From IMG/VR virus record IMGVR_UViG_3300029360_000019: a stretch of DNA of 43,197 nt, one strand, 5' to 3'. Shown piece by piece: positions 1-43,197 of the stretch (positions within the stretch are counted from its first letter, which is position 1; every line of letters begins with the position of its first letter). Both the position numbers and the translations under genes were made by a program. The notes beneath the pieces are model-generated. The model saw only the letters and a program-made list of their open reading frames with translations. It ran no database searches and was not told where the DNA came from. This stretch comes from a virus.

Positions 1-123
1 ACTGTAACCAATGGTCGTCAAATCACCCGGAAGTGTAGGGCTGACAGCCGTGCGTTCTATCACTGCCTTGAAGCTGCCGCCACCCTCCAAAGTTCCGGTC
101 ACGCCGCCGATCACCACATCCTT
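1..123. repeat. Terminal direct overlap; 1-123 is identical to 43075-43197 (circularly closed or terminally redundant genome, about 43,074 unique bp)
   Basis: Direct comparison of the first and last 123 nt shows no mismatch. A minus-strand ORF stays in phase across the junction. Confidence 0.9.
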
Positions 124-357
124 CTTGATGTTCTCGGACAGTAGGGTTTCCGGTTTTTGAATCGTCACCTTATGCATGCCTTTGCTGCTGGTGGGCAGGA
201 TGACTTGATTGCCGGAGGGCATAGACAGCTCCACCGTCCTCTCCTCGGTAGCAAGCACCTCCATCACCTGACCCATCTCAGCATCCAGAGGGACTTCCCC
301 GCCGAAGGTGACTGCGAAGTCATCGCCGGGCCGGAACGCTACGTCAAACTCGATCAT
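1..357 (-). CDS. 5-prime part of the BspA-type leucine-rich-repeat protein gene; continues across the circular junction down to 42610 (273 codons in total)
   Basis: ATG at 357 overlaps the stop of 354..656 (ATGA). The frame is open to base 1 and in phase with ORF 42610..43191 through the 123-bp overlap. Confidence 0.75.
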   Translation of the reverse strand, partial: MIEFDVAFRPGDDFAVTFGGEVPLDAEMGQVMEVLATEERTVELSMPSGNQVILPTSSKGMHKVTIQKPETLLSENIKKDVVIGGVTGTLEGGGSFKAVIERTAVSPTLPGDLTTIGYS

Positions 358-656
358 AGCGCACCATCCCGGAGAATATGCTCCACCGGCACTTCGAATA
401 CCTGAGATGCCATGCGCTGCGCCCCCACGCCCACCCGGAGCTGTATCTTTGCGTCAATGCCTCTCCCGGCAGTAAGCGACAGGGTCTCAGCTTCCGTCAG
501 CGTGCAGGAGACAACATTCCCGTCCAGATGTACATCCGGCAATGTTTTTTCGATCTTAACCTGTCCGGCCTGAGCCACGGCAATGGACAGCACCGTGATA
601 CTTCCCGTGTCGATGGGCAGGCGGAATGTCAGCGTGGGGGTTGTACCTCGATACAT
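354..656 (-). CDS. Hypothetical protein of the fibre/lysis junction
   Basis: 100-codon ORF, stop-start coupled to the downstream LRR gene. No motif recognised. Confidence 0.6.
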   Translation of the reverse strand: MYRGTTPTLTFRLPIDTGSITVLSIAVAQAGQVKIEKTLPDVHLDGNVVSCTLTEAETLSLTAGRGIDAKIQLRVGVGAQRMASQVFEVPVEHILRDGAL

Positions 657-690
657 ACATATACCTCCTCATACTATAGATTTGCGAGGC

Positions 691-945
691 TCAGCGGTTG
701 GGCAGTCTTTCCAAATCCGCTATCCTGTGATTGGCGACCTTGATCTGCTCCTCCAACACCGGGACGCGCCGGGCGAAATTGTTGTGTTCCCGGACTTCCC
801 GGGTCAACTCCTCCAGTTTGGTATCTGTGACGGCCTGATGCGTGTCCAGCTTGGCCTGCACATCCCGGGTGGTTTTGTTGCTGGTGATGATTACCCCCAG
901 CAACGACAGTCCGCCGGTGATGAGAGCTACGACGATTGTTTCCAT
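691..945 (-). CDS. Small membrane-anchored coiled-coil protein (XhlA-like position)
   Basis: N-terminal hydrophobic helix IVVALITGGLSLLGVIIT followed by a heptad-like region. Lies between the fibre and lysis genes. Confidence 0.6.
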   Translation of the reverse strand: METIVVALITGGLSLLGVIITSNKTTRDVQAKLDTHQAVTDTKLEELTREVREHNNFARRVPVLEEQIKVANHRIADLERLPNR

Positions 946-1022
946 TCAGTAACTTCCTTTCTCCTCTGGGGCTATGTTATAAGGTGGTTCCCTCCATTTT
1001 CCACTGATCCGCAGCGAGACGA

Positions 1023-2879
1023 TTAGGCTGTTCGCCGCCAAGCATACACCGTCAGATATGGCGGCATATTGTTATGAGCCTTCCCGCCGCCGGTCGCACC
1101 GGTCGCCGTGTTGCGGCTGATGTCAAATGCCGCCGATGCGTAGGGATAGTACCGCCCGCTGCCGCTCTGAACGCCCATATCACCCACGGTGAACGCCTTC
1201 TGGCTGTTGGTGATAAAGCCGTAATACCCCGCCTGATTGGCCGGATTGTGCGTATGGCTCGGCATCTCATTTGCGGTCAGTGTATGCGCTGCTTCTCCGC
1301 CGCTGGCCCCGGCTGCGTATGTATCACCCGCAGCCAACAGGAATACATCCTTTATGCGTTCCCACGTCCCGCCGCCAAAAAGATCGACCGGGTCGGTGGC
1401 CGCAGTGGAGATATATACACTCCCCACCGGATGTGCATAATCCAGCAGCGTCGTCCCTCCTACCGCCAATGTTCCGTCTATCTGCACGTCCCTATCAAAA
1501 TAAGCATCCAGCCCCACTTGGATTGCATTTGCCTTGTCACAGAGACGGCCCAGCCCCACAGACAGCAGATGCTTTGCCAGATGGTAAAGGGCATACGCTG
1601 CCGGCAGATCTCTCAGAGAGGAACCTACACCCTCCCATGCATCCGTCGCCACCACACGCACCTCGTAGCGTTTGCTCTTGTCTGCAGCAAACACGGCAGA
1701 AATATCAGCAGGATCATAGTTTCCCGCCGCCGGTCGGCCTGCCGTAGTCCAATCTTCAGCGCCGACTTCCCTATACTGCACCGCATATGCTGCGGTGTTT
1801 TTAGCAGAAAGTGAAGTAATGGCCCCGGAGAAAGTCACCTTGCCATAAGTGCCAGCCCGGTTTGCTGTTCCATCGGCATTGCAACGGGCGGCAGAAATAG
1901 CAGTAATTGCTGGTTTGCTATAAGCGAGGACAGTGATACTTTGTGTCTTTGTAGTCGTGCGCCCTCGGCTATCCGTAACGGCGCAAGCAACAATCAGTTC
2001 GCCGGAACCGGGCAGATAATCCGTTGTACCACTGGCCGATGTCGCAGCGTAGATGCTGCCCACCTTGATACTGTAAGACTTGATGGAACTGCCCTGCACA
2101 CCGGATGCGGTGATATCCACTTTGACTTTGCTGCGAAGCTGGACATATCCACCATAGGTGTTGGACACACCTGTTGGATCATCGATTGCAACAGACAAGG
2201 ACGGAACCACGGTTGACGGCACGGCAAGCTTAACAGCCGTTGACCACGCCCCAACATAGGTGCTGCCGTTGTACGTCTTTACTGTGAGTGTGAGCGCCAC
2301 AGTCTCTGCGTTTGGTGCTTGCTGTGCCAGAGACACAGGCGGTGCGTTCCAACTGTACGATGTGCCTACATTTTCGGCAATCAGTTTGTCCTTGACGCTG
2401 CCGCAGGTGTAATAGAGTTTGTGCGTAAAGCTGCTGCTGGCCCGCTTGATGGTGATGGTCAAGGTTTTCCCCAGCGTGGAGCCGCTTGTGGTGGCCGTGG
2501 ACGCTCTTGGAATGGTGGTCAGCGTCACCGTTTCCGACAAGGACAAATGGCGTGGCGTGTAGGAGCTGTCAAAGCCACAGTCCCACTCTGCTGTCAACGC
2601 AATGCTTTTCGTGCCGTCTGCATTATGGCTGACTGTAATAGTCTTGCTGCCCAGTTTGTACCATCCGGTGGAACTGTAATTATACGGATTCCAGCGTTTT
2701 TCGCCCTGAAGTATATAATACGCTTCGCCGCTGCTCTCGTTCTGTGAATATCCGGTTCCGTCATATACCCACAAATCAAGACTTAATGTGCTTTTGTTGT
2801 CTGCGATAGACTGGCCTGTGATTGACCAATCCAGACGCAAGCGCCAGCCTTTGTTTGTGCTGCTGTAAATGGACGCCAT
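1023..2879 (-). CDS. Tail fibre / receptor-binding protein with tail-collar-type C-terminus
   Basis: Start set at ATG 2879 (AGGAG upstream; the upstream gene ends at 2894). C-terminal GEAAHTLTANEMPSHTH...GGGKAHNNMPPYL matches the phage tail-collar fibre motif. The N-terminus resembles DUF859-type siphovirus proteins. Confidence 0.8.
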   Translation of the reverse strand: MASIYSSTNKGWRLRLDWSITGQSIADNKSTLSLDLWVYDGTGYSQNESSGEAYYILQGEKRWNPYNYSSTGWYKLGSKTITVSHNADGTKSIALTAEWDCGFDSSYTPRHLSLSETVTLTTIPRASTATTSGSTLGKTLTITIKRASSSFTHKLYYTCGSVKDKLIAENVGTSYSWNAPPVSLAQQAPNAETVALTLTVKTYNGSTYVGAWSTAVKLAVPSTVVPSLSVAIDDPTGVSNTYGGYVQLRSKVKVDITASGVQGSSIKSYSIKVGSIYAATSASGTTDYLPGSGELIVACAVTDSRGRTTTKTQSITVLAYSKPAITAISAARCNADGTANRAGTYGKVTFSGAITSLSAKNTAAYAVQYREVGAEDWTTAGRPAAGNYDPADISAVFAADKSKRYEVRVVATDAWEGVGSSLRDLPAAYALYHLAKHLLSVGLGRLCDKANAIQVGLDAYFDRDVQIDGTLAVGGTTLLDYAHPVGSVYISTAATDPVDLFGGGTWERIKDVFLLAAGDTYAAGASGGEAAHTLTANEMPSHTHNPANQAGYYGFITNSQKAFTVGDMGVQSGSGRYYPYASAAFDISRNTATGATGGGKAHNNMPPYLTVYAWRRTA

Positions 2880-2893
2880 GTTCTCAACTCCTG

Positions 2894-5254
2894 TCAACTG
2901 GCAATTACATCGCCGTTTTCGTCCTCCGTCCAAACCACGTTTCCGATACAGAGGATAGATACCTTGATACGCATTGCTTCCACGCCCTCTGCGGTGATCT
3001 GCAACTCCGGTGTGTTGTTGCGGACAAACTGCAACACATCATTATCCAGCCGCAGCAGGATTTCATTGCCCGTTTCGCCAATGATTAGGCCGTCAGACGT
3101 AAACCGGAAAGCCTTTGTGATCTCGCTGTACTTGCTTTGCAGATCGCCGTCCACCTTGTCAATGCGCTCGGTTACCTTAGTGATGTCAATGCTCAGCTGG
3201 TCAGTCAGCACAGACAGCTTTGTGCTGACCTCCTCTTTGTAGCTGTCAAAATCCCCGGTTTCTACATAGTTTTCCAGAGCGGACAGGATGATGGAGTTGA
3301 CATTCTGCTGCAGATCGGTAATCTGCTGGTGTGTGGCCTGAATCAGCTGATCGATTTGGGGCTTGGCGCTCTCGGTCATGGCATTACTGATGCAGTATGC
3401 GCCGGTGTAGGCCGTTTGGCCGTCTGAATAGGTGATCTTCGTGCGGCTCCAAAGGTAGGTGCCGTCCGTGATGGTCGGGGCTGCAGGCTGCCATGTGCCG
3501 CCGGACAGCTCTGTCTCAGAGGTGGAGAGGTAATATTCCACCTCCGTGCTCGTCACAGAAACACCGTCATCGCCCTTGGTTCCGGGCTTGCCGTCCGCTC
3601 CTACAATGCGCACGGGCGTTCCCCATATACCGCTGCTGGCGGACGCTGCTACCTTCTGTGAGAGCCATACCACAGCATCGGTCAGGTCTGTGTGCCAGCC
3701 GTTCAGCGTACCGTCTCCTGTGGGCTTGGCCGGGGTAGTCGTGCCGTCATGGTAAGTAATCCATACAGACAGACCGTTGGTGCCATTGGTGCCGTCCTTG
3801 CCGTCTGCACCGGCAGGACCGGGAGGCCCGGGGGTAAGCTCGATATTTTCAAGGTCGGTTTTTGTGGCATATGTTTTCTGGGCTTCTGTCTTGCTGATGG
3901 TGGACTCAAATTTCTCGTCAATGGCTATGAGCTTTTGGGAGAGCCCGGAAACAGCGTCCTGCTTGACAGACCCTACAGCTAAGGCACCGCCATTTATAGT
4001 GCCGTCCATCGTCAAAGCCACATTGCTGATGGTCTTTCCGCCATCCTTAGAAAATCCCAGGCCACCGATAGACATAATCCACATTTTGGTATTATCTTCC
4101 ACGGTGGGGGTATTTCTCAGCGTCCAGCCAGTAGGATAGCCGTCTTTGTCATAAGTGATTTCAAAATAACCCCCCTGTGCCCCGATTATTTTCTGGGTAG
4201 CATCTTGAAACGACTTTACAACATCTTCATACATTCTTTTGAACTTCTGTTCCGATGGAGAAGGAGTAGCATAGTCTGTATCCGATGGGCCATAGCAAGT
4301 CAAGTCGGCGGACATTCCACCCTTGATTTGCGTTTTTAGCTCCATCACATAGGCCGTCAGATTCTCTCCGCTGCCGCCTGTAACAGAAATAATGTCTCCC
4401 GCTTCAACGGCTGGGTTTCCACGCCACTTAACGGTGCAAGGCCGCATTGTTTTGCCGTCAATCTTGGCAAAAACGGTTTCTGCTACCTCTGCGGTCATGT
4501 ATGGATTAATGGTGGTAATACCTTTTCCCGCTCCCACACTGATGGGGTTGCTATCCGTGCCAGTCAAGAGACTGTGAATCGTAAATGCATCATCAGCGGT
4601 CAGCGTCAAGCCATCCATGTACTGCGTGTCGCGGTCAATCGTAAGACCGCTATCGGCATACCAGCAAAAGACAAGGTTTCCTGTTGCGTCAAACTTTGCG
4701 TTACAACCGATAAGACCGGCCAGCCATCCGAGCTGTTGCCGCAGAGTGCCCGTATAAGGCGCAGCAATCTGAATACTCGGCATAGTAACAGCAGGCGGTG
4801 TTACGCTCGCCTGTTTACAGACATCTGCCAGCACCTGTGCCGGAGTAGCCGGGAATGTGATAGTGGGCATATAGTCCTCTGTCAGACCAGCCATACGGTC
4901 GTAGCCTGTGACAGTTACCCACAGCTTCCCGCTATCCTCTACGCCATCTGAGGGGATGTAGTATTTGCCCTTTTGAACATATTGGGCTTCACCGACCACC
5001 ATGATACCGGCAGAGGGGATAAAATACGCACCATTCAGCGGTAGATTGTCCTGCTTGTAGAATGTAACCTTGCAACTGGACGAAAACGCCGCGCCGATGG
5101 TCACGCCGTCTGAGGAGCCAAACTGCTCCGTGACAACGATCTCCTGTATCTCCGATGCTGGAAGGTCTGTCGTACCGTTGAAATTTACCTTGCTGGTGAT
5201 TTCACGCCCCGGTGCAGAACACGCGGCGTTAAATGCGTCTGTTACAGTATGCAT
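2894..5254 (-). CDS. Tail-associated (Tal-like) minor structural protein with collagen-like repeats
   Basis: 786 codons downstream of the tape measure. G-X-Y runs GPPGPAGADGKDGTNGTNG and GADGKPGTKGDDG. C-terminal coiled coil. Confidence 0.75.
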   Translation of the reverse strand: MHTVTDAFNAACSAPGREITSKVNFNGTTDLPASEIQEIVVTEQFGSSDGVTIGAAFSSSCKVTFYKQDNLPLNGAYFIPSAGIMVVGEAQYVQKGKYYIPSDGVEDSGKLWVTVTGYDRMAGLTEDYMPTITFPATPAQVLADVCKQASVTPPAVTMPSIQIAAPYTGTLRQQLGWLAGLIGCNAKFDATGNLVFCWYADSGLTIDRDTQYMDGLTLTADDAFTIHSLLTGTDSNPISVGAGKGITTINPYMTAEVAETVFAKIDGKTMRPCTVKWRGNPAVEAGDIISVTGGSGENLTAYVMELKTQIKGGMSADLTCYGPSDTDYATPSPSEQKFKRMYEDVVKSFQDATQKIIGAQGGYFEITYDKDGYPTGWTLRNTPTVEDNTKMWIMSIGGLGFSKDGGKTISNVALTMDGTINGGALAVGSVKQDAVSGLSQKLIAIDEKFESTISKTEAQKTYATKTDLENIELTPGPPGPAGADGKDGTNGTNGLSVWITYHDGTTTPAKPTGDGTLNGWHTDLTDAVVWLSQKVAASASSGIWGTPVRIVGADGKPGTKGDDGVSVTSTEVEYYLSTSETELSGGTWQPAAPTITDGTYLWSRTKITYSDGQTAYTGAYCISNAMTESAKPQIDQLIQATHQQITDLQQNVNSIILSALENYVETGDFDSYKEEVSTKLSVLTDQLSIDITKVTERIDKVDGDLQSKYSEITKAFRFTSDGLIIGETGNEILLRLDNDVLQFVRNNTPELQITAEGVEAMRIKVSILCIGNVVWTEDENGDVIAS

Positions 5255-5257
5255 GGC

Positions 5258-5632
5258 TCACCTCTCGATGAAGTTCATGGAAATTTGTCCCCACAACCAT
5301 ACGCCATCATTGTTGGGGCGCATAATAGGAGCAGAACGATCACCCACATAGCAGGTGATCGTTCTGTTTTTCCCATCTAACGCGTCAGGGTATGTAAGCT
5401 CAAAAAAGGGGTCTGTCACGGCAGATAGCAACTTAGACATATTCGCCCCGTCCATCGGCAGCCATGTGCATTTTATTTTTCGCTTTACGGCTACTCGGTC
5501 ACGGAACAAGTTCCCGCTTTGGTTTCTGCCAGTATCATCCCCATCAAGATCTGATAGGTTCCATTCCAGTTCGGCGGGTGTTGGAGGAACGACACTTGTT
5601 CCATCGTTTTTCTTAATTTTCAGTACATCCAT
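5258..5632 (-). CDS. Tail component in the distal-tail-protein position
   Basis: 124-codon ORF immediately after the tape measure gene. Called from gene order only. Confidence 0.55.
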   Translation of the reverse strand: MDVLKIKKNDGTSVVPPTPAELEWNLSDLDGDDTGRNQSGNLFRDRVAVKRKIKCTWLPMDGANMSKLLSAVTDPFFELTYPDALDGKNRTITCYVGDRSAPIMRPNNDGVWLWGQISMNFIER

Positions 5633-5641
5633 TCATACACC

Positions 5642-7927
5642 TTACACTTTCAAAGGGCTTGCACCAGTTGCGCGAATCACGGAATTGTTCTCCTTGACGA
5701 TAGCATCGAACAGTTTCTTCCCGTCCACGCTGTCCAGCACAATGGTCACATGGGTGCTTCCGGATGCTTGTCCGACTTCCTCTCGGACGATCTGGCGGAT
5801 CAAATCAGCTGGTGCCTCGATGTTCGTGCCGCGCTTCTGGTCGCCCAAAACCGCCAAAAACTCGCGGTTGGCTGGAATTACGGCGCCCTTGGCCAGACGG
5901 GGGATGTGGACATTCCCCCAATTAACCCGACCAATGTTCACGCCAGGAATCTTGTTTAAGATGCCCGTGATGCCATTCACCATATCGCTTACGCCGCCCA
6001 GCACCCAGTTTATGCCCCGTTCAATACCAGAGATCAAGCCGTTCATGATGTTTTTGCCAAGGTTTGCCCACCACTGGGATGTAAAAACGGGCGCAATATA
6101 TGCGTTCCAAAAGTTCTTAATGCTCTGCCACACTTTTTTTATTTTATCGGTAATATAGCTCCAATTTGGCGCAATGGCCGCGGCCAGACTGGCACCGCCT
6201 GCGAGGAGCATACCAATGCCTAGCGGGATGCCTGCCCCTGCGAACAACAGGATAACGCCCAAAACAACAAGAAATGCTCCGACCATAGCGAGAGTTTTAC
6301 CGAGCGGCCCTTGCAGCGCTTGCGTAATACTGTCCCAATTTGGAACAATCGCCGTCGCAAGCCCAACCGCTCCAGCAGCCATAAGCCCAAGGCCAAGAGG
6401 GACATTTGCAAAAGTAAACAGCAATGCGGCGCCAAGCACAAGCAACGCGCCGCTCAAAATTGCAGTTACTGCGCCAATAGGCCCTTTCATTGCGTTTTGG
6501 ATTGCTTCCCAATTAACGGTTGCAGATGCCGCCAAAGATGCAGCGCCAACCAAAAGCAATCCTACTCCGAGCGGAATATTTGCGCCTGAAAGAGCAAGTA
6601 TGGCGCCAAGTACAAGGAAGGCGGCTCCAACAATACCGGAAATTACATCTATGTTGTCACTTATAAACCCTGTTATGGTATCCCAGTTGACGGCAACAAC
6701 GGCGGCCAAAGATGCAGCGCCAGCTATAATCATGCCAATTCCAAGCGGGATGTTTGCGCTTGTCATAACAAGGATTATGCCAAGGGCGAGCAAAGCTCCG
6801 GCTACAATAGTCACTATAACCGCAAGTGATCCTTGCAAAGTTTCTGCAATAAGGCCCCAATTTTCGGATGCGGCACCATATACCGCCAGCGCACCAGCAA
6901 CCATCAGAGCAATGCCGATCGGTATATTTGCGCCAGAAAAAGTCAACACTGCGCCCAATGCAAGAAGGGCAATTCCGGTAAACAAGGTTGCAACGGCAGT
7001 CAATCCGCTGCTGACTGTGCTTGTAAAATCCGGTGCGATTCCACCGCTTGCACTTGACCCTCCCGAGCTATCGGAATCTCCGTTTATTGTGTTCAGCTCA
7101 TCAAAAGGTGCCAGATATTTACTGGCTTTCTTCGCGGCAGAACCAACACCATCAATCGCTTTCTGCTGGTCATAAAGGCTTTTAGCCGCTTTCTGAGAAG
7201 ATGCAAGAGTGTTTCCAAACAGTGCAGATAGCAGCCGAGCAGCTGTATTTACCACCGTTGTAAGCACATTTGCGAGTAGCGTAAACGCTGGGATAACGAT
7301 GTTTACAATCGGCTGGGCCAGTGTACGCAGCGCACCTTTAAGCTTGGCAACCGCTGCCATTGCATCGGTGTTTGTCTGGATTGCCGACCACATATACTCC
7401 CTGATTTTGCGCAGCGCGGCTGTAATCAGCGTAAAAACAAACACACGCCTTGCAAGCCCCTTGATTCGGTTTCCAAGCTTTGTGAATCGCTTCCCGGCTT
7501 CCTCTGCAGCGGGGGACAACTCTCTTGTGCCATTTTTTGCTCCAGCAAGCTGCCCACTAAGTTCTCCCGCTTTTCTCTTTGCATTGTCAAGAGACGCAGA
7601 GGTTTTGTTGATTTTTGCATTGATCGTTTCCACCTTTAACGCCGCCGAATCGAACTCTTTCTGCATGGCGTTCACTTGTGCTTGCTGGTTTGCAATCGAG
7701 TCGGATGTAAAAAATTCCGCTCCGCTTTTCATATGTTCAAGAGTTGCTTTTGCCGCATCGAGATTTGCGCCGAGCTGTGCCGACTGCTCTACCAACGGGA
7801 GCTTTTCTCTTTCCAGATCATTTAGTTTTTCAGATAAACCAGAGATTTTCCTTGTAAGTGCATTGAGCTCTTTTCGAGCCTGCTTGTCGTCAACGTTTAC
7901 TTCCACCACGACAGACCCATCCGCCAT
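5642..7927 (-). CDS. Tape measure protein
   Basis: 761 codons. N-terminal coiled coil, central Gly/Ala-rich hydrophobic repeats. Follows the chaperone pair. Confidence 0.9.
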   Translation of the reverse strand: MADGSVVVEVNVDDKQARKELNALTRKISGLSEKLNDLEREKLPLVEQSAQLGANLDAAKATLEHMKSGAEFFTSDSIANQQAQVNAMQKEFDSAALKVETINAKINKTSASLDNAKRKAGELSGQLAGAKNGTRELSPAAEEAGKRFTKLGNRIKGLARRVFVFTLITAALRKIREYMWSAIQTNTDAMAAVAKLKGALRTLAQPIVNIVIPAFTLLANVLTTVVNTAARLLSALFGNTLASSQKAAKSLYDQQKAIDGVGSAAKKASKYLAPFDELNTINGDSDSSGGSSASGGIAPDFTSTVSSGLTAVATLFTGIALLALGAVLTFSGANIPIGIALMVAGALAVYGAASENWGLIAETLQGSLAVIVTIVAGALLALGIILVMTSANIPLGIGMIIAGAASLAAVVAVNWDTITGFISDNIDVISGIVGAAFLVLGAILALSGANIPLGVGLLLVGAASLAASATVNWEAIQNAMKGPIGAVTAILSGALLVLGAALLFTFANVPLGLGLMAAGAVGLATAIVPNWDSITQALQGPLGKTLAMVGAFLVVLGVILLFAGAGIPLGIGMLLAGGASLAAAIAPNWSYITDKIKKVWQSIKNFWNAYIAPVFTSQWWANLGKNIMNGLISGIERGINWVLGGVSDMVNGITGILNKIPGVNIGRVNWGNVHIPRLAKGAVIPANREFLAVLGDQKRGTNIEAPADLIRQIVREEVGQASGSTHVTIVLDSVDGKKLFDAIVKENNSVIRATGASPLKV
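6143..7015 (-). repeat. Five tandem 174-bp (58-aa) units inside the tape measure gene
   Basis: The NW dipeptide recurs at aa 356, 414, 472, 530 and 588 (exact 58-aa period). Each unit carries ANIPLGIG-like and hydrophobic segments. Confidence 0.8.
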
Positions 7928-7945
7928 TGAATCACCTCATTTCGC

Positions 7946-7984
7946 TTGACTTTTTGCATTTTTTAGTCATAATAAAGATATAAT
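7946..7984 (+). promoter_or_regulatory. Candidate sigma-70-type promoter of the plus-strand moron
   Basis: TTGACT at 7946-7951 with an A/T-rich -10 region (TAATAA near 7970, TATAAT at 7979-7984). The exact -10 is ambiguous. Confidence 0.4.
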
Positions 7985-8004
7985 TGTTTATAGGAGGAGA
8001 AAAT

Positions 8005-8712
8005 ATGGATGCTGTTATCGGAGTATTGAGTGTTATAGGCTTTATTGTTTCTCTTGCTTTGATTGTTGTATTTGCAATCAAAAAAAAGAAAATTCTTCCG
8101 CCATTAATTTCGCTTGTGTGCTGTTTTACGATATTTGTGGTTTGCGTCGCATTGCCGGATAGTTCTTCGCCTTCGCCTGCGCCGAATACAGATAACAAGC
8201 AGAGCGAACAGACCGATGAGGAAAAGGCCAAAGAAATGCTAACAAAGGCCAGCAATTCCTTTGAAAAAGGCGATTACATTGATGGAATTTCTACTTGCAA
8301 AAGTATTCAGGAATCTTATCCTAATACCAATGTTGCTGCCGGCGTGCAAGATTTTCTTGCGGACAAATTTGCCCAATACCAAAATTTTTCGGCAGAAGAC
8401 CTAATGAACGAATATATTAATAATGTCGTAAACGCAGATAAAAACATCACAGGAAATCCTGTAATTGTTTCAGGCGTTATTAGCAAAATAGATAAAACGG
8501 GTTCGACCCTTGCGGTTTTACTGAGTTGCGATCAGGTCTTTTATGCAATACAGCTTAATTTTAGGGGCTCTGATGAATCCGCTGTTGCCGCATTAAACCC
8601 GGGAGATGTGATCAAGGTCATCGGCAAATGTGACGGATTAAGCGGAAAGATTCTGCTTGTATTTGATAATAAAACAAATGTAATTTTATCAAACTGCTAC
8701 ATAATTGATTGA
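8005..8712 (+). CDS. Membrane-anchored protein with OB-fold-like (tRNA_anti-like) C-terminal domain; moron
   Basis: Start at ATG 8005 behind AGGAGGAG. Two N-terminal hydrophobic helices, a Ser/Pro linker and a C-terminal pattern GNPVIVSGVISKI...GDVIKVIGKC. Opposite strand to and more AT-rich than its neighbours. Confidence 0.7.
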   Translation: MDAVIGVLSVIGFIVSLALIVVFAIKKKKILPPLISLVCCFTIFVVCVALPDSSSPSPAPNTDNKQSEQTDEEKAKEMLTKASNSFEKGDYIDGISTCKSIQESYPNTNVAAGVQDFLADKFAQYQNFSAEDLMNEYINNVVNADKNITGNPVIVSGVISKIDKTGSTLAVLLSCDQVFYAIQLNFRGSDESAVAALNPGDVIKVIGKCDGLSGKILLVFDNKTNVILSNCYIID

Positions 8713-8717
8713 TTTGC

Positions 8718-8745
8718 AGCCGCCCCTTTGGGGGGCGGCTTTTAT
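8718..8745 (+). terminator. Intrinsic terminator of the moron
   Basis: AGCCGCCCC / GGGGCGGCT stem followed by TTTTAT. Confidence 0.7.
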
Positions 8746-9293
8746 CATGTCCACTTGATGATAATGTCCTCGTCCCGCTTGGTATATTGCCGTTTGAAAT
8801 CCACAAGATGCTTATTTTGCTTGTAAAACTCCTGGTCTGATTTATCCAGCTTTTGATTTTTGGATTTCTTTTTGCGGATGCTTACCACTTGGGCAAATGT
8901 GCAATCGCCTATTTCTTGGTATGCGGCTATAAATGTCCACCAGTGCAGATATTCAAGGGAACGGATTTCCGTACCAAGCACGCGATTTATGGGGCTTGCA
9001 ATCATCGGGAAATCCTGCTGCCAATCCATGAGCTTAGGGCGCTTTTCATCCCGGCATTCTTCCTCGCCGCAATTTATAAAGGATATGCATTGCCGCACCG
9101 CGTTCTCGTATTCCATGTATGGGATATTCTCGTAATCCGGGTAAAACATTTCCATCACTGCCTCTGCCTTATCGGCGCTGTCCAGCTCCGAATCAGAAAG
9201 CATTTCCAAAATGTCCAAAATGTCCCGGTAATCAGACCGAATGGCGTATTCCTTCCCGCCCAGCTCCACGGATTTTGGCAGGCTGTATCTCAT
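8745..9293 (-). CDS. Gp15-family tail assembly protein
   Basis: 182 codons between the chaperone and tape measure. Sequence resembles the bacteriophage Gp15 family (YAIRSDYRDILDI..., WWTF). Confidence 0.7.
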   Translation of the reverse strand: MRYSLPKSVELGGKEYAIRSDYRDILDILEMLSDSELDSADKAEAVMEMFYPDYENIPYMEYENAVRQCISFINCGEEECRDEKRPKLMDWQQDFPMIASPINRVLGTEIRSLEYLHWWTFIAAYQEIGDCTFAQVVSIRKKKSKNQKLDKSDQEFYKQNKHLVDFKRQYTKRDEDIIIKWT

Positions 9294-9730
9294 TTGTGGT
9301 ACTTCTTGGTGTACTTGCTAATGCGCGGGTTAGTAAGCTTCTGCTCCCGGGCATACGCAGTATCCATTTCGTCCACCAGCGCAAAAAGCAAATTTGCCCA
9401 AATGGGGAATCCGTTGGCCAGCGCGTAAAGATTCAGCTCACCAAAAAGCGGGGTGCAAATATCAAATCCGAACACTTCTCCGTTGATGATCTCCCGCATT
9501 TCCCGGTCCATCTTTTGACCAATGTCAAAAATTTCCTTTTTATCGGCGTTTTTTTGCACTTCGTCCTTATAACCCTCGTTCATTTTGTCAAGTTTTTCAA
9601 ACGCGGAAAAAAGCCGACGAGACAGGCCCATATCCAGCGGGTTAAACGCAAATTCACATTCTTTCCCGTCGGTAGTCACAAAAGTTTTAGTGACTACACC
9701 GGTATCAATTTTGATAATATTTTCGCTCAT
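9290..9730 (-). CDS. Tail assembly chaperone candidate
   Basis: Start set at ATG 9730 (MSENIIK). Acidic 146-aa protein downstream of the major tail gene. Confidence 0.6.
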   Translation of the reverse strand: MSENIIKIDTGVVTKTFVTTDGKECEFAFNPLDMGLSRRLFSAFEKLDKMNEGYKDEVQKNADKKEIFDIGQKMDREMREIINGEVFGFDICTPLFGELNLYALANGFPIWANLLFALVDEMDTAYAREQKLTNPRISKYTKKYHK

Positions 9731-9791
9731 GGTGTCCTCCGATTTATTTGTATATTGCGTGGTAATGGGGCGGGAAACCCCGCCCCTATTT

Positions 9792-10316
9792 TTACTGTGC
9801 GGCAGTAAACTCGATCTTGCCGGCAGCGCCCTTCCCCACGGTTCCCAAAGTGCGGGTCCCGCCGTAGGTAATCTCACTGGCAATGTTTAGGGTACCGCCG
9901 CCTTCGCCGCCGATGGAGGTCACGGCAATGGCGCAGGAATCATAGCGCTCGGCAAACTTTGCATCGCCGCTGGTGGCGTAGAAGTGGCCGATCATCATGT
10001 CCTGGTTGGCCAGCGCCTGCGCATCGTGGTCTTTTACGGCCAAATTCCACATCTTCACGGCTGCTGCATCACCAGCATCCAAGGGGATGGGGTCAAAGGT
10101 CTGTGTAATAACGGGCTTTTTCATGGTTGTGAATGTGTTCCCCAGCACATCCTGCTTGCTCTCCTGGCCCCAGTCCATTTCCTCGCTGCTGTCCTCCACC
10201 CGCTTGCCGATAGCACTCCACACAGGAGACTCGGAGGAGCCCGTATTCAGGTATGCGATCAAAAGTTCGCGGTCAATGGTCTGACCTTCCGGTGTTGTAA
10301 AAGTCAAATCTGGCAT
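9792..10316 (-). CDS. Major tail protein
   Basis: 174 codons. Called from position and resemblance to TP901-1/phi13-type major tail proteins. Confidence 0.75.
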   Translation of the reverse strand: MPDLTFTTPEGQTIDRELLIAYLNTGSSESPVWSAIGKRVEDSSEEMDWGQESKQDVLGNTFTTMKKPVITQTFDPIPLDAGDAAAVKMWNLAVKDHDAQALANQDMMIGHFYATSGDAKFAERYDSCAIAVTSIGGEGGGTLNIASEITYGGTRTLGTVGKGAAGKIEFTAAQ

Positions 10317-10762
10317 TATGTATTCACCTCGTAATTCATTTTCATTAAGATTTGATGATCTTCGTCGCCGTTTTCATACACAGCGAACAAAGAAGATCGC
10401 GTAGTAGGCTCCAGGCTTACAACGCGTTTTCCGGTACCAATGTCGGGGCGCTTGCCGGTCGCCCAATCTCCGATAGCGTTTAACAGTTCGTCAGCCTTGA
10501 GCCGTTTGTCGTTGCTGTTCCCCGGCTTCACTCGGTAGATTATCTTGAACTGATACTCCGCCACATAACCGCCGGCGATATACCTCCGCACGATGTACGC
10601 CGCCTGAATGGTGGACATCGCCATAGCGGAAGTATCTGCAGGAAGAAACTCAAAGCGTATAATGTCGACTGGCAACTCCGCGTATGTGTTCAGCCACACA
10701 AGTAGCTTGCGCGATACCTGATCTTCTTCCGCCGCCGACACGGCCTTTTTAATCTTTTCCAA
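10316..10762 (-). CDS. Tail completion / head-tail joining protein
   Basis: 148 codons, stop-start coupled within the connector block. Confidence 0.6.
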   Translation of the reverse strand: MEKIKKAVSAAEEDQVSRKLLVWLNTYAELPVDIIRFEFLPADTSAMAMSTIQAAYIVRRYIAGGYVAEYQFKIIYRVKPGNSNDKRLKADELLNAIGDWATGKRPDIGTGKRVVSLEPTTRSSLFAVYENGDEDHQILMKMNYEVNT

Positions 10763-11168
10763 ATTTCTTCACCGCCTTATCTGCCACCCGCACCCACTTC
10801 TCCATGTTCTGCGCTTTGGAAGCCTCAAACCAATGGCTCTGTGCTTGCGGGTGCATCGCCTTGGAAAATACAAGGTCTCGGTTTGTCAAAACCTTCGTCC
10901 CGCCATTTGGCGCAAAGGTGCTGCCGGTTTGCGGATCAACCATGACTTTGCCGTAGTACAAAAACCGCGCATAAGGCCCGGGGTAAATAATTTTGTTGCC
11001 GTCTAACCTCGTGCGTATTGTTAAAGATCCTGTAAGTGCAGGGACAAACGGCGCGGTGTCTTTTATGACCTGCTGCCCCACAATGCTTTCAGCGCGGGTG
11101 CAGCTCTCAGCCAGTTTGTCCTTGATGGCCTCCATGCCGCCAAAATGCATCGCAAAGGTAACGGCCAC
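10749..11168 (-). CDS. HK97-gp10-like head-tail joining (minor capsid) protein
   Basis: 139 codons. The motif region PFVPALTGSL...YARFLYYG is typical of this family. Confidence 0.65.
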   Translation of the reverse strand: MAVTFAMHFGGMEAIKDKLAESCTRAESIVGQQVIKDTAPFVPALTGSLTIRTRLDGNKIIYPGPYARFLYYGKVMVDPQTGSTFAPNGGTKVLTNRDLVFSKAMHPQAQSHWFEASKAQNMEKWVRVADKAVKKFGKD

Positions 11169-11618
11169 TTATTTCCCACCCACTTCCCAATGCTGCATAT
11201 CTGCGCTGCCAAAGTCTTTTGCGTCAACCTTAGTCACATTCCAGCAATTATCGTGCGCCAATGCCACGCCCTCGTTGTCCGTTACAAATTCGCCTTTGAC
11301 GAAAAATGTATCGCCACCATTGCCGGTGGTGGATAGCGTCCATAGGCCCGCCCTGTCGCTTGAGGCAAAAAATGCTTGCGGCTCTGTATATGTCTTGGGC
11401 TTTCCGCTAAATCCATCCACAGCTTTTACCGTAAATGGGATATACAGGTTTACTGCGTCGGCGCCTTCAAGCCCGCTTTTGCGCACGTTAACTCCCTTTG
11501 CCGCCTCGCAGAACACGCCATCAAGCACGGTTACATATAGGTTTGTGACATCTTTTAGCGTGGCAGGGTCCGGTTCACGCACGACGTTGTAAACCGTTAC
11601 AGTGTGGGGAGTGTACAT
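11169..11618 (-). CDS. Head closure / connector-block protein
   Basis: Start set at ATG 11618 behind GGAGGTGG. Called from gene order only. Confidence 0.55.
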   Translation of the reverse strand: MYTPHTVTVYNVVREPDPATLKDVTNLYVTVLDGVFCEAAKGVNVRKSGLEGADAVNLYIPFTVKAVDGFSGKPKTYTEPQAFFASSDRAGLWTLSTTGNGGDTFFVKGEFVTDNEGVALAHDNCWNVTKVDAKDFGSADMQHWEVGGK

Positions 11619-12031
11619 CTGCAACCACCTCCGCGATACAGCAGCCCTGTATGGGCAAGGTATTCCATGCATGTTTCCGCCAGCAATTTTCTTGCGCCGT
11701 CCGTGGCACTCAATGCAGCAGCGGCGCTTTCCCCGCCGCTGGCCAGTGTGCGAGAATACCCGCCTACCGTTTCACTTTTCACGTCACCGCCGGTAAGCGC
11801 ATCCGTCAGCCTGGTTGCGGCAAGTTGCTGCGCGGTCTCGATCAACTGATACTTGTCCACCAATGCGCAGCAACACATCTTTACAGCGTCCATATCAGCG
11901 TTGTTTTTCGCCCGGTTTTGGGTGTAGTAATCGAGGAAGGAGCTGGCCCGAACAGCCAGACGCGGAAAATCTTCCTCGCTCACAGAACCCATATAGATTC
12001 CGGCGTAGTATGTATAATCAGCGTATGTCAT
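11597..12031 (-). CDS. Head-tail connector (gp6-like adaptor)
   Basis: 144 codons directly after the capsid gene. N-terminal YADYTYY...FPRLAVRASSFLDYYT pattern. Confidence 0.65.
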   Translation of the reverse strand: MTYADYTYYAGIYMGSVSEEDFPRLAVRASSFLDYYTQNRAKNNADMDAVKMCCCALVDKYQLIETAQQLAATRLTDALTGGDVKSETVGGYSRTLASGGESAAAALSATDGARKLLAETCMEYLAHTGLLYRGGGCRCTLPTL

Positions 12032-12051
12032 ACGGGTCAGCTCCTTTCAAA

Positions 12052-13266
12052 TCAAGAAACGGTAACGGTAGCAGTTCCGGTCTTGGTGCCGTCCTGTTTG
12101 GACTTGGCCGTGACGGTGATACTGGTCTTTGTCTCAGCGGAGTCGATAGTCAGCAAGCCGTCTTCGCTGATCTTGGACTTCGTGCCATTCTGGCTCCACT
12201 CGACCTCTCCGTTGATGATACCCTCGCCGGTAACGGCAGCAGTAAACGCCTTGCTATCGCCCTTTGCCATCGTCGCGGTAGCGGGCGAGACGGTAACAGC
12301 GGAGATGTCGCCGCCCTTTCCGTACACGGAGAACGGGAACGGATTAGCCTTGTCCACATTGTAAGCATTGACGGGATTCGCGATCTCCCAGCCAAGACGC
12401 ATGACCGCACGGAGGGCGACCATATCGTTCTGCATCAGGTTGTAGGTGATGTCCTTGGTGGTGGGGTCCTGGATCACGCCCTCGGTGAAGATTTTGAAGG
12501 TCATATCCTGCCGGATGGCGTACACCAGCTGAGACCAGTCACCCACGATCATCTGGGCCTGATTGGGGTCGAAAGCGCCGTTCATGGGAAAATACATGTC
12601 CATGCCGTCAAGGCCGTAGCGGGTAGATCCCTGCATATCGGACTTGAAGATAGGCTGGCCGGTGGTGTCCTTCAGACCACGAAGCTTGCCGCGCATCTGG
12701 ATGGCAGACATAACGCCGTTGGGGTTAAAGCCGTCCAGCTCGACCTTGGAGATCAGGCCGTTTTCGCCCATGATGTCGCTGAAAATGTCGGAGCTGATGG
12801 GCACACCGTTGCCGGCAGCGACAGCAGCAGGAACAACGCCAGTGCGCCAAGTGCTCGGCTTGTTCGTGCCGAACAGAATAGCCGCGTCGATGACCTTGCC
12901 GAAAGCCTCGGTCAGGCGGGGCTTGACTTCGCCCCAAATGTCATAGTCCGCATCGTCCAAGGCAGCTTCAGGGATGGGGACGATAACAGCGATTTCCTCG
13001 GCGTACAGCTTCTTCTTGTCCCACGCCATCTTGGTGGTCTGCTTGAATGCCTCACCGGCGCCGCCGTCAGTGGCCTCGCCGTTGACGAAATACGCGGAGG
13101 GAAGCGCGTCGAGCACGTTGATGGTTTGCGTCTTGCTGGACATATTTGCCAGTCTGCGACCCATGCGGAGCACTGCGGATTCCGCGATAGCGCCCTGCAT
13201 GATTTCACGGGTTACGGGTTCCGGGATAAGACCGGAAAGCGCGCTTCTGTCAATGATGTTTGCCAT
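12052..13266 (-). CDS. Major capsid protein (HK97 fold) with C-terminal Ig-like (Big_2-type) domain
   Basis: 404 codons after the scaffold gene. C-terminal AVTVSPATATMAKGDSKAFTAAVTGEG...TVTAKSK is Ig-like. Confidence 0.9.
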   Translation of the reverse strand: MANIIDRSALSGLIPEPVTREIMQGAIAESAVLRMGRRLANMSSKTQTINVLDALPSAYFVNGEATDGGAGEAFKQTTKMAWDKKKLYAEEIAVIVPIPEAALDDADYDIWGEVKPRLTEAFGKVIDAAILFGTNKPSTWRTGVVPAAVAAGNGVPISSDIFSDIMGENGLISKVELDGFNPNGVMSAIQMRGKLRGLKDTTGQPIFKSDMQGSTRYGLDGMDMYFPMNGAFDPNQAQMIVGDWSQLVYAIRQDMTFKIFTEGVIQDPTTKDITYNLMQNDMVALRAVMRLGWEIANPVNAYNVDKANPFPFSVYGKGGDISAVTVSPATATMAKGDSKAFTAAVTGEGIINGEVEWSQNGTKSKISEDGLLTIDSAETKTSITVTAKSKQDGTKTGTATVTVS

Positions 13267-13284
13267 GTGTTTTTCTTCCTTTCT

Positions 13285-13791
13285 TTACTTCAATGCGCCG
13301 CGAATGAGACTATTCATTGCGGCATTGATATCCACTTTCTTTTCGCCGCCGCCTGCAGGTGCCGTCCAATCAAACTTGACCTTTTGCCGGTTTTCTGTGA
13401 GCTTATCCACGGCCTGCTCAAAAGTGGTCTTGTCGTCCACCATCCTGAGAGCCTTAAACGCGATAAACTCTGCATCATCGCCGGTCAGCCCTTTGGAAAG
13501 CACGTATTTGTCGCGCTTCATCTGCTCGATCTCCGTCTGTGCGGCGGTCAGGGCGGACTTGCTTTCCGCAAGCTCTTTGTCGCGCTTTGCCTGCCGTTCC
13601 TGCTCGGTTTGCTGGCCGTCTTTCCATGTGCGGTATGCGGTGATTTCTTCCTCACTGGGGATGCCCTTCATTGCCTTTGCAAGGCGCTTGCCGATCATGG
13701 CATCCACTTCCTCCTGCGTGAAGGTCTTCGCAGGTGTGGCCTCCGGCGCATTGGCCGGGATCTGATTGGTGTTGGTGCTAATTTCGCTCAT
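13285..13791 (-). CDS. Scaffolding protein
   Basis: 168 codons, charged and coiled-coil-rich, immediately upstream of the capsid gene. Confidence 0.8.
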   Translation of the reverse strand: MSEISTNTNQIPANAPEATPAKTFTQEEVDAMIGKRLAKAMKGIPSEEEITAYRTWKDGQQTEQERQAKRDKELAESKSALTAAQTEIEQMKRDKYVLSKGLTGDDAEFIAFKALRMVDDKTTFEQAVDKLTENRQKVKFDWTAPAGGGEKKVDINAAMNSLIRGALK

Positions 13792-13854
13792 TTGATTTAC
13801 CTCCGTTTATTTTCTGGGCCGTCGCCCAGCGGTTTAACGCCTCTCGGCATGGAT

Positions 13855-13907
13855 CACAAAACAAAAAAGAGCCAACCGACTACAAAACAACATAGTCAGT
13901 TGGCTCT
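13855..13907 (-). terminator. Intrinsic terminator ending the antirepressor cassette, inside the late gene block
   Basis: Stem 13868-13876 / 13899-13907 plus an inner 4 bp. On the minus strand it is followed by TTTTTTGTTTTG. Confidence 0.7.
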
Positions 13908-13968
13908 TCGTGCCACTTCCGCGCGCCCAATTGCGCTGCGGGAATGTTATTCAGTTTGGGTTATTATG

Positions 13969-14709
13969 TCATGCCACGCCCAGGAACAGCAAGCGAAATG
14001 TTTCTCTTCCCTTCGGCGTGATAAGCGTCTGTGCACCGCTCCAATTCGTCTTTTCATTCACCGATTCCTTGACTTCAAACAAGCCATCGTTCTTGTGCTC
14101 ATACGGCAACAGTTTGCCCTTCTTGTCGCGGTAAATATATTTCTTTTCCAGCAGGAAAGAAACAAACTTCTTGGGCGGCACATCCAGTGCCTTTGCGGTC
14201 TCCCGGAAGTTCATCAGCGTGTTCCGCTCCACAAGCTGGTCGAAATAATCAGCTTTCGGAAGCATGATCTGATTTTCAACCGTCAGCGCGGAGATACGGG
14301 CGTCACGCTCGGCAAGCGTTTTCTGCGCCATCAGCAGCGCCGATGCCATCAGTTCCTGCGGGGTCATGTTCTCCTGCCCGTTGATGTACCCGCCGTGCTT
14401 GCGGATGCTGGGGATAACATCGCTCGTTACCCATCGTTTGAATTTCCGCGCCGTCGGCAGCTTAGAGCCAAGAACAAGCGCATAAAGGCCGCTTTCGTTG
14501 ATGATAATCATTTCCTGCTGCCCGGAGGGGGTGTCCATTTTAGCTACCCCCCTATCTTCCGCGTCAACTCTTTCTCTTGCTGCCTTTGTTGCGTCCTTAT
14601 ACCCCAGCGCAGCCGCAACATCCTTGCCGACAAACCACGGCGCACCGTCGCACTCCATTGTGCGAATGTTCCCAAATTCGGGATTATTAAAAATCATCAG
14701 TTCGTTCAT
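13969..14709 (-). CDS. Antirepressor (Bro-N domain plus KilAC/ANT-type C-terminal domain)
   Basis: N-terminal FNNPEFGNIRTMECDGAPWFVGKDVAAALGY...ESGLYALVLGSKLPTARKFKRWVTSDVIPSIRKHG is the Bro-N signature. The C-terminal half resembles the phage antirepressor C-domain. Confidence 0.85.
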   Translation of the reverse strand: MNELMIFNNPEFGNIRTMECDGAPWFVGKDVAAALGYKDATKAARERVDAEDRGVAKMDTPSGQQEMIIINESGLYALVLGSKLPTARKFKRWVTSDVIPSIRKHGGYINGQENMTPQELMASALLMAQKTLAERDARISALTVENQIMLPKADYFDQLVERNTLMNFRETAKALDVPPKKFVSFLLEKKYIYRDKKGKLLPYEHKNDGLFEVKESVNEKTNWSGAQTLITPKGRETFRLLFLGVA

Positions 14710-14948
14710 GCCATGTCCTCCTTCTTCACCGGGCGCATTTTGACCTCAAGTTCAAAGCAGCCCTCTTTTCCACAGAAAATATTCTTCACGATGTAGTCCC
14801 CAAACACTTCGACCATAACATCGTCATAGTCGGGTGCGCCGTTATGGAAAAGCGAATATGCGTTTCCGTTCACGGCAACATCAACTTCTTTGGGGTTGTT
14901 AATAAGCGTGCAGGCTTCTCTAACGGTTAGCATGGTAAAAATCTCCAT
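14706..14948 (-). CDS. Hypothetical protein of the antirepressor cassette
   Basis: 80-codon ORF whose stop overlaps the antirepressor start. The start codon is uncertain (14948 or 14933). Confidence 0.5.
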   Translation of the reverse strand: MEIFTMLTVREACTLINNPKEVDVAVNGNAYSLFHNGAPDYDDVMVEVFGDYIVKNIFCGKEGCFELEVKMRPVKKEDMA

Positions 14949-14961
14949 TTCTCTTGATTTT

Positions 14962-15004
14962 CACCGAAGAGGAGGTTATAATAGATTTAACCTCTGCTTC
15001 GGTG
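14962..15004 (-). promoter_or_regulatory. Long imperfect hairpin between the RHH gene and the next ORF
   Basis: CACCGAAG...AGGTTA paired with TAACCT...CTTCGGTG (8+6 bp around a 3-nt internal mismatch). No U tract follows. Confidence 0.4.
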
Positions 15005-15049
15005 GTGGTGAATTAGGGTGTTGGTGTGGTTTGTGAGGCCGCCAACGCC

Positions 15050-15220
15050 TTAATTTTTTGCCAAAAGCAGATGAACGCCCCGCCTAATTGCCTCTGTTTG
15101 GGTAATCCCGTGTTCTCGACAATAGGAAATAAGTTTTTCGTGCGTTTCCTTATCAAATCGGACTTTAATATTTATGTCCTTCGGGTTTTCTGACTTTGGC
15201 CGTCCTGTCCTCGGAGACAT
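15050..15220 (-). CDS. Ribbon-helix-helix (CopG/Arc-like) DNA-binding protein
   Basis: Start set at ATG 15220 (AAAGAGGTGA upstream). INIKVRFDKETHEKLISYCREHGITQTEAIRRGVHLLL fits a beta-strand/helix/helix RHH layout. Confidence 0.7.
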   Translation of the reverse strand: MSPRTGRPKSENPKDINIKVRFDKETHEKLISYCREHGITQTEAIRRGVHLLLAKN

Positions 15221-15236
15221 TTTTTCACCTCTTTTC

Positions 15237-15281
15237 GTGTTCCGATAAATCAAATATAATTCACGGAACACAAAAAGTCAA
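15237..15281 (-). promoter_or_regulatory. Promoter with embedded operator for the RHH/antirepressor cassette
   Basis: Minus strand TTGACT (15281-15276), 17-nt spacer, TATATT (15258-15253). A perfect 8-bp inverted repeat GTGTTCCG/CGGAACAC (15271-15264 and 15244-15237) brackets the -10. Confidence 0.65.
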
Positions 15282-15294
15282 GAGATTTTTGAAA

Positions 15295-15423
15295 TTATTT
15301 TTTCAGCTCTTCCGCCTTGATGATCTGCGCTTTGACGCTGCCATCCTTCATGCCCTTTAGCTGTACCCGCAGGCCGTTTTTTAGTGCCTGTTCAATGGCG
15401 GCTTTTAGCTTGTCATCAATCAT
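15295..15423 (-). CDS. Small hypothetical protein (42 aa)
   Basis: ATG 15423 lies 2 nt inside the end of 15416..15625; reading frame MIDDKLKAAIEQALKNG... Below the ORF-track cutoff and translated by hand. Confidence 0.4.
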   Translation of the reverse strand: MIDDKLKAAIEQALKNGLRVQLKGMKDGSVKAQIIKAEELKK

Positions 15424-15625
15424 CCAGCACCTCAATGCTTTCGATTTCTTCCGGATAAAAAACATTGATTTCTCCGCTATCCGCTTCTACTACCATGTTA
15501 TCTTGGTCATCGTTGGATTCGAGTGCATCTAATACAGCAATTACCTTTCCCTCAAACGATTTCCCCGTTGCTGTCAAAATTTTTACACGGGGAAGTCGAT
15601 TCGCATAATCCCAAATGTTTACCAT
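15416..15625 (-). CDS. Small acidic protein; immunity candidate for the MuF C-terminal domain
   Basis: 69 codons starting immediately after the MuF stop. Acidic (many D/E) and AT-rich like the MuF 3-prime end. Confidence 0.55.
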   Translation of the reverse strand: MVNIWDYANRLPRVKILTATGKSFEGKVIAVLDALESNDDQDNMVVEADSGEINVFYPEEIESIEVLDD

Positions 15626-17269
15626 TTATTTATTCTCCTTCGGCTCTGTCGGAACTACATGAGTGCCTTTTTTTGAATAGTAAATACCTGCTCGATTTGT
15701 TTTGTGATAAGCATTATTTTTATAATAACGGCCTATCGTCGCATCTGCATTTGCAAACTCTACAATTTTAAGCGCTCCATTTTTTTGGTTTTGAATAATG
15801 ACCGCCCCCGTTCCCGAGCTGCTGTCTACAAACTCTTGCGCCTCTTGCATTGTGATTGTCATCACGCTTTGCGGAGTTTTTCCATTTGAGATTCTTTGCG
15901 CCTTATATCTTTCAAACTCCATTGTTCCTTCAATGTGTCGAGCTTGTACCTGTGGCCGGATTACTGTGGAAATCTCCCCGCTTGCAATTTTTTCTTTTAG
16001 TATAGCAATATTTTTTTCGTTTTGCAACGCCGCTTGTTCTGCTTCCGATTGGCGCTTTGCTTTTAATGCTTGCGCCGCCGCCTCGCTTTTTTCGTCGCCG
16101 TAAAGCACTTTTAGTCTCTCTCTCTGCTCCGGCAGCCCCGCCGCCTTGCTAAACTCCTTGTATTTGGCATTTAAACGCCGCAGCTTAATGTTTGCGGTGG
16201 TGGCGTCGCCGGTAAGCCCTGCGGCCTCATATGCGGTTTTAAGCCGCTTTTGCTTGCGTATGGTGCGCTCTATGCGGCGCTGCATCTGCGTGGCCTCATA
16301 TGCAGTGTATTTCTTGCCGTCGTACTCGCAGCCAAGTCCGTCATCAATGTGCTGTAATTGCTCGTCTGTATAGGTGCGCTCCGACACGCCCTCCACCCAG
16401 GGATAGCGCCTATGGCGGCAGTTTGCGCCCTCCAGCCCGTCCACAGCGCCCAGTCCGCAAGCATCGTATATGCTTGGGTAAATATCGCCGGTGCGTATGC
16501 TGTAAACCTTGCCCTGCCACTCCTTATGCGATGACCACGGGGACAGGCCGGGTACATCACGCGCCCCGGCGTGGGCGGACACCTCATAATACGGGGTTTC
16601 TAAGTATTCCGCCGATTGCTCGGTATATTTGGCGCAAAGCTGGGAAACGCCCGTCATTACCGCCCTGCGGGCCGCTACATCGATAGAATCATGGTGGCCG
16701 CTCTCATAGTCAACCACCTTTAAGCCGCCGTCTGCAAGCTGCTTTACCGCCATCTTGATAGCCTGACTATAGTTGATCGCGCCGCTCTGCACCTGCATCG
16801 CCGCATTGTCAAGCGCCCATTGGTAAGCTTTGGCTGGGGGCAGCATCGTGCGCCCGTTGTCCACCAAAAAGCCCATCGACCGGGTTATGTTGCGCAAGTC
16901 CCGTTTGGTCTGCTGGTATATGGCCCAGGTGTCCTCGATGCTTACCAGCGTTTCCGGCTGAGTGATATGTGCAAGGTCAATGACGTTGGTGTAATACTGC
17001 TGATTGCGTTCCACAACATCATCAAGCAGCTTGTTTAATTTCTGCTCACTGATGCCGGTTGCTTTTTGTATGGCCTTTTTAATCTCTTTAAGGTCACTGC
17101 CATGCGCCCGCAGCGCCTTAATGTCCTGCACCGTGACCTCGTTCAGCTCGTCCGCAGCTCTTAGCCGGGAGCAGATTTCATCCAGCAGCGTGATTTCAAG
17201 CGCCCGGAACAGCTCTGCCAGTTCTTCCGGCAGCGCGTCAAGAACTTCCGGCTGAAACGGATATTTCAT
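15626..17269 (-). CDS. Head morphogenesis protein (SPP1 gp7 / Mu F family) with extra C-terminal toxin-like domain
   Basis: 547 codons after the portal block. NCRHRRYPW region typical of MuF. A coiled-coil linker is followed by about 115 aa containing QARHIEGT...IYYSKKGTHVVP. Confidence 0.85.
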   Translation of the reverse strand: MKYPFQPEVLDALPEELAELFRALEITLLDEICSRLRAADELNEVTVQDIKALRAHGSDLKEIKKAIQKATGISEQKLNKLLDDVVERNQQYYTNVIDLAHITQPETLVSIEDTWAIYQQTKRDLRNITRSMGFLVDNGRTMLPPAKAYQWALDNAAMQVQSGAINYSQAIKMAVKQLADGGLKVVDYESGHHDSIDVAARRAVMTGVSQLCAKYTEQSAEYLETPYYEVSAHAGARDVPGLSPWSSHKEWQGKVYSIRTGDIYPSIYDACGLGAVDGLEGANCRHRRYPWVEGVSERTYTDEQLQHIDDGLGCEYDGKKYTAYEATQMQRRIERTIRKQKRLKTAYEAAGLTGDATTANIKLRRLNAKYKEFSKAAGLPEQRERLKVLYGDEKSEAAAQALKAKRQSEAEQAALQNEKNIAILKEKIASGEISTVIRPQVQARHIEGTMEFERYKAQRISNGKTPQSVMTITMQEAQEFVDSSSGTGAVIIQNQKNGALKIVEFANADATIGRYYKNNAYHKTNRAGIYYSKKGTHVVPTEPKENK

Positions 17270-17885
17270 TTGCTTTCCTCCGTTTCACAATATCATCATA
17301 GTGCGGTTTTACTCGAATTACATTCCAGTCGCATTCCTCCGGCACTTTCCCGTAAAATATCACCCATTCCGGCGAGAGCCGCTTCATCATTTCCTCGTAG
17401 CCGCGCAGAAACAGCTTCTTGCTTTCCTTGTTCTGCTGTGTGCCTACTGAACTAACCGCAACAATTCCCCCAACAGGCTCACCATCAAAGCACCAATCGT
17501 AACTGTTCTCGTCGCTCCATGAGATCGTTGGATAGACCGTCATGCCGTGCATTTGCCAGTATGCCGCCAGCCAGTGCTTGCGGTAATGGTTGTATATCTG
17601 CACCGAAAGCGGCATATCCGTGTATGTAGAGAAGTCCGGTGCGCACACCGCCGCAAACTGCGACAGCTTTGGAATGTACTTGTCCGGCGTGTTCCAGTAT
17701 CGAATGAATTGGTAATCGTCCACGAAGAAATGCACGACCTTGCTTTGCGTGTCTTTCGCTGTGTAATGGTAATTTACAGGAATAAACTCTCCCTGCGGGT
17801 ACGACTTGACCGGCTCGATCTGCGGAATGTCGTACTTGCCAACGCCGGGGAATGTAAACTTGTCAAGATTTTCAAAGTTAATCAT
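17238..17885 (-). CDS. DUF4417-like protein
   Basis: HFFVDDYQF...WNTP...APDFSTYTDMP...QIYNHYRKHW pattern. Inserted between the portal and MuF genes. Confidence 0.65.
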   Translation of the reverse strand: MINFENLDKFTFPGVGKYDIPQIEPVKSYPQGEFIPVNYHYTAKDTQSKVVHFFVDDYQFIRYWNTPDKYIPKLSQFAAVCAPDFSTYTDMPLSVQIYNHYRKHWLAAYWQMHGMTVYPTISWSDENSYDWCFDGEPVGGIVAVSSVGTQQNKESKKLFLRGYEEMMKRLSPEWVIFYGKVPEECDWNVIRVKPHYDDIVKRRKANEISVSAGSS

Positions 17886-17891
17886 GCCATC

Positions 17892-18347
17892 TTAATAACC
17901 GATTATCTTTTTCTTGAACGCTTTCCACGCAGGGTCGCCGGGGTGTGTGCTTCTATGGTCAATCCAAAATTTCGCACTTGTTTCTTTTTCGATTAGCGAC
18001 CGAAGGCGACCGTACTGATCGGATGCTCTGCGTAAACTGTCTATGCTATTGTTTACTTTTTCTTTCAATATTTTGCTATTAGCCGTTTGGAAAGCATCTC
18101 GCGTTTGTTTTACCCATGTTTGCATGTCTTTAGTCGATGTGATAAAGTTAAGCGCTTCTGTCCTGAACCCGGATTCAGTTTTATACATCTCTCCAACAAG
18201 AGTGTCGTAAACTTTATCTCTGATTTCGTTGGCCCACCTGACTTGCTTTTCGGTCCCGGTTAGTGCCGGGAAGTTCTCCAAAGGGCGCTGCACTTTGGGC
18301 AAACCTCCGCCACCTCCGCCGCCACCGGCTCCACCTCTGCCGCCCAT
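17892..18347 (-). CDS. Hypothetical protein with poly-Gly N-terminus
   Basis: Start set at ATG 18347, overlapping the portal stop (GTGATGG). GGRGGAGGGGGGGG is followed by a helical region. Confidence 0.55.
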   Translation of the reverse strand: MGGRGGAGGGGGGGGLPKVQRPLENFPALTGTEKQVRWANEIRDKVYDTLVGEMYKTESGFRTEALNFITSTKDMQTWVKQTRDAFQTANSKILKEKVNNSIDSLRRASDQYGRLRSLIEKETSAKFWIDHRSTHPGDPAWKAFKKKIIGY

Positions 18348-19771
18348 CACTCTACCTCCGTTTCTTCCTCGGTTGTCATGTCCTGCATCTTCGGCAAAGC
18401 CGCCTTTGCGGTGGCCTCGTCCTCGTTCATCCAACGCATGCGGAACTCCCAATCGTTCATAATGCCCGCACTGAGAAGCTGCATATCGCGGGAAAAGTCG
18501 GTTTGCTTGTCTTCAATGATGCTGTCATCAAAGTCGATGGAGATTTCCACACCCTCATTCAGCCCAGCGTTCATGGCCGTGTTGCCCAGCCGAAGCAGAA
18601 TGCGGCACAGCTCCTTCAATGCCTGCTCCAAGATGATCTCGTGTTTTTTGATGGTGCGGAACATGGTGGAGTTTTCGCTGATGACCTGTGTGGCAGTCGC
18701 TACGCTGCCGCCGTCGAAACGGTAATAGGTCTCGCCGAAGCCGCACTTACTGGACAGTACGTTCAATTGGTCTTGAAGTCCTACATTCAGCTGCTCAGTT
18801 CTGAGCGTCGGGGAAATTGTCTCTACGACGTTTCCTTGCTGCGTATCCTCTGGAAGCAGATAGAAACGCCGGTCGTTGTCGTCAAGCGTCGGTTCGTCGT
18901 CTTCCCACTTTGTGGCGGGCATTTTGACCATCATCATCATGGGGCCGTTCTCGAACTCGTTGACGTAGCAGTCATAGGCACAGTCAACGCCGCGCAGAAC
19001 ATCGATTGCATTTGCATACACAGGGATACCAACCGGAATCAGGTAGTCAAGATTGTTTGCGATGTTCGGTCTGTCGATGACGAACTGCCTCTTGTCGCTT
19101 CCCGTATGTACCACAGGGGGGATCCGCTCAAAGCCCGGAACATTGGTGAGCAGCGCGTCGGCAAGCGTCTCGTTTTCGTATCTGTAAATACTATTCTCGA
19201 TGACGTAAAGACCGTTTTCGTCTTTCCGGTGAATCTGCAAATACAGATAATTCTTTCCGGCTCGTGTGACTACGCTATCGAACGCGCATTCTGTGATAAA
19301 TCCATTCTGCCAAGCCAGCGGAAAGATGTGCTCAATCGTCACATAGTCCAGCTCGATGCCGGAAACATCCCCCGGCACGATCTCACCGCTTTCGTTGACG
19401 GCCTGCCCAACCACACGCGGAATGTACGCCACAGTTCCGAGCGCTGACTTCATTTCCTGCATTTCATTTGCCTTGACCGTGAAGTTATTCGCCGTCAGAA
19501 CTTTGTCAATAAACTCCTGCTCCTTCTGGCCTTCAAGCGTGATCTGAACCTTCTCATTCATCAAGAGGTTTGCCCAGTCCTCACAAACCTTTTTCGCCAT
19601 ACCGAGGCTTGCACGGTTGCACTTTGTCCACTTATGCCCGTTATATCGCCGGTATTGATGGAAACCCTTGACTTTGCCGACGTACCACGACTTCCAAAGG
19701 GACACGTATGTATAGAATTCCTCTGGGATCGTCGTATACCCGAGTTCCTTTAATTTATCGATAACCGTCAT
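18347..19771 (-). CDS. Portal protein (SPP1 Gp6-like)
   Basis: 474 codons directly after terL. Length and sequence style match siphovirus portal proteins. Confidence 0.9.
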   Translation of the reverse strand: MTVIDKLKELGYTTIPEEFYTYVSLWKSWYVGKVKGFHQYRRYNGHKWTKCNRASLGMAKKVCEDWANLLMNEKVQITLEGQKEQEFIDKVLTANNFTVKANEMQEMKSALGTVAYIPRVVGQAVNESGEIVPGDVSGIELDYVTIEHIFPLAWQNGFITECAFDSVVTRAGKNYLYLQIHRKDENGLYVIENSIYRYENETLADALLTNVPGFERIPPVVHTGSDKRQFVIDRPNIANNLDYLIPVGIPVYANAIDVLRGVDCAYDCYVNEFENGPMMMMVKMPATKWEDDEPTLDDNDRRFYLLPEDTQQGNVVETISPTLRTEQLNVGLQDQLNVLSSKCGFGETYYRFDGGSVATATQVISENSTMFRTIKKHEIILEQALKELCRILLRLGNTAMNAGLNEGVEISIDFDDSIIEDKQTDFSRDMQLLSAGIMNDWEFRMRWMNEDEATAKAALPKMQDMTTEEETEVE

Positions 19772-21009
19772 GCAATAACTCCCATTCTGCGGCTGACAGG
19801 CTCCAACGCATACCGAGTCGCGTCAATCAGGTGGTTGTTCGCGTCTGGGTATCCGCTGATAATGTCACCGTCTTTGTTTCGTTCGTATTCGTACCCCACA
19901 AATTCATCATAAGCATGTGGGGTTCTCTTCCTGTCTATTACGATTGTGCGCCGCTGCAGAAATTTCATACCATATTCCACGGACCCGGGGCCCTTTACCG
20001 CCTCAAGTGCCGGCAGTCCCATCGCGCGGAAGTCTGCCACGCTCTTAGGCTCTGCACTATCGCAAATAGTTCGCACGTTTTTATATCCTCGCTGCTTGAT
20101 TATTGTCGCGCTTTGCTCATTGGATAGTTTGTTTTGGTAAATTTCATCCAGCAAGTAAATGGTTTCGCGCGCCCGGTCGTAGTGCAGCCGGATAAAAGCA
20201 AACGGATCGGGAAACCACCCAAAGTCAACGCCCTGGTAAATCTTATCGAATCTTTTAAATTCGTCGTCCGTGATTTCCCGCAGTTCCAGCTTGTCAAACA
20301 CATTGCCACCCGTACCCACAGGAATGCCTAAATACTCATGCTGGTACGCTCTCTCGTCCGTGGCCTTGAGATGTTCCGCCTCTGCCAAAAACTGCTCACC
20401 CAGCCACTCCCGTGGGGCTTGCAAGTACGTTGATTTGTGGCACAGCCTGTCGGCGCGTTCCTCCAGGCTGTCCTTGTTCGCCCAGTTATCGCGGCTTATC
20501 GGCGGGTTGTAGCTTTCAAAGTTCCAATACTTCGAGCCACCGCGCATGGTCGATTGCAAAATCGTTCGTATCTCGGCACGACCGGCAAACTGGTCTTTTT
20601 CCTCAAAGTGCGTCACGGCGATATAGCCAAACGGCACCTTGATAGACTTTATCTTCATGGGATCGTCAGCACCCCGAAACATGATTTTCTGCCCGGTAGG
20701 CTTGTAGATCAGCTCCATCGGGGAAACCTTTGCTTCCCAATACGCCGCCATGCCCAGTTCACCGATTGCCCAGATATACTGCGCGTACACGCTGTCACGA
20801 ATGGTATTTGCCACCTTACGCAGCACCAGCGCGTGTGTCCCCGGATTGTTTATCAGCAGCAGGGGGACGAGCACAGACACCGTGGAGGATTTCAGTGAGC
20901 CGCGCCCACCGCTGAAATCGTAGTGCGTGTGACCGTGGTGGAACACGTCGTGGGCCACATCGTAAAAAGCCGAGCCGATTTTTTCTGACAAGAGAATATC
21001 AGACATCAA
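19768..21009 (-). CDS. terL: Terminase large subunit (PBSX/SPP1-type)
   Basis: 413 codons. N-terminal ATPase region (GGRGSLKS Walker-A-like) and C-terminal nuclease region. Follows terS. Confidence 0.9.
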   Translation of the reverse strand: MMSDILLSEKIGSAFYDVAHDVFHHGHTHYDFSGGRGSLKSSTVSVLVPLLLINNPGTHALVLRKVANTIRDSVYAQYIWAIGELGMAAYWEAKVSPMELIYKPTGQKIMFRGADDPMKIKSIKVPFGYIAVTHFEEKDQFAGRAEIRTILQSTMRGGSKYWNFESYNPPISRDNWANKDSLEERADRLCHKSTYLQAPREWLGEQFLAEAEHLKATDERAYQHEYLGIPVGTGGNVFDKLELREITDDEFKRFDKIYQGVDFGWFPDPFAFIRLHYDRARETIYLLDEIYQNKLSNEQSATIIKQRGYKNVRTICDSAEPKSVADFRAMGLPALEAVKGPGSVEYGMKFLQRRTIVIDRKRTPHAYDEFVGYEYERNKDGDIISGYPDANNHLIDATRYALEPVSRRMGVIA

Positions 21010-21412
21010 TAACCACCTTGACGGAATCCGTGCTAATTTTTGTCTCGTTCACTTCACGCCACCCAAAATTGCAGCCAAGCGAGAATTTCGCGCCGTTCGC
21101 GCCGTCTTTGTCGTAGAGCCGAGATTCGGCATATTCTTCGCAGCGGGACTTTGCGCGCGTAACCGTGTCCGCAAACTCTGGCCTTGCTTGATAGTCCAGC
21201 AGCGCTTGTCTCCCTGTGAATCCAAGCGCCAATGCAAGCCCTGTGATTGTCGGGGGCTTTGCATTGATGATAATCGGCATGCCGTACTTATCGCGCACAG
21301 CGCAGCCGTCATCTCCGATAAACGGTTCGCCTTCGCACTTTTTGAAGTAAGCGTCAATCGCCTTTTGCATCGCACTTACGCTTTTCCATTTTCTCGGTGC
21401 TCCGCCAGCCAT
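20999..21412 (-). CDS. terS: Terminase small subunit
   Basis: Start set at ATG 21412 behind AAAGGAAGTGA. PTITGLALALGF HTH-like segment. Overlaps the terL start. Confidence 0.7.
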   Translation of the reverse strand: MAGGAPRKWKSVSAMQKAIDAYFKKCEGEPFIGDDGCAVRDKYGMPIIINAKPPTITGLALALGFTGRQALLDYQARPEFADTVTRAKSRCEEYAESRLYDKDGANGAKFSLGCNFGWREVNETKISTDSVKVVIDV

Positions 21413-21540
21413 ACGCTCACTTCCTTTCGTTTTGCTACCAGCCCCCACCCCTTGGCTACAGTAACAGTCTTTCCCCTCCCATGCGGGCCTCTTGGGCCTC
21501 TCAAACATGGGCTACACACTATTTTTTTTGATATTTTTTA

Positions 21541-21569
21541 TTGACAGAATGCATCGGATAGTATATGAT
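21541..21569 (+). promoter_or_regulatory. Strong sigma-70-type promoter pointing away from terS
   Basis: TTGACA (21541-21546), 17-nt spacer, TATGAT (21564-21569), preceded by an A/T tract at 21521-21540. Confidence 0.55.
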
Positions 21570-21575
21570 TGACTT

Positions 21576-21692
21576 GTCGGATGCAGGAGGCGCTTGCATC
21601 GGCGGGAAATTCGATCCTATTTCCTGTGGATTGAAATACTAAAAACAGTATGCTGGAGAAAAAGAGCGGAGCTTCCGCTCTTTTCCTTTTTA
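21576..21692 (+). ncRNA. Candidate about 115-nt small RNA, antisense to any transcript entering terS
   Basis: Bounded by the promoter above and the intrinsic terminator at 21657-21692. Only a 17-codon ORF without an RBS lies inside. Contains hairpin GGATGCA...TGCATC. Confidence 0.35.
21657..21692. terminator. Bidirectional intrinsic terminator
   Basis: 9-bp stem 21661-21669 / 21675-21683, flanked by an A run on one side and a T run on the other. Confidence 0.75.
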
Positions 21693-21696
21693 TTGT

Positions 21697-21956
21697 GCGG
21701 CATTGCAGTCCTGCCCTGCTTTAGCGCTTCAGGGAGAGTCCCCGTCACTCGCTGTGGTCTCCACTTACGGGGCACCTATGCCGCATATAGCAACGCAACA
21801 GCCCGCAGGATAACCCCGCAGGCTGTCATGATCGCGTTGTGCCGGTATGCCCGTTTCCGAGTCCGCTTGCGCGGTGCGCCCAATACCGGCGGCGCATAAG
21901 ATGGAGGAAACGGGTTGAGTGGAAAGACGGGTGGATGACTATGCCTTATCATCCAC
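21697..21956 (-). ncRNA. Candidate structured RNA / late-operon leader with pseudoknot
   Basis: No credible ORF. A series of 6-9-bp GC-rich helices, one GNRA (GCAA) hairpin and one loop-to-downstream 8-bp complementarity. One G-U pair fits only the minus strand. Confidence 0.4.
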
Positions 21957-21963
21957 TGTACCT

Positions 21964-21972
21964 ATTGTAGCA
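21964..21972 (-). promoter_or_regulatory. Extended -10 promoter candidate (TGCTACAAT)
   Basis: Reverse complement of 21964-21972 reads TGCTACAAT, 6 nt after the stop of 21978..22442. Confidence 0.4.
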
Positions 21973-21977
21973 CATCA

Positions 21978-22442
21978 TTAGGTGGAATTTGTGCCAACTT
22001 TCTCTGCAAAACCACAATATATGGCTATGTCAAGCAAAAACTGCTCTTTTCTCCTGCTGAATGTCCGCTCGCTTATCCCCGGCACGATAATCTTGTTGCG
22101 GGAAAACTTATGCTTTCCCTGACAGTTGCGCATAATGCCCTGTGCAAGCTGCTTGCGGATGCTCTCACTCTCCAAATCCCGTCCACATCGATCTATGGCG
22201 TATTCTACAGCCCGCATTTTCTTGGTTTCCGGCCAGTTTTCTATGGCGACAAGCTGCTCCGCCTTGCTTTCGGACGGCCTACCAATGCCTGGAGAGCGGG
22301 ACATTCCCTCCGTTGCACTGCTTCCGCCGCTCAGTATCTCGCTCCGCGCATCGTTGTATGCCTGTACTCTCCGGGGATAACCTCTGACATAGGCGATGCA
22401 CTCAAGCCGCACATCATACGGCAGTTTTTGTTTTCGACTCAT
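21978..22442 (-). CDS. Late-gene regulator candidate (RinA/ArpU-position protein with sigma region-4-like HTH)
   Basis: Last early gene before terS. C-terminal GISERTFSRRKEQFLLDIAIYCGF resembles a sigma-70 region-4-type HTH. Confidence 0.5.
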   Translation of the reverse strand: MSRKQKLPYDVRLECIAYVRGYPRRVQAYNDARSEILSGGSSATEGMSRSPGIGRPSESKAEQLVAIENWPETKKMRAVEYAIDRCGRDLESESIRKQLAQGIMRNCQGKHKFSRNKIIVPGISERTFSRRKEQFLLDIAIYCGFAEKVGTNST

Positions 22443-22452
22443 GACCGCCTCC

Positions 22453-22740
22453 TCACTCTGCGTTGTTGATTAGTTTGTAGTCGATCCGCAGAGCGTCCGC
22501 AATGTCTTTCTTGGTCACATAGCCGCTGTTCTTTGCATTCACCAGCTTCACAAGGCACTTTTGCAGATACTCAATGCTCATGGTGTCGTGGCTGTCCGGC
22601 GTTTCCTCCAGCACATGGAATCCAAACTTTGTAAGCAGCACTTCGGATACCAAATCCATATTCTGCTTTGTCCCTATCAGCTTTCCCTGCTGGTACGCTT
22701 TCATGGGGTTGTTGGGCAGGGTTTTGCCGTCAATTCTCAT
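22453..22740 (-). CDS. Hypothetical protein
   Basis: 95-codon ORF coupled to its neighbours. Confidence 0.55.
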   Translation of the reverse strand: MRIDGKTLPNNPMKAYQQGKLIGTKQNMDLVSEVLLTKFGFHVLEETPDSHDTMSIEYLQKCLVKLVNAKNSGYVTKKDIADALRIDYKLINNAE

Positions 22741-22898
22741 TTCCGTCCCTCCTTGATCTTGTCCATCAGAAGCAGCCGCACAGCTTGGCAGAGTGCATAT
22801 ACAAGGCTATTCTGCCAAATGCTCCGTCGCTCCTTAATGCGGCACATACCGTTCTCGATTTCCTCCAAGGCTTCCAGCATTGCGTCTTTATTCGCCAT
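22737..22898 (-). CDS. Small hypothetical protein
   Basis: Start set at ATG 22898 behind GGAGGG. Confidence 0.45.
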   Translation of the reverse strand: MANKDAMLEALEEIENGMCRIKERRSIWQNSLVYALCQAVRLLLMDKIKEGRK

Positions 22899-23232
22899 CG
22901 GCTGCCCTCCACGGAGTGTCCACGCATTCAGGATGGACAATCTCCATCTCGATCGCCCACAGTAGGTTCCACGCTGCAGCTACAAGGTGCGGCTCGTCTA
23001 CATAGCCCGCCAAATATTTTGCTGCGTGGCGAATGGCGGAATCTAACAGACTGTGGGTTGGGATTCCTTTATCGACATTATGCTCCCCGTATTTCAAAGC
23101 ACCCGCCTCGCAGTGCTTCGACACTTCCATGATAGCCAACCAAGGGAGCAAATCCATCCGTCCCTTGCCCGTTTGCATATCCCGGAGCGCTCCGCTTGGA
23201 AACTTGGTTCTTTCTCCGCTGTCTTTAATCAT
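22888..23232 (-). CDS. DUF5664-type dATP/dGTP pyrophosphohydrolase-like protein
   Basis: KDSGERTKFPSGALRDMQTGKGRMDLLPW...KYGEHN...DSAIRHAAKYLAG..DEPHLVAAAWNLLWA matches the conserved pattern of that family. Start at 23232 behind GGAAGGA. Confidence 0.7.
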   Translation of the reverse strand: MIKDSGERTKFPSGALRDMQTGKGRMDLLPWLAIMEVSKHCEAGALKYGEHNVDKGIPTHSLLDSAIRHAAKYLAGYVDEPHLVAAAWNLLWAIEMEIVHPECVDTPWRAADGE

Positions 23233-23491
23233 AGTCCTTCCGTTCTCCATAGCTGCAATAATCGTCAGGTTTAGGTGTATCTTCTGGGATAATCTGGATG
23301 GTCTGAAAGAGCCAGCAGCCAAACCAATCCCCGTCGTTATTATCCGCAAACCACTTGCAGTCCTTACACCGTACCACCGGCACAGCGTCCACGGTTTGCA
23401 TTGCTTTTGCCCAGCAATACGCTTGCCTGTCGCATTTATCTCTGCAAACGCAATCTGCGCACACTTCTGCTTCGATGTCAATCAGCCGCAT
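23225..23491 (-). CDS. Cys-rich small protein, PVVRCK paralogue
   Basis: Start ATG 23491 behind GGAGGGAGG. Motifs DAVPVVRCKDCKW and DDYCSYGERKD. Confidence 0.55.
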   Translation of the reverse strand: MRLIDIEAEVCADCVCRDKCDRQAYCWAKAMQTVDAVPVVRCKDCKWFADNNDGDWFGCWLFQTIQIIPEDTPKPDDYCSYGERKDYD

Positions 23492-23630
23492 TTTCTGCGC
23501 CTCCCTCCATTGGTTCTCCACAGTTAGGACAGAAATTCCAATCCCCAACATCGAAAAAGGTAAAGTCTCGCTTCATCATCACGCCGCACTCCGGGCATTT
23601 GATGTAGTCGTGATCTTCAATCCACCGCAT
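23478..23630 (-). CDS. Zn-ribbon protein (50 aa)
   Basis: CPECG...CPNCG pair. Start lies inside the end of the upstream gene. Confidence 0.45.
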   Translation of the reverse strand: MRWIEDHDYIKCPECGVMMKRDFTFFDVGDWNFCPNCGEPMEGGAENAAD

Positions 23631-23979
23631 CGCTGTCACCTCCGTCCATCTTTGCACCGCAATCCTCGCAGTATTTTTTGGTAGGCTTGTCCCAACTGCC
23701 TTCAGTGCTAATGACAAAGCCGCACGCAGAGCAGAACCACTCGTCTCCGCCAAGATGCAACCACCGTCCATGCACCACCGGGGCCACATCAGCGGAGGGA
23801 GCATCGCTTACTTTCCGCAGCACTTTGGCGGCCTGTAAGTATGGGATTTCCTGTGGGCTCTCCGAGAACACATCCTTGGTGTAAACAGTACCGTGATAGC
23901 GCTTTGTGTTCTCGATTGCCCTCGCACCGGCGTTCATGGCAAGCATGAGTTCTTCCGTGCGCTCGATGTATTCAGCCAT
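23617..23979 (-). CDS. Cys-rich protein, ADVAPVV paralogue
   Basis: Start ATG 23979 (MAEYIER). ADVAPVVHGRW followed by CSACG...CEDCG. Confidence 0.55.
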   Translation of the reverse strand: MAEYIERTEELMLAMNAGARAIENTKRYHGTVYTKDVFSESPQEIPYLQAAKVLRKVSDAPSADVAPVVHGRWLHLGGDEWFCSACGFVISTEGSWDKPTKKYCEDCGAKMDGGDSDAVD

Positions 23980-24061
23980 TGTTAATACCTCCATTCTACA
24001 GAACCACCATCCGGCCCAAACAGTGTCCGTGTAATTTTTTCGCATAAATCTAAAATAATAC

Positions 24062-24090
24062 TTGCCTTTAATTAAACTCTGTGATATACT
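24062..24090 (+). promoter_or_regulatory. Extended -10 promoter of the plus-strand two-gene island
   Basis: TTGCCT (24062-24067), 17-nt spacer, TGaTATACT (24082-24090). Confidence 0.55.
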
Positions 24091-24143
24091 TTAGTTACAG
24101 CAAAGATAAGGGGCAGGCCAACAGGCCGGAAAGGATCGAAATT

Positions 24144-24611
24144 ATGAAGTACGAAGTTTGCCTGAGCAATGATAGCTGCATCTTTGACAGCGAGATCGGA
24201 TTTGACACCATCGAGGAGGCCATCGAGTGGGGGCTTAACCGCGGAAACCGCTATGTGCTCCAGATCGGCGCACAAGGCGGCGACACCGTGTCGCTGGGCG
24301 TTGCCGGTAAGAAGATCACCGCCAACGTCGGCAGCCCTTGGGAGCACACCTTCTCCACCAAGTCCCTCGACGAGATCGTCGACCACGTCCTGTGCGAGAT
24401 CGTTTCCCACATCGGCAGCTACGGGATGGGGCCTGACTGGGACGAGGTCACAGTCGGTGAGGCCGTACAGGCGTTTCGGATCACCCGCACGGAGGCCGGC
24501 AAGCTGCGCTACCGCACGTGGGATGGTCAGGAGGACGCAGTGCGCAACTACATCAAGTCCCACCGTGCGGAAATCATGCAGTATCTGGATGCTATGGACA
24601 AGGAGGACTAA
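24144..24611 (+). CDS. Hypothetical protein (island gene 1)
   Basis: Start ATG 24144 behind GAAAGGA. Strongly G/C-ending codons, unlike the surrounding genes. No motif recognised. Confidence 0.6.
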   Translation: MKYEVCLSNDSCIFDSEIGFDTIEEAIEWGLNRGNRYVLQIGAQGGDTVSLGVAGKKITANVGSPWEHTFSTKSLDEIVDHVLCEIVSHIGSYGMGPDWDEVTVGEAVQAFRITRTEAGKLRYRTWDGQEDAVRNYIKSHRAEIMQYLDAMDKED

Positions 24612-24614
24612 CCC

Positions 24615-25088
24615 ATGAGGAAGATCATCAACAACAAAGTGTACGACACCTCCACCGCCGCATACATCGGCCTGTCGGACAACGGCCACGAGTACAATGA
24701 CCTTGCCTACAGCGGCGAGACGCTGTACCGCAAGCGCACGGGGGAGTATTTCCTCCACGGCGAGGGTGGCCCCATGACCAGCTACGCTGTCCGCACCGGC
24801 AGCAACAACTGGAGCGGCAGCGAGCGGATCACCCCGCTGTCCTATTACGCCGCCAGGCAGTGGGCGCAGGAGCATCTCAGCGCCGATGCCTACGAGGCCG
24901 AGTTCGGGGACGTCACCGAGGATGACAGTCAGGTCACGATCACACTATCCCTGCGGGCCGACACCGTTGAGGCGCTGCGCCGCACAGCCTCCAAGGAAGG
25001 GCAATCCCTTAGCGCCTACGTGGAGCGTGTGCTGCGCCCGGCGGTGGACATTCCTTCCCCAGCGGACATTCCGGTCGGGGAGAATTAA
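24615..25088 (+). CDS. Two-domain protein ending in a ribbon-helix-helix (CopG-like) module (island gene 2)
   Basis: GGAGGA RBS. C-terminal VTITLSLRADTVEALRRTASKEGQSLSAYVERVL fits RHH. The N-terminal domain (KVYDTSTA...LYRKRTGEYFLHGEGGPM) is of unknown function. Confidence 0.65.
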   Translation: MRKIINNKVYDTSTAAYIGLSDNGHEYNDLAYSGETLYRKRTGEYFLHGEGGPMTSYAVRTGSNNWSGSERITPLSYYAARQWAQEHLSADAYEAEFGDVTEDDSQVTITLSLRADTVEALRRTASKEGQSLSAYVERVLRPAVDIPSPADIPVGEN

Positions 25089-25152
25089 CGCTATGGGTGG
25101 CAAGCAGGCCCACTGAGCCGTCCCAAACGCCCCAATAACCGCCCAGAGATGA

Positions 25153-25180
25153 CACCCGCCACGGGTGCTCTCTCTTTTTA
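25153..25180 (+). terminator. Intrinsic terminator of the island
   Basis: CACCCG / CGGGTG stem followed by CTCTCTCTTTTT. Confidence 0.6.
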
Positions 25181-25181
25181 C

Positions 25182-25520
25182 TTACTTAAATACCTCCGGC
25201 GGGTACCGCTCCTCCCACGGGCGGAAGCCATCCCCCATGATGCGCCGCAGCTCCCGATCGATGCTCTCCTTGGTATAGGCGATCTCCTGATCTCCGCCTG
25301 CGTCATCCACGCAGAGCTGGGCAAAGGCCCGGAAGGTCTCCCGGAAGGCATCCAGCGCCTCCATGGCCTGCTTGGGGCCGAATCCAAAGTCCTGCCCCAG
25401 CGTGATCAGCATCATGTCCTCGCACTGCTGGATGGTAAAAAGCCGCTGCAGCTCCATGTTCTGCCGGTGCTTAGCCTCCATCCGCTGCAAAAATGCACTG
25501 GGCTTAGCCATCTCTGCCAT
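25182..25520 (-). CDS. Hypothetical protein
   Basis: 112-codon ORF, last gene before the island on the minus strand. Confidence 0.55.
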   Translation of the reverse strand: MAEMAKPSAFLQRMEAKHRQNMELQRLFTIQQCEDMMLITLGQDFGFGPKQAMEALDAFRETFRAFAQLCVDDAGGDQEIAYTKESIDRELRRIMGDGFRPWEERYPPEVFK

Positions 25521-25782
25521 CCTTTCTCTTACCGTAGCTGCAATAATCGTCAGCTTTTACATACGGTAATCCTCCGGCGAAAACGCATCCGCATTCGTAT
25601 TCCTCTGGCTCGTAATGCTTGCACTCCTTGCACCGCACCACCGGGGCCACATCAGCGGCGGGCATTCCCGCAATGATTGTACGCACTCCGATTGAAAATA
25701 CTTTTTCAACAATGCTGTGTTCGCCTAACCCCAGTCGATCAAATTCGGCGAACAGCGCTTCCCTGTCTATGTATTCAGCCAT
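25504..25782 (-). CDS. Cys-rich protein, ADVAPVVRCK paralogue
   Basis: Start ATG 25782 (MAEYIDRE). ADVAPVVRCKECKHY and DDYCSYGKRKD. Confidence 0.55.
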   Translation of the reverse strand: MAEYIDREALFAEFDRLGLGEHSIVEKVFSIGVRTIIAGMPAADVAPVVRCKECKHYEPEEYECGCVFAGGLPYVKADDYCSYGKRKDGRDG

Positions 25783-25963
25783 TGTCAGCACCATCCCATT
25801 CTAACGGTTTGCCGCACATCGGGCATTTTTCAGCTTTCTGCTCTTCGACCATCAGCCCCAACTGCCGCTTGCAATGCGGGCAGTACGGTATATGCCACCA
25901 GCCAAAACTTCTGCCAAGTTTCCATTTCCTGTCGCAGTAAAAAGGCTTTTCAACTTCAGCCAT
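25775..25963 (-). CDS. Zn-ribbon protein (62 aa)
   Basis: Start ATG 25963 behind GGAGGG. CPHCK...CPMCG. Confidence 0.5.
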   Translation of the reverse strand: MAEVEKPFYCDRKWKLGRSFGWWHIPYCPHCKRQLGLMVEEQKAEKCPMCGKPLEWDGADNG

Positions 25964-26150
25964 TGTCAGCCCTCCTGTTCCATGCCTCTTTCGCTTTTTG
26001 GGGCGTATACGTAAGTCCTGACGTTGCACAACACTTAATGCACACGTCATTATACGCCCAACGTCGACCTTGCGTGTCCTCCACTGCATCCGGGTCGACG
26101 CTCATGACCGCTTTACCTCCGCAGAACGGGCATGGTTTTAGGTCAGTCAT
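25956..26150 (-). CDS. Lar-family restriction-alleviation-like protein
   Basis: MTDLKPCPFCGGKA... N-terminus and small size are typical of Lar-family proteins. Confidence 0.6.
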   Translation of the reverse strand: MTDLKPCPFCGGKAVMSVDPDAVEDTQGRRWAYNDVCIKCCATSGLTYTPQKAKEAWNRRADNG

Positions 26151-26631
26151 CCTTCATCGCCTCCAATGCTTTCTCCGCCTCCTCGCTCACAGGCGAAATG
26201 TACCCAGCAGCAATATTTTCAAGGAAGATGTTGTATGGCTGGTGAAACACGATCCCTTTGCTCACATAGGCGACTGCAAAGTGCACCCTTTTTATAAGTC
26301 GCGGAATTTCCGGATAACTTGTATCAAGCATTGTGCCGCCAGTCCCGACCGGCAGCACCGCCACGCGCCCGTCCTTGTCGGCCGCTGCCAGCTCTCGCAG
26401 GCGGTCAACGCCTCCGCATTCTCCGATCATCGTGCGAAGGTCGCTCCAATCTTTTTGAAGTGCGGCCACTTCATCCGGTTCCAGCCCCGTGTCCTCGTAA
26501 GCGGCAAGGCGTTCGCAGATTTCGACCTTAAATCCACAGTCCTCAGTGCGGCATCCCATGCCGCCGCACGGTTCTTCAAAGCATCTCGGGTAATGCGTGT
26601 GCCCATTTTTGCGTTTTGTCAGTCGTTCCAT
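26143..26631 (-). CDS. Hypothetical Cys-rich protein
   Basis: ATG 26631. ICERLAAYEDTGLEPDE motif, common in Firmicutes phage early proteins. Confidence 0.55.
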   Translation of the reverse strand: MERLTKRKNGHTHYPRCFEEPCGGMGCRTEDCGFKVEICERLAAYEDTGLEPDEVAALQKDWSDLRTMIGECGGVDRLRELAAADKDGRVAVLPVGTGGTMLDTSYPEIPRLIKRVHFAVAYVSKGIVFHQPYNIFLENIAAGYISPVSEEAEKALEAMKDD

Positions 26632-26762
26632 CACTCCACCTCCCCCTTCAGTTCGTCATACAACTCACTGAACCGCTTGTTCCACGTCCTCAGCCCGAAG
26701 AAACAGTACACGCCCAACGCGATCCACATCCCGCTGGCGATGTTTTGCAACAGATTTTCCAT
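26631..26762 (-). CDS. Small membrane protein (43 aa)
   Basis: GAGGAGGTGGAG RBS, hydrophobic GMWIALGVYCFFGL, stop overlaps the next ATG. Translated by hand. Confidence 0.45.
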   Translation of the reverse strand: MENLLQNIASGMWIALGVYCFFGLRTWNKRFSELYDELKGEVE

Positions 26763-26774
26763 CACTCCACCTCC

Positions 26775-27089
26775 TCATCCGCATATCTCTGATACCACAA
26801 TGGCAATTATTGCCGCTACGTAAACCGCGACAAAAACTGCAAAGACAGTGCAGCTCCGCTTCTTATACATCGTGTATATGGCGGTAATAAGCAGCGCAAT
26901 CAGGCTGTCGTTGGCTTTCATCAGTGCCTCGATGTGCCGCTGCTGGTTCTCGATCAGGTCAGCGGCGGCCGGAGCCAATACTTCACGACATGGTTCACGG
27001 CTTATCTCGTTCATTGGGCAATCTTCTTCGCAGTCTCGCCCCGGTTCTGCGCAGCACCGCAGCGCGGTCACGATCTCATCTCTTGTCAT
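26775..27089 (-). CDS. Hypothetical protein with C-terminal transmembrane helix
   Basis: 104 codons. Cys-rich N-terminus, hydrophobic CTVFAVFVAVYVAAIIAIVV tail. Confidence 0.55.
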   Translation of the reverse strand: MTRDEIVTALRCCAEPGRDCEEDCPMNEISREPCREVLAPAAADLIENQQRHIEALMKANDSLIALLITAIYTMYKKRSCTVFAVFVAVYVAAIIAIVVSEICG

Positions 27090-27090
27090 G

Positions 27091-27588
27091 TCATTCCTCC
27101 ATAAGTTTCATAAAACATCCCCAAAATGTCTGTGACTTCTTTCCGCTATGATGCCCGAAAAGCGGGCGTTCTCCGATTGCCGCCCAAACATCTGCAGCGG
27201 GGATTTGCGTTTCTGCCCACTTAAAAATCAGCACGCCGTCCGGTTTTAATACGCGCATACACTCGCGGAATCCGTCATGCAGCATTTCGCGCCAGTTCTC
27301 GCCGAGCTGTCCGTACTTCTTCCGCATCCAAGAGTTTTCCCCGACGCGGCGAAGGTGCGGTGGATCAAAAACGACAAGAGAAAATGTGTTGTCCAAAAAC
27401 GGAAGATCCGTAAAATCACACTGTATGTCTGGGTGCACGACGCAGGTTCGTTCAGAATCGCGGTTTGTGTTCTTCCAAATCCCCGTATATTCCTCGTCCC
27501 GCGCATCGCAGTAGATTGCGGCAGGATGGTTTTTGTTAAACCATATCGTCCGAGATCCGCAGGTGGCATCAAGAATTTTCTTTGTCAT
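27091..27588 (-). CDS. Small SAM-dependent methyltransferase (DPPH motif; amino-methyltransferase type)
   Basis: Start ATG 27588 behind GGGGAGGAA. LDATCGS (motif I-like) then VVFDPPH (motif IV-like). Confidence 0.7.
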   Translation of the reverse strand: MTKKILDATCGSRTIWFNKNHPAAIYCDARDEEYTGIWKNTNRDSERTCVVHPDIQCDFTDLPFLDNTFSLVVFDPPHLRRVGENSWMRKKYGQLGENWREMLHDGFRECMRVLKPDGVLIFKWAETQIPAADVWAAIGERPLFGHHSGKKSQTFWGCFMKLMEE

Positions 27589-27589
27589 G

Positions 27590-28660
27590 TCATTCCTCCC
27601 CAAACCATTTTTTCGTCACGGCAATGGGAAACTCTTCGATCTCGCTTGCCCAGCGCGCCGTACCCTTGCCGTTGTGCCGCTCAAACACCAGCGGAAAGCC
27701 GCCGATGCCATCAAACAGGCTGCCCATCGTAACAGGGCGAAGATATTGTGCGCTGATCCGCTTTGCCAAAAAGTCCCAGAAGGGCAATGCGATGGAGTTG
27801 CCCAGCGCCTTATACCGGGGGCTGTCCGCATCCTTGTGGCGCTTGCCTTTGCTGTCCATCCACTCGCCAATGTCTGTCCAGCCGTTCGGGTAGCCCTGCA
27901 GCCGTTCGCACTCCATCGGGGTCAGGCGGCGCACCACCATGTTCTGCACGGGGTATGTCTCCGCGTCTTCCCGGTATGCGCAGGCAGCCTTTGCCCGCAG
28001 TGCGTGTGCCACCTCCGGTGTTGCCCCGCACACCAGCATATCGTTATAAGCATCCTGCCCGTTATAGCTCCCAGCATGGGCACCGGGAGAAAGCGTTCCC
28101 GTTACGGTTTGATACGTCAGCGGCACTTGATTGCCGCCTGTTCCCATACGGGCTTGCAAACTCGGAGCGATCTCTCCGCAGTCCCGAATGACATCGCAAG
28201 CGTGCGACATATCCAGCGCCACAAACGTCTGGCAGTGCATACCGACCTCCGCAGCAAGCGCCACTGCCTTATCCCCCACGTTGCGAACCTCTTCGCGCTG
28301 ATTTTGCGCAAAAGCGATGACCGCTGGCTGGTGTCCATGCTTCTGTGCTCTCAGCGTGCCGGAAACATCATGGCTCACGCCCATCACATTCCCGCCTTGA
28401 TCGTTCAGGCACATCACCGCCGGTTTATTCCACCCACACTCTGCGTTCAACGTGGGCGATTGCTCTTCGGCGTATCCGATGCTCCGGGCCTGTTCGCTGT
28501 TCCCCAGCTTAAACCCGGCGCAAACCGCCGGTCGGTCGATGCCGTTTCCCTGCAAGCATGAAATCGTCTGGTCGTTGCCGGTGCCCAGCGTCCCGCTCTT
28601 GTCCTCCTGCACTAAAGTGCCTTTTCCTCCTCCGTCACAGACTCCTGACCCGGACTGCAT
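27590..28660 (-). CDS. Cytosine-5 DNA methyltransferase, distal part: TRD, motifs IX and X, then motifs I and II at the C-terminus
   Basis: RRLTPMECERLQGYP (IX), YKALGNSIALP (X), GSLFDGIGGF (I), WASEIEEFP (II). The frame is open upstream to 29074, but that stretch overlaps the other part in the +1 frame. ATG 28660 is the first in-frame ATG near the junction. Confidence 0.7.
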   Translation of the reverse strand: MQSGSGVCDGGGKGTLVQEDKSGTLGTGNDQTISCLQGNGIDRPAVCAGFKLGNSEQARSIGYAEEQSPTLNAECGWNKPAVMCLNDQGGNVMGVSHDVSGTLRAQKHGHQPAVIAFAQNQREEVRNVGDKAVALAAEVGMHCQTFVALDMSHACDVIRDCGEIAPSLQARMGTGGNQVPLTYQTVTGTLSPGAHAGSYNGQDAYNDMLVCGATPEVAHALRAKAACAYREDAETYPVQNMVVRRLTPMECERLQGYPNGWTDIGEWMDSKGKRHKDADSPRYKALGNSIALPFWDFLAKRISAQYLRPVTMGSLFDGIGGFPLVFERHNGKGTARWASEIEEFPIAVTKKWFGEE

Positions 28661-29252
28661 AAGAAGCACCGCTTTCAGCGTTTCCGGCAAGTCTTTCCCA
28701 CGCCGTTCCGCTCTCCGCAGGATGCCTTGACACGCTTTTGCGCTCAAAGAGTATTTCTCCTGCGGTGTCGCCTCCAAAATCTGCGACAACCGAGATCCGA
28801 CGGCGGCGTTGGGGGACTCCCCAGTATTGCGCGTCATGCACTCGCCAAGCCACGCTCCATCGTCCTCCCACTTCATCGTGGTAGCCACCCCAAGTTGGCC
28901 ATCCTTTTTCAGGTACTTCAATATCGGGGGCTTCCGGCTCTGCGATGCGGATGATCTCTTCAAGGACTGCCGCGAAGTCTCGCCCTTTGTTGCTGCTGAA
29001 TGCTCCGGGCACATTTTCCCAGACCATAAACCGAGGTCGGACCATGTCACCTGTCCGTCCGCTCTTTCTGTCACGCTCTCTCATCTCCTTTACGATGCGG
29101 ATATGCTCCATGAACAATCCGCTCCTTGCACCGGCCAATCCGGCTCGTTTTCCTGCAATGCTCAAATCCTGACACGGCGATCCGCCCGTGATAACATCCA
29201 CGGCTTCGATCTCTGCACCGTTGATTTTCGTAATATCGCCGAGGTGCTTCAT
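28635..29252 (-). CDS. Cytosine-5 DNA methyltransferase, proximal part: motifs III to VIII only
   Basis: MKHLGDI (III), GGSPCQDLSIAG (IV), ENVPG (VI), QYWGVPQRRRR (VIII). GGAGGAACGGAG RBS. No motif I upstream. Confidence 0.8.
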   Translation of the reverse strand: MKHLGDITKINGAEIEAVDVITGGSPCQDLSIAGKRAGLAGARSGLFMEHIRIVKEMRERDRKSGRTGDMVRPRFMVWENVPGAFSSNKGRDFAAVLEEIIRIAEPEAPDIEVPEKGWPTWGGYHDEVGGRWSVAWRVHDAQYWGVPQRRRRISVVADFGGDTAGEILFERKSVSRHPAESGTAWERLAGNAESGASYAVRVRSL

Positions 29253-29271
29253 CTCCGTTCCTCCCGTTTTG

Positions 29272-29967
29272 TCATTGTAGCCTCCAATTCTGCTTTTTGC
29301 CGATGTTCAGCATATAATCCTTCGCCCTCTGGTTGATCCTGCTCCCGATTGCCTCGTCCCAGCTCAAAATGCGGTCAATGGTCAGTTCCGTGGAGATAAT
29401 CGTGATTGCATCCGGGTTGATATACCTGGCATTCAGCAGGTCAAAGGCGATGTTTTTGTCGGCATCCGTTACGCTCCCCTTGAGAAAATCGTCGATATAC
29501 AGCGCACGGACGGTTTTCAGCGGCTGCATGGCTTCGGCGTATGCTTCGGCATCGTTGGTCTTTGCCTTGATTGCCGGAATATCTCCCCGCCATTGCACAT
29601 ACCGCACTGGGATTCCTCCGTCCATCAGCTTGGCGCAAATCGCCGTACACAGGTGTGTTTTCCCAGTGCCGGGAGAGCCTCCGATGAAAAACCACTTGCC
29701 TTTCCAGTCGGTCAAATACTTCTCCGCCGCCTGCTTTGCGGCCTGTTGCCAATACTCCTGAGTTTGGAACGACTCAAAGGTGCAGCTATCCAGCAGTCCC
29801 AGAAGTCCGGAACGCTCCATGCGAAGCCTATTCCGACGAATGATCTCACATTTGCAGGTTCTACTCACCAGTTCGCCGCTTTCCGTGCGCCGGACGGTGT
29901 AGCCCAGCCCGCCGCAGATGTCACAGCCATGTTCCGACATGGTATTCTTGCTTTGTTGGATGTTCAC
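29272..29967 (-). CDS. DnaC/IstB-like helicase loader ATPase
   Basis: GTG start behind AAGGAGG. Walker A GGSPGTGKTHL, Walker B LYIDDF, N-terminal CDICGG...CKC. Confidence 0.8.
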   Translation of the reverse strand: MNIQQSKNTMSEHGCDICGGLGYTVRRTESGELVSRTCKCEIIRRNRLRMERSGLLGLLDSCTFESFQTQEYWQQAAKQAAEKYLTDWKGKWFFIGGSPGTGKTHLCTAICAKLMDGGIPVRYVQWRGDIPAIKAKTNDAEAYAEAMQPLKTVRALYIDDFLKGSVTDADKNIAFDLLNARYINPDAITIISTELTIDRILSWDEAIGSRINQRAKDYMLNIGKKQNWRLQ

Positions 29968-30598
29968 CGGCTTCCTCCTTTCTGCGCTTCTCCCAGGTTC
30001 TGACGGCAGCCTTCCAGTCCTTCATGCGGTTTTTCCCAACCATCCATCCCTTGCTGGCGTAGAAATCGACGAACTGCTGTGCGTCAACCGCAGACCCCCG
30101 TTCTGCGATATAAGCCTGAACTTCCGCCAAAGATGGGGGAGAGAAGCGCGCTTCGCGCGCGTCATTCTCGCTTCTCGATTCTCGTATATCGATTCTCGAT
30201 TCTCGATTCTCGAATACGGGGACATCTGCATCCATTTGTTTGCAAATGATTTCATCTGCTTGCGTAGGCTCTACAGGCTCAGGATATTTGCTTTCCTTTG
30301 CTCTCTGGTTCTGATACTTACCCCATGTTGGTAGGTAGAGGAAGCGCTTGCCCTGTGAAGTATAAAGGGCAACCAATCCAGCACTCGCCAATCCATGAAG
30401 GGCGTTTTCTACAGTTTTCAGAGTAAGATTTTCTTTCAAAGGAAATAGCCTGTTTTTGATAATTGCGGCCCGTCCGTCATAGCGCCCGAAATCATCGCAA
30501 GAAACAATCAGCCGATAGAACAAGACCTCCTCGAACCACGAAAGCCGATCTATGCTGTCGCTGGTGCAGATGCTCTCGCGTATGATTCTGTTCGGCAT
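29921..30598 (-). CDS. Phage replisome organizer (DnaD-like C-terminus)
   Basis: N-terminal IRESICTSDSIDRLSWFEEVLFYRLIVSCDDFGRYDG and C-terminal FVDFYASKGWMVGKNRMKDWKAAVRTW are typical of this family. Confidence 0.8.
   Translation of the reverse strand: MPNRIIRESICTSDSIDRLSWFEEVLFYRLIVSCDDFGRYDGRAAIIKNRLFPLKENLTLKTVENALHGLASAGLVALYTSQGKRFLYLPTWGKYQNQRAKESKYPEPVEPTQADEIICKQMDADVPVFENRESRIDIRESRSENDAREARFSPPSLAEVQAYIAERGSAVDAQQFVDFYASKGWMVGKNRMKDWKAAVRTWEKRRKEEAGEHPTKQEYHVGTWL
30164..30212. repeat. Seven tandem 7-bp units (ATTCTCG x5 plus CTTCTCG and TATATCG) inside the replisome organizer gene; origin candidate
   Basis: Read directly. Adjacent palindrome GAAGCGCGCTTC at 30143-30154. Confidence 0.8.
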
Positions 30599-30610
30599 CG
30601 GCGCACCGCC

Positions 30611-30991
30611 TTAGAACGGCAAATCGCCGTCGTCCTCGGCAATCTCCTCGAATGTCTGTGCGGGCTTCTGTGGTGCGCTGTCCTTGCTGCCGCTGAAATG
30701 TACCCGGTCCGCCGTCAGCTCCACCACCGTGCGCTTGTTGCCGCTGTTATCCTCGTATTCCCGGCTGGAAAGTTTGCCCTCCACGACGATCTCCTTGCCC
30801 TTAGCAAAGTGCTTGCAAATCATCTCTGCCGTGCTCTGCCATGCCACGCAGGAGAGAAACAGCTTCGTTTCTCTGTCCTTTACCTTCTCGCTCCATGCCA
30901 CACGGAAACTGCACACCGCTGTTCCGCTGTTGGTGCGGCGCAATTCGGGGTCAGAGCAAAGCCGCCCCTGCAAAATCATTCTGTTTACCAT
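30611..30991 (-). CDS. ssb: Single-stranded DNA-binding protein
   Basis: OB-fold-type N-terminus and acidic tail ending DDGDLPF. Confidence 0.9.
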   Translation of the reverse strand: MVNRMILQGRLCSDPELRRTNSGTAVCSFRVAWSEKVKDRETKLFLSCVAWQSTAEMICKHFAKGKEIVVEGKLSSREYEDNSGNKRTVVELTADRVHFSGSKDSAPQKPAQTFEEIAEDDGDLPF

Positions 30992-31002
30992 CGTTTTCCT
31001 CC

Positions 31003-31293
31003 TTACAAATAGCTTTTTCCAAATTCGCTGCGGAAGTCATCTTCCGTCCATCTCTGTTCCTGCATGGCCGTTAACTGGCCGTATCGGCGAAGCAGACGCA
31101 TTTGATTCCCGTTTCGGTGTACAGCGTTTCCACCGTTCCTGTGGCATCGTTCGCCGCAGAGATACACCACAAGGCCGTATTTCTCGCTCTTGTTTCGGTA
31201 CGCACCGCCGAAGATGTGGTGCCGCTCCAGCGGGTCACTTGCGCCATTTCTGCCGCACAGGAAACACCGTCTTTCATCAGTCACCTTTATCAC
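31003..31293 (-). CDS. Small Zn-binding HNH-like protein
   Basis: CFLCG...HHIFGG...LCGERCH pattern. The family assignment is tentative. Confidence 0.5.
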   Translation of the reverse strand: MIKVTDERRCFLCGRNGASDPLERHHIFGGAYRNKSEKYGLVVYLCGERCHRNGGNAVHRNGNQMRLLRRYGQLTAMQEQRWTEDDFRSEFGKSYL

Positions 31294-31837
31294 CTCCCAG
31301 CGGTTGAGCTTCGCCCCAGCGGGATTTTAGCGCATCCAACTCCTGCGGTGTCATAGTCTCGATTCCAGCTTCTCGGCAATCGGCAACAATCTGGTCAATC
31401 AGCCGTGACATCTGCTCTGTGTCGTAGGTGCTGGAGCCGTACCAAACCGCCACGTTCACGCAGCCAGGAATTTTGCTTGGCCCTTGTTCCGCCATCCAGC
31501 CGGTTCCTTTCGCCTCCCATCTGCGGCAGAACTCGTCCGCCGCCTTTGATACCATGCACACGACATCGCTCACACCACCGATGATCCTGATTTCTTCCCG
31601 GTACACATCATTCCTCGGAATCCCATAGTGTGCCGCCAGTTTATCCAGCAAAACCCACGCATAAGCATTTGCGTCAAGGCTCCTGCCCTTGCGCTTGATC
31701 TGCGCCACATACTGCTTGTCCGGCTTCATCTCGTCACAGATGGTCATTGCAGAGGTGGGGGACTGCACCCGGAGGCACAGCCACGCCCCATCGCTGTCCT
31801 GCTGCCACCGTGCGGCGGTCACATCAGCCTGCAACAT
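31277..31837 (-). CDS. NinB/Orf-like recombination mediator
   Basis: RSLDANAYAWVLLDKLA and the C-terminal ...LKSRWGE parallel lambda NinB (RSLDQNRKLWA..., ...WKARWG). Confidence 0.6.
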   Translation of the reverse strand: MLQADVTAARWQQDSDGAWLCLRVQSPTSAMTICDEMKPDKQYVAQIKRKGRSLDANAYAWVLLDKLAAHYGIPRNDVYREEIRIIGGVSDVVCMVSKAADEFCRRWEAKGTGWMAEQGPSKIPGCVNVAVWYGSSTYDTEQMSRLIDQIVADCREAGIETMTPQELDALKSRWGEAQPLGGDKGD

Positions 31838-32417
31838 TGCCCTGCTCCTTCTTCGCGGCCTTCATGCAGTCGGCGCACATCTGCGCTCCGTAGCGGCCCT
31901 TGGAGTACTTAACCATGTCCTTTACCGTCCACATTTCGCCGTTGCGCTTCTTGACGGACACAATGTCAGCTCCACATCGCTCACACACCGGAGCGGCGTT
32001 CCGCTCCTTCTCGTCCAGCTCGGCGGAGGAAATTTTGTCTGGGTCCTCGCCGGTGGGAAGCGCAAAGGTCCGCAGCCACATATACTTAAACGCATAGGTC
32101 ATGGCCTTGCCGCTGCCCTTGTCTTGTGTGTCTGCGCCATCTCCGCAGGATGCAATCTCGATGTATTCCTCCGGGTTTTCCACGTTGACCATGCGGTAGA
32201 TGACATCCACGTGGGTAATGTTCCCAGTTCTCCCGGCTGTCTGTGCGATGGGGTATACAACCAGTTTGTGTTTCAGCAGTTCCGCACGCATGATGGAGGT
32301 TACTTTCCCCTCGCTCAGTGCCTTGTATTTGTTGCTGCCGACCTCAACATGATCGTCCTTTGCCAGATACTGGACATCCTGCATGATTGCAGCGATTTTC
32401 TCATAGATATTCATCAT
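31824..32417 (-). CDS. ERF-family single-strand annealing protein
   Basis: GSGKAMTYAFKYMWLRTFALPTGEDPD region is typical of ERF recombinases. Confidence 0.75.
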   Translation of the reverse strand: MMNIYEKIAAIMQDVQYLAKDDHVEVGSNKYKALSEGKVTSIMRAELLKHKLVVYPIAQTAGRTGNITHVDVIYRMVNVENPEEYIEIASCGDGADTQDKGSGKAMTYAFKYMWLRTFALPTGEDPDKISSAELDEKERNAAPVCERCGADIVSVKKRNGEMWTVKDMVKYSKGRYGAQMCADCMKAAKKEQGNVAG

Positions 32418-32614
32418 TCGGTTTTCTCCTCATCAACAACTTGTAGCGGGCAATATGCCCCGACGATTCGTGTGTCCAGCAAATACTCCCCCGTGCGGCG
32501 GCATTGATTTCGTGAATACGTCTCCAAAAGTGGGCAGAGGTTACAGCACATTTTCCCCTCTGGGAATGGGATTTCCACTGTAGCTTTTATGTACCGGAGG
32601 ACGCCGTTTATCAT
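32414..32614 (-). CDS. Small Cys-rich hypothetical protein
   Basis: 66-codon ORF coupled at both ends. Confidence 0.5.
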   Translation of the reverse strand: MINGVLRYIKATVEIPFPEGKMCCNLCPLLETYSRNQCRRTGEYLLDTRIVGAYCPLQVVDEEKTE

Positions 32615-32931
32615 CCCAAGCCCCCCTTATGCAAAAACTCCGAGAGATACTCACCCTCCGTCAGCTCGGAAATATAATCAAGCTGCACATCGGAGAACTT
32701 CCGTATAGCCAGCTTGAAATTTCCGATTGTTTCCAGCTCGCACTTGTGGCACATAGCAGACTTCATCGGCTTCCAGCCGTGGCAAACAGGACATTCATCC
32801 GCTTCTCCGGGGATAATCTCCTCTCCGCACTCTGGGCAGACATAAATTATGCTGTTTCCGCACTCATCGGACTTTTCCTCGATGTAATCCAACGAATGGA
32901 ACGCTGCCCCACAATAATCACACAAATACAT
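32611..32931 (-). CDS. Zn-ribbon protein
   Basis: Start ATG 32931. CDYCG...CPECG...CPVCHG...CHKC. Confidence 0.55.
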   Translation of the reverse strand: MYLCDYCGAAFHSLDYIEEKSDECGNSIIYVCPECGEEIIPGEADECPVCHGWKPMKSAMCHKCELETIGNFKLAIRKFSDVQLDYISELTEGEYLSEFLHKGGLG

Positions 32932-32951
32932 CGTCTTTCCCTCCGTTTGTG

Positions 32952-33041
32952 TTACTTCCCGTCCAGCTTGTCCAGCAGCCGCATGAAGCCGTAAACCGCC
33001 GTCCCGGCTCCCAGATACACCAGCGCCCATGTCAGCGTCAT
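32952..33041 (-). CDS. Tiny membrane protein (29 aa)
   Basis: GGAGGAG RBS, MTLTWALVYLGAGTAVYGFM. Translated by hand. Confidence 0.35.
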   Translation of the reverse strand: MTLTWALVYLGAGTAVYGFMRLLDKLDGK

Positions 33042-33057
33042 TCCGTCTCCTCCTTGC

Positions 33058-33213
33058 TTATAGATCCGCCGGGTCATATGCGCACAGCGTGTCGCACATA
33101 CCCTTGCAGGGGCAGGCCGGGCAATCGCACTCCAGCGGGCTCTTCTCTTCGCACAGCGCATCGTGCCGTGCCAGAAAAGCATCCTCCAGCACCCTGTATT
33201 CCTGTCTGCTCAT
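33058..33213 (-). CDS. Small Cys-rich protein (51 aa)
   Basis: ATG 33213 overlaps the upstream stop (ATGA) behind GGAGGAG. ECDCPACPCKGMCDTLC. Translated by hand. Confidence 0.45.
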   Translation of the reverse strand: MSRQEYRVLEDAFLARHDALCEEKSPLECDCPACPCKGMCDTLCAYDPADL

Positions 33214-33413
33214 GTCTCCTCCTCTCTCTCCTCAATCCACGCATCTAGCTTCTTTTTAAAAATCTGAAATACCCGGCTGCGGTCGGTGCGGATGCACACG
33301 CCGAATGGGTACACACCTTGCTCCAGGCCGTCGGCCAGGGTGTCAGAACAAAGGCTCAAGCCTTTATCTCTAAGATACTTCGATGCCTGGTGCAGCGTCA
33401 TGGTTTCGATCAT
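33210..33413 (-). CDS. Excisionase-like / MerR-type HTH DNA-binding protein
   Basis: 67 codons. MTLHQASKYL... HTH start. Second gene of the early operon. Confidence 0.55.
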   Translation of the reverse strand: MIETMTLHQASKYLRDKGLSLCSDTLADGLEQGVYPFGVCIRTDRSRVFQIFKKKLDAWIEEREEET

Positions 33414-33604
33414 TTGTCATCCTCCTTCTTCAACAGCTCGTCCACCGTGCAGCCGTACAGCTCGGCGATCTCCGGCAAGCGGCTGGCCCTCGGTGCCTGC
33501 GTGCCGGTCTCCCACATGTAAACCGCCGCATCCGTCACCTTTAGTTTCTCGATGACCTGCCGGACACTTAGCCCAGCGGCCAATCGAGCGCTGCGAAAAC
33601 TCAT
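33410..33604 (-). CDS. Cro-like XRE-family HTH regulator
   Basis: Start ATG 33604 behind GGAGGTG. LSVRQVIEKLKVTDAAVYMWETG HTH. Divergent from the CI-like gene. Confidence 0.75.
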   Translation of the reverse strand: MSFRSARLAAGLSVRQVIEKLKVTDAAVYMWETGTQAPRASRLPEIAELYGCTVDELLKKEDDK

Positions 33605-33639
33605 TCTTTCACCTCCAGTTTGCATTTACTTAGTTTTCG

Positions 33640-33688
33640 TTGACTGTGGCGGGGGAATTTGTTATACTGCCTTTAGCCCTTGCGGCAA
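33640..33688. promoter_or_regulatory. Back-to-back promoters with overlapping -10 boxes
   Basis: Plus strand TTGACT (33640-45), 17 nt, TATACT (33663-68). Minus strand TTGCCG (33688-83), 16 nt, TATAAC (33666-61). Confidence 0.55.
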
Positions 33689-33968
33689 ATTTAAGGAGGT
33701 GGACTTTTTGACCAACCTTTTGACTTTGCCCGTTCCAGACCGAAGTACCGGCGCAATGCGATAGGGTCAGGCTGCCCCAGAACTGCCAAAGTGAGCGGTG
33801 CGTCACAGAAACGGAAGTCCGTTTTTCGTCAGACTGGCATTTCCGAGCCGCAAGAATGACGGCTTGGCCATCGGCTAAGGATTGCCGGTGAACAGTCTGT
33901 GCAGCGCACTCTGGTAACAAATCTGGGAGGAAAACGCCCGCAAACGGACTGCGGGTGTTTTTCTTTTC
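33675..33968 (+). ncRNA. Candidate about 290-nt non-coding transcription unit of the immunity region (contains an 18-codon TTG ORF behind AAGGAGGT)
   Basis: Promoter upstream and intrinsic terminator at 33934-33968. Three-way junction closed by CAGACTG/CAGTCTG (33830-36 / 33893-99). No long ORF with coding character. Confidence 0.4.
33934..33968 (+). terminator. Intrinsic terminator
   Basis: ACGCCCGCA / TGCGGGTGT stem (one G-T pair) followed by TTTTTCTTTTC. Confidence 0.7.
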
Positions 33969-33998
33969 GCCTTTTCCTCCTCTCCGCAATCAACAAAA

Positions 33999-34038
33999 GC
34001 TAAGTTTTTCTTGACAACTTAGCAAACTGTGGTATTAT
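33999..34038 (+). promoter_or_regulatory. Extended -10 promoter for the CI-like gene, bracketed by an inverted repeat
   Basis: TTGACA (34011-16), 16 nt, TGgTATTAT (34030-38). GCTAAGT (33999-34005) and ACTTAGC (34017-23) flank the -35. Confidence 0.6.
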
Positions 34039-34203
34039 GGAAGTGCCAACAACCCTTAATATTTTCCGCAGTCCGCTAAGTGCAGGGGGCTTGGTTTTGT
34101 ATTGTCCTCTGCAAGTTTAAGTATACCTAAGTATTTCCTAAATGTCAATAAAAACTTAGAGTTGTTAAGGGTTAAATATTGCTAAATTTTAATGGTACTT
34201 TTT

Positions 34204-34572
34204 ATGCAAATTGACACTTCATCCGTTTTGCGGCGAATTGAAATTCGTCTGGCAGAAATAGAGATGCCGAAACAAGTCTTTTATGAAAAAAGCGGGATTT
34301 CTTCCGGTTCTTATTCACAATGGAACACGGGAATGCATAGTCCCAGCCTTAAAAAGCTGCAAAAAGCGGCTTTAGTGCTTGGCGTTCCCGTGGAATATCT
34401 CCTTTACGGCGATGCCCCCGCAGCTTCGCAGGGCACAAAAAAAGCCCCCGATCCGGAGATCGAGGGCGGGAGCCAAGCAAAAAAGGCTTTGATGGATGCT
34501 CTTAATGATTTGACGGACGAGCAGTGCGAAAAGCTGCTGCCGATTGTTTTAAGCGCAAAAAGACTACTGTAA
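34204..34572 (+). CDS. CI-like XRE-family repressor
   Basis: KQVFYEKSGISSGSYSQWNTG HTH. Divergent from the Cro-like gene. The start (34192 or 34204) is uncertain and no clear RBS is present. Confidence 0.7.
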   Translation: MQIDTSSVLRRIEIRLAEIEMPKQVFYEKSGISSGSYSQWNTGMHSPSLKKLQKAALVLGVPVEYLLYGDAPAASQGTKKAPDPEIEGGSQAKKALMDALNDLTDEQCEKLLPIVLSAKRLL

Positions 34573-34581
34573 AAAGGGAAT

Positions 34582-34779
34582 TTGTATATGCCAGACTTAA
34601 AATTTGAAATGCCAGAAATTGCCAAGGGTACGGTTATACCGCACGGCGTACAGGAATATATTAATCTTCAAAACGAAAAGGAAACTGCCGACAAAAGGGC
34701 GCGTTTATACTTTTGGGGCGGAATCATATCCAGCGTTCTTTGCATGATCGGCGGGTATTTGCTTGGGAAATTTTGCTAA
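34582..34779 (+). CDS. Small protein with C-terminal transmembrane helix
   Basis: 65 codons, 9 nt after the repressor stop. LYFWGGIISSVLCMIGGYLLG. Confidence 0.5.
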   Translation: MYMPDLKFEMPEIAKGTVIPHGVQEYINLQNEKETADKRARLYFWGGIISSVLCMIGGYLLGKFC

Positions 34780-34902
34780 CTCGCAATAGAGCTTCGTTTC
34801 CAATGCAGACACCTTTTTGAGCAAAGTCCAAATCCACGCCCATTGCATCACTGTGCCTGCAAAGGCAAAGAAAACTAACCCATATAATACGGCGTTACTC
34901 AT
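34705..34902 (-). CDS. Small protein with N-terminal transmembrane helix
   Basis: ATG 34902 behind GGAGGAAAT. AVLYGLVFFAFAGTVMQWAWIW. Its 3-prime 75 nt overlap the convergent 34582..34779. Confidence 0.4.
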   Translation of the reverse strand: MSNAVLYGLVFFAFAGTVMQWAWIWTLLKKVSALETKLYCELAKFPKQIPADHAKNAGYDSAPKV

Positions 34903-34927
34903 AATATTTCCTCCAAATATTTCCCGG

Positions 34928-35236
34928 CTACTTATATTGCCATTGAATGTGTAGTGCTTCCCTGATGGCTTCTGCCTTTTCTGGGGTAATGTCTGTTTGC
35001 TCGTAGTCCTTGCAGGGATTATCTTTTCCGCAGCCGAGGACATACCACCCGCCCCGTCTAGTGTAACGCACCACAACATGCTTGCATCCGGCGCAGGCCA
35101 CACTTTTGCACTGGGGCAGTGCCGCATTGTTAATGATTGCGGAGCGGAGTGTATCTTCTCTCGCTTCCGCAAGCTGCTCTTTGAGTTTGCGGTTTTCTTC
35201 CCGCAGATCATTTAATTCTTTTCGTGCAGTAAACAT
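34928..35236 (-). CDS. Hypothetical coiled-coil / Cys-containing protein
   Basis: 102 codons behind AAGGAGGT. An extended -10 TGaTATAAT (35317-35309) lies upstream. Confidence 0.55.
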   Translation of the reverse strand: MFTARKELNDLREENRKLKEQLAEAREDTLRSAIINNAALPQCKSVACAGCKHVVVRYTRRGGWYVLGCGKDNPCKDYEQTDITPEKAEAIREALHIQWQYK

Positions 35237-35484
35237 TGTAACCTCCTTAGCACATATTCCGCCTGTGTATCGGTAAGCGTGAGGATTTCTTCTTTGAGCC
35301 TTTCCCTTATTATATCACATTTATTTTTCGTTTTATAGCTTACAATTTCCATCTTTATACTTTTCTGCTTACAATCCACATTATTTCTCCTTTCGGTTTA
35401 TCTACCTATAGTCAAAATATGGCGTTTGTTGCACAGTTTAGGGCAACAATACAAAAAATTTTTTAAGAAGGAGCATAATTAGAA

Positions 35485-35646
35485 ATGGCTAAAAAATCTT
35501 CCTTTAAAATACCAGGGCTTTCCTTTAGCTGGAAACGTGCGCTTGGAATTACCAGCGCAAAACGCAAGATTGCAAAAGCAACGGGAATTCCTACAACAAA
35601 GGCGGGGCGGCAAAGAAAAGTCGGCAAGCTATTGGGGATTAAGTGA
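35485..35646 (+). CDS. Small highly basic protein (53 aa)
   Basis: AAGGAG RBS, MAKKSSFKIPGLSFSWKRALGITSAKRKIAKATGIPTTKAGRQRKVGKLLGIK, followed by its own terminator. Confidence 0.55.
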   Translation: MAKKSSFKIPGLSFSWKRALGITSAKRKIAKATGIPTTKAGRQRKVGKLLGIK

Positions 35647-35672
35647 AATCCACAGAAGATTATTTCATATAG

Positions 35673-35709
35673 TCCCCACCGCCCCCGCACCGGACGGTGG
35701 GGATTTTTT
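35673..35709 (+). terminator. Intrinsic terminator
   Basis: TCCCCACCG / CGGTGGGGA stem followed by TTTTTT. Confidence 0.75.
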
Positions 35710-35857
35710 GCCGCCTATCGCCGTCACTGGCTCTTGGCCGCATACCCACAGTATCAGTTTGTTGTTTGGCAAGTCAATCCAAAAACCGGATAATATACGA
35801 TTAAGCAGATAAAAACAAACGGAGAGGTTTGCCCGAAATAAGGCAGGAGGGGAAGAA

Positions 35858-36457
35858 ATGGAAAAAACTTTGCAGGATATTTGCAGAGATGCAAAAGAGG
35901 ACCAGCATCTTACCACGCAAGACTTAGCCGATTTAACAGATCTGTCATCGTCCACGATCAGCAATTACTTTTCTGCGTCGTCAAAGGATCCAAGCCTATA
36001 CAAAATGGGGATTATATGCGCCGCCCTCGGTGTGTCTATAGATGAGTATTTTGGTATCGTAAAGAGACCAACCACGGAGGAGCAGCTGGCAGAGGCACAC
36101 AGAGCAATGGCCGATGCAGATGCAAAGCATAGCGCAGCCCTACGCATTGCGCACTTAGAGGGCGGCATGGAGCAACTGACCGGATCAGTGGCAAAGCATG
36201 AAAAAAAGGAGCGAGTATTGCAAATTTGGGTGTATATCCTGGCACTTTCGCTGTCGATTTCCGTATCCATAATATTTGGATATTTGGCGTTTGACTCAAG
36301 CGTCCCGCAAACAGGGCTTATCCGCAACGGGAAGATTACATCACTCGGCTGGATGCTATTTGCGCTACTTGCGGTGGGCGTCGGTGTAATCATTGCTTCG
36401 CTGATTAATGCGCTGCGATATTACAGGCACCATCAAACTGATAAAAATATAGGGTAG
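35858..36457 (+). CDS. Membrane-tethered XRE-type HTH protein
   Basis: N-terminal LTTQDLADLTDLSSSTISNYFS HTH, a coiled-coil middle and two C-terminal hydrophobic helices. Stop is 10 nt before the integrase start. Confidence 0.7.
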   Translation: MEKTLQDICRDAKEDQHLTTQDLADLTDLSSSTISNYFSASSKDPSLYKMGIICAALGVSIDEYFGIVKRPTTEEQLAEAHRAMADADAKHSAALRIAHLEGGMEQLTGSVAKHEKKERVLQIWVYILALSLSISVSIIFGYLAFDSSVPQTGLIRNGKITSLGWMLFALLAVGVGVIIASLINALRYYRHHQTDKNIG

Positions 36458-36467
36458 GAGGATAAAA

Positions 36468-37469
36468 ATGGGAAAAGCAATGAGGAGGGCCAACGGAACC
36501 GGGACAGTGTATAAGCTCGCCGGGCGCCGACGCAGGCCCTGGGTGGCTGCAAAGCAAAAAATCATTATAGGATATTACCCCACCAAAAAAGATGCTATAG
36601 CGGCGCTGGAACGTCTTGCAGGCAAGGATTTAACGGAGCGGTACAACATGACCTTTGCCCAGGTGTTTGACGCTTGGAAAGAGGAGCATTACAAAAAAAT
36701 AGGGCCAAACGGTATAGAAGGCTATGACGGCGCATTTAAAATTTTTGCGCCGCTGCACGACCGGAAGTTCCGGGACTTAAAAACGGCGGATTTCCAGGGC
36801 GTACTGGATGCCCATATGCATAAATCCCATAGCACTGTGTCCAAGTATAAGCAACTCATAACGCAGATGTCCACATGGGCCATGCGCGAGGAGATCATCA
36901 CAACAAATTTTGCAAAATTCGTCCAGCTCCCCGAAAACACAAAAAAAGAAAAAGAAACATTTACCGATGCTGAAATAAGCAAGCTGGAAGCGGACGGCAG
37001 CGACACCGCAAAAATTATCCTCATGCTGATTTACACAGGAATGCGCATAGGGGAATTGTTTTCCCTACCGGCTAAAGATTATCACAAAGATTATGTGGTC
37101 GGCGGTGAAAAGACGGAGGCTGGGCGAAACAGGATCATCCCAATCCGCCCCGAAGGGATCCCATACTTTGCCTATTTTGCAAATAAGGCTACCGGCCCAC
37201 TGCTCATATCCGGCTATGCTGGGGAAAAAATCCCAGCAAACTTCCGCCGCCGGGATTATTACCCGCTTTTGGAAAAATTAAAAATCCAGCGCAAAACGCC
37301 GCACTCCACCCGGCACACCTATGCAAGCTGGGCGAGAAAAGCGGGGATTGCTCCGGAGACGCTACAGAGGATCCTCGGCCACGCCAACTACTCCACTACC
37401 GCAAATATATACGTCCATACGTCAGCGGAGGAATTGGTGCAGGCCGTTAAAAAGGCGAAAATTTGTTAG
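36468..37469 (+). CDS. int: Tyrosine integrase
   Basis: RIGELFSL, HSTRHTYAS and LGHANYSTTANIYVH give the R..HxxR..Y catalytic pattern. Adjacent to the tRNA fragment. Confidence 0.9.
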   Translation: MGKAMRRANGTGTVYKLAGRRRRPWVAAKQKIIIGYYPTKKDAIAALERLAGKDLTERYNMTFAQVFDAWKEEHYKKIGPNGIEGYDGAFKIFAPLHDRKFRDLKTADFQGVLDAHMHKSHSTVSKYKQLITQMSTWAMREEIITTNFAKFVQLPENTKKEKETFTDAEISKLEADGSDTAKIILMLIYTGMRIGELFSLPAKDYHKDYVVGGEKTEAGRNRIIPIRPEGIPYFAYFANKATGPLLISGYAGEKIPANFRRRDYYPLLEKLKIQRKTPHSTRHTYASWARKAGIAPETLQRILGHANYSTTANIYVHTSAEELVQAVKKAKIC

Positions 37470-37597
37470 TAGTTTGTTAGTTACCTACGGGAGCCAAGGC
37501 AAGCCCGTGCAAAATTGTTCTGCGAAAAGTTGCAAAATCGCAACAAATGTTGTTATTTTTATTAACTTTTGTGCTTATATATTCAAAACGATTATAA

Positions 37598-37642
37598 TTC
37601 ACACGCAGGAGGTCACTGGTTCGAGTCCAGCAGTCTCCACCA
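37598..37642 (+). tRNA. 3-prime half of a tRNA (anticodon loop reading CAC, Val-like) through CCA; not a complete gene
   Basis: TTCACAC / GCAGG / AGGTC / ACTGG-TTCGAGT-CCAGC / AGTCTCC-A-CCA fits anticodon loop to acceptor end. No matching 5-prime half upstream. Confidence 0.55.
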
Positions 37643-37646
37643 AAAA

Positions 37647-37686
37647 AGTCCAGGAATTTCAAGGGTTCCCGGACTTTTTTATTTTT
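37647..37686. terminator. Bidirectional hairpin terminator (tRNA-type terminator; also ends the cargo operon)
   Basis: AGTCCAGGAA / TTCCCGGACT stem, flanked by an A run and a T run. Confidence 0.65.
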
Positions 37687-37727
37687 GCCAAGATTAACTT
37701 TGTTAGTAACGTGTTAGTAGTAGCGAT

Positions 37728-38051
37728 TTAGGTTAGTTTTTTTAGGACGCTGTTATAAGCTTTCTCATTGACGATTTTTAGTGTGTCCATAAGCTCGTCC
37801 ATAACTTCCCACGCCCTATCCTGCGCTACATTCCCAACCGCTTTCAAAAATTCACTGCCGGATGGTTTTATTTTCTTGGCCGGCGCAGGCTCTGCAGAAT
37901 ACAGCATTGGGGGCGTTTTCGCCTGCAGTTGCCCCCCGCCGTGTTCGTTACGGATAATGTAGAGCGCCGCCAGTTTCTCATAGTTTGTCCAGCTCGATTC
38001 TTCTGTTTCAAGGCGAGCTATCCAGCGCTTGACCTCATTCTCGTCGACCAT
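37728..38051 (-). CDS. Cargo operon gene 8, hypothetical
   Basis: AAGGGGG RBS. 107 codons. C-terminal SEFLKAVGNVAQDRAWEVMDELMDTLKIVN helical motif. Confidence 0.6.
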   Translation of the reverse strand: MVDENEVKRWIARLETEESSWTNYEKLAALYIIRNEHGGGQLQAKTPPMLYSAEPAPAKKIKPSGSEFLKAVGNVAQDRAWEVMDELMDTLKIVNEKAYNSVLKKLT

Positions 38052-38066
38052 AGGGGTGCACCCCCT

Positions 38067-38474
38067 TTAGTCCTCGATCGTGTCCATGCAGCGCTGGATG
38101 GCTCTGCGGATGCTTTCGTCGTCGGCGTTGTCCAGCATTTCCTGCAACTGGCGTTTCATGTTGTCGATGCCACCATCACGGGAATAGTGGCCGCGCACAT
38201 AATGCGTGCCGCGTCTCGCATTGGACATATCGCGGTCATAAGCGCCGCGCATGCCCGACTGCCAGTCTCCGTCGCGGGAATAGCGGCGAGAATAGTCTTC
38301 ATCGCGGGAATAGCCGCCGTCTTCCATCATCTCGATCTTATCGATGTTCTTGATGGTTGCTGTCAGTTTGTGGGCAATTTCTAGGTCACCCGCACCCAAT
38401 TCGCCTTTTCGGGCCAGTTCGTCCAGCTCCTTGCAGAGCATATCCCGCAGTTCATACATAGATTTCATACCCAT
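38067..38474 (-). CDS. Cargo operon gene 7, hypothetical with Arg/Asp/Tyr/Ser-rich centre
   Basis: AAAGGAGAA RBS. MYELRDMLCKELDELARKGEL... then YSRDEDYSRRYSRDGDW...HYVRGHYSRDGG. Confidence 0.6.
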   Translation of the reverse strand: MGMKSMYELRDMLCKELDELARKGELGAGDLEIAHKLTATIKNIDKIEMMEDGGYSRDEDYSRRYSRDGDWQSGMRGAYDRDMSNARRGTHYVRGHYSRDGGIDNMKRQLQEMLDNADDESIRRAIQRCMDTIED

Positions 38475-38488
38475 TGTGTTCTCCTTTC

Positions 38489-38911
38489 TCAGCTCACACG
38501 GTCGATGGTCAGGTTGCTATTGGCAAAGCTGACCGCCTCTGCGCTGGTGTTCTTTGCTGCCACGGTCACGCAGCAGCCGCGCGGCACTTCCACGATGGCG
38601 CTGACGTAGACGTTAAAATAGTTTTCCACCGCAGCCGGGGTGACGGTCGCCGTAGCTCCGTTGAGTGCTTCGCCGTTGACAGAAAGCGCCGTAGTGATCG
38701 CGCCTACCGTGCCGCCCGTGGGGACGGCGATGTTCGCGCCAAAGCTCACCTTAAAGCGCGCCTTGCACTGCTGCGTCAGCCCGCGCAGGGTGACGAGCCC
38801 GCTGCCCTCACGGTGGACGATGCAGGGCTTGCCGCAAGCCGCCGTGGAGACCATCGGAACATTCTGGCCTGCAGGGACGGTCACGATTCCGGGATTTACA
38901 TATTCAGCCAT
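38489..38911 (-). CDS. Cargo operon gene 6, C1q/TNF-like (BclA C-terminal-domain-like) jelly-roll candidate
   Basis: Start ATG 38911 behind GAAAGGA. All-beta style pattern FKVSFGANIAVPTGGTVGAITTALSVNGEALNG...VEVPRGCCVTVAAKNTS...NLTIDRVS. The fold call is an inference. Confidence 0.55.
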   Translation of the reverse strand: MAEYVNPGIVTVPAGQNVPMVSTAACGKPCIVHREGSGLVTLRGLTQQCKARFKVSFGANIAVPTGGTVGAITTALSVNGEALNGATATVTPAAVENYFNVYVSAIVEVPRGCCVTVAAKNTSAEAVSFANSNLTIDRVS

Positions 38912-38936
38912 AATTTCAGTCCTTTCATAAAATACA

Positions 38937-38960
38937 GCGGCAGGGCTATTGCCCCGCCGC
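38937..38960 (-). terminator. Internal hairpin (partial terminator/attenuator) between cargo genes 5 and 6
   Basis: 10-bp stem GCGGCGGGGC / GCCCUGCCGC on the minus strand (one G-U), then a U-rich UGUAUUUUAU. Confidence 0.45.
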
Positions 38961-39026
38961 TTTTGTTTAGTATCGGCACGGGGCCGACCATTTCCCAACA
39001 TAGGGAAAAGCTACGCTATGCAGTTG

Positions 39027-39734
39027 TCAGCAGCCACAACAGGCAAACTGGTTGCAGCAATAGGGGTTCTGCACCGTGTAGGCCGGAATGGGAGAAGGCC
39101 GGAGCTGAGACACCAGATAACTGTTCTGCGCCGCCTGGCTTGCCGCCAGCTTCAAGCCCTGGTTCTCGGCCTGGAGGTCAGAGAGCTTGCTCTGCGTCAG
39201 GAAGTCGAGGATTGCGCGGCTGTTGCTGTTAGCGTTGTCGATGATGTCGCGGGTCGCGTTCTGCACGGTGTTGCGCGTGTCGCACGCCTGCGCCGCCATG
39301 TCATAGCGCACCTGCGCGATAGCCGCGCGATTCTCGCAGCAGCAATTTGCGGCCTGCATCTGCATGGCGTTGAGCTGCTGCATCAGCGCCGCTTGCTGGT
39401 TGCTACGGGACAGCTCGGCCTGTGCAAAGCCGTTTGCCATCGCCATGTTGGTGCCGTTGACAAGCTGCGCCTGCTGGTAAAATCCGTCGCAAAGGCCCTG
39501 ATTTACGCTGTCGATCTTGCGCTCGACATTGGCAAAATCAGAGGTCAGCACGTAGCCGTCTACGACACCGCCGGAATTGCCAGCGTTGTTGCCCCAGCCG
39601 TTGCGGCCCCAGCCGAAGAGGAAAAGAACGATAATCCAGATCCAGTTTTCGCCCCACATACCCATGCCACCGCCGTAGCTGTTCGCGGGCGCGACCGGCA
39701 TAGTCATCATGGGAGCACCGTCGGAAAGAGACAT
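39027..39734 (-). CDS. Cargo operon gene 5, membrane-anchored coiled-coil protein with Cys-rich C-terminus
   Basis: Start ATG 39734 behind AAAGGGGAG. Hydrophobic WIWIIVLFLFGW, Q/N/A-rich helices, internal CCC and terminal YCCNQFACCGC. Confidence 0.65.
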   Translation of the reverse strand: MSLSDGAPMMTMPVAPANSYGGGMGMWGENWIWIIVLFLFGWGRNGWGNNAGNSGGVVDGYVLTSDFANVERKIDSVNQGLCDGFYQQAQLVNGTNMAMANGFAQAELSRSNQQAALMQQLNAMQMQAANCCCENRAAIAQVRYDMAAQACDTRNTVQNATRDIIDNANSNSRAILDFLTQSKLSDLQAENQGLKLAASQAAQNSYLVSQLRPSPIPAYTVQNPYCCNQFACCGC

Positions 39735-39785
39735 ATTATCTCCCCTTTCATAAATTTTATTTATCAAATCGTGGCCACGATAAGA

Positions 39786-39992
39786 TCAATGGAATAAATG
39801 CTCGAACTGTTTTGCCATAGATTGAAGTTGGTTTAACTCTTGCTGGCTCATAGCCCCAGATTGCAAAAGCTTGTCGACCTCCGCTTTTGGGTTACCCTGA
39901 AAATTCGCCCTAAACTGTTGGAACTGCTGCAACATCTGCATAAAGCCGTTGCCGCCGCCGAGCGCTCCGAAAAAGGGATTATTCATCGTCAT
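39786..39992 (-). CDS. Cargo operon gene 4, small Q-rich protein
   Basis: 68 codons overlapping the end of gene 3. FMQMLQQFQQFRANFQGNP. Confidence 0.55.
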   Translation of the reverse strand: MTMNNPFFGALGGGNGFMQMLQQFQQFRANFQGNPKAEVDKLLQSGAMSQQELNQLQSMAKQFEHLFH

Positions 39993-40416
39993 CGTCCTCC
40001 TTGCGCTTCTTCTTGCCCTTCAATTCGCCCACAAGCGCCGCCAGCGCGTCAAACTCCTTGCGGGTGACAAATTCCACGCCCGGCTTTTGCGGCGCGTTAG
40101 GGGCCGTTTCTGTGCGTTCTACGAGGTCATAAATCTTGAGCGTCGGTTTCCCGCTTGCGTCTGCCTGCTTGAGGTAAACGGTGGGGGCGGTGGAATCCCA
40201 CAGCGCTACGGCAGAGTTGGGCGCGATGAGATAACCTCTTGCCTCCTGTTCTCCGCTTACCCACTGTACGCCGCCTTGCGCGATGGGGTTCTGTTGCACT
40301 GGCTGCGACATAGGCTGCTGCATGGGCTGCATCTGTGGTTGCTGCATCTGCCGCATCTGCATGAGGTTGTCCGGCATCGGCTGTGGATAATAGGGGTTGA
40401 AATAGGGATATGCCAT
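39979..40416 (-). CDS. Cargo operon gene 3, protein with Q/P/M-rich N-terminus and Lys/Asp tail
   Basis: ATG 40416 has better spacing to GGAGGA than 40422. MAYPYFNPYYPQPMPDNLMQMRQMQQPQMQPMQQPM. Confidence 0.6.
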   Translation of the reverse strand: MAYPYFNPYYPQPMPDNLMQMRQMQQPQMQPMQQPMSQPVQQNPIAQGGVQWVSGEQEARGYLIAPNSAVALWDSTAPTVYLKQADASGKPTLKIYDLVERTETAPNAPQKPGVEFVTRKEFDALAALVGELKGKKKRKEDDDDE

Positions 40417-40418
40417 GT

Positions 40419-40802
40419 TCATTCCTCCGTTTCTTTGTCCCAGAAATAAAGCGGGATTTCGTTCTCGCTGTTCCAGCTGTCATAGATGATCCCGTCCTGA
40501 ACGCACACTACATGCCCAGAGAGGGCGAGAATATATGTCCCGCGCGGGTGCTCATCGGCAAACCTGCCGACCGTGTAACAGTCCGGGCAAGTGTCCGGTA
40601 TGATGTATCTCCGGTAGCCTAAGGACCGCAGATATGCGCCCCAACAGGCGTTTGCATTGGGCAAATCGCCGTCCAAGTAGCCACGCATGCACAGCCGGAG
40701 ATAAACCTCGCCCCAATCCTTTCCCGTGGACTTACAGATCGCACGGACAGTGCAATCGGACACGTTTTTCCCGCAGGGATTTGGATTAAAATATTTATAC
40801 AT
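40419..40802 (-). CDS. Cargo operon gene 2, papain-like cysteine peptidase fold candidate
   Basis: Start ATG 40802. Ordered DCTVRAI (Cys), LSGHVVCV (His), YDSWNS (Asp/Asn). The catalytic assignment is an inference. Confidence 0.55.
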   Translation of the reverse strand: MYKYFNPNPCGKNVSDCTVRAICKSTGKDWGEVYLRLCMRGYLDGDLPNANACWGAYLRSLGYRRYIIPDTCPDCYTVGRFADEHPRGTYILALSGHVVCVQDGIIYDSWNSENEIPLYFWDKETEE

Positions 40803-40935
40803 GATTGCAACCCCTATATAGGCTTTCAGCAATTTCCACATACGCTAAAAGTCCCTGGGGATCGTCTGCGTACAGAATGCAAATATCCTGCGCCATTTGC
40901 GCGGTAAACCCGCATTTGATTAAGCGCTCGTACAT
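40795..40935 (-). CDS. Cargo operon gene 1, small protein (46 aa)
   Basis: AAGGAGG RBS 7 nt before ATG 40935. Its end overlaps the gene 2 start by 8 nt. Translated by hand. Confidence 0.45.
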   Translation of the reverse strand: MYERLIKCGFTAQMAQDICILYADDPQGLLAYVEIAESLYRGCNHV

Positions 40936-41040
40936 ATTCCCGCCTCCTTGCCTCTATAATAAAAGAAATCCGGGCAAATAAACTGCCCGGATTCTGCCTT
41001 GATTCTGCAATAATGTAGTTACAGTGTACACCAATTGTGT

Positions 41041-41084
41041 GCAAAAACGAAAAATAGCCGCACCCAAAAAGGGCGCGGCTACTT
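41041..41084 (-). terminator. Intrinsic terminator after the lysis-region genes
   Basis: Minus strand UAGCCGCGCCC / GGGUGCGGCUA followed by UUUUUCGUUUUU. Confidence 0.7.
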
Positions 41085-41360
41085 TTAGGAATTGAATGCA
41101 TCCGCCAGTTTTTGGTATGCGCGGCGGCGCAATTTGTAAAATCCATCTACGCTGATATGTAGTTTTGCCGCCGTCTGTACGCAGGTGCGGCCAAAAATGT
41201 CCACGTCAATTACACAGGTTTCCTCGTCTTCCGGTAGCCCTACCGCACGGATTGTTTCTGTGGCGCGGCATGGTGCCATAGTGGATAGTTTTTTGCGGAT
41301 TCTTTTGTGCTGATCTATCATTTCCCACGGTGTGCCGTGGAGGTGCGGATGTTTATGCAC
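41085..41360 (-). CDS. Small protein with sigma-70 region-4-like HTH
   Basis: RTCVQTAAKLHISVDGFYKLRRRAYQKLA. The start codon is uncertain (GTG 41360 lacks an RBS). Confidence 0.5.
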   Translation of the reverse strand: MHKHPHLHGTPWEMIDQHKRIRKKLSTMAPCRATETIRAVGLPEDEETCVIDVDIFGRTCVQTAAKLHISVDGFYKLRRRAYQKLADAFNS

Positions 41361-41418
41361 GGGCGTGAGGCCGGCGTAGCGGTGTCCTCTGCGCCCTCCA
41401 GTGGATTTATTTTATCCT

Positions 41419-42228
41419 TTATTTCAGCAGAAAATTCCAGCTGGCGGCACCGAGGATGCCATCCACGCCGAGGTCGTGGTCAGCCTGCATCCGGCGCAGA
41501 CCGGCCTCCATCTTGGGGCCAAAGAGCTTGTCACCGCTCCAGATCTCGTCAGGGTAATAGCCCTTGTCCTTCATCAGCAGCATGGCAGCCCGGACGTCGT
41601 TGCCCTCCATGCCACGGCGCAGCATACGCAGTTCCATGTTGATCGTCTCCTCCTTCGTCGTCGGTGCGGGTGCGGGCTGCTCGTTCAGCAGCGCCTTGAC
41701 GCTGGCCTTGAACGCCTCCCACTCCGCATTGTTCTTCCCTGCCATCTGCCGGGGGCAGGACTTCCCGGTCACGTCGTAGTGCCGCAGGACGTAGGTGTCC
41801 ACGCCGGAGATGCCCAGCAGCTTGCACAGCTCCGCCGTCAGTGCCGCAGCGTTGGCCTTGGTGCGCTCGGAAACATGGTAGTTTCCGGAGCAGCACATCT
41901 CGATCGAGATACTGTTGGTGTTGCGGCAAGACGGGTGTACGGGGTTATTAGAGCCTACCGCCCACGCCCGGTCACAGGCCGGTACGGACTGGTAGATGCT
42001 GTCCTCATCCACGAAGTAGTGTGCGCTGGCCTCCCGGTCGCCGCCTGCGAAATACTTGCAGTTGGCCTTGGCGGTGTCGCTGACGTTGCCCGTGTAGTGC
42101 AGCACCACAAAGGCCACGTCCCGCCCGCCCAGCCGGTCATAGGTCTCCTTGCTGGCCGGGATGCTGGTGTTGATGGGGATGCCGCCCGCCTTGGCGATGG
42201 GATATGCGGCAGTAATGCGCTTACCCAT
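41419..42228 (-). CDS. Endolysin: N-acetylmuramoyl-L-alanine amidase (Amidase_2/PGRP type) plus PG_binding_1-like C-terminal domain
   Basis: VVLHYTGN...SAHYFVD...ISIEMC...LRHYDVTGKSCP amidase pattern. C-terminal LRRGMEGNDVRAAMLLMKDKGYY...DGILGAASW repeat. Confidence 0.9.
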   Translation of the reverse strand: MGKRITAAYPIAKAGGIPINTSIPASKETYDRLGGRDVAFVVLHYTGNVSDTAKANCKYFAGGDREASAHYFVDEDSIYQSVPACDRAWAVGSNNPVHPSCRNTNSISIEMCCSGNYHVSERTKANAAALTAELCKLLGISGVDTYVLRHYDVTGKSCPRQMAGKNNAEWEAFKASVKALLNEQPAPAPTTKEETINMELRMLRRGMEGNDVRAAMLLMKDKGYYPDEIWSGDKLFGPKMEAGLRRMQADHDLGVDGILGAASWNFLLK

Positions 42229-42231
42229 ATC

Positions 42232-42504
42232 TCACTCCCCCTTGCTCAGCTGCTTGACAGCCTGATTGATGCCGGTGGCCGCCAGACCGCTGACGATGCC
42301 CACGGCAATGGCGGTGATGGGGTCGCCCGCCGGGAAGTCCGGGATGGGTGCCAGATAGTAGCTGACAGCCCCCAGCAGACCGCCGCAGACCCCGCACAGG
42401 ATGGGGATCCACTTGTCGTTCATGCTGCTGGCCTTGCCCACCAGACCCACGAGGTAGGTGATGACGGTGATGACCGCCACGCTTGCGATGCCAAAAGTTT
42501 CCAT
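42232..42504 (-). CDS. Holin
   Basis: Start ATG 42504 behind AAGGAGAA. 90 aa with three hydrophobic segments. Immediately upstream of the endolysin. Confidence 0.8.
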   Translation of the reverse strand: METFGIASVAVITVITYLVGLVGKASSMNDKWIPILCGVCGGLLGAVSYYLAPIPDFPAGDPITAIAVGIVSGLAATGINQAVKQLSKGE

Positions 42505-42609
42505 AATTTCTCCTTTCCGTGCCCGATTCGGGCACACAAAAAATGTTGACAAGTCTTTGTTTATCGGTTTAGTCGGTATTGTACATTCACTACAGTCTCC
42601 TTTCTTTTT

Positions 42610-43197
42610 TTAATTCTCCGTATAATCGTAAATGATGGTGGCCTTGCTCGCACCCCAAGGAGCATTTGCTACTTGCCCCTGCGACCACGGAACATAGATG
42701 GTGGTTAGGTTGGAGCACCCGTTAAATGCAGAAGAGTGGATGGTCTTTGGGTTTCCCTCGAATGTAATACTTGTTAGCCCGGTGCAATTAGCAAACACAC
42801 CGAAACCAATGTTCGTTATCCCAGGTGGCAGCCTAGTTATTGCCAGGTTGCGGCAACCATTGAACGCATAGTAACCGATGCGTGTTATTCCAGACGGCAG
42901 ACTAGTTAGTGCAAGTTTGGGGCAGCTTTGAAACGCATAGCTACCGATATTTGTCATGCCAGACGGCAAGCTGGTTAATGCAAGGTTGGGGCAATTATTA
43001 AACGCATAGTCACTGATGCTTGTTACCCCAGACGGCAGGCTGGTTAATGCAAGGTTGGGACAACCGCTAAACGCACTGTAACCAATGGTCGTCAAATCAC
43101 CCGGAAGTGTAGGGCTGACAGCCGTGCGTTCTATCACTGCCTTGAAGCTGCCGCCACCCTCCAAAGTTCCGGTCACGCCGCCGATCACCACATCCTT
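42610..43197 (-). CDS. 3-prime part of the BspA-type LRR protein gene (see 1..357)
   Basis: Six 23-aa units of the LPSG.T.I..YAF..C..L type (LRR_5-like). The ORF runs off the window end and resumes at base 123 of the overlap. Confidence 0.8.
   Translation of the reverse strand, partial: KDVVIGGVTGTLEGGGSFKAVIERTAVSPTLPGDLTTIGYSAFSGCPNLALTSLPSGVTSISDYAFNNCPNLALTSLPSGMTNIGSYAFQSCPKLALTSLPSGITRIGYYAFNGCRNLAITRLPPGITNIGFGVFANCTGLTSITFEGNPKTIHSSAFNGCSNLTTIYVPWSQGQVANAPWGASKATIIYDYTEN
42694..43107 (-). repeat. Six tandem 69-bp LRR-coding units
   Basis: Neighbouring units share long identical nucleotide runs, e.g. AGACGGCA.GCTGGTTAATGCAAGGTTGGG. Confidence 0.8.

Follow-up and report, generated by a model that had tools for sequence, protein, structure and literature searches.

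Phage tRNA clusters may contain co-transcribed stable tRNA-like RNAs, such as the species 1 and 2 RNAs of the T4 tRNA region. The locus described here lies upstream of terS in a window of 43,197 nt (IMG/VR virus record IMGVR_UViG_3300029360_000019; the window is the whole stretch of DNA that was analysed). It resembles the T4 region in that tRNAs and non-decoding, presumably tRNA-processed stable RNAs would belong to one unit, and in the terminal stem followed by CCA. It differs in that the array leads the packaging operon in temperate siphoviruses of gut Clostridia, that its cloverleaf has neither an anticodon loop nor a T-loop consensus, and that a conserved pseudoknot domain lies upstream. 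A second comparable arrangement is Q/PR'/6S/tR' of lambda, and Stx phages such as 933W carry tRNA genes downstream of PR'. There, as here, a regulator gene, a promoter and a short noncoding RNA head the late operon, tRNAs and morons occur in the leader, and terminators lie within the late unit. In contrast to lambda and 933W, no terminator is conserved past the RNA of our phages, no Q-like protein was found, and the terminator in the window comes from a convergent small-RNA cassette.

The viral tRNA-like structures of the TYMV type possess a pseudoknotted acceptor arm. The pseudoknot domain of our locus (M2) bears a resemblance only to this type: its hairpin loop pairs with a downstream strand, after which A-CAA follows, and helix S2 (8 bp), if stacked on S1 (5 bp), would form a helix of about 13 bp, as long as the acceptor/T arm of a tRNA. 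Unlike the TYMV type, M2 would be internal to the transcript of a DNA phage and not at a genomic 3' end, and its long loop holds two GNRA hairpins. P22 sar and lambda oop are small convergent or antisense phage RNAs which end at bidirectional terminators. The plus-strand cassette of our locus similarly combines a strong sigma-70 promoter, a predicted RNA of about 115 nt antisense to the phage operon leader and a bidirectional terminator; it is not homologous to them, however, and in some relatives the small-RNA gene follows small reverse-oriented ORFs.

No described equivalent of the locus was found in the literature. A survey of IMG/VR reported tRNA-like structured RNA candidates in human-gut phages, the highly expressed ones being about 64-86 nt long and found in phages of Lachnospiraceae, Blautia and Ruminococcus (Fremin et al. 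2023; PMC10690425). The cloverleaf, the pseudoknot domain and the plus-strand RNA are comparable with the csRNAs of this survey by description only, and none is in Rfam 15. The structured cabRNA of staphylococcal phages also originates from the terminase region (PMC10686824). cabRNA, however, is transcribed from within terS/terL and is defined by activation of a CBASS cyclase, and it is unrelated to the elements described here in sequence and in structure.

A conserved minus-strand RNA array behind the 154-aa gene

The gap between the gene of a 154-aa protein (21978-22442, minus strand) and terS (20999-21412, minus strand; GP3_package match) comprises 565 nt (21977-21413). The first-pass annotation of this DNA had described it as a gap of this size without an ORF, and this is correct: no credible ORF was found in it, the indels of its cassettes are not multiples of three, and the spurious ORFs overlap tRNA-like sequence. 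The region folds stably on both strands (minus strand, −138.7 kcal/mol, z = −5.6; plus strand, z = −3.6). The z-scores do not discriminate between the strands and the strand was assigned by substitution patterns. The comparative tests covered 79 distinct upstream blocks and up to 61 distinct copies of the cloverleaf. The region is conserved among relatives, the folded RNA being common to hundreds of human-gut phages, and most of the helices described in the first-pass annotation are kept in more than 150 related gut-phage contigs. Since these helices survive compensatory and G·U changes, the latter of which would be A·C mismatches on the other strand, the element is a minus-strand RNA. The RNA nature and polarity proposed earlier are thus supported, and the independent ncRNA that had been listed as an alternative comes close to this conserved, pseudoknotted, minus-strand RNA.

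The proposed Rfam search matched no family. The Rfam 15 covariance models gave chance-level matches only in 21400-22100 at E ≤ 10, with no family-model match to ROOL, GOLLD, HEARO, phi29 pRNA, EAR, c4 or self-cleaving ribozymes. At curated thresholds, nothing relevant was found in the window and 20 relatives; only tRNA matches passed in the relatives, the sub-threshold matches of which were tRNA-Sec-like and one DUF3800-VIII. The Rfam scans therefore do not support identities such as ROOL, GOLLD, pRNA, ribozyme or riboswitch.

The array is preceded by the extended −10 promoter-like element TGCTACAAT (21964-21972, minus strand), located 6 nt past the stop codon of the 154-aa gene, where it had been placed before. 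It is conserved in 79 distinct relatives, and its variants retain TGnTAnAAT (TGGTAAAAT). The −10 element is TGCTAAAAT downstream of a 55%-identical homologue of the 154-aa protein and TGTCATAAT after a distant homologue in an Oscillospiraceae MAG. Judging from this sequence, transcription likely starts near 21957. The noncoding array was found downstream of the 154-aa gene in all homologues examined, including the distant ones. The protein is a candidate late-transcription factor. Its model (pLDDT 77.5) is helical with two lobes, and the fold search gave weak matches, the top ones to sigma-A chains and others to phage 'transcriptional regulator/activator' and sigma-70 region 4 proteins. The protein family always encoded immediately upstream of the array matched nothing in Pfam, PHROGs and NCBIfam, and no PDB sequence was found at E ≤ 10. 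Family, PDB sequence and fold searches did not detect any similarity to Q proteins. For distant homologues, Pfam and PHROG yielded no more than phrog_11237, a family of unknown function, and a single marginal match to Phage_pRha, and a search with P0133 for more distant homologues gave no match.

The 5'-terminal hairpin M1 (GUGGAUGA / UCAUCCAC; 21931-21956, minus strand) was found by folding as well as by comparison. Its 8-bp stem (21956-21949/21938-21931), already recognised in the first-pass annotation, is paired in 92.6% of the cells of the 79-sequence alignment with 19 changes of G-C to G·U, and is retained in an insertion variant. The single-stranded pyrimidine-rich linker which follows (21897-21930, minus strand) contains CCUCC and occurs in three sequence types, all of them CU-rich. 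It includes the 5' strand (21914-21906) of a proposed 9-bp helix (21914-21906/21858-21850), which is perfect in the window but only there (59.9% of cells paired in 79 sequences). Such a length exceeds chance, a perfect helix of at least 9 bp being found in 1.3% of dinucleotide shuffles of 21840-21957. This helix was rejected as a conserved element, and its 3' strand was assigned to a local CYCG-GNRA-CGGG hairpin.

The domain M2 (21841-21896, minus strand) consists of helix S1 (21895-21891/21880-21876), helix S2 (21890-21883/21848-21841) and two GNRA hairpins in a long loop, CCGC-GCAA-GCGG (21874-21863) and CUCG-GAAA-CGGG (21861-21850), and is followed by ACAA. Three elements of the first-pass annotation are present in the window: the 6-bp hairpin 21896-21891/21880-21875, which contains S1, the first GNRA hairpin and the 8-bp loop pairing S2. 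In 79 distinct sequences S1 is 100% and S2 99.4% paired. Both helices are nearly invariant, as is the whole domain between its variable flanks; wobble changes are one-sided only, and compensatory changes (GGCAC/GUGCC and GCCGGUAA/UUACCGGC) are confined to three sequences from a single divergent clade. The loop of the second hairpin is GNRA in 18/18 variants (GAAA, GGAA, GAGA or GUAA). M2 is thus most likely an H-type pseudoknot domain, as suggested by its sequence and by compensation in these three sequences of a single clade. In the main family the first loop has zero nucleotides, and one or two junction pairs would open.

The long hairpin M3 (21791-21839, minus strand; z = −5.1) had been described as a 17-bp bulged hairpin. 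Its inner 12 bp (21826-21815/21809-21798) are conserved and 99.4% paired, with UA↔CG and GU↔GC↔AU switches; the compensatory change UA↔CG is found in 6 sequences, and most relatives contain two adjacent G·U pairs. The outer 6 bp (21839-21834/21796-21791) are present only in the window and in one relative (L109).

The cloverleaf element B and its tRNA neighbourhood

Element B (21693-21786, minus strand) is a cloverleaf-shaped, tRNA-like RNA of about 90 nt with four arms. Its covarying 7-bp terminal stem (21784-21778/21703-21697) had been assumed to close a three-way junction; the stem is present, but the structure that it closes is a four-arm cloverleaf. The other arms are the hairpin CCCC-GUAA-GUGG (21772-21761), a central helix (21753-21750/21726-21723) enclosing the hairpin 21744-21730, and GCAG-GGCAGGA-CUGC (21719-21705) with the T-like loop GGCAGGA. 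The 'discriminator' A (21696) is followed by CAA, in place of which most relatives have CCA. Five helices of the cloverleaf are supported. Its pairing is 98.9%, with both sides changed in 5 pairs (0/500 shuffles), and the values in 61 distinct sequences were 99.2% and 7 pairs. Covariation is strong in the closing stem, where pair 1-72 is GC in 21, GU in 20 and AU in 14 cases. The covariance model of B gave a 117.7-bit match to a single copy in the window. The model favoured by minimum free energy and by the first-pass annotation (a long-range UGCCC/GGGCA pairing and GNGG-AGA-CCNC) was rejected, as only disruptive changes were found for it and its small hairpin is 75% paired. The unpaired junction and loop nucleotides of both B and M2 are almost invariant; the stems and hairpin tips vary. 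The sequences of B are 96% identical on average, and its covariation is a handful of events amid this otherwise high identity.

The 3' end of B is NCCA in 75 distinct loci (approximately 75% of relatives) and ACAA in 23, including the window. Where NCCA is present, the discriminator varies (A, G or U) and CCA is constant. The copy in the window has a C·U mismatch in one arm in addition to CAA. B is not a true tRNA: ARAGORN did not call it even at relaxed thresholds and no match to the Rfam tRNA family RF00005 was found at E ≤ 10. In place of an anticodon arm with a 7-nt loop, its central arm has a two-part stem whose tip varies from 3 to 7 nt; there is no T-loop consensus, and the junctions of 5, 7, 3 and 1 nt are not of tRNA lengths. 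RNase P and RNase Z may consequently fail to recognise such an RNA.

Genuine tRNA genes were found between M3 and B in relatives (Rfam scores of 40-47 bits against a threshold of 29 bits), together with other tRNA-shaped cassettes, several of which resemble tRNAs with aberrant anticodon arms. These tRNAs and cassettes share the junctions 'UAUAU|G ... stem-A-CCA/CAA' with B, which indicates that the region is a tRNA-operon-like leader of the late operon. The arrays of relatives are mosaics of 443-1984 nt, and at the head of the late operon there is a hot spot of exchange between phages, involving tRNAs, tRNA-like RNAs and cassettes in reverse orientation. B itself was detected in no fewer than 119 IMG/VR contigs, most of which lack the 154-aa gene, and the upstream block was missing at 83 of the 120 B loci checked. 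Even where the identity of the 154-aa protein falls to 55%, that of B is still 93%. Recent horizontal exchange, and not selection, may in part account for this close similarity of B between phages.

We consider it somewhat probable that the gap is the 5' part of a noncoding minus-strand unit resembling a tRNA operon, which serves as the leader of the late operon and from which the cloverleaf is excised as a tRNA mimic. The unit would start at the conserved extended −10 element right behind the sigma- or activator-like 154-aa gene and would comprise the 5' hairpin, the CU-rich linker, the H-type pseudoknot domain with its two GNRA hairpins, the long hairpin and B, in this order. RNase P would cleave at the 5' side of B; its 3' end would be trimmed by RNase Z and completed by the CCA-adding enzyme in the CAA type, or trimmed by exonucleases in the CCA type. 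B would be released in this way as a stable, non-decoding tRNA mimic, separated from a downstream late mRNA beginning with the block C' described below. If B is excised and stable, temperate phages of gut Clostridia possess an abundant tRNA mimic that had not been characterised before and that would appear at the switch to particle production, and late gene control would then be tied to host tRNA processing and sensing, now central to anti-phage defence.

A more far-reaching form of this reading is tentative and rather on the unlikely side. B would then represent a new class of CCA-tailed anticodon-less tRNA mimics that hundreds of phages of human-gut Clostridia produce when late expression begins. 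Its target in trans would be a host factor that binds tRNA: for instance, B might lure away defence nucleases or sensors directed at tRNA, or compete for RNase P, RNase Z, the CCA-adding enzyme or EF-Tu. The pseudoknot upstream would be another tRNA mimic, its acceptor arm being pseudoknotted as in TYMV.

The terminator and a convergent small-RNA gene

The window contains a bidirectional intrinsic terminator (21657-21692, both strands) which is composed of an A-tract, an 11-bp stem, a 3-nt loop and U-tracts on both strands. It had been taken for the end of the structured RNA. The terminator is real; it is not a conserved end of this RNA, however, but a separate module, present in 22 of 116 distinct arrays and always linked to a plus-strand promoter module, while 84 of the 116 have no sense-strand terminator. 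It belongs to a convergent small-RNA gene on the plus strand (21541-21693), an inserted cassette between B and C' which is carried by a minority of the phages. The gene has its own promoter with an 11/12 match to the consensus, TTGACA (21541-21546) and TATGAT (21564-21569) separated by 17 nt. The predicted small RNA (about 21576-21693) comprises a 5' hairpin with the loop GGAGGCGCU, a second hairpin with the loop UCGAUCCU and the terminator, and its gene folds with z = −3.5. Among relatives the promoter hexamers are conserved and the spacer is completely different; the second hairpin has differing stems with the same loop or is missing, and homologous cassettes carry a different terminator stem. 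The pattern C-G,G·U ↔ U·G,G-C in this cassette fits the plus strand only. The locus provides three delimited RNA candidates: the pseudoknot domain, the cloverleaf and the convergent small RNA. In the window, the terminator of the cassette would stop transcription of the array after about 300 nt.

A second terminator that had been noticed in the late block (at 13855-13907) is also real and was mapped to 13909-13866 (minus strand; 19-bp stem). Sense-strand terminators inside the late unit imply that read-through, antitermination or internal promoters may operate there. Late control of the lambda type, the PR'/6S/tR' reading of the first-pass annotation, would follow the second of these routes: a short structured RNA would stop at the terminator, and a Q-like 154-aa protein or the RNA itself would give a terminator-resistant polymerase reading into terS and the late operon. 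HK022 put RNA, which itself makes RNA polymerase terminator-resistant, is the precedent for the latter. We regard this control as unlikely. The strict conservation of the order gene-promoter-structured RNA would agree with it, but the 154-aa protein is not detectably similar to Q and B is found in phages which have neither this protein nor the upstream block. The protein may nonetheless be an analogue of Q in function without being its homologue. At the position of M3 the divergent clade has an unrelated 14-bp hairpin followed by UUUUUAU, which is terminator-like, whereas in the main family only a degenerate U-tract follows the long hairpin, and the window has none there. Strong sense-strand terminators do occur in the presumed late unit, a further bidirectional one being present in the arrays of eight relatives; reverse-oriented cargo is tolerated within the leader; and no good sigma-70 promoter was found on the minus strand between the terminator 21692-21657 and terS. 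This terminator is foreign to most of the arrays, however, and 13909-13866 ends an antirepressor moron with a promoter-like site of its own, so that internal promoters could suffice. The tRNA-operon-like reading is itself affected by these features: a strong sense-strand terminator separates B from terS and is not followed by a good sigma-70 promoter on the minus strand, so that the role as a late-operon leader is only putative for the phage of the window itself.

Block C' and the remaining alternatives

Directly upstream of the terS RBS lies block C (21421-21518, minus strand), a hairpin and G-tract-rich element. Its conserved core C' (21480-21431) occurs at 252 loci, 133 of them distinct. 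It invariably lies about 10-15 nt ahead of the RBS of the first late gene, and this gene comes from six or more different families. Both B and C' precede GP3-type terS, Terminase_2-type terS, ParB-methyltransferase genes and others. This position directly upstream of the first late gene, whichever it is, would suit a cis-regulatory leader in which the pseudoknot, the cloverleaf or both are riboswitch-like or protein-binding sensors for the packaging genes, acting via the long hairpin or C'. The almost invariant junction and loop nucleotides of B and the pseudoknot, which are typical of ligand- or protein-binding cores, would suit it as well. We nevertheless consider such a leader quite unlikely, since 16 to more than 900 nt, or a terminator cassette, may lie between B and C', no conserved alternative pairing was found, and the encoded CCA after a 7-bp stem, like the neighbouring true tRNAs, indicates processing and not sensing. 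A T-box-like pairing of ACCA with UGGU in C' was rejected: the discriminator varies (A, G or U), UGGU is constant, and no covariation connects them.

Several tRNA-like cassettes with aberrant anticodon arms in relatives, the many cassette combinations of a recombination hot spot, and CAA and the C·U mismatch in the B copy of the window could also be viewed as signs of a decaying tRNA cluster, a set of pseudo-tRNAs and recombination remnants without a function of their own. This is distinctly improbable because B is kept at 96% identity with all arms compensated in at least 119 contigs, among them phages whose neighbouring protein is only 53-55% identical, and because the pseudoknot domain is nearly invariant between variable flanks. 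A DNA-level packaging signal, i.e. inverted repeats forming a pac site or a site bound by terminase or another protein, would agree with the location directly upstream of terS, but it is very improbable given that the G·U and compensatory changes matter for a single strand only, that the same B and C' occur regardless of the terS family, and that the distance to terS varies by kilobases.

Only two matches were found in MAGs, one assigned to Clostridiales and one to Oscillospiraceae. The closest named phage according to TerL is Blautia phage Montmirail (55%).

A conserved RNA array between the 154-aa gene and the late genes

The noncoding gap (21977-21413) between the ORF of the 154-aa protein (21978-22442) and terS is occupied by a conserved, strand-specific, modular structured RNA with a promoter-like element at its head. 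The genome is that of a temperate siphovirus-like phage with nearly all genes on the minus strand, an integrase gene on the plus strand (36468-37469) and CI-like HTH genes; terS (20999-21412, GP3_package) is followed by terL and an SPP1-type portal gene. No close cultured relative was found, the best named TerL match being Blautia phage Montmirail (55%), and only two bacterial assemblies, one Clostridiales MAG and one Oscillospiraceae MAG, contain parts of the locus. The array was compared across approximately 160 IMG/VR and ENA loci encoding the 154-aa protein. In all of them, a noncoding stretch of 443-1984 nt lies after the 154-aa gene as a mosaic of three shared blocks. Block A comprises the promoter, hairpin M1, a linker, the pseudoknot domain M2 and hairpin M3; block B corresponds to 21786-21693 in the window and block C to 21518-21421. 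The array is real, widespread and well delimited.

The helices proposed in the first-pass annotation are all present in the window at the coordinates given there. The minus-strand fold (−138.7 kcal/mol) has a z score of −5.6 and the plus strand one of −3.6; the thermodynamics of sub-segments did not discriminate between the strands. A perfect helix of at least 9 bp appeared in 1.3% of shuffles of 21840-21957; several helices of 8-9 bp are present in the native sequence. The Rfam covariance-model search which that annotation had proposed gave no family match here, whether the cut-off was the curated one or E ≤ 10, and ARAGORN found no tRNA in the window. Neither the pseudoknot domain nor cloverleaf B (described below) nor the plus-strand small RNA is represented in Rfam 15, and the three could figure in an IMG/VR survey of candidate structured RNAs.

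Promoter, pseudoknot domain and long hairpin of block A

Block A was analysed in an alignment (A3) of 79 distinct sequences. The extended −10 element is invariant there or altered to TGGTAAAAT; it reads TGCTAAAAT behind the 55%-identical homologue of the 154-aa protein and TGTCATAAT behind the distant homologue in the Oscillospiraceae MAG. In the 5'-terminal hairpin M1 (21956-21931), pairing is kept at 92.6%, G-C having changed to G.U 19 times. In M2, helix S1 (21895-21891/21880-21876) is 100% and helix S2 (21890-21883/21848-21841) 99.4% paired, all changes being one-sided and wobble-compatible. The pseudoknot formed by S2, as originally proposed, gains thin support from compensatory changes in three divergent loci with a 53-55%-identical protein, in which S1 is GGCAC/GUGCC, S2 is GCCGGUAA/UUACCGGC and one extra nucleotide lies between the 5' strands of S1 and S2. 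The domain resembles a pseudoknotted acceptor arm in outline only.

The proposed 9-bp helix (21914-21906/21858-21850) had to be rejected: in all other sequences sharing its 3' strand, a CU-rich string, either CACUUUUCC or a different one, takes the place of the 5' strand. The 3' strand fits better into a hairpin CYCG-GNRA-CGGG, the loop of which is GAAA, GGAA, GAGA or GUAA across 18 variants; its counterpart in the divergent clade is CUC-GCAA-GAG or CCC-GUAA-GGG. In the long bulged hairpin M3 (21839-21791), the inner 12 bp are conserved (99.4% paired; UA is replaced by CG through a double change, and switches among GU, GC and AU are numerous), but the outer 6 bp are confined to the window and one relative (L109). 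Its minus-strand polarity is upheld, since most relatives have two adjacent G.U pairs. In the divergent clade, M3 is replaced by an unrelated 14-bp hairpin followed by UUUUUAU.

Cloverleaf element B and the tRNA-like cassettes

Block B was earlier drawn as a three-way junction, but the two helices distinguishing this minimum-free-energy model show disruptions only, and a cloverleaf fits instead. In it, a terminal stem of 7 bp closes off a CCCC-GNRA-GGGG hairpin, a central helix around a further hairpin whose tip varies, and an arm of 4 bp capped by a 7-nt loop. The model is 98.9% paired in 35 distinct copies with five pairs changed on both sides, a value reached by none of 500 shuffles, and 99.2% paired with seven doubly changed pairs in 61 distinct copies (pair 1-72 being GC in 21, GU in 20 and AU in 14). 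Variant hairpin tips pair despite unrelated sequence (CGCCGG-CGUU-CCGGCG, GCC-GAAUGAU-GGC or a longer insert). The covariance model detected exactly one copy per locus, that of the window scoring 117.7 bits, and a strict pattern search located B in at least 119 IMG/VR contigs. Block A is absent from 83 of the 120 B loci checked, most of these having no detectable 154-aa gene; there the core of block C (C') comes after B, often at a distance of no more than 16 nt, and precedes the first late gene, which is a GP3-type or Terminase_2-like terS, a ParB-methyltransferase or another gene. Where identity of the neighbouring protein drops to 55%, that of B is still 93%.

The stem of B is directly followed by a variable base (A/G/U) and CCA in 75 distinct loci and by ACAA in 23, the window included. 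B is not a tRNA, as it has neither an anticodon loop nor a T-loop consensus and its junction lengths differ; neither the Rfam nor the ARAGORN tRNA model recognizes it. In most relatives, extra cassettes lie between blocks A and B, starting with G after UAUAU and ending with a 6-8-bp stem and ACCA or ACAA. Some are true tRNA genes, which score 40-47 bits in Rfam (threshold 29 bits) and which ARAGORN assigns to Trp, Gln, Met, Thr and other types; further ones are tRNA-shaped genes with aberrant anticodon arms. The tRNA genes are part of the same unit as the array, and B has a CCA-type 3' end in most relatives. Minus-strand transcription would begin near 21957 and the RNA is probably handled like a tRNA operon, with RNase P cleaving at 21785/21784 on the 5' side of B. 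In CAA-type copies, RNase Z would cleave after 21696 and CCA would be added; in CCA-type copies, exonucleases would trim the 3' end. B would so be freed as a stable, non-decoding tRNA mimic, detached from a late mRNA starting with C'. The nearest known parallels are phage clusters in which tRNAs are accompanied by additional stable tRNA-like RNAs, and the tRNA-bearing lambdoid Q-PR' leader.

The tRNA-shaped genes in the slot between M3 and B (L082:4137-4216, L012:2696-2788, L045:3704-3783 and similar ones in relatives' loci) have normal acceptor, D and T arms and a long tetraloop-capped stem or an enlarged loop in place of the anticodon arm; ARAGORN assigns them odd anticodon positions or a 4-nt 'anticodon'. 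Behind the distant 154-aa homologue of the Oscillospiraceae MAG (L309:1295-1345), a tRNA-like minihelix combines an acceptor-like stem with a canonical T arm (GCUGG-UUCAAUU-CCAGC), without D or anticodon arm, and a GNRA hairpin and tRNA-Met follow. A DUF3800-VIII RNA match below threshold (36 against 40.2 bits) lies just upstream of block C in another relative (L026:4224-4287).

In 252 loci, C' (21480-21431, minus strand) directly precedes the RBS of the first late gene, irrespective of the identity of the gene. Its four G-tracts (GGG, GGGG, GGGG, GGGGG), preceded by a hairpin of variable sequence, are conserved and the single nucleotides between them vary (A/C/U, U/C), a pattern compatible with an RNA G-quadruplex or with a polypurine ribosome-binding or stabilizer element.

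The terminator and late transcription

The first-pass annotation likened the region to lambda PR'/6S/tR', with the terminator at 21692-21657 as tR'. It is indeed a good intrinsic terminator, in both directions, and a second one proposed for the late block was located at 13909-13866. These sense-strand terminators within the late unit, and the tolerance of the leader for reverse-oriented cargo, leave the lambda-like model some force. The specific tR' assignment is wrong: a sense-strand terminator is lacking from 84 of 116 distinct arrays; 22 have the module of the window (21704-21511, highly conserved) and 8 a different bidirectional terminator. The terminator is foreign to the array. Because the module carries its own promoter, hairpins and a pairing exchange valid on the plus strand only (C-G,G.U to U.G,G-C in one hairpin), the terminator is most plausibly part of a plus-strand gene for a small RNA of some 115 nt (21541-21693), convergent with the array and inserted between B and C. 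This predicted gene has a near-consensus sigma-70 promoter (TTGACA-17-TATGAT, 11/12), a 5' hairpin whose loop contains GGAGG, a second one whose loop is UCGAUCCU, and the bidirectional terminator. Homologous units, found in 27 IMG/VR contigs and in some cases behind two small reverse-oriented ORFs, keep both promoter hexamers around an unrelated spacer, the first hairpin (GUCGGAUGCAGGAGGCGCUUGCAUC) and CCGUGGAUUGAAA; the second hairpin has the same loop on a different stem or is missing, and the final terminator has a different stem. The leader is an insertion hot spot. In 1.9-kb arrays such as L024:4150-5145 (minus strand), a reverse-oriented cassette has a promoter of its own (TTGACA-17-TATTAT), small ORFs of 68 and 106 aa and the plus-strand small-RNA gene, together with a bidirectional terminator.

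The terminator would also end the minus-strand array RNA at about 21660, so that terS expression in the window needs read-through, antitermination or an unrecognized promoter in block C. The 154-aa protein is plausibly a late-transcription factor; its AlphaFold model (pLDDT 77.5) is helical and has two lobes. It has only unannotated homologues and no family match; Foldseek gave no significant match in the PDB, the top weak hits being sigma-A chains, and viral library matches (E = 0.003-0.3 or weaker) were phage 'transcriptional regulator/activator', sigma-70 region 4 and DUF1492-domain proteins. With no family match and such weak fold matches, a Q-like identity is unsupported. The second terminator also weighs against the lambda-like model, as the gene it ends, an apparent antirepressor moron (Bro-N/ANT), has a promoter-like site of its own. 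The RNA could also be a sensor or act like a riboswitch, in keeping with its invariant unpaired nucleotides. That the structured elements are decay products, or that the region is a pac site as alternatively suggested, is unlikely.

The antirepressor gene (13969-14709, minus strand) looks like a moron amid head genes, flanked by the minor capsid gene and the scaffold/major capsid genes, with a promoter-like site upstream (15253-15281, minus strand), a 917-nt gap (14710-15625) upstream, and the terminator, with a 19-bp stem, downstream. Minor capsid protein 2 (Phage_min_cap2; 15626-17269, minus strand) has an Ntox50 toxin domain at its C terminus. Just upstream, the early region encodes a protein (22888-23481, minus strand) with an N-terminal dATP/dGTP diphosphohydrolase domain, a hint that the phage may modify DNA or manipulate the nucleotide pool; at 27590-29074 there is a C-5 cytosine methylase domain. 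The early/lysogeny region contains a FuFi-1 RNA (Rfam RF02986) at 33749-33964 on the plus strand (88.1 bits against a 59.6-bit threshold).

Follow-up and report, generated by a model that had tools for sequence, protein, structure and literature searches.

Departures from the canonical order of motifs in cytosine-5 DNA methyltransferases (C5-MTases) were classified by Slaska-Kiss et al. in 2018, and in their scheme a permutation with its breakpoint between motifs II and III is designated 'Type B' (PMC5944983). Of the engineered forms of M.MpeI and M.SssI, the II|III permutants were the most active and came close to the wild type, and a Type B permutant re-split between motif VIII and the target-recognition region (TRD), Mpe[62-279] + Mpe[280-61], was partially active; equivalent M.SssI fragment pairs were inactive or very weakly active (PMC5944983). 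The REBASE survey of 2018 found no natural II|III permutant, only the variable-region type (PMC5944983), and in the literature we searched no natural Type B permutant has appeared after 2018. Two-polypeptide C5-MTases are also known: M.AquI alpha/beta is split in the variable region after motif VIII (PMC3404938), and M.EcoHK31I requires a second polypeptide, beta, that is encoded within alpha in another frame (PMC2836561).

Here we describe a locus on a 43,197-nucleotide virus stretch from IMG/VR (the window) which, from its gene layout and motif content, on balance probably encodes a phage orphan-type DNA cytosine-5 methyltransferase that is permuted, distributed over two overlapping ORFs and active as a two-chain enzyme. 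The two ORFs lie where the preliminary description of this DNA had placed them, both on the minus strand and with ORF B in the +1 frame, and ORF B runs in the order nested-ORF region, TRD modules, IX, X, linker, I, II. The features are as follows.

29260..29265 (-): Shine-Dalgarno-like GGGAGG, 7 nt 5' of the ORF A ATG 29252, as read from the sequence
28635..29252 (-): ORF A, 205 aa, putative chain A, with motifs III, IV, VI and VIII and a poorly conserved tail
29232-29246 (-): motif III, ORF A
29160-29186 (-): motif IV (GGSPCQDLS) with the catalytic Cys, ORF A
28998-29024 (-): motif VI (VWENVPG), ORF A
28776-28820 (-): motif VIII (QRRRR), ORF A
28635-28637 (-): ORF A stop codon, TGA
29085..29090 (-): AAGGAG, candidate RBS of the nested ORF and ORF B, 10 nt 5' of GTG 29074
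27590..29074 (-): ORF B, 494 aa, +1 frame relative to ORF A, putative chain B
28635..29074 (-): dual-coding overlap of ORF A and ORF B, 440 nt
28655..28852 (-): conserved core of the nested +1 ORF (WLGEC...SRLSQILEATPQEKYSLSAKACQGILRRAERRGKDLPETLKAVLLMQ)
28640..28646 (-): frame junction AGGAGTC, the G-run site in relatives
27932..28639 (-): variable region with target-recognition modules (CDGGGKGTLVQ..., LNDQGGNVMGVSHDVSGTLRAQ..., etc.)
27782..27931 (-): motifs IX and X together, PF00145 profile positions 255-323
27887-27931 (-): motif IX (RRLTPMECERLQGYP), ORF B
27782-27808 (-): motif X (ALGNSIALP), ORF B
27725..27781 (-): X-to-I linker (FWDFLAKRISAQYLRPVT-M), apparently the old C-terminal tail and old initiator Met
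27593..27724 (-): motif I and II segment, chain end ...KKWFGEE, where unpermuted relatives continue with KHLGD
27689-27724 (-): motif I (GSLFDGIGGFPL), ORF B
27629-27652 (-): motif II (WASEIEEF), ORF B

Against Pfam PF00145, ORF A covers profile positions 46-130 (E 8.9e-26), residues 361-441 of ORF B cover positions 255-323 (E 2.7e-9), and the last 45 codons of ORF B, taken alone, cover positions 4-37 (E 0.0037). When the ORF B tail was artificially put ahead of ORF A the result was one contiguous PF00145 match (positions 5-130) with the score rising from 91.5 to 116.8 bits, and this de-permuted construct aligned unbroken with M.HhaI residues 16-113 (E 6e-12), the ORF B motifs I and II (GSLFDGIGG...SEIEEF) pairing with M.HhaI F18-G23 and E40. 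ORF A possesses the Pro-Cys nucleophile of motif IV, the ENV of motif VI and the QxRxR of motif VIII that are expected of a C5-MTase, and ORF B likewise carries motifs IX and X after a variable TRD; the canonical I-to-X order on one polypeptide is absent, and the motifs instead run III...X-I-II over the two ORFs. These alignments confirm the circular permutation of a C5 methyltransferase at II|III, and they agree with the preliminary description, which had taken both ORFs for parts of such an enzyme and the GSLFDGIGG segment for its motif I. The breakpoint corresponds to 'NFGEK|PEGDIT' of HhaI, between motifs II and III, and joining ...KKWFGEE* to MKHLGDI spans it with no residues lost or duplicated relative to HhaI and unpermuted relatives. 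In those relatives the same junction reads ...FPIRVTTKRMPEV-KHLGDV (Javan105; TKRMPEV-KHLGDV) or ...RFPN-MKHVGDI (L179), in line with the KKWFGEE/MKHLGDI junction of the preliminary description.

The Type H enzymes (M.BssHII, M.Alw26I, M2.Eco31I, M.Esp3I and M2.BsaI) are likewise natural permutations of the C5 fold in which motifs I-VIII do not come first. However, their breakpoint lies in the variable region and gives the order IX-X-I...VIII, whereas that of ORF A/B is II|III: the N-terminus, MKHLGDI, is motif III, and although IX-X precede I, motifs III-VIII come first. The proposed distinction from M.BssHII, with its permutation point in the variable region (PMC5944983), is upheld. The ...AQYLRPVT-M-GSLFDGIGG junction between motifs X and I retains an apparent old initiator Met, and the new N-terminus uses a Met that some unpermuted relatives (L179, Oscillospirales phage) already have before KH(L/V)GD. 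Together the retained X-I Met and the pre-existing Met fit the tandem-duplication/truncation origin first put forward for this gene, each being compatible with it, and the most likely source of the permuted family is a pair of gene copies that fused head to tail and were then trimmed. A linearisation artefact was also considered as the cause of the permutation and was ruled out by the ordinary neighbour genes on both flanks. An AlphaFold2 model of the single-chain permuted relative P0040 with 53 homologues, which addressed whether C-terminal motifs I-II sit in the Rossmann fold, reached a pLDDT of only 27.

The permutation is not confined to this phage but defines a large family made up mainly of intact single ORFs. 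The same rotated order occurs in at least 120 protein clusters as single-ORF proteins of 500-650 aa and on 502 IMG/VR stretches, and prophage copies of the permuted gene are present in Oscillospiraceae, Lachnospiraceae and Faecalibacterium genomes. The gene is thus a member of a large, naturally permuted family with the order III-IV-VI-VIII-TRD-IX-X-I-II, throughout which the II|III breakpoint recurs. All motifs stand in one frame at about 66 of 84 IMG/VR loci, and single-chain genes are found at 43 of 61 GTDB loci; that most close relatives are single-chain is an observation which counts against a two-chain reading. Compared with the engineered Type B enzymes, which were man-made from CG-specific mycoplasma/spiroplasma methyltransferases, this family shares the II|III N-terminus and the placement of I-II after X, but it is natural and common among phages and prophages, its large modular TRDs are shuffled between relatives, and in its two-ORF form an extra overprinted region heads the second chain. 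If our reading is true it would be the first natural II|III ('Type B') permutation of a C5-MTase, none having been reported in the literature searched; Type B is the topology that protein engineers found best tolerated, and here it bears a duplication-fusion signature.

The N-terminal part of ORF B had been read as 'TRD-like segments'; it proved instead to be a separate conserved element. Codons 1-146 of ORF B form a +1 ORF nested within ORF A with its own start (GTG 29074) and SD, so that in the overlap 28635..29074 frame 0 specifies motifs VI-VIII and the tail and frame +1 specifies the nested ORF, with peptides including LSQILEATPQEK and ACQGILR. A tblastn search with the nested ORF matched 135 phage records, and its conservation extends to P1 dmt and to phages of Vibrio, Mycobacterium and Streptococcus; in 6 of 6 intact genes checked the match lay in the +1 frame of an annotated C5-MTase CDS. 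Similarity in the +1 frame exceeded all 100 synonymous shuffles in 21 of 21 pairs from 7 distant genes (z 4.1-11.2), and mean identity of the core among 9 distant phage genes was 0.61 when read in the +1 frame, against 0.34 for the annotated frame. Moreover, after motif VIII pN/pS was 0.38 in the +1 frame versus 1.16 in the annotated frame, which makes the +1 frame the selected one in this region. We thereby show that the +1 frame is under selection and constitutes a separate, previously unrecognised coding element. Chance openness of a frame in GC-rich DNA was considered as well, and is ruled out by the pN/pS values, the synonymous shuffles and the frame identities.

This element was found in 4400 clusters (50% identity), with the consensus LSQILE..KY.LS.KAC.GILRRA..RGK.LP. 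Of 112 unique relatives, 103 have an SD-like element and 109 a start codon, ATG or GTG, positioned 8-24 (mostly 13-19) codons 5' of the ENV motif. In the window the AAGGAG at 29085..29090 is made by the main-frame K-E codons of a conserved 'KEMRE'; that the SD is dictated by main-frame codons, and that its spacing of 10 nt from the start is long, are points against a two-chain reading. Helices are predicted at ORF B residues 95-99, 112-125 and 131-142, and AlphaFold2 of the nested ORF gave pLDDT 72-88 over the core, with a disordered N-terminal stretch of 90 residues and moderate confidence only for the C-terminal three-helix part. The nested ORF found no family in Pfam or NCBIfam, and in PHROGs only a weak match to phrog_16143 (E 7e-6); its profile returned nothing below E = 1 against PDB sequences, and hhalign against the enzyme itself gave a probability of 0.3%, with no detectable similarity to any part including motif IX. 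This lack of detectable similarity to solved structures or enzyme parts is a further observation against a two-chain reading. At 0.3%, hhalign also leaves unsupported a reading of the element as a displaced helix, motif-IX-like or canonical post-VIII. Nothing relevant to an overlapping gene in phage cytosine methyltransferases turned up in the literature searched. In independent lineages in-frame fusions, with many different junctions, join the element to TRD-IX-X(-I-II), and in other lineages it is always kept as the N-terminus of ORF-B-type proteins.

The conserved nested ORF with its start GTG 29074 and AAGGAG was overlooked in the earlier statement that the two halves could be joined 'only' by a +1 shift or made separately from ATG 28660. 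Initiation of chain B at ATG 28660 (MQSGSGVCDGGG...), with the upstream 138 ORF B codons untranslated, is very improbable in our view: an in-frame ATG does exist there and VIII/TRD splits complement in other C5-MTases, but no SD precedes it, and such a start would discard the best-conserved +1-frame element, the one that is always N-terminal in ORF-B-type proteins of other lineages. Joining by a programmed +1 ribosomal frameshift at CUG-UGA-C (28635-28640), with AGGAG 1 nt upstream, would yield a single III...X-I-II chain in the manner of prfB. The RF2 (prfB) frameshift site is AGGGGG UAU CUU UGA C, and the window sequence GUC AGG AGU CUG UGA C resembles it in having an SD-like element, a Leu codon, and UGA then C. 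However, the tRNA-Leu on CUG is unable to re-pair with the +1 codon UGU, and the SD spacing is 1 nt rather than the 3 nt of prfB, so that of the prfB-like features only UGA-C and AGGAG are present. The configuration is moreover limited to one lineage, the same protein is made shift-free in relatives, and a shift at the stop would omit the conserved +1 element and leave its conservation unexplained; we regard this route as improbable.

Comparison with single-ORF homologues maps the frame change to 28640-28646, inside the interval of about 28640-28665 suggested before. Relatives with AGGGGGGGC (G7) at this junction have one chain and those with G8 have two ORFs; G7 runs occur at two in-gene positions among them, and G6 and G8 length variants change the frame. 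At this site the window reads AGGAGTC: the phase is that of G8, but the run itself is gone (the longest G-run in the gene is 5). Substitutions and an in-frame loss of 3 nt have remodelled it, and the two-ORF phase was retained throughout. This suggests a locked two-chain allele, in the G8 phase and with the run mutated away. A sequencing or assembly artefact, i.e. a homopolymer miscall of 1-2 nt, could be suspected from the G7 run that relatives have at the site, but is hardly credible: the window has no homopolymer there, and assemblies from several runs gave an identical allele on 7 + 1 contigs. Seven contigs carry an exact copy of the 494-aa ORF B, and the frame split recurs on them; an exact copy of ORF A lies on a 177-kb contig. 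The frame break is thus no isolated error. The relatives share frame-changing G-run length variants with phase-variable methyltransferases; however, one shifted phase here gives an ordered two-ORF layout and not simple truncation, and the window is without runs, so no homopolymer tract sets its frame.

The junction is nevertheless a hot spot for frameshifts, and some other alleles are clearly broken, both of which speak against a two-chain reading. Frame-broken alleles occur at the same G-runs (L001 with G6, L043, FP_Toutatis gp14-type), and at about 13 GTDB loci neither frame is open as far as motif IX. Reassignment of the stop codon (TAG = Gln) was ruled out as a remedy for the TAGA variants, whose frame stays wrong even then. 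Given the hot-spot junction and the broken alleles, the window allele could be a decaying or OFF variant. It would then be inactive, a G7 to G8 slippage having broken a single-chain gene whose run was later lost, with ORFs A and B as non-functional remnants and ORF B owing its length only to the chance that the nested +1 ORF is open that far. We consider this unlikely, though a serious alternative: besides the broken alleles it draws on the majority of single-chain genes at the IMG/VR and GTDB loci and on the M.SssI split-permutant pairs, whose inactivity or near inactivity likewise counts against a two-chain reading. Against it, every catalytic and binding motif is intact across both ORFs, the same allele persists on 7 + 1 contigs, the two-ORF phase survived remodelling of the run, the +1 frame is under purifying selection, and the architecture recurs with unrelated junctions in diverged lineages. 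Independent two-ORF loci of this kind are L095, L098, L100 and L102, and L179 is a canonical-order alpha/beta pair with TRD-like modules specifically in its beta frame.

In the two-chain reading that we prefer, chain A (III-VIII) would be translated from ATG 29252 and chain B from the nested start GTG 29074 with AAGGAG upstream. Chain B would then consist of a disordered N-terminal stretch overprinted on VI-VIII, a three-helix element, the TRD, IX, X and the AdoMet-binding motifs I-II, and the two chains may associate non-covalently to form an active, DNA-methylating enzyme. Such assembly we infer by analogy with M.AquI, with M.EcoHK31I alpha/beta and with Mpe[62-279] + Mpe[280-61], whose partition is that of ORF A/ORF B. 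The choice between the one-chain and the two-chain state would hinge on one G in the junction homopolymer, G7 giving one and G8 two. More broadly, it is quite conceivable, if just short of probable, that the nested +1 frame is translated and its helical element functional in many phage C5-MTases including P1 dmt, either as the N-terminus of the TRD-IX-X chain or as a small trans-acting subunit, that G7 slippage toggles one- and two-chain forms in the gut-phage branch, and that the window is a two-chain Type B enzyme.

If this is true, the same stretch of DNA can yield either a one-chain or a two-chain enzyme, and the natural split points could inform the design of split methyltransferases for targeted methylation. 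The nested frame, extending from phages of gut Clostridia to P1, Vibrio phages and mycobacteriophages, would then be a widespread overlooked coding sequence within a textbook family, and a second product may have gone unnoticed in functional work on orphan phage methyltransferases, Dmt of P1 among them; annotation pipelines miss the nested frame or label such genes 'frameshifted'. Cultured test systems are P1, Faecalibacterium phage FP_Toutatis and Faecalibacterium tardum CLA-AA-H175.

Similar to M.AquI, the ORF pair is divided after motif VIII; however, M.AquI alpha carries I-VIII, whereas here I-II are on the TRD/IX/X chain, and neither a 440-nt overlap nor a conserved overprinted N-terminal region is described for M.AquI. 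With M.EcoHK31I the locus shares a second coding frame inside the methyltransferase gene (PMC2836561), codons 1-146 of ORF B lying within ORF A in the +1 frame and under selection. In M.EcoHK31I, a single system, beta supplies motif IX; the nested ORF, which thousands of genes contain, is a different element that overlaps VI-VIII and the post-VIII linker, and motif IX lies downstream, outside the overlap. The N-terminal residues of M.EcoHK31I beta are partly dispensable (PMC2836561), which parallels the disordered N-terminus of the nested ORF.

The cytosine-5 methyltransferase (C5-MTase) of this locus is divided between two overlapping ORFs:

29252..28635, minus strand: ORF A, 205 aa (MKHLGDI...GGSPCQDLS...VWENVPG...QRRRRISVVADF), motifs III, IV, VI and VIII
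29074..27590, minus strand: ORF B, 494 aa, +1 frame relative to ORF A with a 440-nt overlap; TRD, motifs IX, X, I and II

ORF A starts 19 nt past a DnaC/IstB-like gene and is preceded by GGGAGG. When both ORFs were aligned to the Pfam profile PF00145, ORF A matched positions 46-130 (E 8.9e-26) and ORF B residues 361-441 matched positions 255-323 (E 2.7e-9), while the C-terminal 45 residues of ORF B (MGSLFDGIGG...SEIEEF...KKWFGEE) alone matched the profile start, positions 4-37 (E 0.0037). Placing these 45 residues artificially ahead of ORF A gave a single unbroken match to positions 5-130, with the score rising from 91.5 to 116.8 bits, and this de-permuted construct gave one continuous alignment with M.HhaI (residues 16-113, E 6e-12), in which the ends of the two natural ORFs map to 'NFGEK|PEGDIT'. 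Because these alignments place the ends between motifs II and III, the permuted, frame-split C5-MTase of the preliminary description proves right in all details, and the junction it gave, KKWFGEE just before MKHLGDI, is matched by unpermuted relatives, which read ...FPIRVTTKRMPEV-KHLGDV and ...RFPN-MKHVGDI across the junction. The end of ORF B is overlapped by 14 nt by a small second SAM-dependent methyltransferase gene (27091-27603, minus strand; 170 aa) with a DPPH motif, which matches Methyltransf_11 (E 1.9e-6) and, weakly, N6_N4_Mtase; in the relative L001 this place is taken by an unrelated gene with nothing in common beyond its initial residues (MGRxDMT).

In the work of Slaska-Kiss et al. 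on engineered M.MpeI and M.SssI permutants (PMC5944983), those with a new N-terminus between II and III (Type B) are by far the most active, near wild type, and split permutants of M.SssI are very weak or inactive. Given the breakpoint match with these Type B enzymes, the window enzyme is, judged from its sequence, a Type B permutant of natural origin, with its second cut placed as in the engineered split permutants; our literature search for a natural Type B permutant after Slaska-Kiss et al. found no later report, which does not prove absence. There are two natural precedents for the two-chain layout: M.AquI, whose chains are split within the variable region (PMC3404938), and M.EcoHK31I, whose beta chain has its coding sequence nested within alpha in a different frame (PMC2836561). 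The locus is a variant of permuted, split and nested-subunit C5-MTases, each kind known already.

The order III...X-I-II characterizes a whole family and also occurs in a single unbroken 590-aa ORF of the GenBank gut-virome contig MT835513 (L002). Searching protein sequences with this ORF yielded at least 120 clusters (90% identity) of 500-650 aa at 99% query coverage, whose inspected members begin MKHLGDI and finish ...RPVTMGSLFDGIGG...FG(E/G)E; a few such proteins already have database entries under the name 'Cytosine specific methyltransferase [Caudoviricetes sp.]'. In IMG/VR there are 502 matching stretches, and a motif-by-motif scan of its loci found all motifs in one frame in about 66 of 84. 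Genomes and MAGs with copies are for the most part assigned to Oscillospiraceae, Lachnospiraceae, Faecalibacterium and Christensenellales, and the permuted order is shared by FP_Toutatis, a Faecalibacterium phage in culture. At the X-to-I joint (...AKRISAQYLRPVT-M-GSLFDG) a former C-terminal tail seems to be joined to a former initiator Met, and the Met of MKHLGDI is already present in some unpermuted relatives (L179 and an Oscillospirales phage); since both fit the expected remnants, tandem duplication followed by trimming is a plausible origin.

The 146 ORF B codons that overlap ORF A are no accidental open frame. By tblastn their translation matched 135 phage records, including P1 dmt and Salmonella SJ46, Vibrio, Pseudomonas, Streptococcus and Mycobacterium phages, and in 6/6 intact genes examined (P1, Javan105, Beem, zjk6, an Oscillospirales phage and Vibrio phage 24) the match lies in the +1 frame of an annotated canonical-order C5-MTase CDS. 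Synonymous shuffles, substitution rates and distant-gene identity all show selection on that frame, not a shadow of main-frame conservation. When synonymous codons were permuted inside each of seven genes (40-61% GC), the observed +1-frame alignment score exceeded 100/100 shuffles in 21/21 pairs (z 4.1-11.2). Among 54 unique gut-phage sequences, pN/pS over motifs III-IV behaves as in ordinary coding DNA (main frame 0.16, +1 frame 1.72), whereas the relation is inverted over the 48 codons past motif VIII (1.16 versus 0.38), and synonymous differences fall from 0.32-0.41 (codons 1-50) to 0.02-0.15 (codons 100-200). Moreover, over the 44 codons past QRRRR nine distant genes have an identity of 0.34 in the annotated frame versus 0.61 in the +1 frame, with the common pattern (I/L)LSQ(I/V)LE...P.KY(Y/F)LS.KAC.GILRRA..RGK.LP..L..AL. 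In 109 of 112 unique sequences the upstream +1-frame stop is followed, after no more than a few codons, by an ATG or GTG that precedes the ENV motif by 8-24 codons (mostly 13-19); the SD-like element upstream of it (103/112) is AAGGAG, which arises from the K and E codons of 'KEMRE' in the main frame and so is no independent evidence. AlphaFold2 predicts the N-terminal 90 residues to be disordered, followed by helices at 95-99, 112-125 and 131-142 (pLDDT 72-88 over the conserved part), and the element showed no resemblance to Pfam or NCBIfam models, to PDB sequences or to any part of the enzyme.

In single-chain genes, P1 dmt included, the nested frame shuts 10-20 codons past the conserved element, but this frame is conserved all the same. 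By analogy with EcoHK31I beta its product may act in trans there; alternatively, slippage at a G-run may join it to the TRD frame. The locus points to a far broader unannotated coding frame within C5-MTase genes. Such an unannotated +1 ORF of 135-165 codons lies over motifs VI-VIII in the canonical-order genes of P1, L086, L087, L089, L090 and L091, that of P1 dmt (MH445380.1, 2414-2911) reading ...MPNTSEWHNDADACLLSQVLEQTSIPQRYFLSSKACAGILRRAEARGRKLPDILQ. In Mycobacterium phage Thibault (L088, 341-2142) an HNH endonuclease gene (gp103) interrupts the C5-MTase gene, and gp104, annotated 'hypothetical protein', is the nested element (...LSSILETPGEHLRKYFLSAKACQGILRRAAKRGRKLPEPLEQAL).

Single-chain relatives read ...SYAVRIRGGCDGGGKG... 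across the frame junction, with the DNA AGG GGG GGC TGT (a G7 run; 28-31 loci), whereas in the window and in three contigs with the exact allele the sequence at 28640-28646 is AGGAGTC, two bases shorter, so that the downstream part is in the +1 frame and TGA (28635-28637) is in frame A. The preliminary description had located the frame change correctly, as it had the permutation, which recurs in single-ORF relatives, but its relation of the halves was incomplete, the conserved nested frame having been missed. A prfB-like +1 frameshift at CUG-UGA-C, suggestive on paper through an upstream AGGAG, is very improbable, as re-pairing and spacing both fail and the nested element would be bypassed; initiation of chain B at ATG 28660, which is without an SD and would likewise throw the element away, is at least as improbable.

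In G8 alleles (L098, L103, P0241) the A chain ends ...RIRGGL* and the B-chain junction reads ...SGSGGGCDGGG. Since AGGAGTC (7 nt) shares the phase of G8 (10 nt), the window seems to carry a two-ORF allele of the G8 type that lost its run afterwards but preserved the phase. In the G6 allele L001 neither frame reaches the TRD; a 70-nt TRD-module insertion restores the frame of G6 in L016, L042 and L044, and L059 has a different 8-nt tract. G7 is the commonest allele among relatives L001-L083 and L097-L176 at the junction (AGGGGGGGC, R-G-G) and also at a second run, TGG GGG GGN (TGGGGGGGN, W-G-G ahead of YHDE; window 28890-28898), which is interrupted in the window; both are lost from its gene, where the longest G-run is 5. 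G6, G8 and G9 variants at these two runs shift the frame, a pattern typical of contingency loci. The main rival, that the window allele is simply dead, is a possibility of real but lesser weight: most genes are single-chain, G-runs yield plainly broken alleles (neither frame is open in about 13/61 GTDB loci), and split permutants of M.SssI are nearly inactive. An assembly error is very unlikely as the cause of the split, because the exact ORF B protein recurs on 7 contigs and exact ORF A on one 177-kb contig. In L178 (DRR595546 contig, 59-2370) the enzyme spans four consecutive ORFs (III-VIII; nested element and TRD part; TRD part; IX-X-I-II), a state due to decay or assembly errors, the contig being unpolished.

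We lean towards two chains that would be translated from ATG 29252 (III-VIII) and GTG 29074, the latter running from the overprinted disordered stretch through the conserved helical element, TRD, IX, X and AdoMet loop I to motif II, and that would associate into an active enzyme. Two-ORF layouts recur in other lineages. The diverged 1.6-kb contig L095 has III-VIII in ORF 1 and element, TRD, IX, X, I and II in a +1 ORF 2; L098, L100 and L102 (the cultured isolate Faecalibacterium tardum CLA-AA-H175) are similar with differing junctions, and L103 has a second ORF of the ORF B type, with motifs III and I not detected there. In an exhaustive profile search, 4400 clusters contained the element (50% identity; 2843 at E <= 1e-10). 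Among the best 150 of these about 21 proceed in frame through TRD modules to IX, X and I, as ORF B does, 4 run on into IX-X only, 15 have IV or VI in frame ahead of the element, as in FP_Toutatis gp14, and the remainder are short or incomplete; element-TRD junctions are highly diverse. The contig L179 (ERZ925104, 72-1815) carries a canonical-order pair, alpha I-VIII (337 aa) and beta element-TRD-IX-X (+1, 470 aa), overlapping by about 680 nt. Two extra TRD-like modules (MPCLRARERGGG..., MPCLKARDRGNG...) are encoded in its beta frame, over a stretch between IV and VI that the alpha frame translates as a low-complexity loop; they are hard to explain unless translation of beta begins upstream of the ENV motif.

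The FP_Toutatis gene (L085, NC_047915.1, 2309-3720) shows the permuted gene in another frame state and offers a usable experimental system: annotated gp14 (201 aa) is III-IV-VI joined in frame to the nested element, and an overlapping 342-aa ORF (2692-3720; VIII...X-I-II) is annotated in part, as gp15 from 2956. Another variant, absent from the window, is a 4-nt insertion after the motif IV catalytic Cys codon, TGT-TAG(A/C)-CAG, in 16/84 relatives of two diverged sublineages (near position 3070 in each of L003, L006, L008, L012, L015, L038, L043, L053, L056, L057, L060, L061, L062, L064, L079 and L080), which puts TAG in frame and moves the remainder of the gene to +1. It may serve as a recoding site, with a +1 frameshift at UGU-UAG-A, or may lead to a Cys-less protein from an internal GTG. 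Purifying selection acts on both sides (pN/pS 0.35 upstream, 0.14-0.34 downstream), and in 13 of these 16 relatives the +1 ORF has 540-690 codons without a stop, extending through motifs I-II in 10 of those 13.

Follow-up and report, generated by a model that had tools for sequence, protein, structure and literature searches.

The junction between the lysis genes and attP of temperate phages is a familiar location for morons and lysogenic-conversion cassettes, among them the staphylococcal immune-evasion clusters and the streptococcal toxin genes. The cassette analysed here lies in the window, by which we mean the whole 43,197-nucleotide stretch of IMG/VR virus record IMGVR_UViG_3300029360_000019, and shares with morons this position, its bounding terminators, its occurrence in temperate phages and the adjacent tRNA attP. 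Unlike morons, however, it comprises seven to nine genes in fixed order with no secreted products, and it was present in every relative examined, including a phage that lacks an integrase. A further comparison is offered by the spanins (Rz/Rz1), which perform the third step of lysis and whose genes likewise follow the endolysin; the fifth cassette protein, g5, has a comparable N-terminal hydrophobic segment, long helical-looking region and conserved cysteines, and its borderline profile resemblance to class I viral fusion proteins can be counted as another likeness. In contrast to spanins, the cassette has no lipoprotein partner, has far more genes, occurs in hosts that presumably lack an outer membrane and is separated from the lysin by terminators, and the charge distribution of g5 suggests the opposite topology.

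[quoted passage not shown] Like this module, the cassette encodes a stand-alone protein of ~140-170 aa with a predicted TNF/C1q-like fold (g6), which has no signal peptide and would be made in the cytoplasm alongside Cys-rich, low-complexity partners. Exosporium proteins of the module are the top Foldseek matches of g6 (E 3e-4 to 1e-3, TM 0.5-0.6), the g6 model being of low confidence and the sequence likeness to BclA consisting of BclA_C matches that are sub-threshold or belong to divergent family members. The cassette differs from the module in lacking a collagen-like partner, in being phage-borne and in having hosts that include genera we take to be non-sporulating.

Architecture and boundaries of the cassette

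The cassette consists of eight co-directional ORFs at 37728-40935 (minus strand, as for all features below unless stated otherwise), between the holin and amidase genes and the attP core; the lysis and integration neighbours were identified as Phage_holin_5_2, Amidase_2 with PG_binding_1, and a tyrosine integrase. That these are real genes, as the initial annotation had proposed, is borne out by dN/dS, PHROG matches and a kept gene order, which set them apart from chance ORFs. For the eight genes and the upstream helix-turn-helix gene, hth91, all of which are under purifying selection, median dN/dS lies between 0.055 and 0.22, and six of the eight match function-unknown PHROG families (7e-10 to 6e-57). 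Three start codons were corrected on the basis of homologue lengths and family alignments: g2 begins at 40802 (MYKYFNP, 127 aa) instead of 40841, g5 at 39734 (MSLSDG, 235 aa) instead of the TTG at 39767, and g6 at 38911 (MAEYVNPG, 140 aa), where the ORF list has a longer 170-aa frame. The stacked stop/start overlaps described earlier stand for g1/g2 (8 nt), g2/g3 (ATGA) and g3/g4 (8-14 nt), but not for g4/g5, g6/g7 and g7/g8, which are separated by gaps of 14-51 nt, or for g5/g6, where the spacer is 115 nt. Each of the eight genes is preceded by a purine-rich Shine-Dalgarno sequence (GGAGG, GAAAGGA or AGGGGG), in agreement with the ribosome-binding sites first noted.

Terminators bound the block upstream and downstream, again as proposed. 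The upstream intrinsic terminator T1 (41050-41086), immediately 3' of hth91, has a 16-bp stem and a U run (-27.7 kcal/mol, z -7.6). A second terminator-like hairpin, T2 (40994-40966; -19.6 kcal/mol, z -5.3), absent from the earlier list, precedes a U run ~30 nt before the g1 start codon, and several cassette variants have a hairpin and T run just 5' of g1. The putative promoter -10 and leader of the cassette, TATTATAGAGGCAAGGAGG, would occupy 40936-40965; a consensus -35 was looked for in this region and not found, and a TAYNATWGRGGCAA..AAGGAGG-like string recurs 5' of g1 across otherwise dissimilar spacers. Downstream, the intrinsic terminator T3 (37647-37686; -19.8 kcal/mol, z -3.5, then a U run) abuts the tRNA fragment, and this hairpin also precedes the host tRNA-Val in the Vescimonas fastidiosa prophage. 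The attP core (37602-37642, plus strand) is the 3' 41 nt of tRNA-Val, matches at least 120 Oscillospiraceae genomes exactly and falls within tRNA-Val(CAC) in loci L160 and L182. Its identification confirms the attP-adjacent position; in integrated prophages the block forms the last genes.

The hth91 gene (41085-41321, likely start ATG 41321, the ORF being open from GTG at 41360) encodes a sigma-70 region-4 type protein of ~78 aa. Four of five divergent members match Pfam Sigma70_r4_2 (best 2.9e-9) and show weak GerE matches, the type II homologue scores 4.5e-5, and hth91 of the window itself has no Pfam match. The gene, whose dN/dS is 0.22, travels with the cassette: most loci have it 5' of the block (40-100% identity), including loci whose lysis genes are different; XRE, RHH and other variable cargo genes sometimes intervene between hth91 and g1.

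Distribution and exchange among phages

The block is a self-contained, terminator-bounded transcription unit that is swapped among phages as a unit, and it is common to thousands of gut and rumen Clostridia phages; the phages that host it are siphophages of Oscillospirales and Lachnospirales. A check of the co-occurrence of the eight families was decisively positive, identifying a co-inherited unit in ~150 syntenic loci: the order g2-g3-g4-g5-g6-g7(-g8) is kept in all ~150 related loci with room for it, even at 42% g2 identity, and at least four phage backbones are represented among these loci, as is a cultured lysogen, V. fastidiosa MM35. Common to all cassettes is a core of g3-g4-g5 and a BclA-C-like protein, to which g2, g7, g8, g1 and the sigma-70 region-4 protein hth91 are often added. 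Near-identical phages carry a second cassette type (type II) composed only of g3-g4-g5 and another BclA-C-like protein, and both types sit behind amidases ~95-99% identical to that of the window.

Among relatives found via the amidase alone and having at least 4.3 kb of downstream sequence, 38 of 38 loci contain a cassette (26 type I, 12 type II). The locus is thus never empty, unlike that of typical cargo, and we count this for a core late role. The Butyrivibrio phage Ceridwen, a lytic isolate for which lytic growth alone is recorded, has the block after its lysin and no integrase, which points the same way. Both observations weaken the initial view of the block as lysogenic-conversion cargo, and optional cargo of this kind is less likely than a core late function directed at the cell. 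HNH homing endonucleases inserted at g4|g5 and ~1 kb insertions at g5|g6 follow a pattern more usual in conserved core phage genes and also argue for a core function. In phages with a 3500-3760-aa protein, the block follows that protein and not a lysin.

Identities within the block are mosaic, with g4, g5 and g7 at 57-70% where g6 is at 94-100%, and an identical g5 protein is shared by unrelated backbones whose tails, lysins and recombinases differ; the block is therefore independent of any particular virion. A conflict function would also account for the allelic cassette types and the gene-level mosaicism; here a membrane-tethered complex would act in superinfection exclusion, anti-phage defence or counter-defence, blocking rival phages with alleles of different specificity. 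Exclusion and defence genes are known to concentrate at the prophage end, and the two types behind near-identical amidases, the block's own terminators and neighbouring regulators and the probable membrane association of g5 are compatible with such a role. Against it, none of nine proteins has a PADLOC match, domain searches found no nuclease, NTPase, NADase or sensor domain, the locus always has one architecture where varied systems would be expected, and conservation is very high (g6 dN/dS 0.055); moreover, the exclusion systems known to us consist of one or two genes. The exclusion system suggested at first has thus gained no positive support, and we consider it unlikely.

The cassette proteins and a structured RNA element

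The 46-aa g1 (40795-40935; dN/dS 0.22) keeps the motif MYERLxxCGFTxxMAxDI in 21 distinct variants and is absent from more distant cassettes. For g2 (40419-40802; phrog_3754), the family shows no or almost no variation at C17, H97 and D108, and a CPDC motif is conserved. The AlphaFold2 model is confident (pLDDT 93.4), and the only PDB neighbours in the fold search were weak and papain-like (Josephin-2, AvrPphB, Tae4, TssM, NlpC/P60). These data lend support to g2 as a small, putative papain-like Cys-His-Asp thiol enzyme, the candidate named in the initial annotation. Its BFVD relatives are 23 phage proteins (E<=1e-3), all uncharacterised. Phage proteins of phrog_3754 belong to the same family (g2 match 3.9e-33); in Bacillus Tsamsa-like phages they carry the name 'putative peptidase'. 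By tblastn, g2 is 34-39% identical to the proteins of these phages and of Geobacillus GBK2, 33-35% identical to those of Lak phages and ~24% identical to those of Pseudomonas phages. In virulent Bacillus and Geobacillus phages the relatives stand alone among small early genes, whereas g2 lies in a cassette. Given these stand-alone early relatives and those of Pseudomonas and Lak phages, the g2 enzyme is most likely intracellular during infection.

The best-conserved gene of the block is g6 (38489-38911; phrog_20016; dN/dS 0.055), whose close relatives all keep C30, C49, C113 and C114. The model is all-beta but of low confidence (pLDDT 61), with BxpB/ExsFA, the BclA C-terminal domain, TNF ligands and C1q as best structural neighbours; Pfam BclA_C is matched by divergent family members and not by g6 of the window itself. 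The jelly-roll candidate proposed earlier gains support as a stand-alone BclA-C/BxpB-like (C1q/TNF-type) beta protein. These neighbours, including ExsF, bring up the strongest version of the initial reading: an exosporium-like layer or appendage on the lysogen or its spores, cross-linked and built by a lysogenic-conversion operon that combines a BxpB/BclA-C-like anchor, a Cys-rich partner, a Gln-rich and Tyr/Arg-rich matrix, a papain-like enzyme for processing or cross-linking and a regulator resembling GerE. Composition fits this reading (10 Cys in g5, Q-rich g3 and g4, YSRD-rich g7), as do the missing signal peptides, typical of spore coat and exosporium proteins, the weak GerE matches of hth91, the attP-adjacent position and one prophage that adjoins GerA and SpoIID genes, which places sporulation/germination genes in at least that host. 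However, the block occurs in Butyrivibrio phages and in bins assigned to Faecalibacterium and Ruminococcus, presumably non-sporulating genera, and in an integrase-less lytic phage; domain searches for coat families, GerQ, Tgl and CotY/ExsY among them, gave no match, the g2 fold neighbours include no transglutaminase, and we see no route by which the products would be exported to the surface of vegetative cells. We regard such a layer as quite unlikely.

The g6 fold neighbours further include the cyanophage A-1(L) short fibre and the phi812 spike, both with TNF-like receptor-binding knobs, and the BC2L-C lectin. Together with the position of the block at the end of the late region, and with fibre modules being typically mosaic and accompanied by chaperones, this could suggest a side fibre or a decoration with affinity for host or mucosal glycans, with g5 as trimeric shaft, g6 as distal knob and the other products as chaperones and a maturation protease. 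Such a virion accessory is very unlikely: identical g5 proteins across unrelated tail and baseplate genes leave no matching attachment site, the would-be receptor-binding g6 is the most conserved protein and not the most variable, terminators separate the block from the late operon, and a Gly-rich hydrophobic N-terminus is atypical for fibres.

In g5 (39027-39734; phrog_16490), a conserved N-terminal peptide (MSLSD..MPVAP) and a short hydrophobic segment with Gly-rich flanks precede a long helical-looking region with CCC and a Cys/Gly C-terminal tail. The family comprises at least 7996 clusters at 90% identity, and PDB profile matches are borderline (influenza HA2 and fusion proteins, E 0.02-0.2). 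The hydrophobic stretch reaches a maximum of 1.23 in a 19-residue Kyte-Doolittle window, and, judging by the charges on either side of it, the larger part of g5 probably lies on the cytoplasmic side; this anchor and topology are deduced from a hydrophobic peak that is weak and from a small number of charges. In the 147-aa g3 (39979-40422; phrog_21718), the N-terminus is rich in Q/P/M/Y, one domain is conserved (WVxGExxAxxYxVAPNxxVxLWD...YLKxxDxSG) and the tail is charged (KKKRKEDDDDE), and the Q/M/F-rich, 68-aa g4 (39786-39992; phrog_22984 by PHROG match and family alignment) has only faint STI1-like matches (rad23 0.13, STI1-HOP_DP 0.0085); both genes occur in type I and type II cassettes. 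The 135-aa g7 (38067-38474; phrog_28802), which type II cassettes lack, has conserved helical-looking ends around a Y/S/R/D/G low-complexity core. Pfam and PDB searches returned no relative of g3 or g7. The 107-aa g8 (37728-38051), with conserved N- and C-terminal segments, occurs in most, not all, cassettes, and one homologue is fused to DUF7841.

The internal hairpin annotated at 38937-38960 is real (38961-38936) and belongs to a conserved, previously unrecorded three-hairpin element in the g5|g6 spacer (38927-39014), the last hairpin being a terminator-like stem with a U run. Covariation supports the structure (pairing holds in 88% of cells, both partners have changed in 13 pairs, and 0/500 shuffles were as good), and a covariance model gave one match per locus in 126 loci, always at the g5|g6 junction, with no further confident match in 2.3 Mb. 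As in leaders and attenuators containing intrinsic terminators, the GC-rich stem and U run lie directly 5' of the g6 ribosome-binding site; the element differs in its two extra conserved hairpins before the terminator, and neither an Rfam match nor a conserved alternative (antiterminator) pairing was seen. It may act as a leaky terminator or stabiliser that sets unequal doses of g1-g5 and g6-g8.

A possible role late in infection

Sequence analysis found no signal peptide, lipobox or sortase motif in any of the eight proteins. With no export signals, no defence-system matches and a locus that is always filled, neither an envelope-surface assembly nor ordinary optional cargo is favoured; the surface assembly put forward initially also fits poorly with the short hydrophobic stretch and probable cytoplasmic orientation of g5. 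Our best guess, a tentative one, is that the block has a core late function whose target is the host cell and not the virion. Strict synteny, purifying selection, the fold evidence for g2 and g6 and the missing Sec, lipoprotein and sortase signals count for this cell-directed late module, as does the fact that the lysis transcription unit ends with hth91, a DNA binder of the region-4 type. Several points weigh against it. The two strong terminators towards the lysis genes and the variable cargo between hth91 and g1 fit an autonomous moron, the position after the 3500-3760-aa protein in some phages argues against an extension of lysis, and the low g6 model confidence, the lack of its own BclA_C match and the weak basis for the g5 anchor also count against this reading. 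In addition, seven or eight genes exceed the need of any lysis accessory we know of, and the hosts, which we take to be monoderm, present no outer membrane to breach.

As a cell-directed late module, the cassette would have products that, for want of export signals, are both synthesised and assembled in the cytoplasm. In such an assembly g5 would be a membrane-associated, helical, Cys-rich scaffold and g6 a trimeric jelly-roll hub of the BxpB/BclA-C type, with g3, g4, g7 and g8 as low-complexity-rich partners or chaperones, and the g2 thiol enzyme may cut or modify a cassette partner or a host protein. Working late in the infection cycle, at the membrane or beneath it, the cassette would then extend the lysis/exit module of these phages.

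Position and boundaries of the eight-gene block

The window is a circularly permuted temperate siphovirus genome, read mostly on the minus strand, with structural genes for a portal, a MuF-like minor capsid protein, a major capsid protein, a tape measure and a DUF859/Gp10_C tail protein. A Phage_holin_5_2 holin (42232-42552) and an Amidase_2 plus PG_binding_1 endolysin (41419-42228) lie on one side of the block, and a plus-strand tyrosine integrase (36468-37469) lies on the other. Going from the amidase to the integrase, the minus strand carries a small gene, hth91 (41085-41321), two strong hairpins with U runs (41086-41050 and 40994-40966), the eight genes g1-g8 (37728-40935) and a third terminator (37686-37647) that abuts the attP core. 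This 41-nt core (37602-37642, plus strand) exactly matches the tRNA-Val 3' end of at least 120 Oscillospiraceae genomes. The initial annotation had described the block and its coordinates correctly, with the gene order, the terminators and attP all seen in the window, and its assignment to a lysogenic-conversion position holds: late and lysis genes flank the block on one side and attP on the other, and it is bounded by its own terminators. The second upstream hairpin is a terminator that was missing from the original list, and homologue lengths led us to revise the start codons of g2, g5 and g6 to 40802, 39734 and 38911, respectively. Promoter scans of the block gave signals no higher than those of shuffled controls, and no paralogues of the cassette genes were found elsewhere in the window.

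Several other genes of this genome deserve mention. The minor capsid protein (Phage_min_cap2; 15626-17269, minus strand) has a C-terminal Ntox50 toxin domain (E 2.6e-15), and its domain content makes it a polymorphic-toxin-type fusion of MuF with a toxin. Between the tail genes and the holin sits a BspA-type leucine-rich-repeat protein (LRR_5, E 3.6e-47; 42610-43191, minus strand), whose ORF extends toward the window end and whose version in relatives is 392 aa long. Adjoining the integrase is a 199-aa XRE-type HTH protein (35858-36457, plus strand); its hydrophobic C-terminal half resembles two membrane segments, and it may be a membrane-anchored, repressor-like protein.

A conserved and mobile transcription unit

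All eight genes and hth91 are under purifying selection, with median dN/dS ranging from 0.055 (g6) to 0.22 (g1 and hth91). The order g2-g3-g4-g5-g6-g7 is held wherever the contig has room, both in 89 loci found through g6 and in 58 genome loci found through g2, the latter reaching down to 42% identity. Most related loci also have g8, and closer relatives have g1 and hth91. The families are therefore co-inherited in 89 and 58 syntenic loci, and the possibility raised in the initial annotation, that they might not occur together outside this phage, did not materialise. Within cassettes of the window type (type I), identities form a gene-by-gene mosaic. Together, these observations show that the block is conserved and mobile as a transcription unit with terminators at both ends. 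It is also abundant: at 90% identity, the g5 and g6 families each comprise at least ~8000 candidate clusters, and the g6 family has 652 representatives at 50% identity.

The block had been proposed to be cargo, which, if optional, would be patchy and confined to temperate phages. We sought relatives through the amidase alone, so that the search was independent of the cassette, and counted the 38 loci with at least 4.3 kb downstream. Every one carries a cassette, 26 of type I and 12 of a second type (type II), meaning that the locus is always filled and that close relatives bear alternative alleles. The block is also found in the Butyrivibrio phage Ceridwen, which is without an integrase. The cargo proposal is thereby weakened; presence of the block is universal within the lineage and extends to a phage lacking this gene. 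Type II cassettes, such as that at 7909-10411 of the related locus L310 and those of 11 similar loci, stand behind an amidase ~96% identical and keep a homologue of hth91, g1, g3, g4 and a g5-like protein; they are without g2, g7, g8 and the RNA element described below, and end in a different, 139-aa BclA_C-like protein followed by a rubrerythrin-like protein of 103 aa. Judged from the contents of the two types, g3-g4-g5 and a BclA-C-like protein make up the smallest conserved set.

At least four unrelated phage backbones carry the block. The window type combines Amidase_2 with a tyrosine integrase, and a second backbone combines a CHAP lysin with a serine recombinase and encodes a g5 protein identical to one from the window type. 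In a group of 43-kb phages (L005-L007, L009), the block comes directly after a single LPD23/MuF_C polyvalent protein of 3266-3759 aa (gene 1 to ~6100), and other backbones have GH25 or CHAP/Amidase_3 lysins. The block is thereby shown to be independent of the virion module; that its products form an accessory fibre of the virion is very unlikely. Assigned hosts are mainly Oscillospiraceae, Acutalibacteraceae, Ruminococcus, Faecalibacterium and Pseudobutyrivibrio, and in integrated prophages the block is the last phage unit preceding host DNA. Vescimonas fastidiosa MM35, a lysogen, has the complete module of hth91 and g1-g8, its prophage block lying at ~250.9-254.6 kb of NZ_AP023416; the same terminator and then an intact tRNA-Val come after the module. 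In Ceridwen, g2-g8 lie downstream of the lysin between predicted terminators, with an additional 264-aa gene between g6 and g7; growth of this phage has been seen only as lytic (PMC7372960). The block is a good experimental target because it is abundant and occurs in a lysogen and a lytic phage that are both in culture; with MM35 and the lytic pair of Butyrivibrio fibrisolvens DSM 3071 and Ceridwen it is testable now.

The cassette is interrupted at several points. HNH/NUMOD4 homing-endonuclease genes lie on the opposite strand between g4 and g5 (L091/L092, 9284-9880; L050, 7847-8692), insertions of ~1 kb separate g5 from g6 in the spacers of L096 and L102, and several variants have an additional 71-aa ORF between the RNA element and g6 (e.g., L050, 9793-10008). 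In some phages variable genes (XRE, RHH and others) have entered between hth91 and g1. Immediately upstream of g1, some variants have direct repeats (TTGACCAAAnnnTGACCAAAnnnTGACCA; L054, L045, L053, L068, L070, L082), and several have opposite-strand insertions of 1.1-1.7 kb, one of which (L064, 6292-7702) includes an XRE-type gene; these repeats and insertions may constitute a dedicated cassette switch. At the prophage end on a 160-kb host contig (L154, 12977-13873), a 298-aa ORF of the GerA family, with SpoIID adjacent, overlaps the end of g8, and this germination gene may have been truncated by prophage insertion. All that remains of the block in L008 (7339-8818) is truncated g5, g6 and g7 beside an ISL3 transposase amid host metabolic genes, with no other phage genes nearby on the 120-kb contig.

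Predicted folds of the products

We could assign putative fold classes to g2, g6 and hth91, that of g6 from a low-confidence model and that of hth91 via its homologues. The initial annotation had singled out g2 as a papain-like Cys/His/Asp candidate, and the predicted structure (AF2, pLDDT 93.4) bears this out in the C...H...D order and in the placement of helix and strands: helix 17-26 begins at C17, strand 98-102 starts one residue after H97, and D108 ends strand 105-108. Across 40 sequences H97 and D108 are invariant and C17 is nearly so, missing only in N-terminally truncated entries. The closest PDB folds are all weak (Josephin-2, E 0.043 and probability 0.77; AvrPphB, 0.21; then Tae4, TssM and NlpC/P60), with no solved papain-like structure matching at E<=1e-3 and no hits in sequence or profile searches of the PDB. 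The same fold is common to 23 uncharacterised phage proteins in BFVD, and similar sequences are encoded by Bacillus Tsamsa-like, Geobacillus, Lak and Pseudomonas phages. The gene neighbourhood was inspected for two of these, Geobacillus GBK2 and Bacillus Kirov; in both, the relative stands alone among small uncharacterised genes, adjoining recombination genes in GBK2. For a transglutaminase of the Tgl type, g2 gave no match of any kind in Pfam or NCBIfam and had no such enzyme among its PDB or BFVD neighbours, and cross-linking of the GerQ/Tgl kind was dropped for want of homology.

The AF2 model of g6 is all-beta and of low confidence (pLDDT 61.1). Nearly all of its best 50 Foldseek matches in the PDB are BxpB/ExsFA/ExsF, the BclA C-terminal domain, TNF ligands (4-1BBL/EDA), C1q or phage knobs (E 3e-4 to 4e-3, TM 0.36-0.62, rmsd ~10 A, for a query model of pLDDT 61.1), so that the fold neighbours appear coherent despite the low confidence of the model. 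Sequence and profile searches of the PDB returned nothing for g6. Pfam BclA_C (PF18573) does not match the window protein at E<=1, but is matched by four of 62 divergent family members (best 7.3e-7); ten further representatives gave no Pfam match. The type II protein at the g6 position reaches 1.4e-4 over profile positions 6-126 of 128, with 22.1 bits against a cutoff of 38. BclA proper has an N-terminal targeting peptide and collagen-like GXX repeats preceding its C-terminal domain, whereas g6 and its 652 family representatives are stand-alone proteins of ~135-157 aa at full length, without a repeat region. The strongest form of the original idea, that the operon builds a coat-like or exosporium-like layer by lysogenic conversion, is one we hold to be decidedly unlikely. 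A spore-specific role was dropped, as several of the hosts are non-sporulating.

The window copy of hth91 has no match to Sigma70_r4 or Sigma70_r4_2 in Pfam, while four of five divergent homologues match Sigma70_r4_2 (best 2.9e-9) and the type II homologue scores 4.5e-5 against the Sigma70_r4 families (23.4 bits, cutoff 25.7), pointing to a region-4 type HTH protein. When divergent members of g1-g5, g7, g8 and hth91 were searched against Pfam, Sigma70_r4_2 in hth91 and one fused DUF7841 were the only matches. No Pfam, NCBIfam or PDB relative was found for g3, g4, g5, g7 or g8, PDB sequence and profile searches with g3, g7 and g8 likewise gave nothing, and g7 and g8 are unrelated to each other by hhalign. 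A borderline resemblance of the g5 profile to influenza HA2 and fusion proteins was set aside; each matched stretch alone is non-significant, and the match is probably driven by composition. The hydrophobic segment of g5 is short, has Gly-rich stretches on both sides and is preceded by acidic residues and followed by Arg; these flanking charges weakly suggest that the bulk of the protein is in the cytoplasm.

Against Pfam, NCBIfam and PADLOC, the window proteins gave nothing above noise. Exclusion or counter-defence is a function we regard as unlikely; none of the nine proteins matches a PADLOC-DB family at E<=1. Six of the eight block genes match PHROG families, every one of unknown function, and no description of this block was found in the literature on prophage-borne exosporium, appendage or sporulation genes. 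We rate the block as outside the known kinds because no described multi-gene system appears to share its architecture and its families are catalogued in PHROGs only as unknown, a rating that comes from the absence of matches.

A structured RNA element and possible roles of the block

The junction of g5 and g6 harbours a structured RNA element composed, in order, of hairpin 1, the motif ATGKTC, hairpin 2 (UCGGC...GCCGA), a spacer, a GC-rich terminator-like stem with a U run, and the g6 RBS GAAAGGA. In hairpin 1 pairing is kept while sequence and length vary. On 26 sequences, 88% of cells are paired and 13 pairs have changed on both sides, and none of 500 shuffles was as good. Searching with a covariance model gave a single copy in each of 126 loci, at this junction every time; the model's sole extra match over 2.3 Mb is a marginal one. 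Rfam has no family for the element or the terminators, the only overlap being rpsL_pseudo at 18.4 bits against 70 (E 1.7). We dropped the idea of a conserved leader peptide beginning at ATGKTC, since several variants run into a stop codon after 3-6 codons, and that of hairpin 2 pairing with the terminator as an antiterminator, since the complementarity is not conserved. Type II cassettes lack the element, and so do Lachnospiraceae-type cassettes, in which 12-18 nt separate g5 from g6. It is an add-on to the core, and it may plausibly affect the dose of g6-g8.

We infer that the products assemble in the cytoplasm, where g5 would be membrane-associated, g6 would act as a hub and g2 as a processing enzyme. 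The block behaves as a core, host-directed, virion-independent module with its own regulator and its own RNA element. It resembles holin/lysin modules in being host-lineage-specific, backbone-independent, always present and represented by alternative alleles, and our preferred, if doubtful, reading is that it is a late function directed at the host cell and tied to exit, which would in effect extend the lysis module. Such products would need a holin or the membrane to reach beyond the cytoplasm. Against an exit function speak the two terminators after hth91, the variable cargo that can lie between hth91 and g1, and the fact that monoderm hosts have no known additional barrier. A spanin needs a diderm host and, in its outer membrane, a partner lipoprotein with a lipobox, whereas none of the eight block proteins has a lipobox, a signal peptide or an LPXTG motif, and the hosts are Oscillospiraceae and Lachnospiraceae, which are monoderm.

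Finally, though we consider this highly improbable, the phage could use these products late in infection to build a structure of a new kind inside the cell. Several low-complexity matrix proteins would come together in the cytoplasm with a Cys-rich helical scaffold tethered to the membrane and a BxpB-like trimeric hub, and the dedicated papain-like enzyme would process the assembly, yielding a layer like a coat or exosporium, or an occlusion matrix, that surrounds progeny or underlies the membrane; the region-4-only transcription factor and the cassette-specific RNA element would control expression. If true, such a structure would help the exit, survival or transmission of gut phages. Few gene blocks are as common as this one in phages that infect Oscillospiraceae and related bacteria of the human gut and rumen, and none of its proteins has an assigned function. 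Knowing what it does would provide annotation for thousands of phage genomes in one step and could reveal an unrecognised life-cycle step in phages of thin-walled anaerobic Firmicutes.
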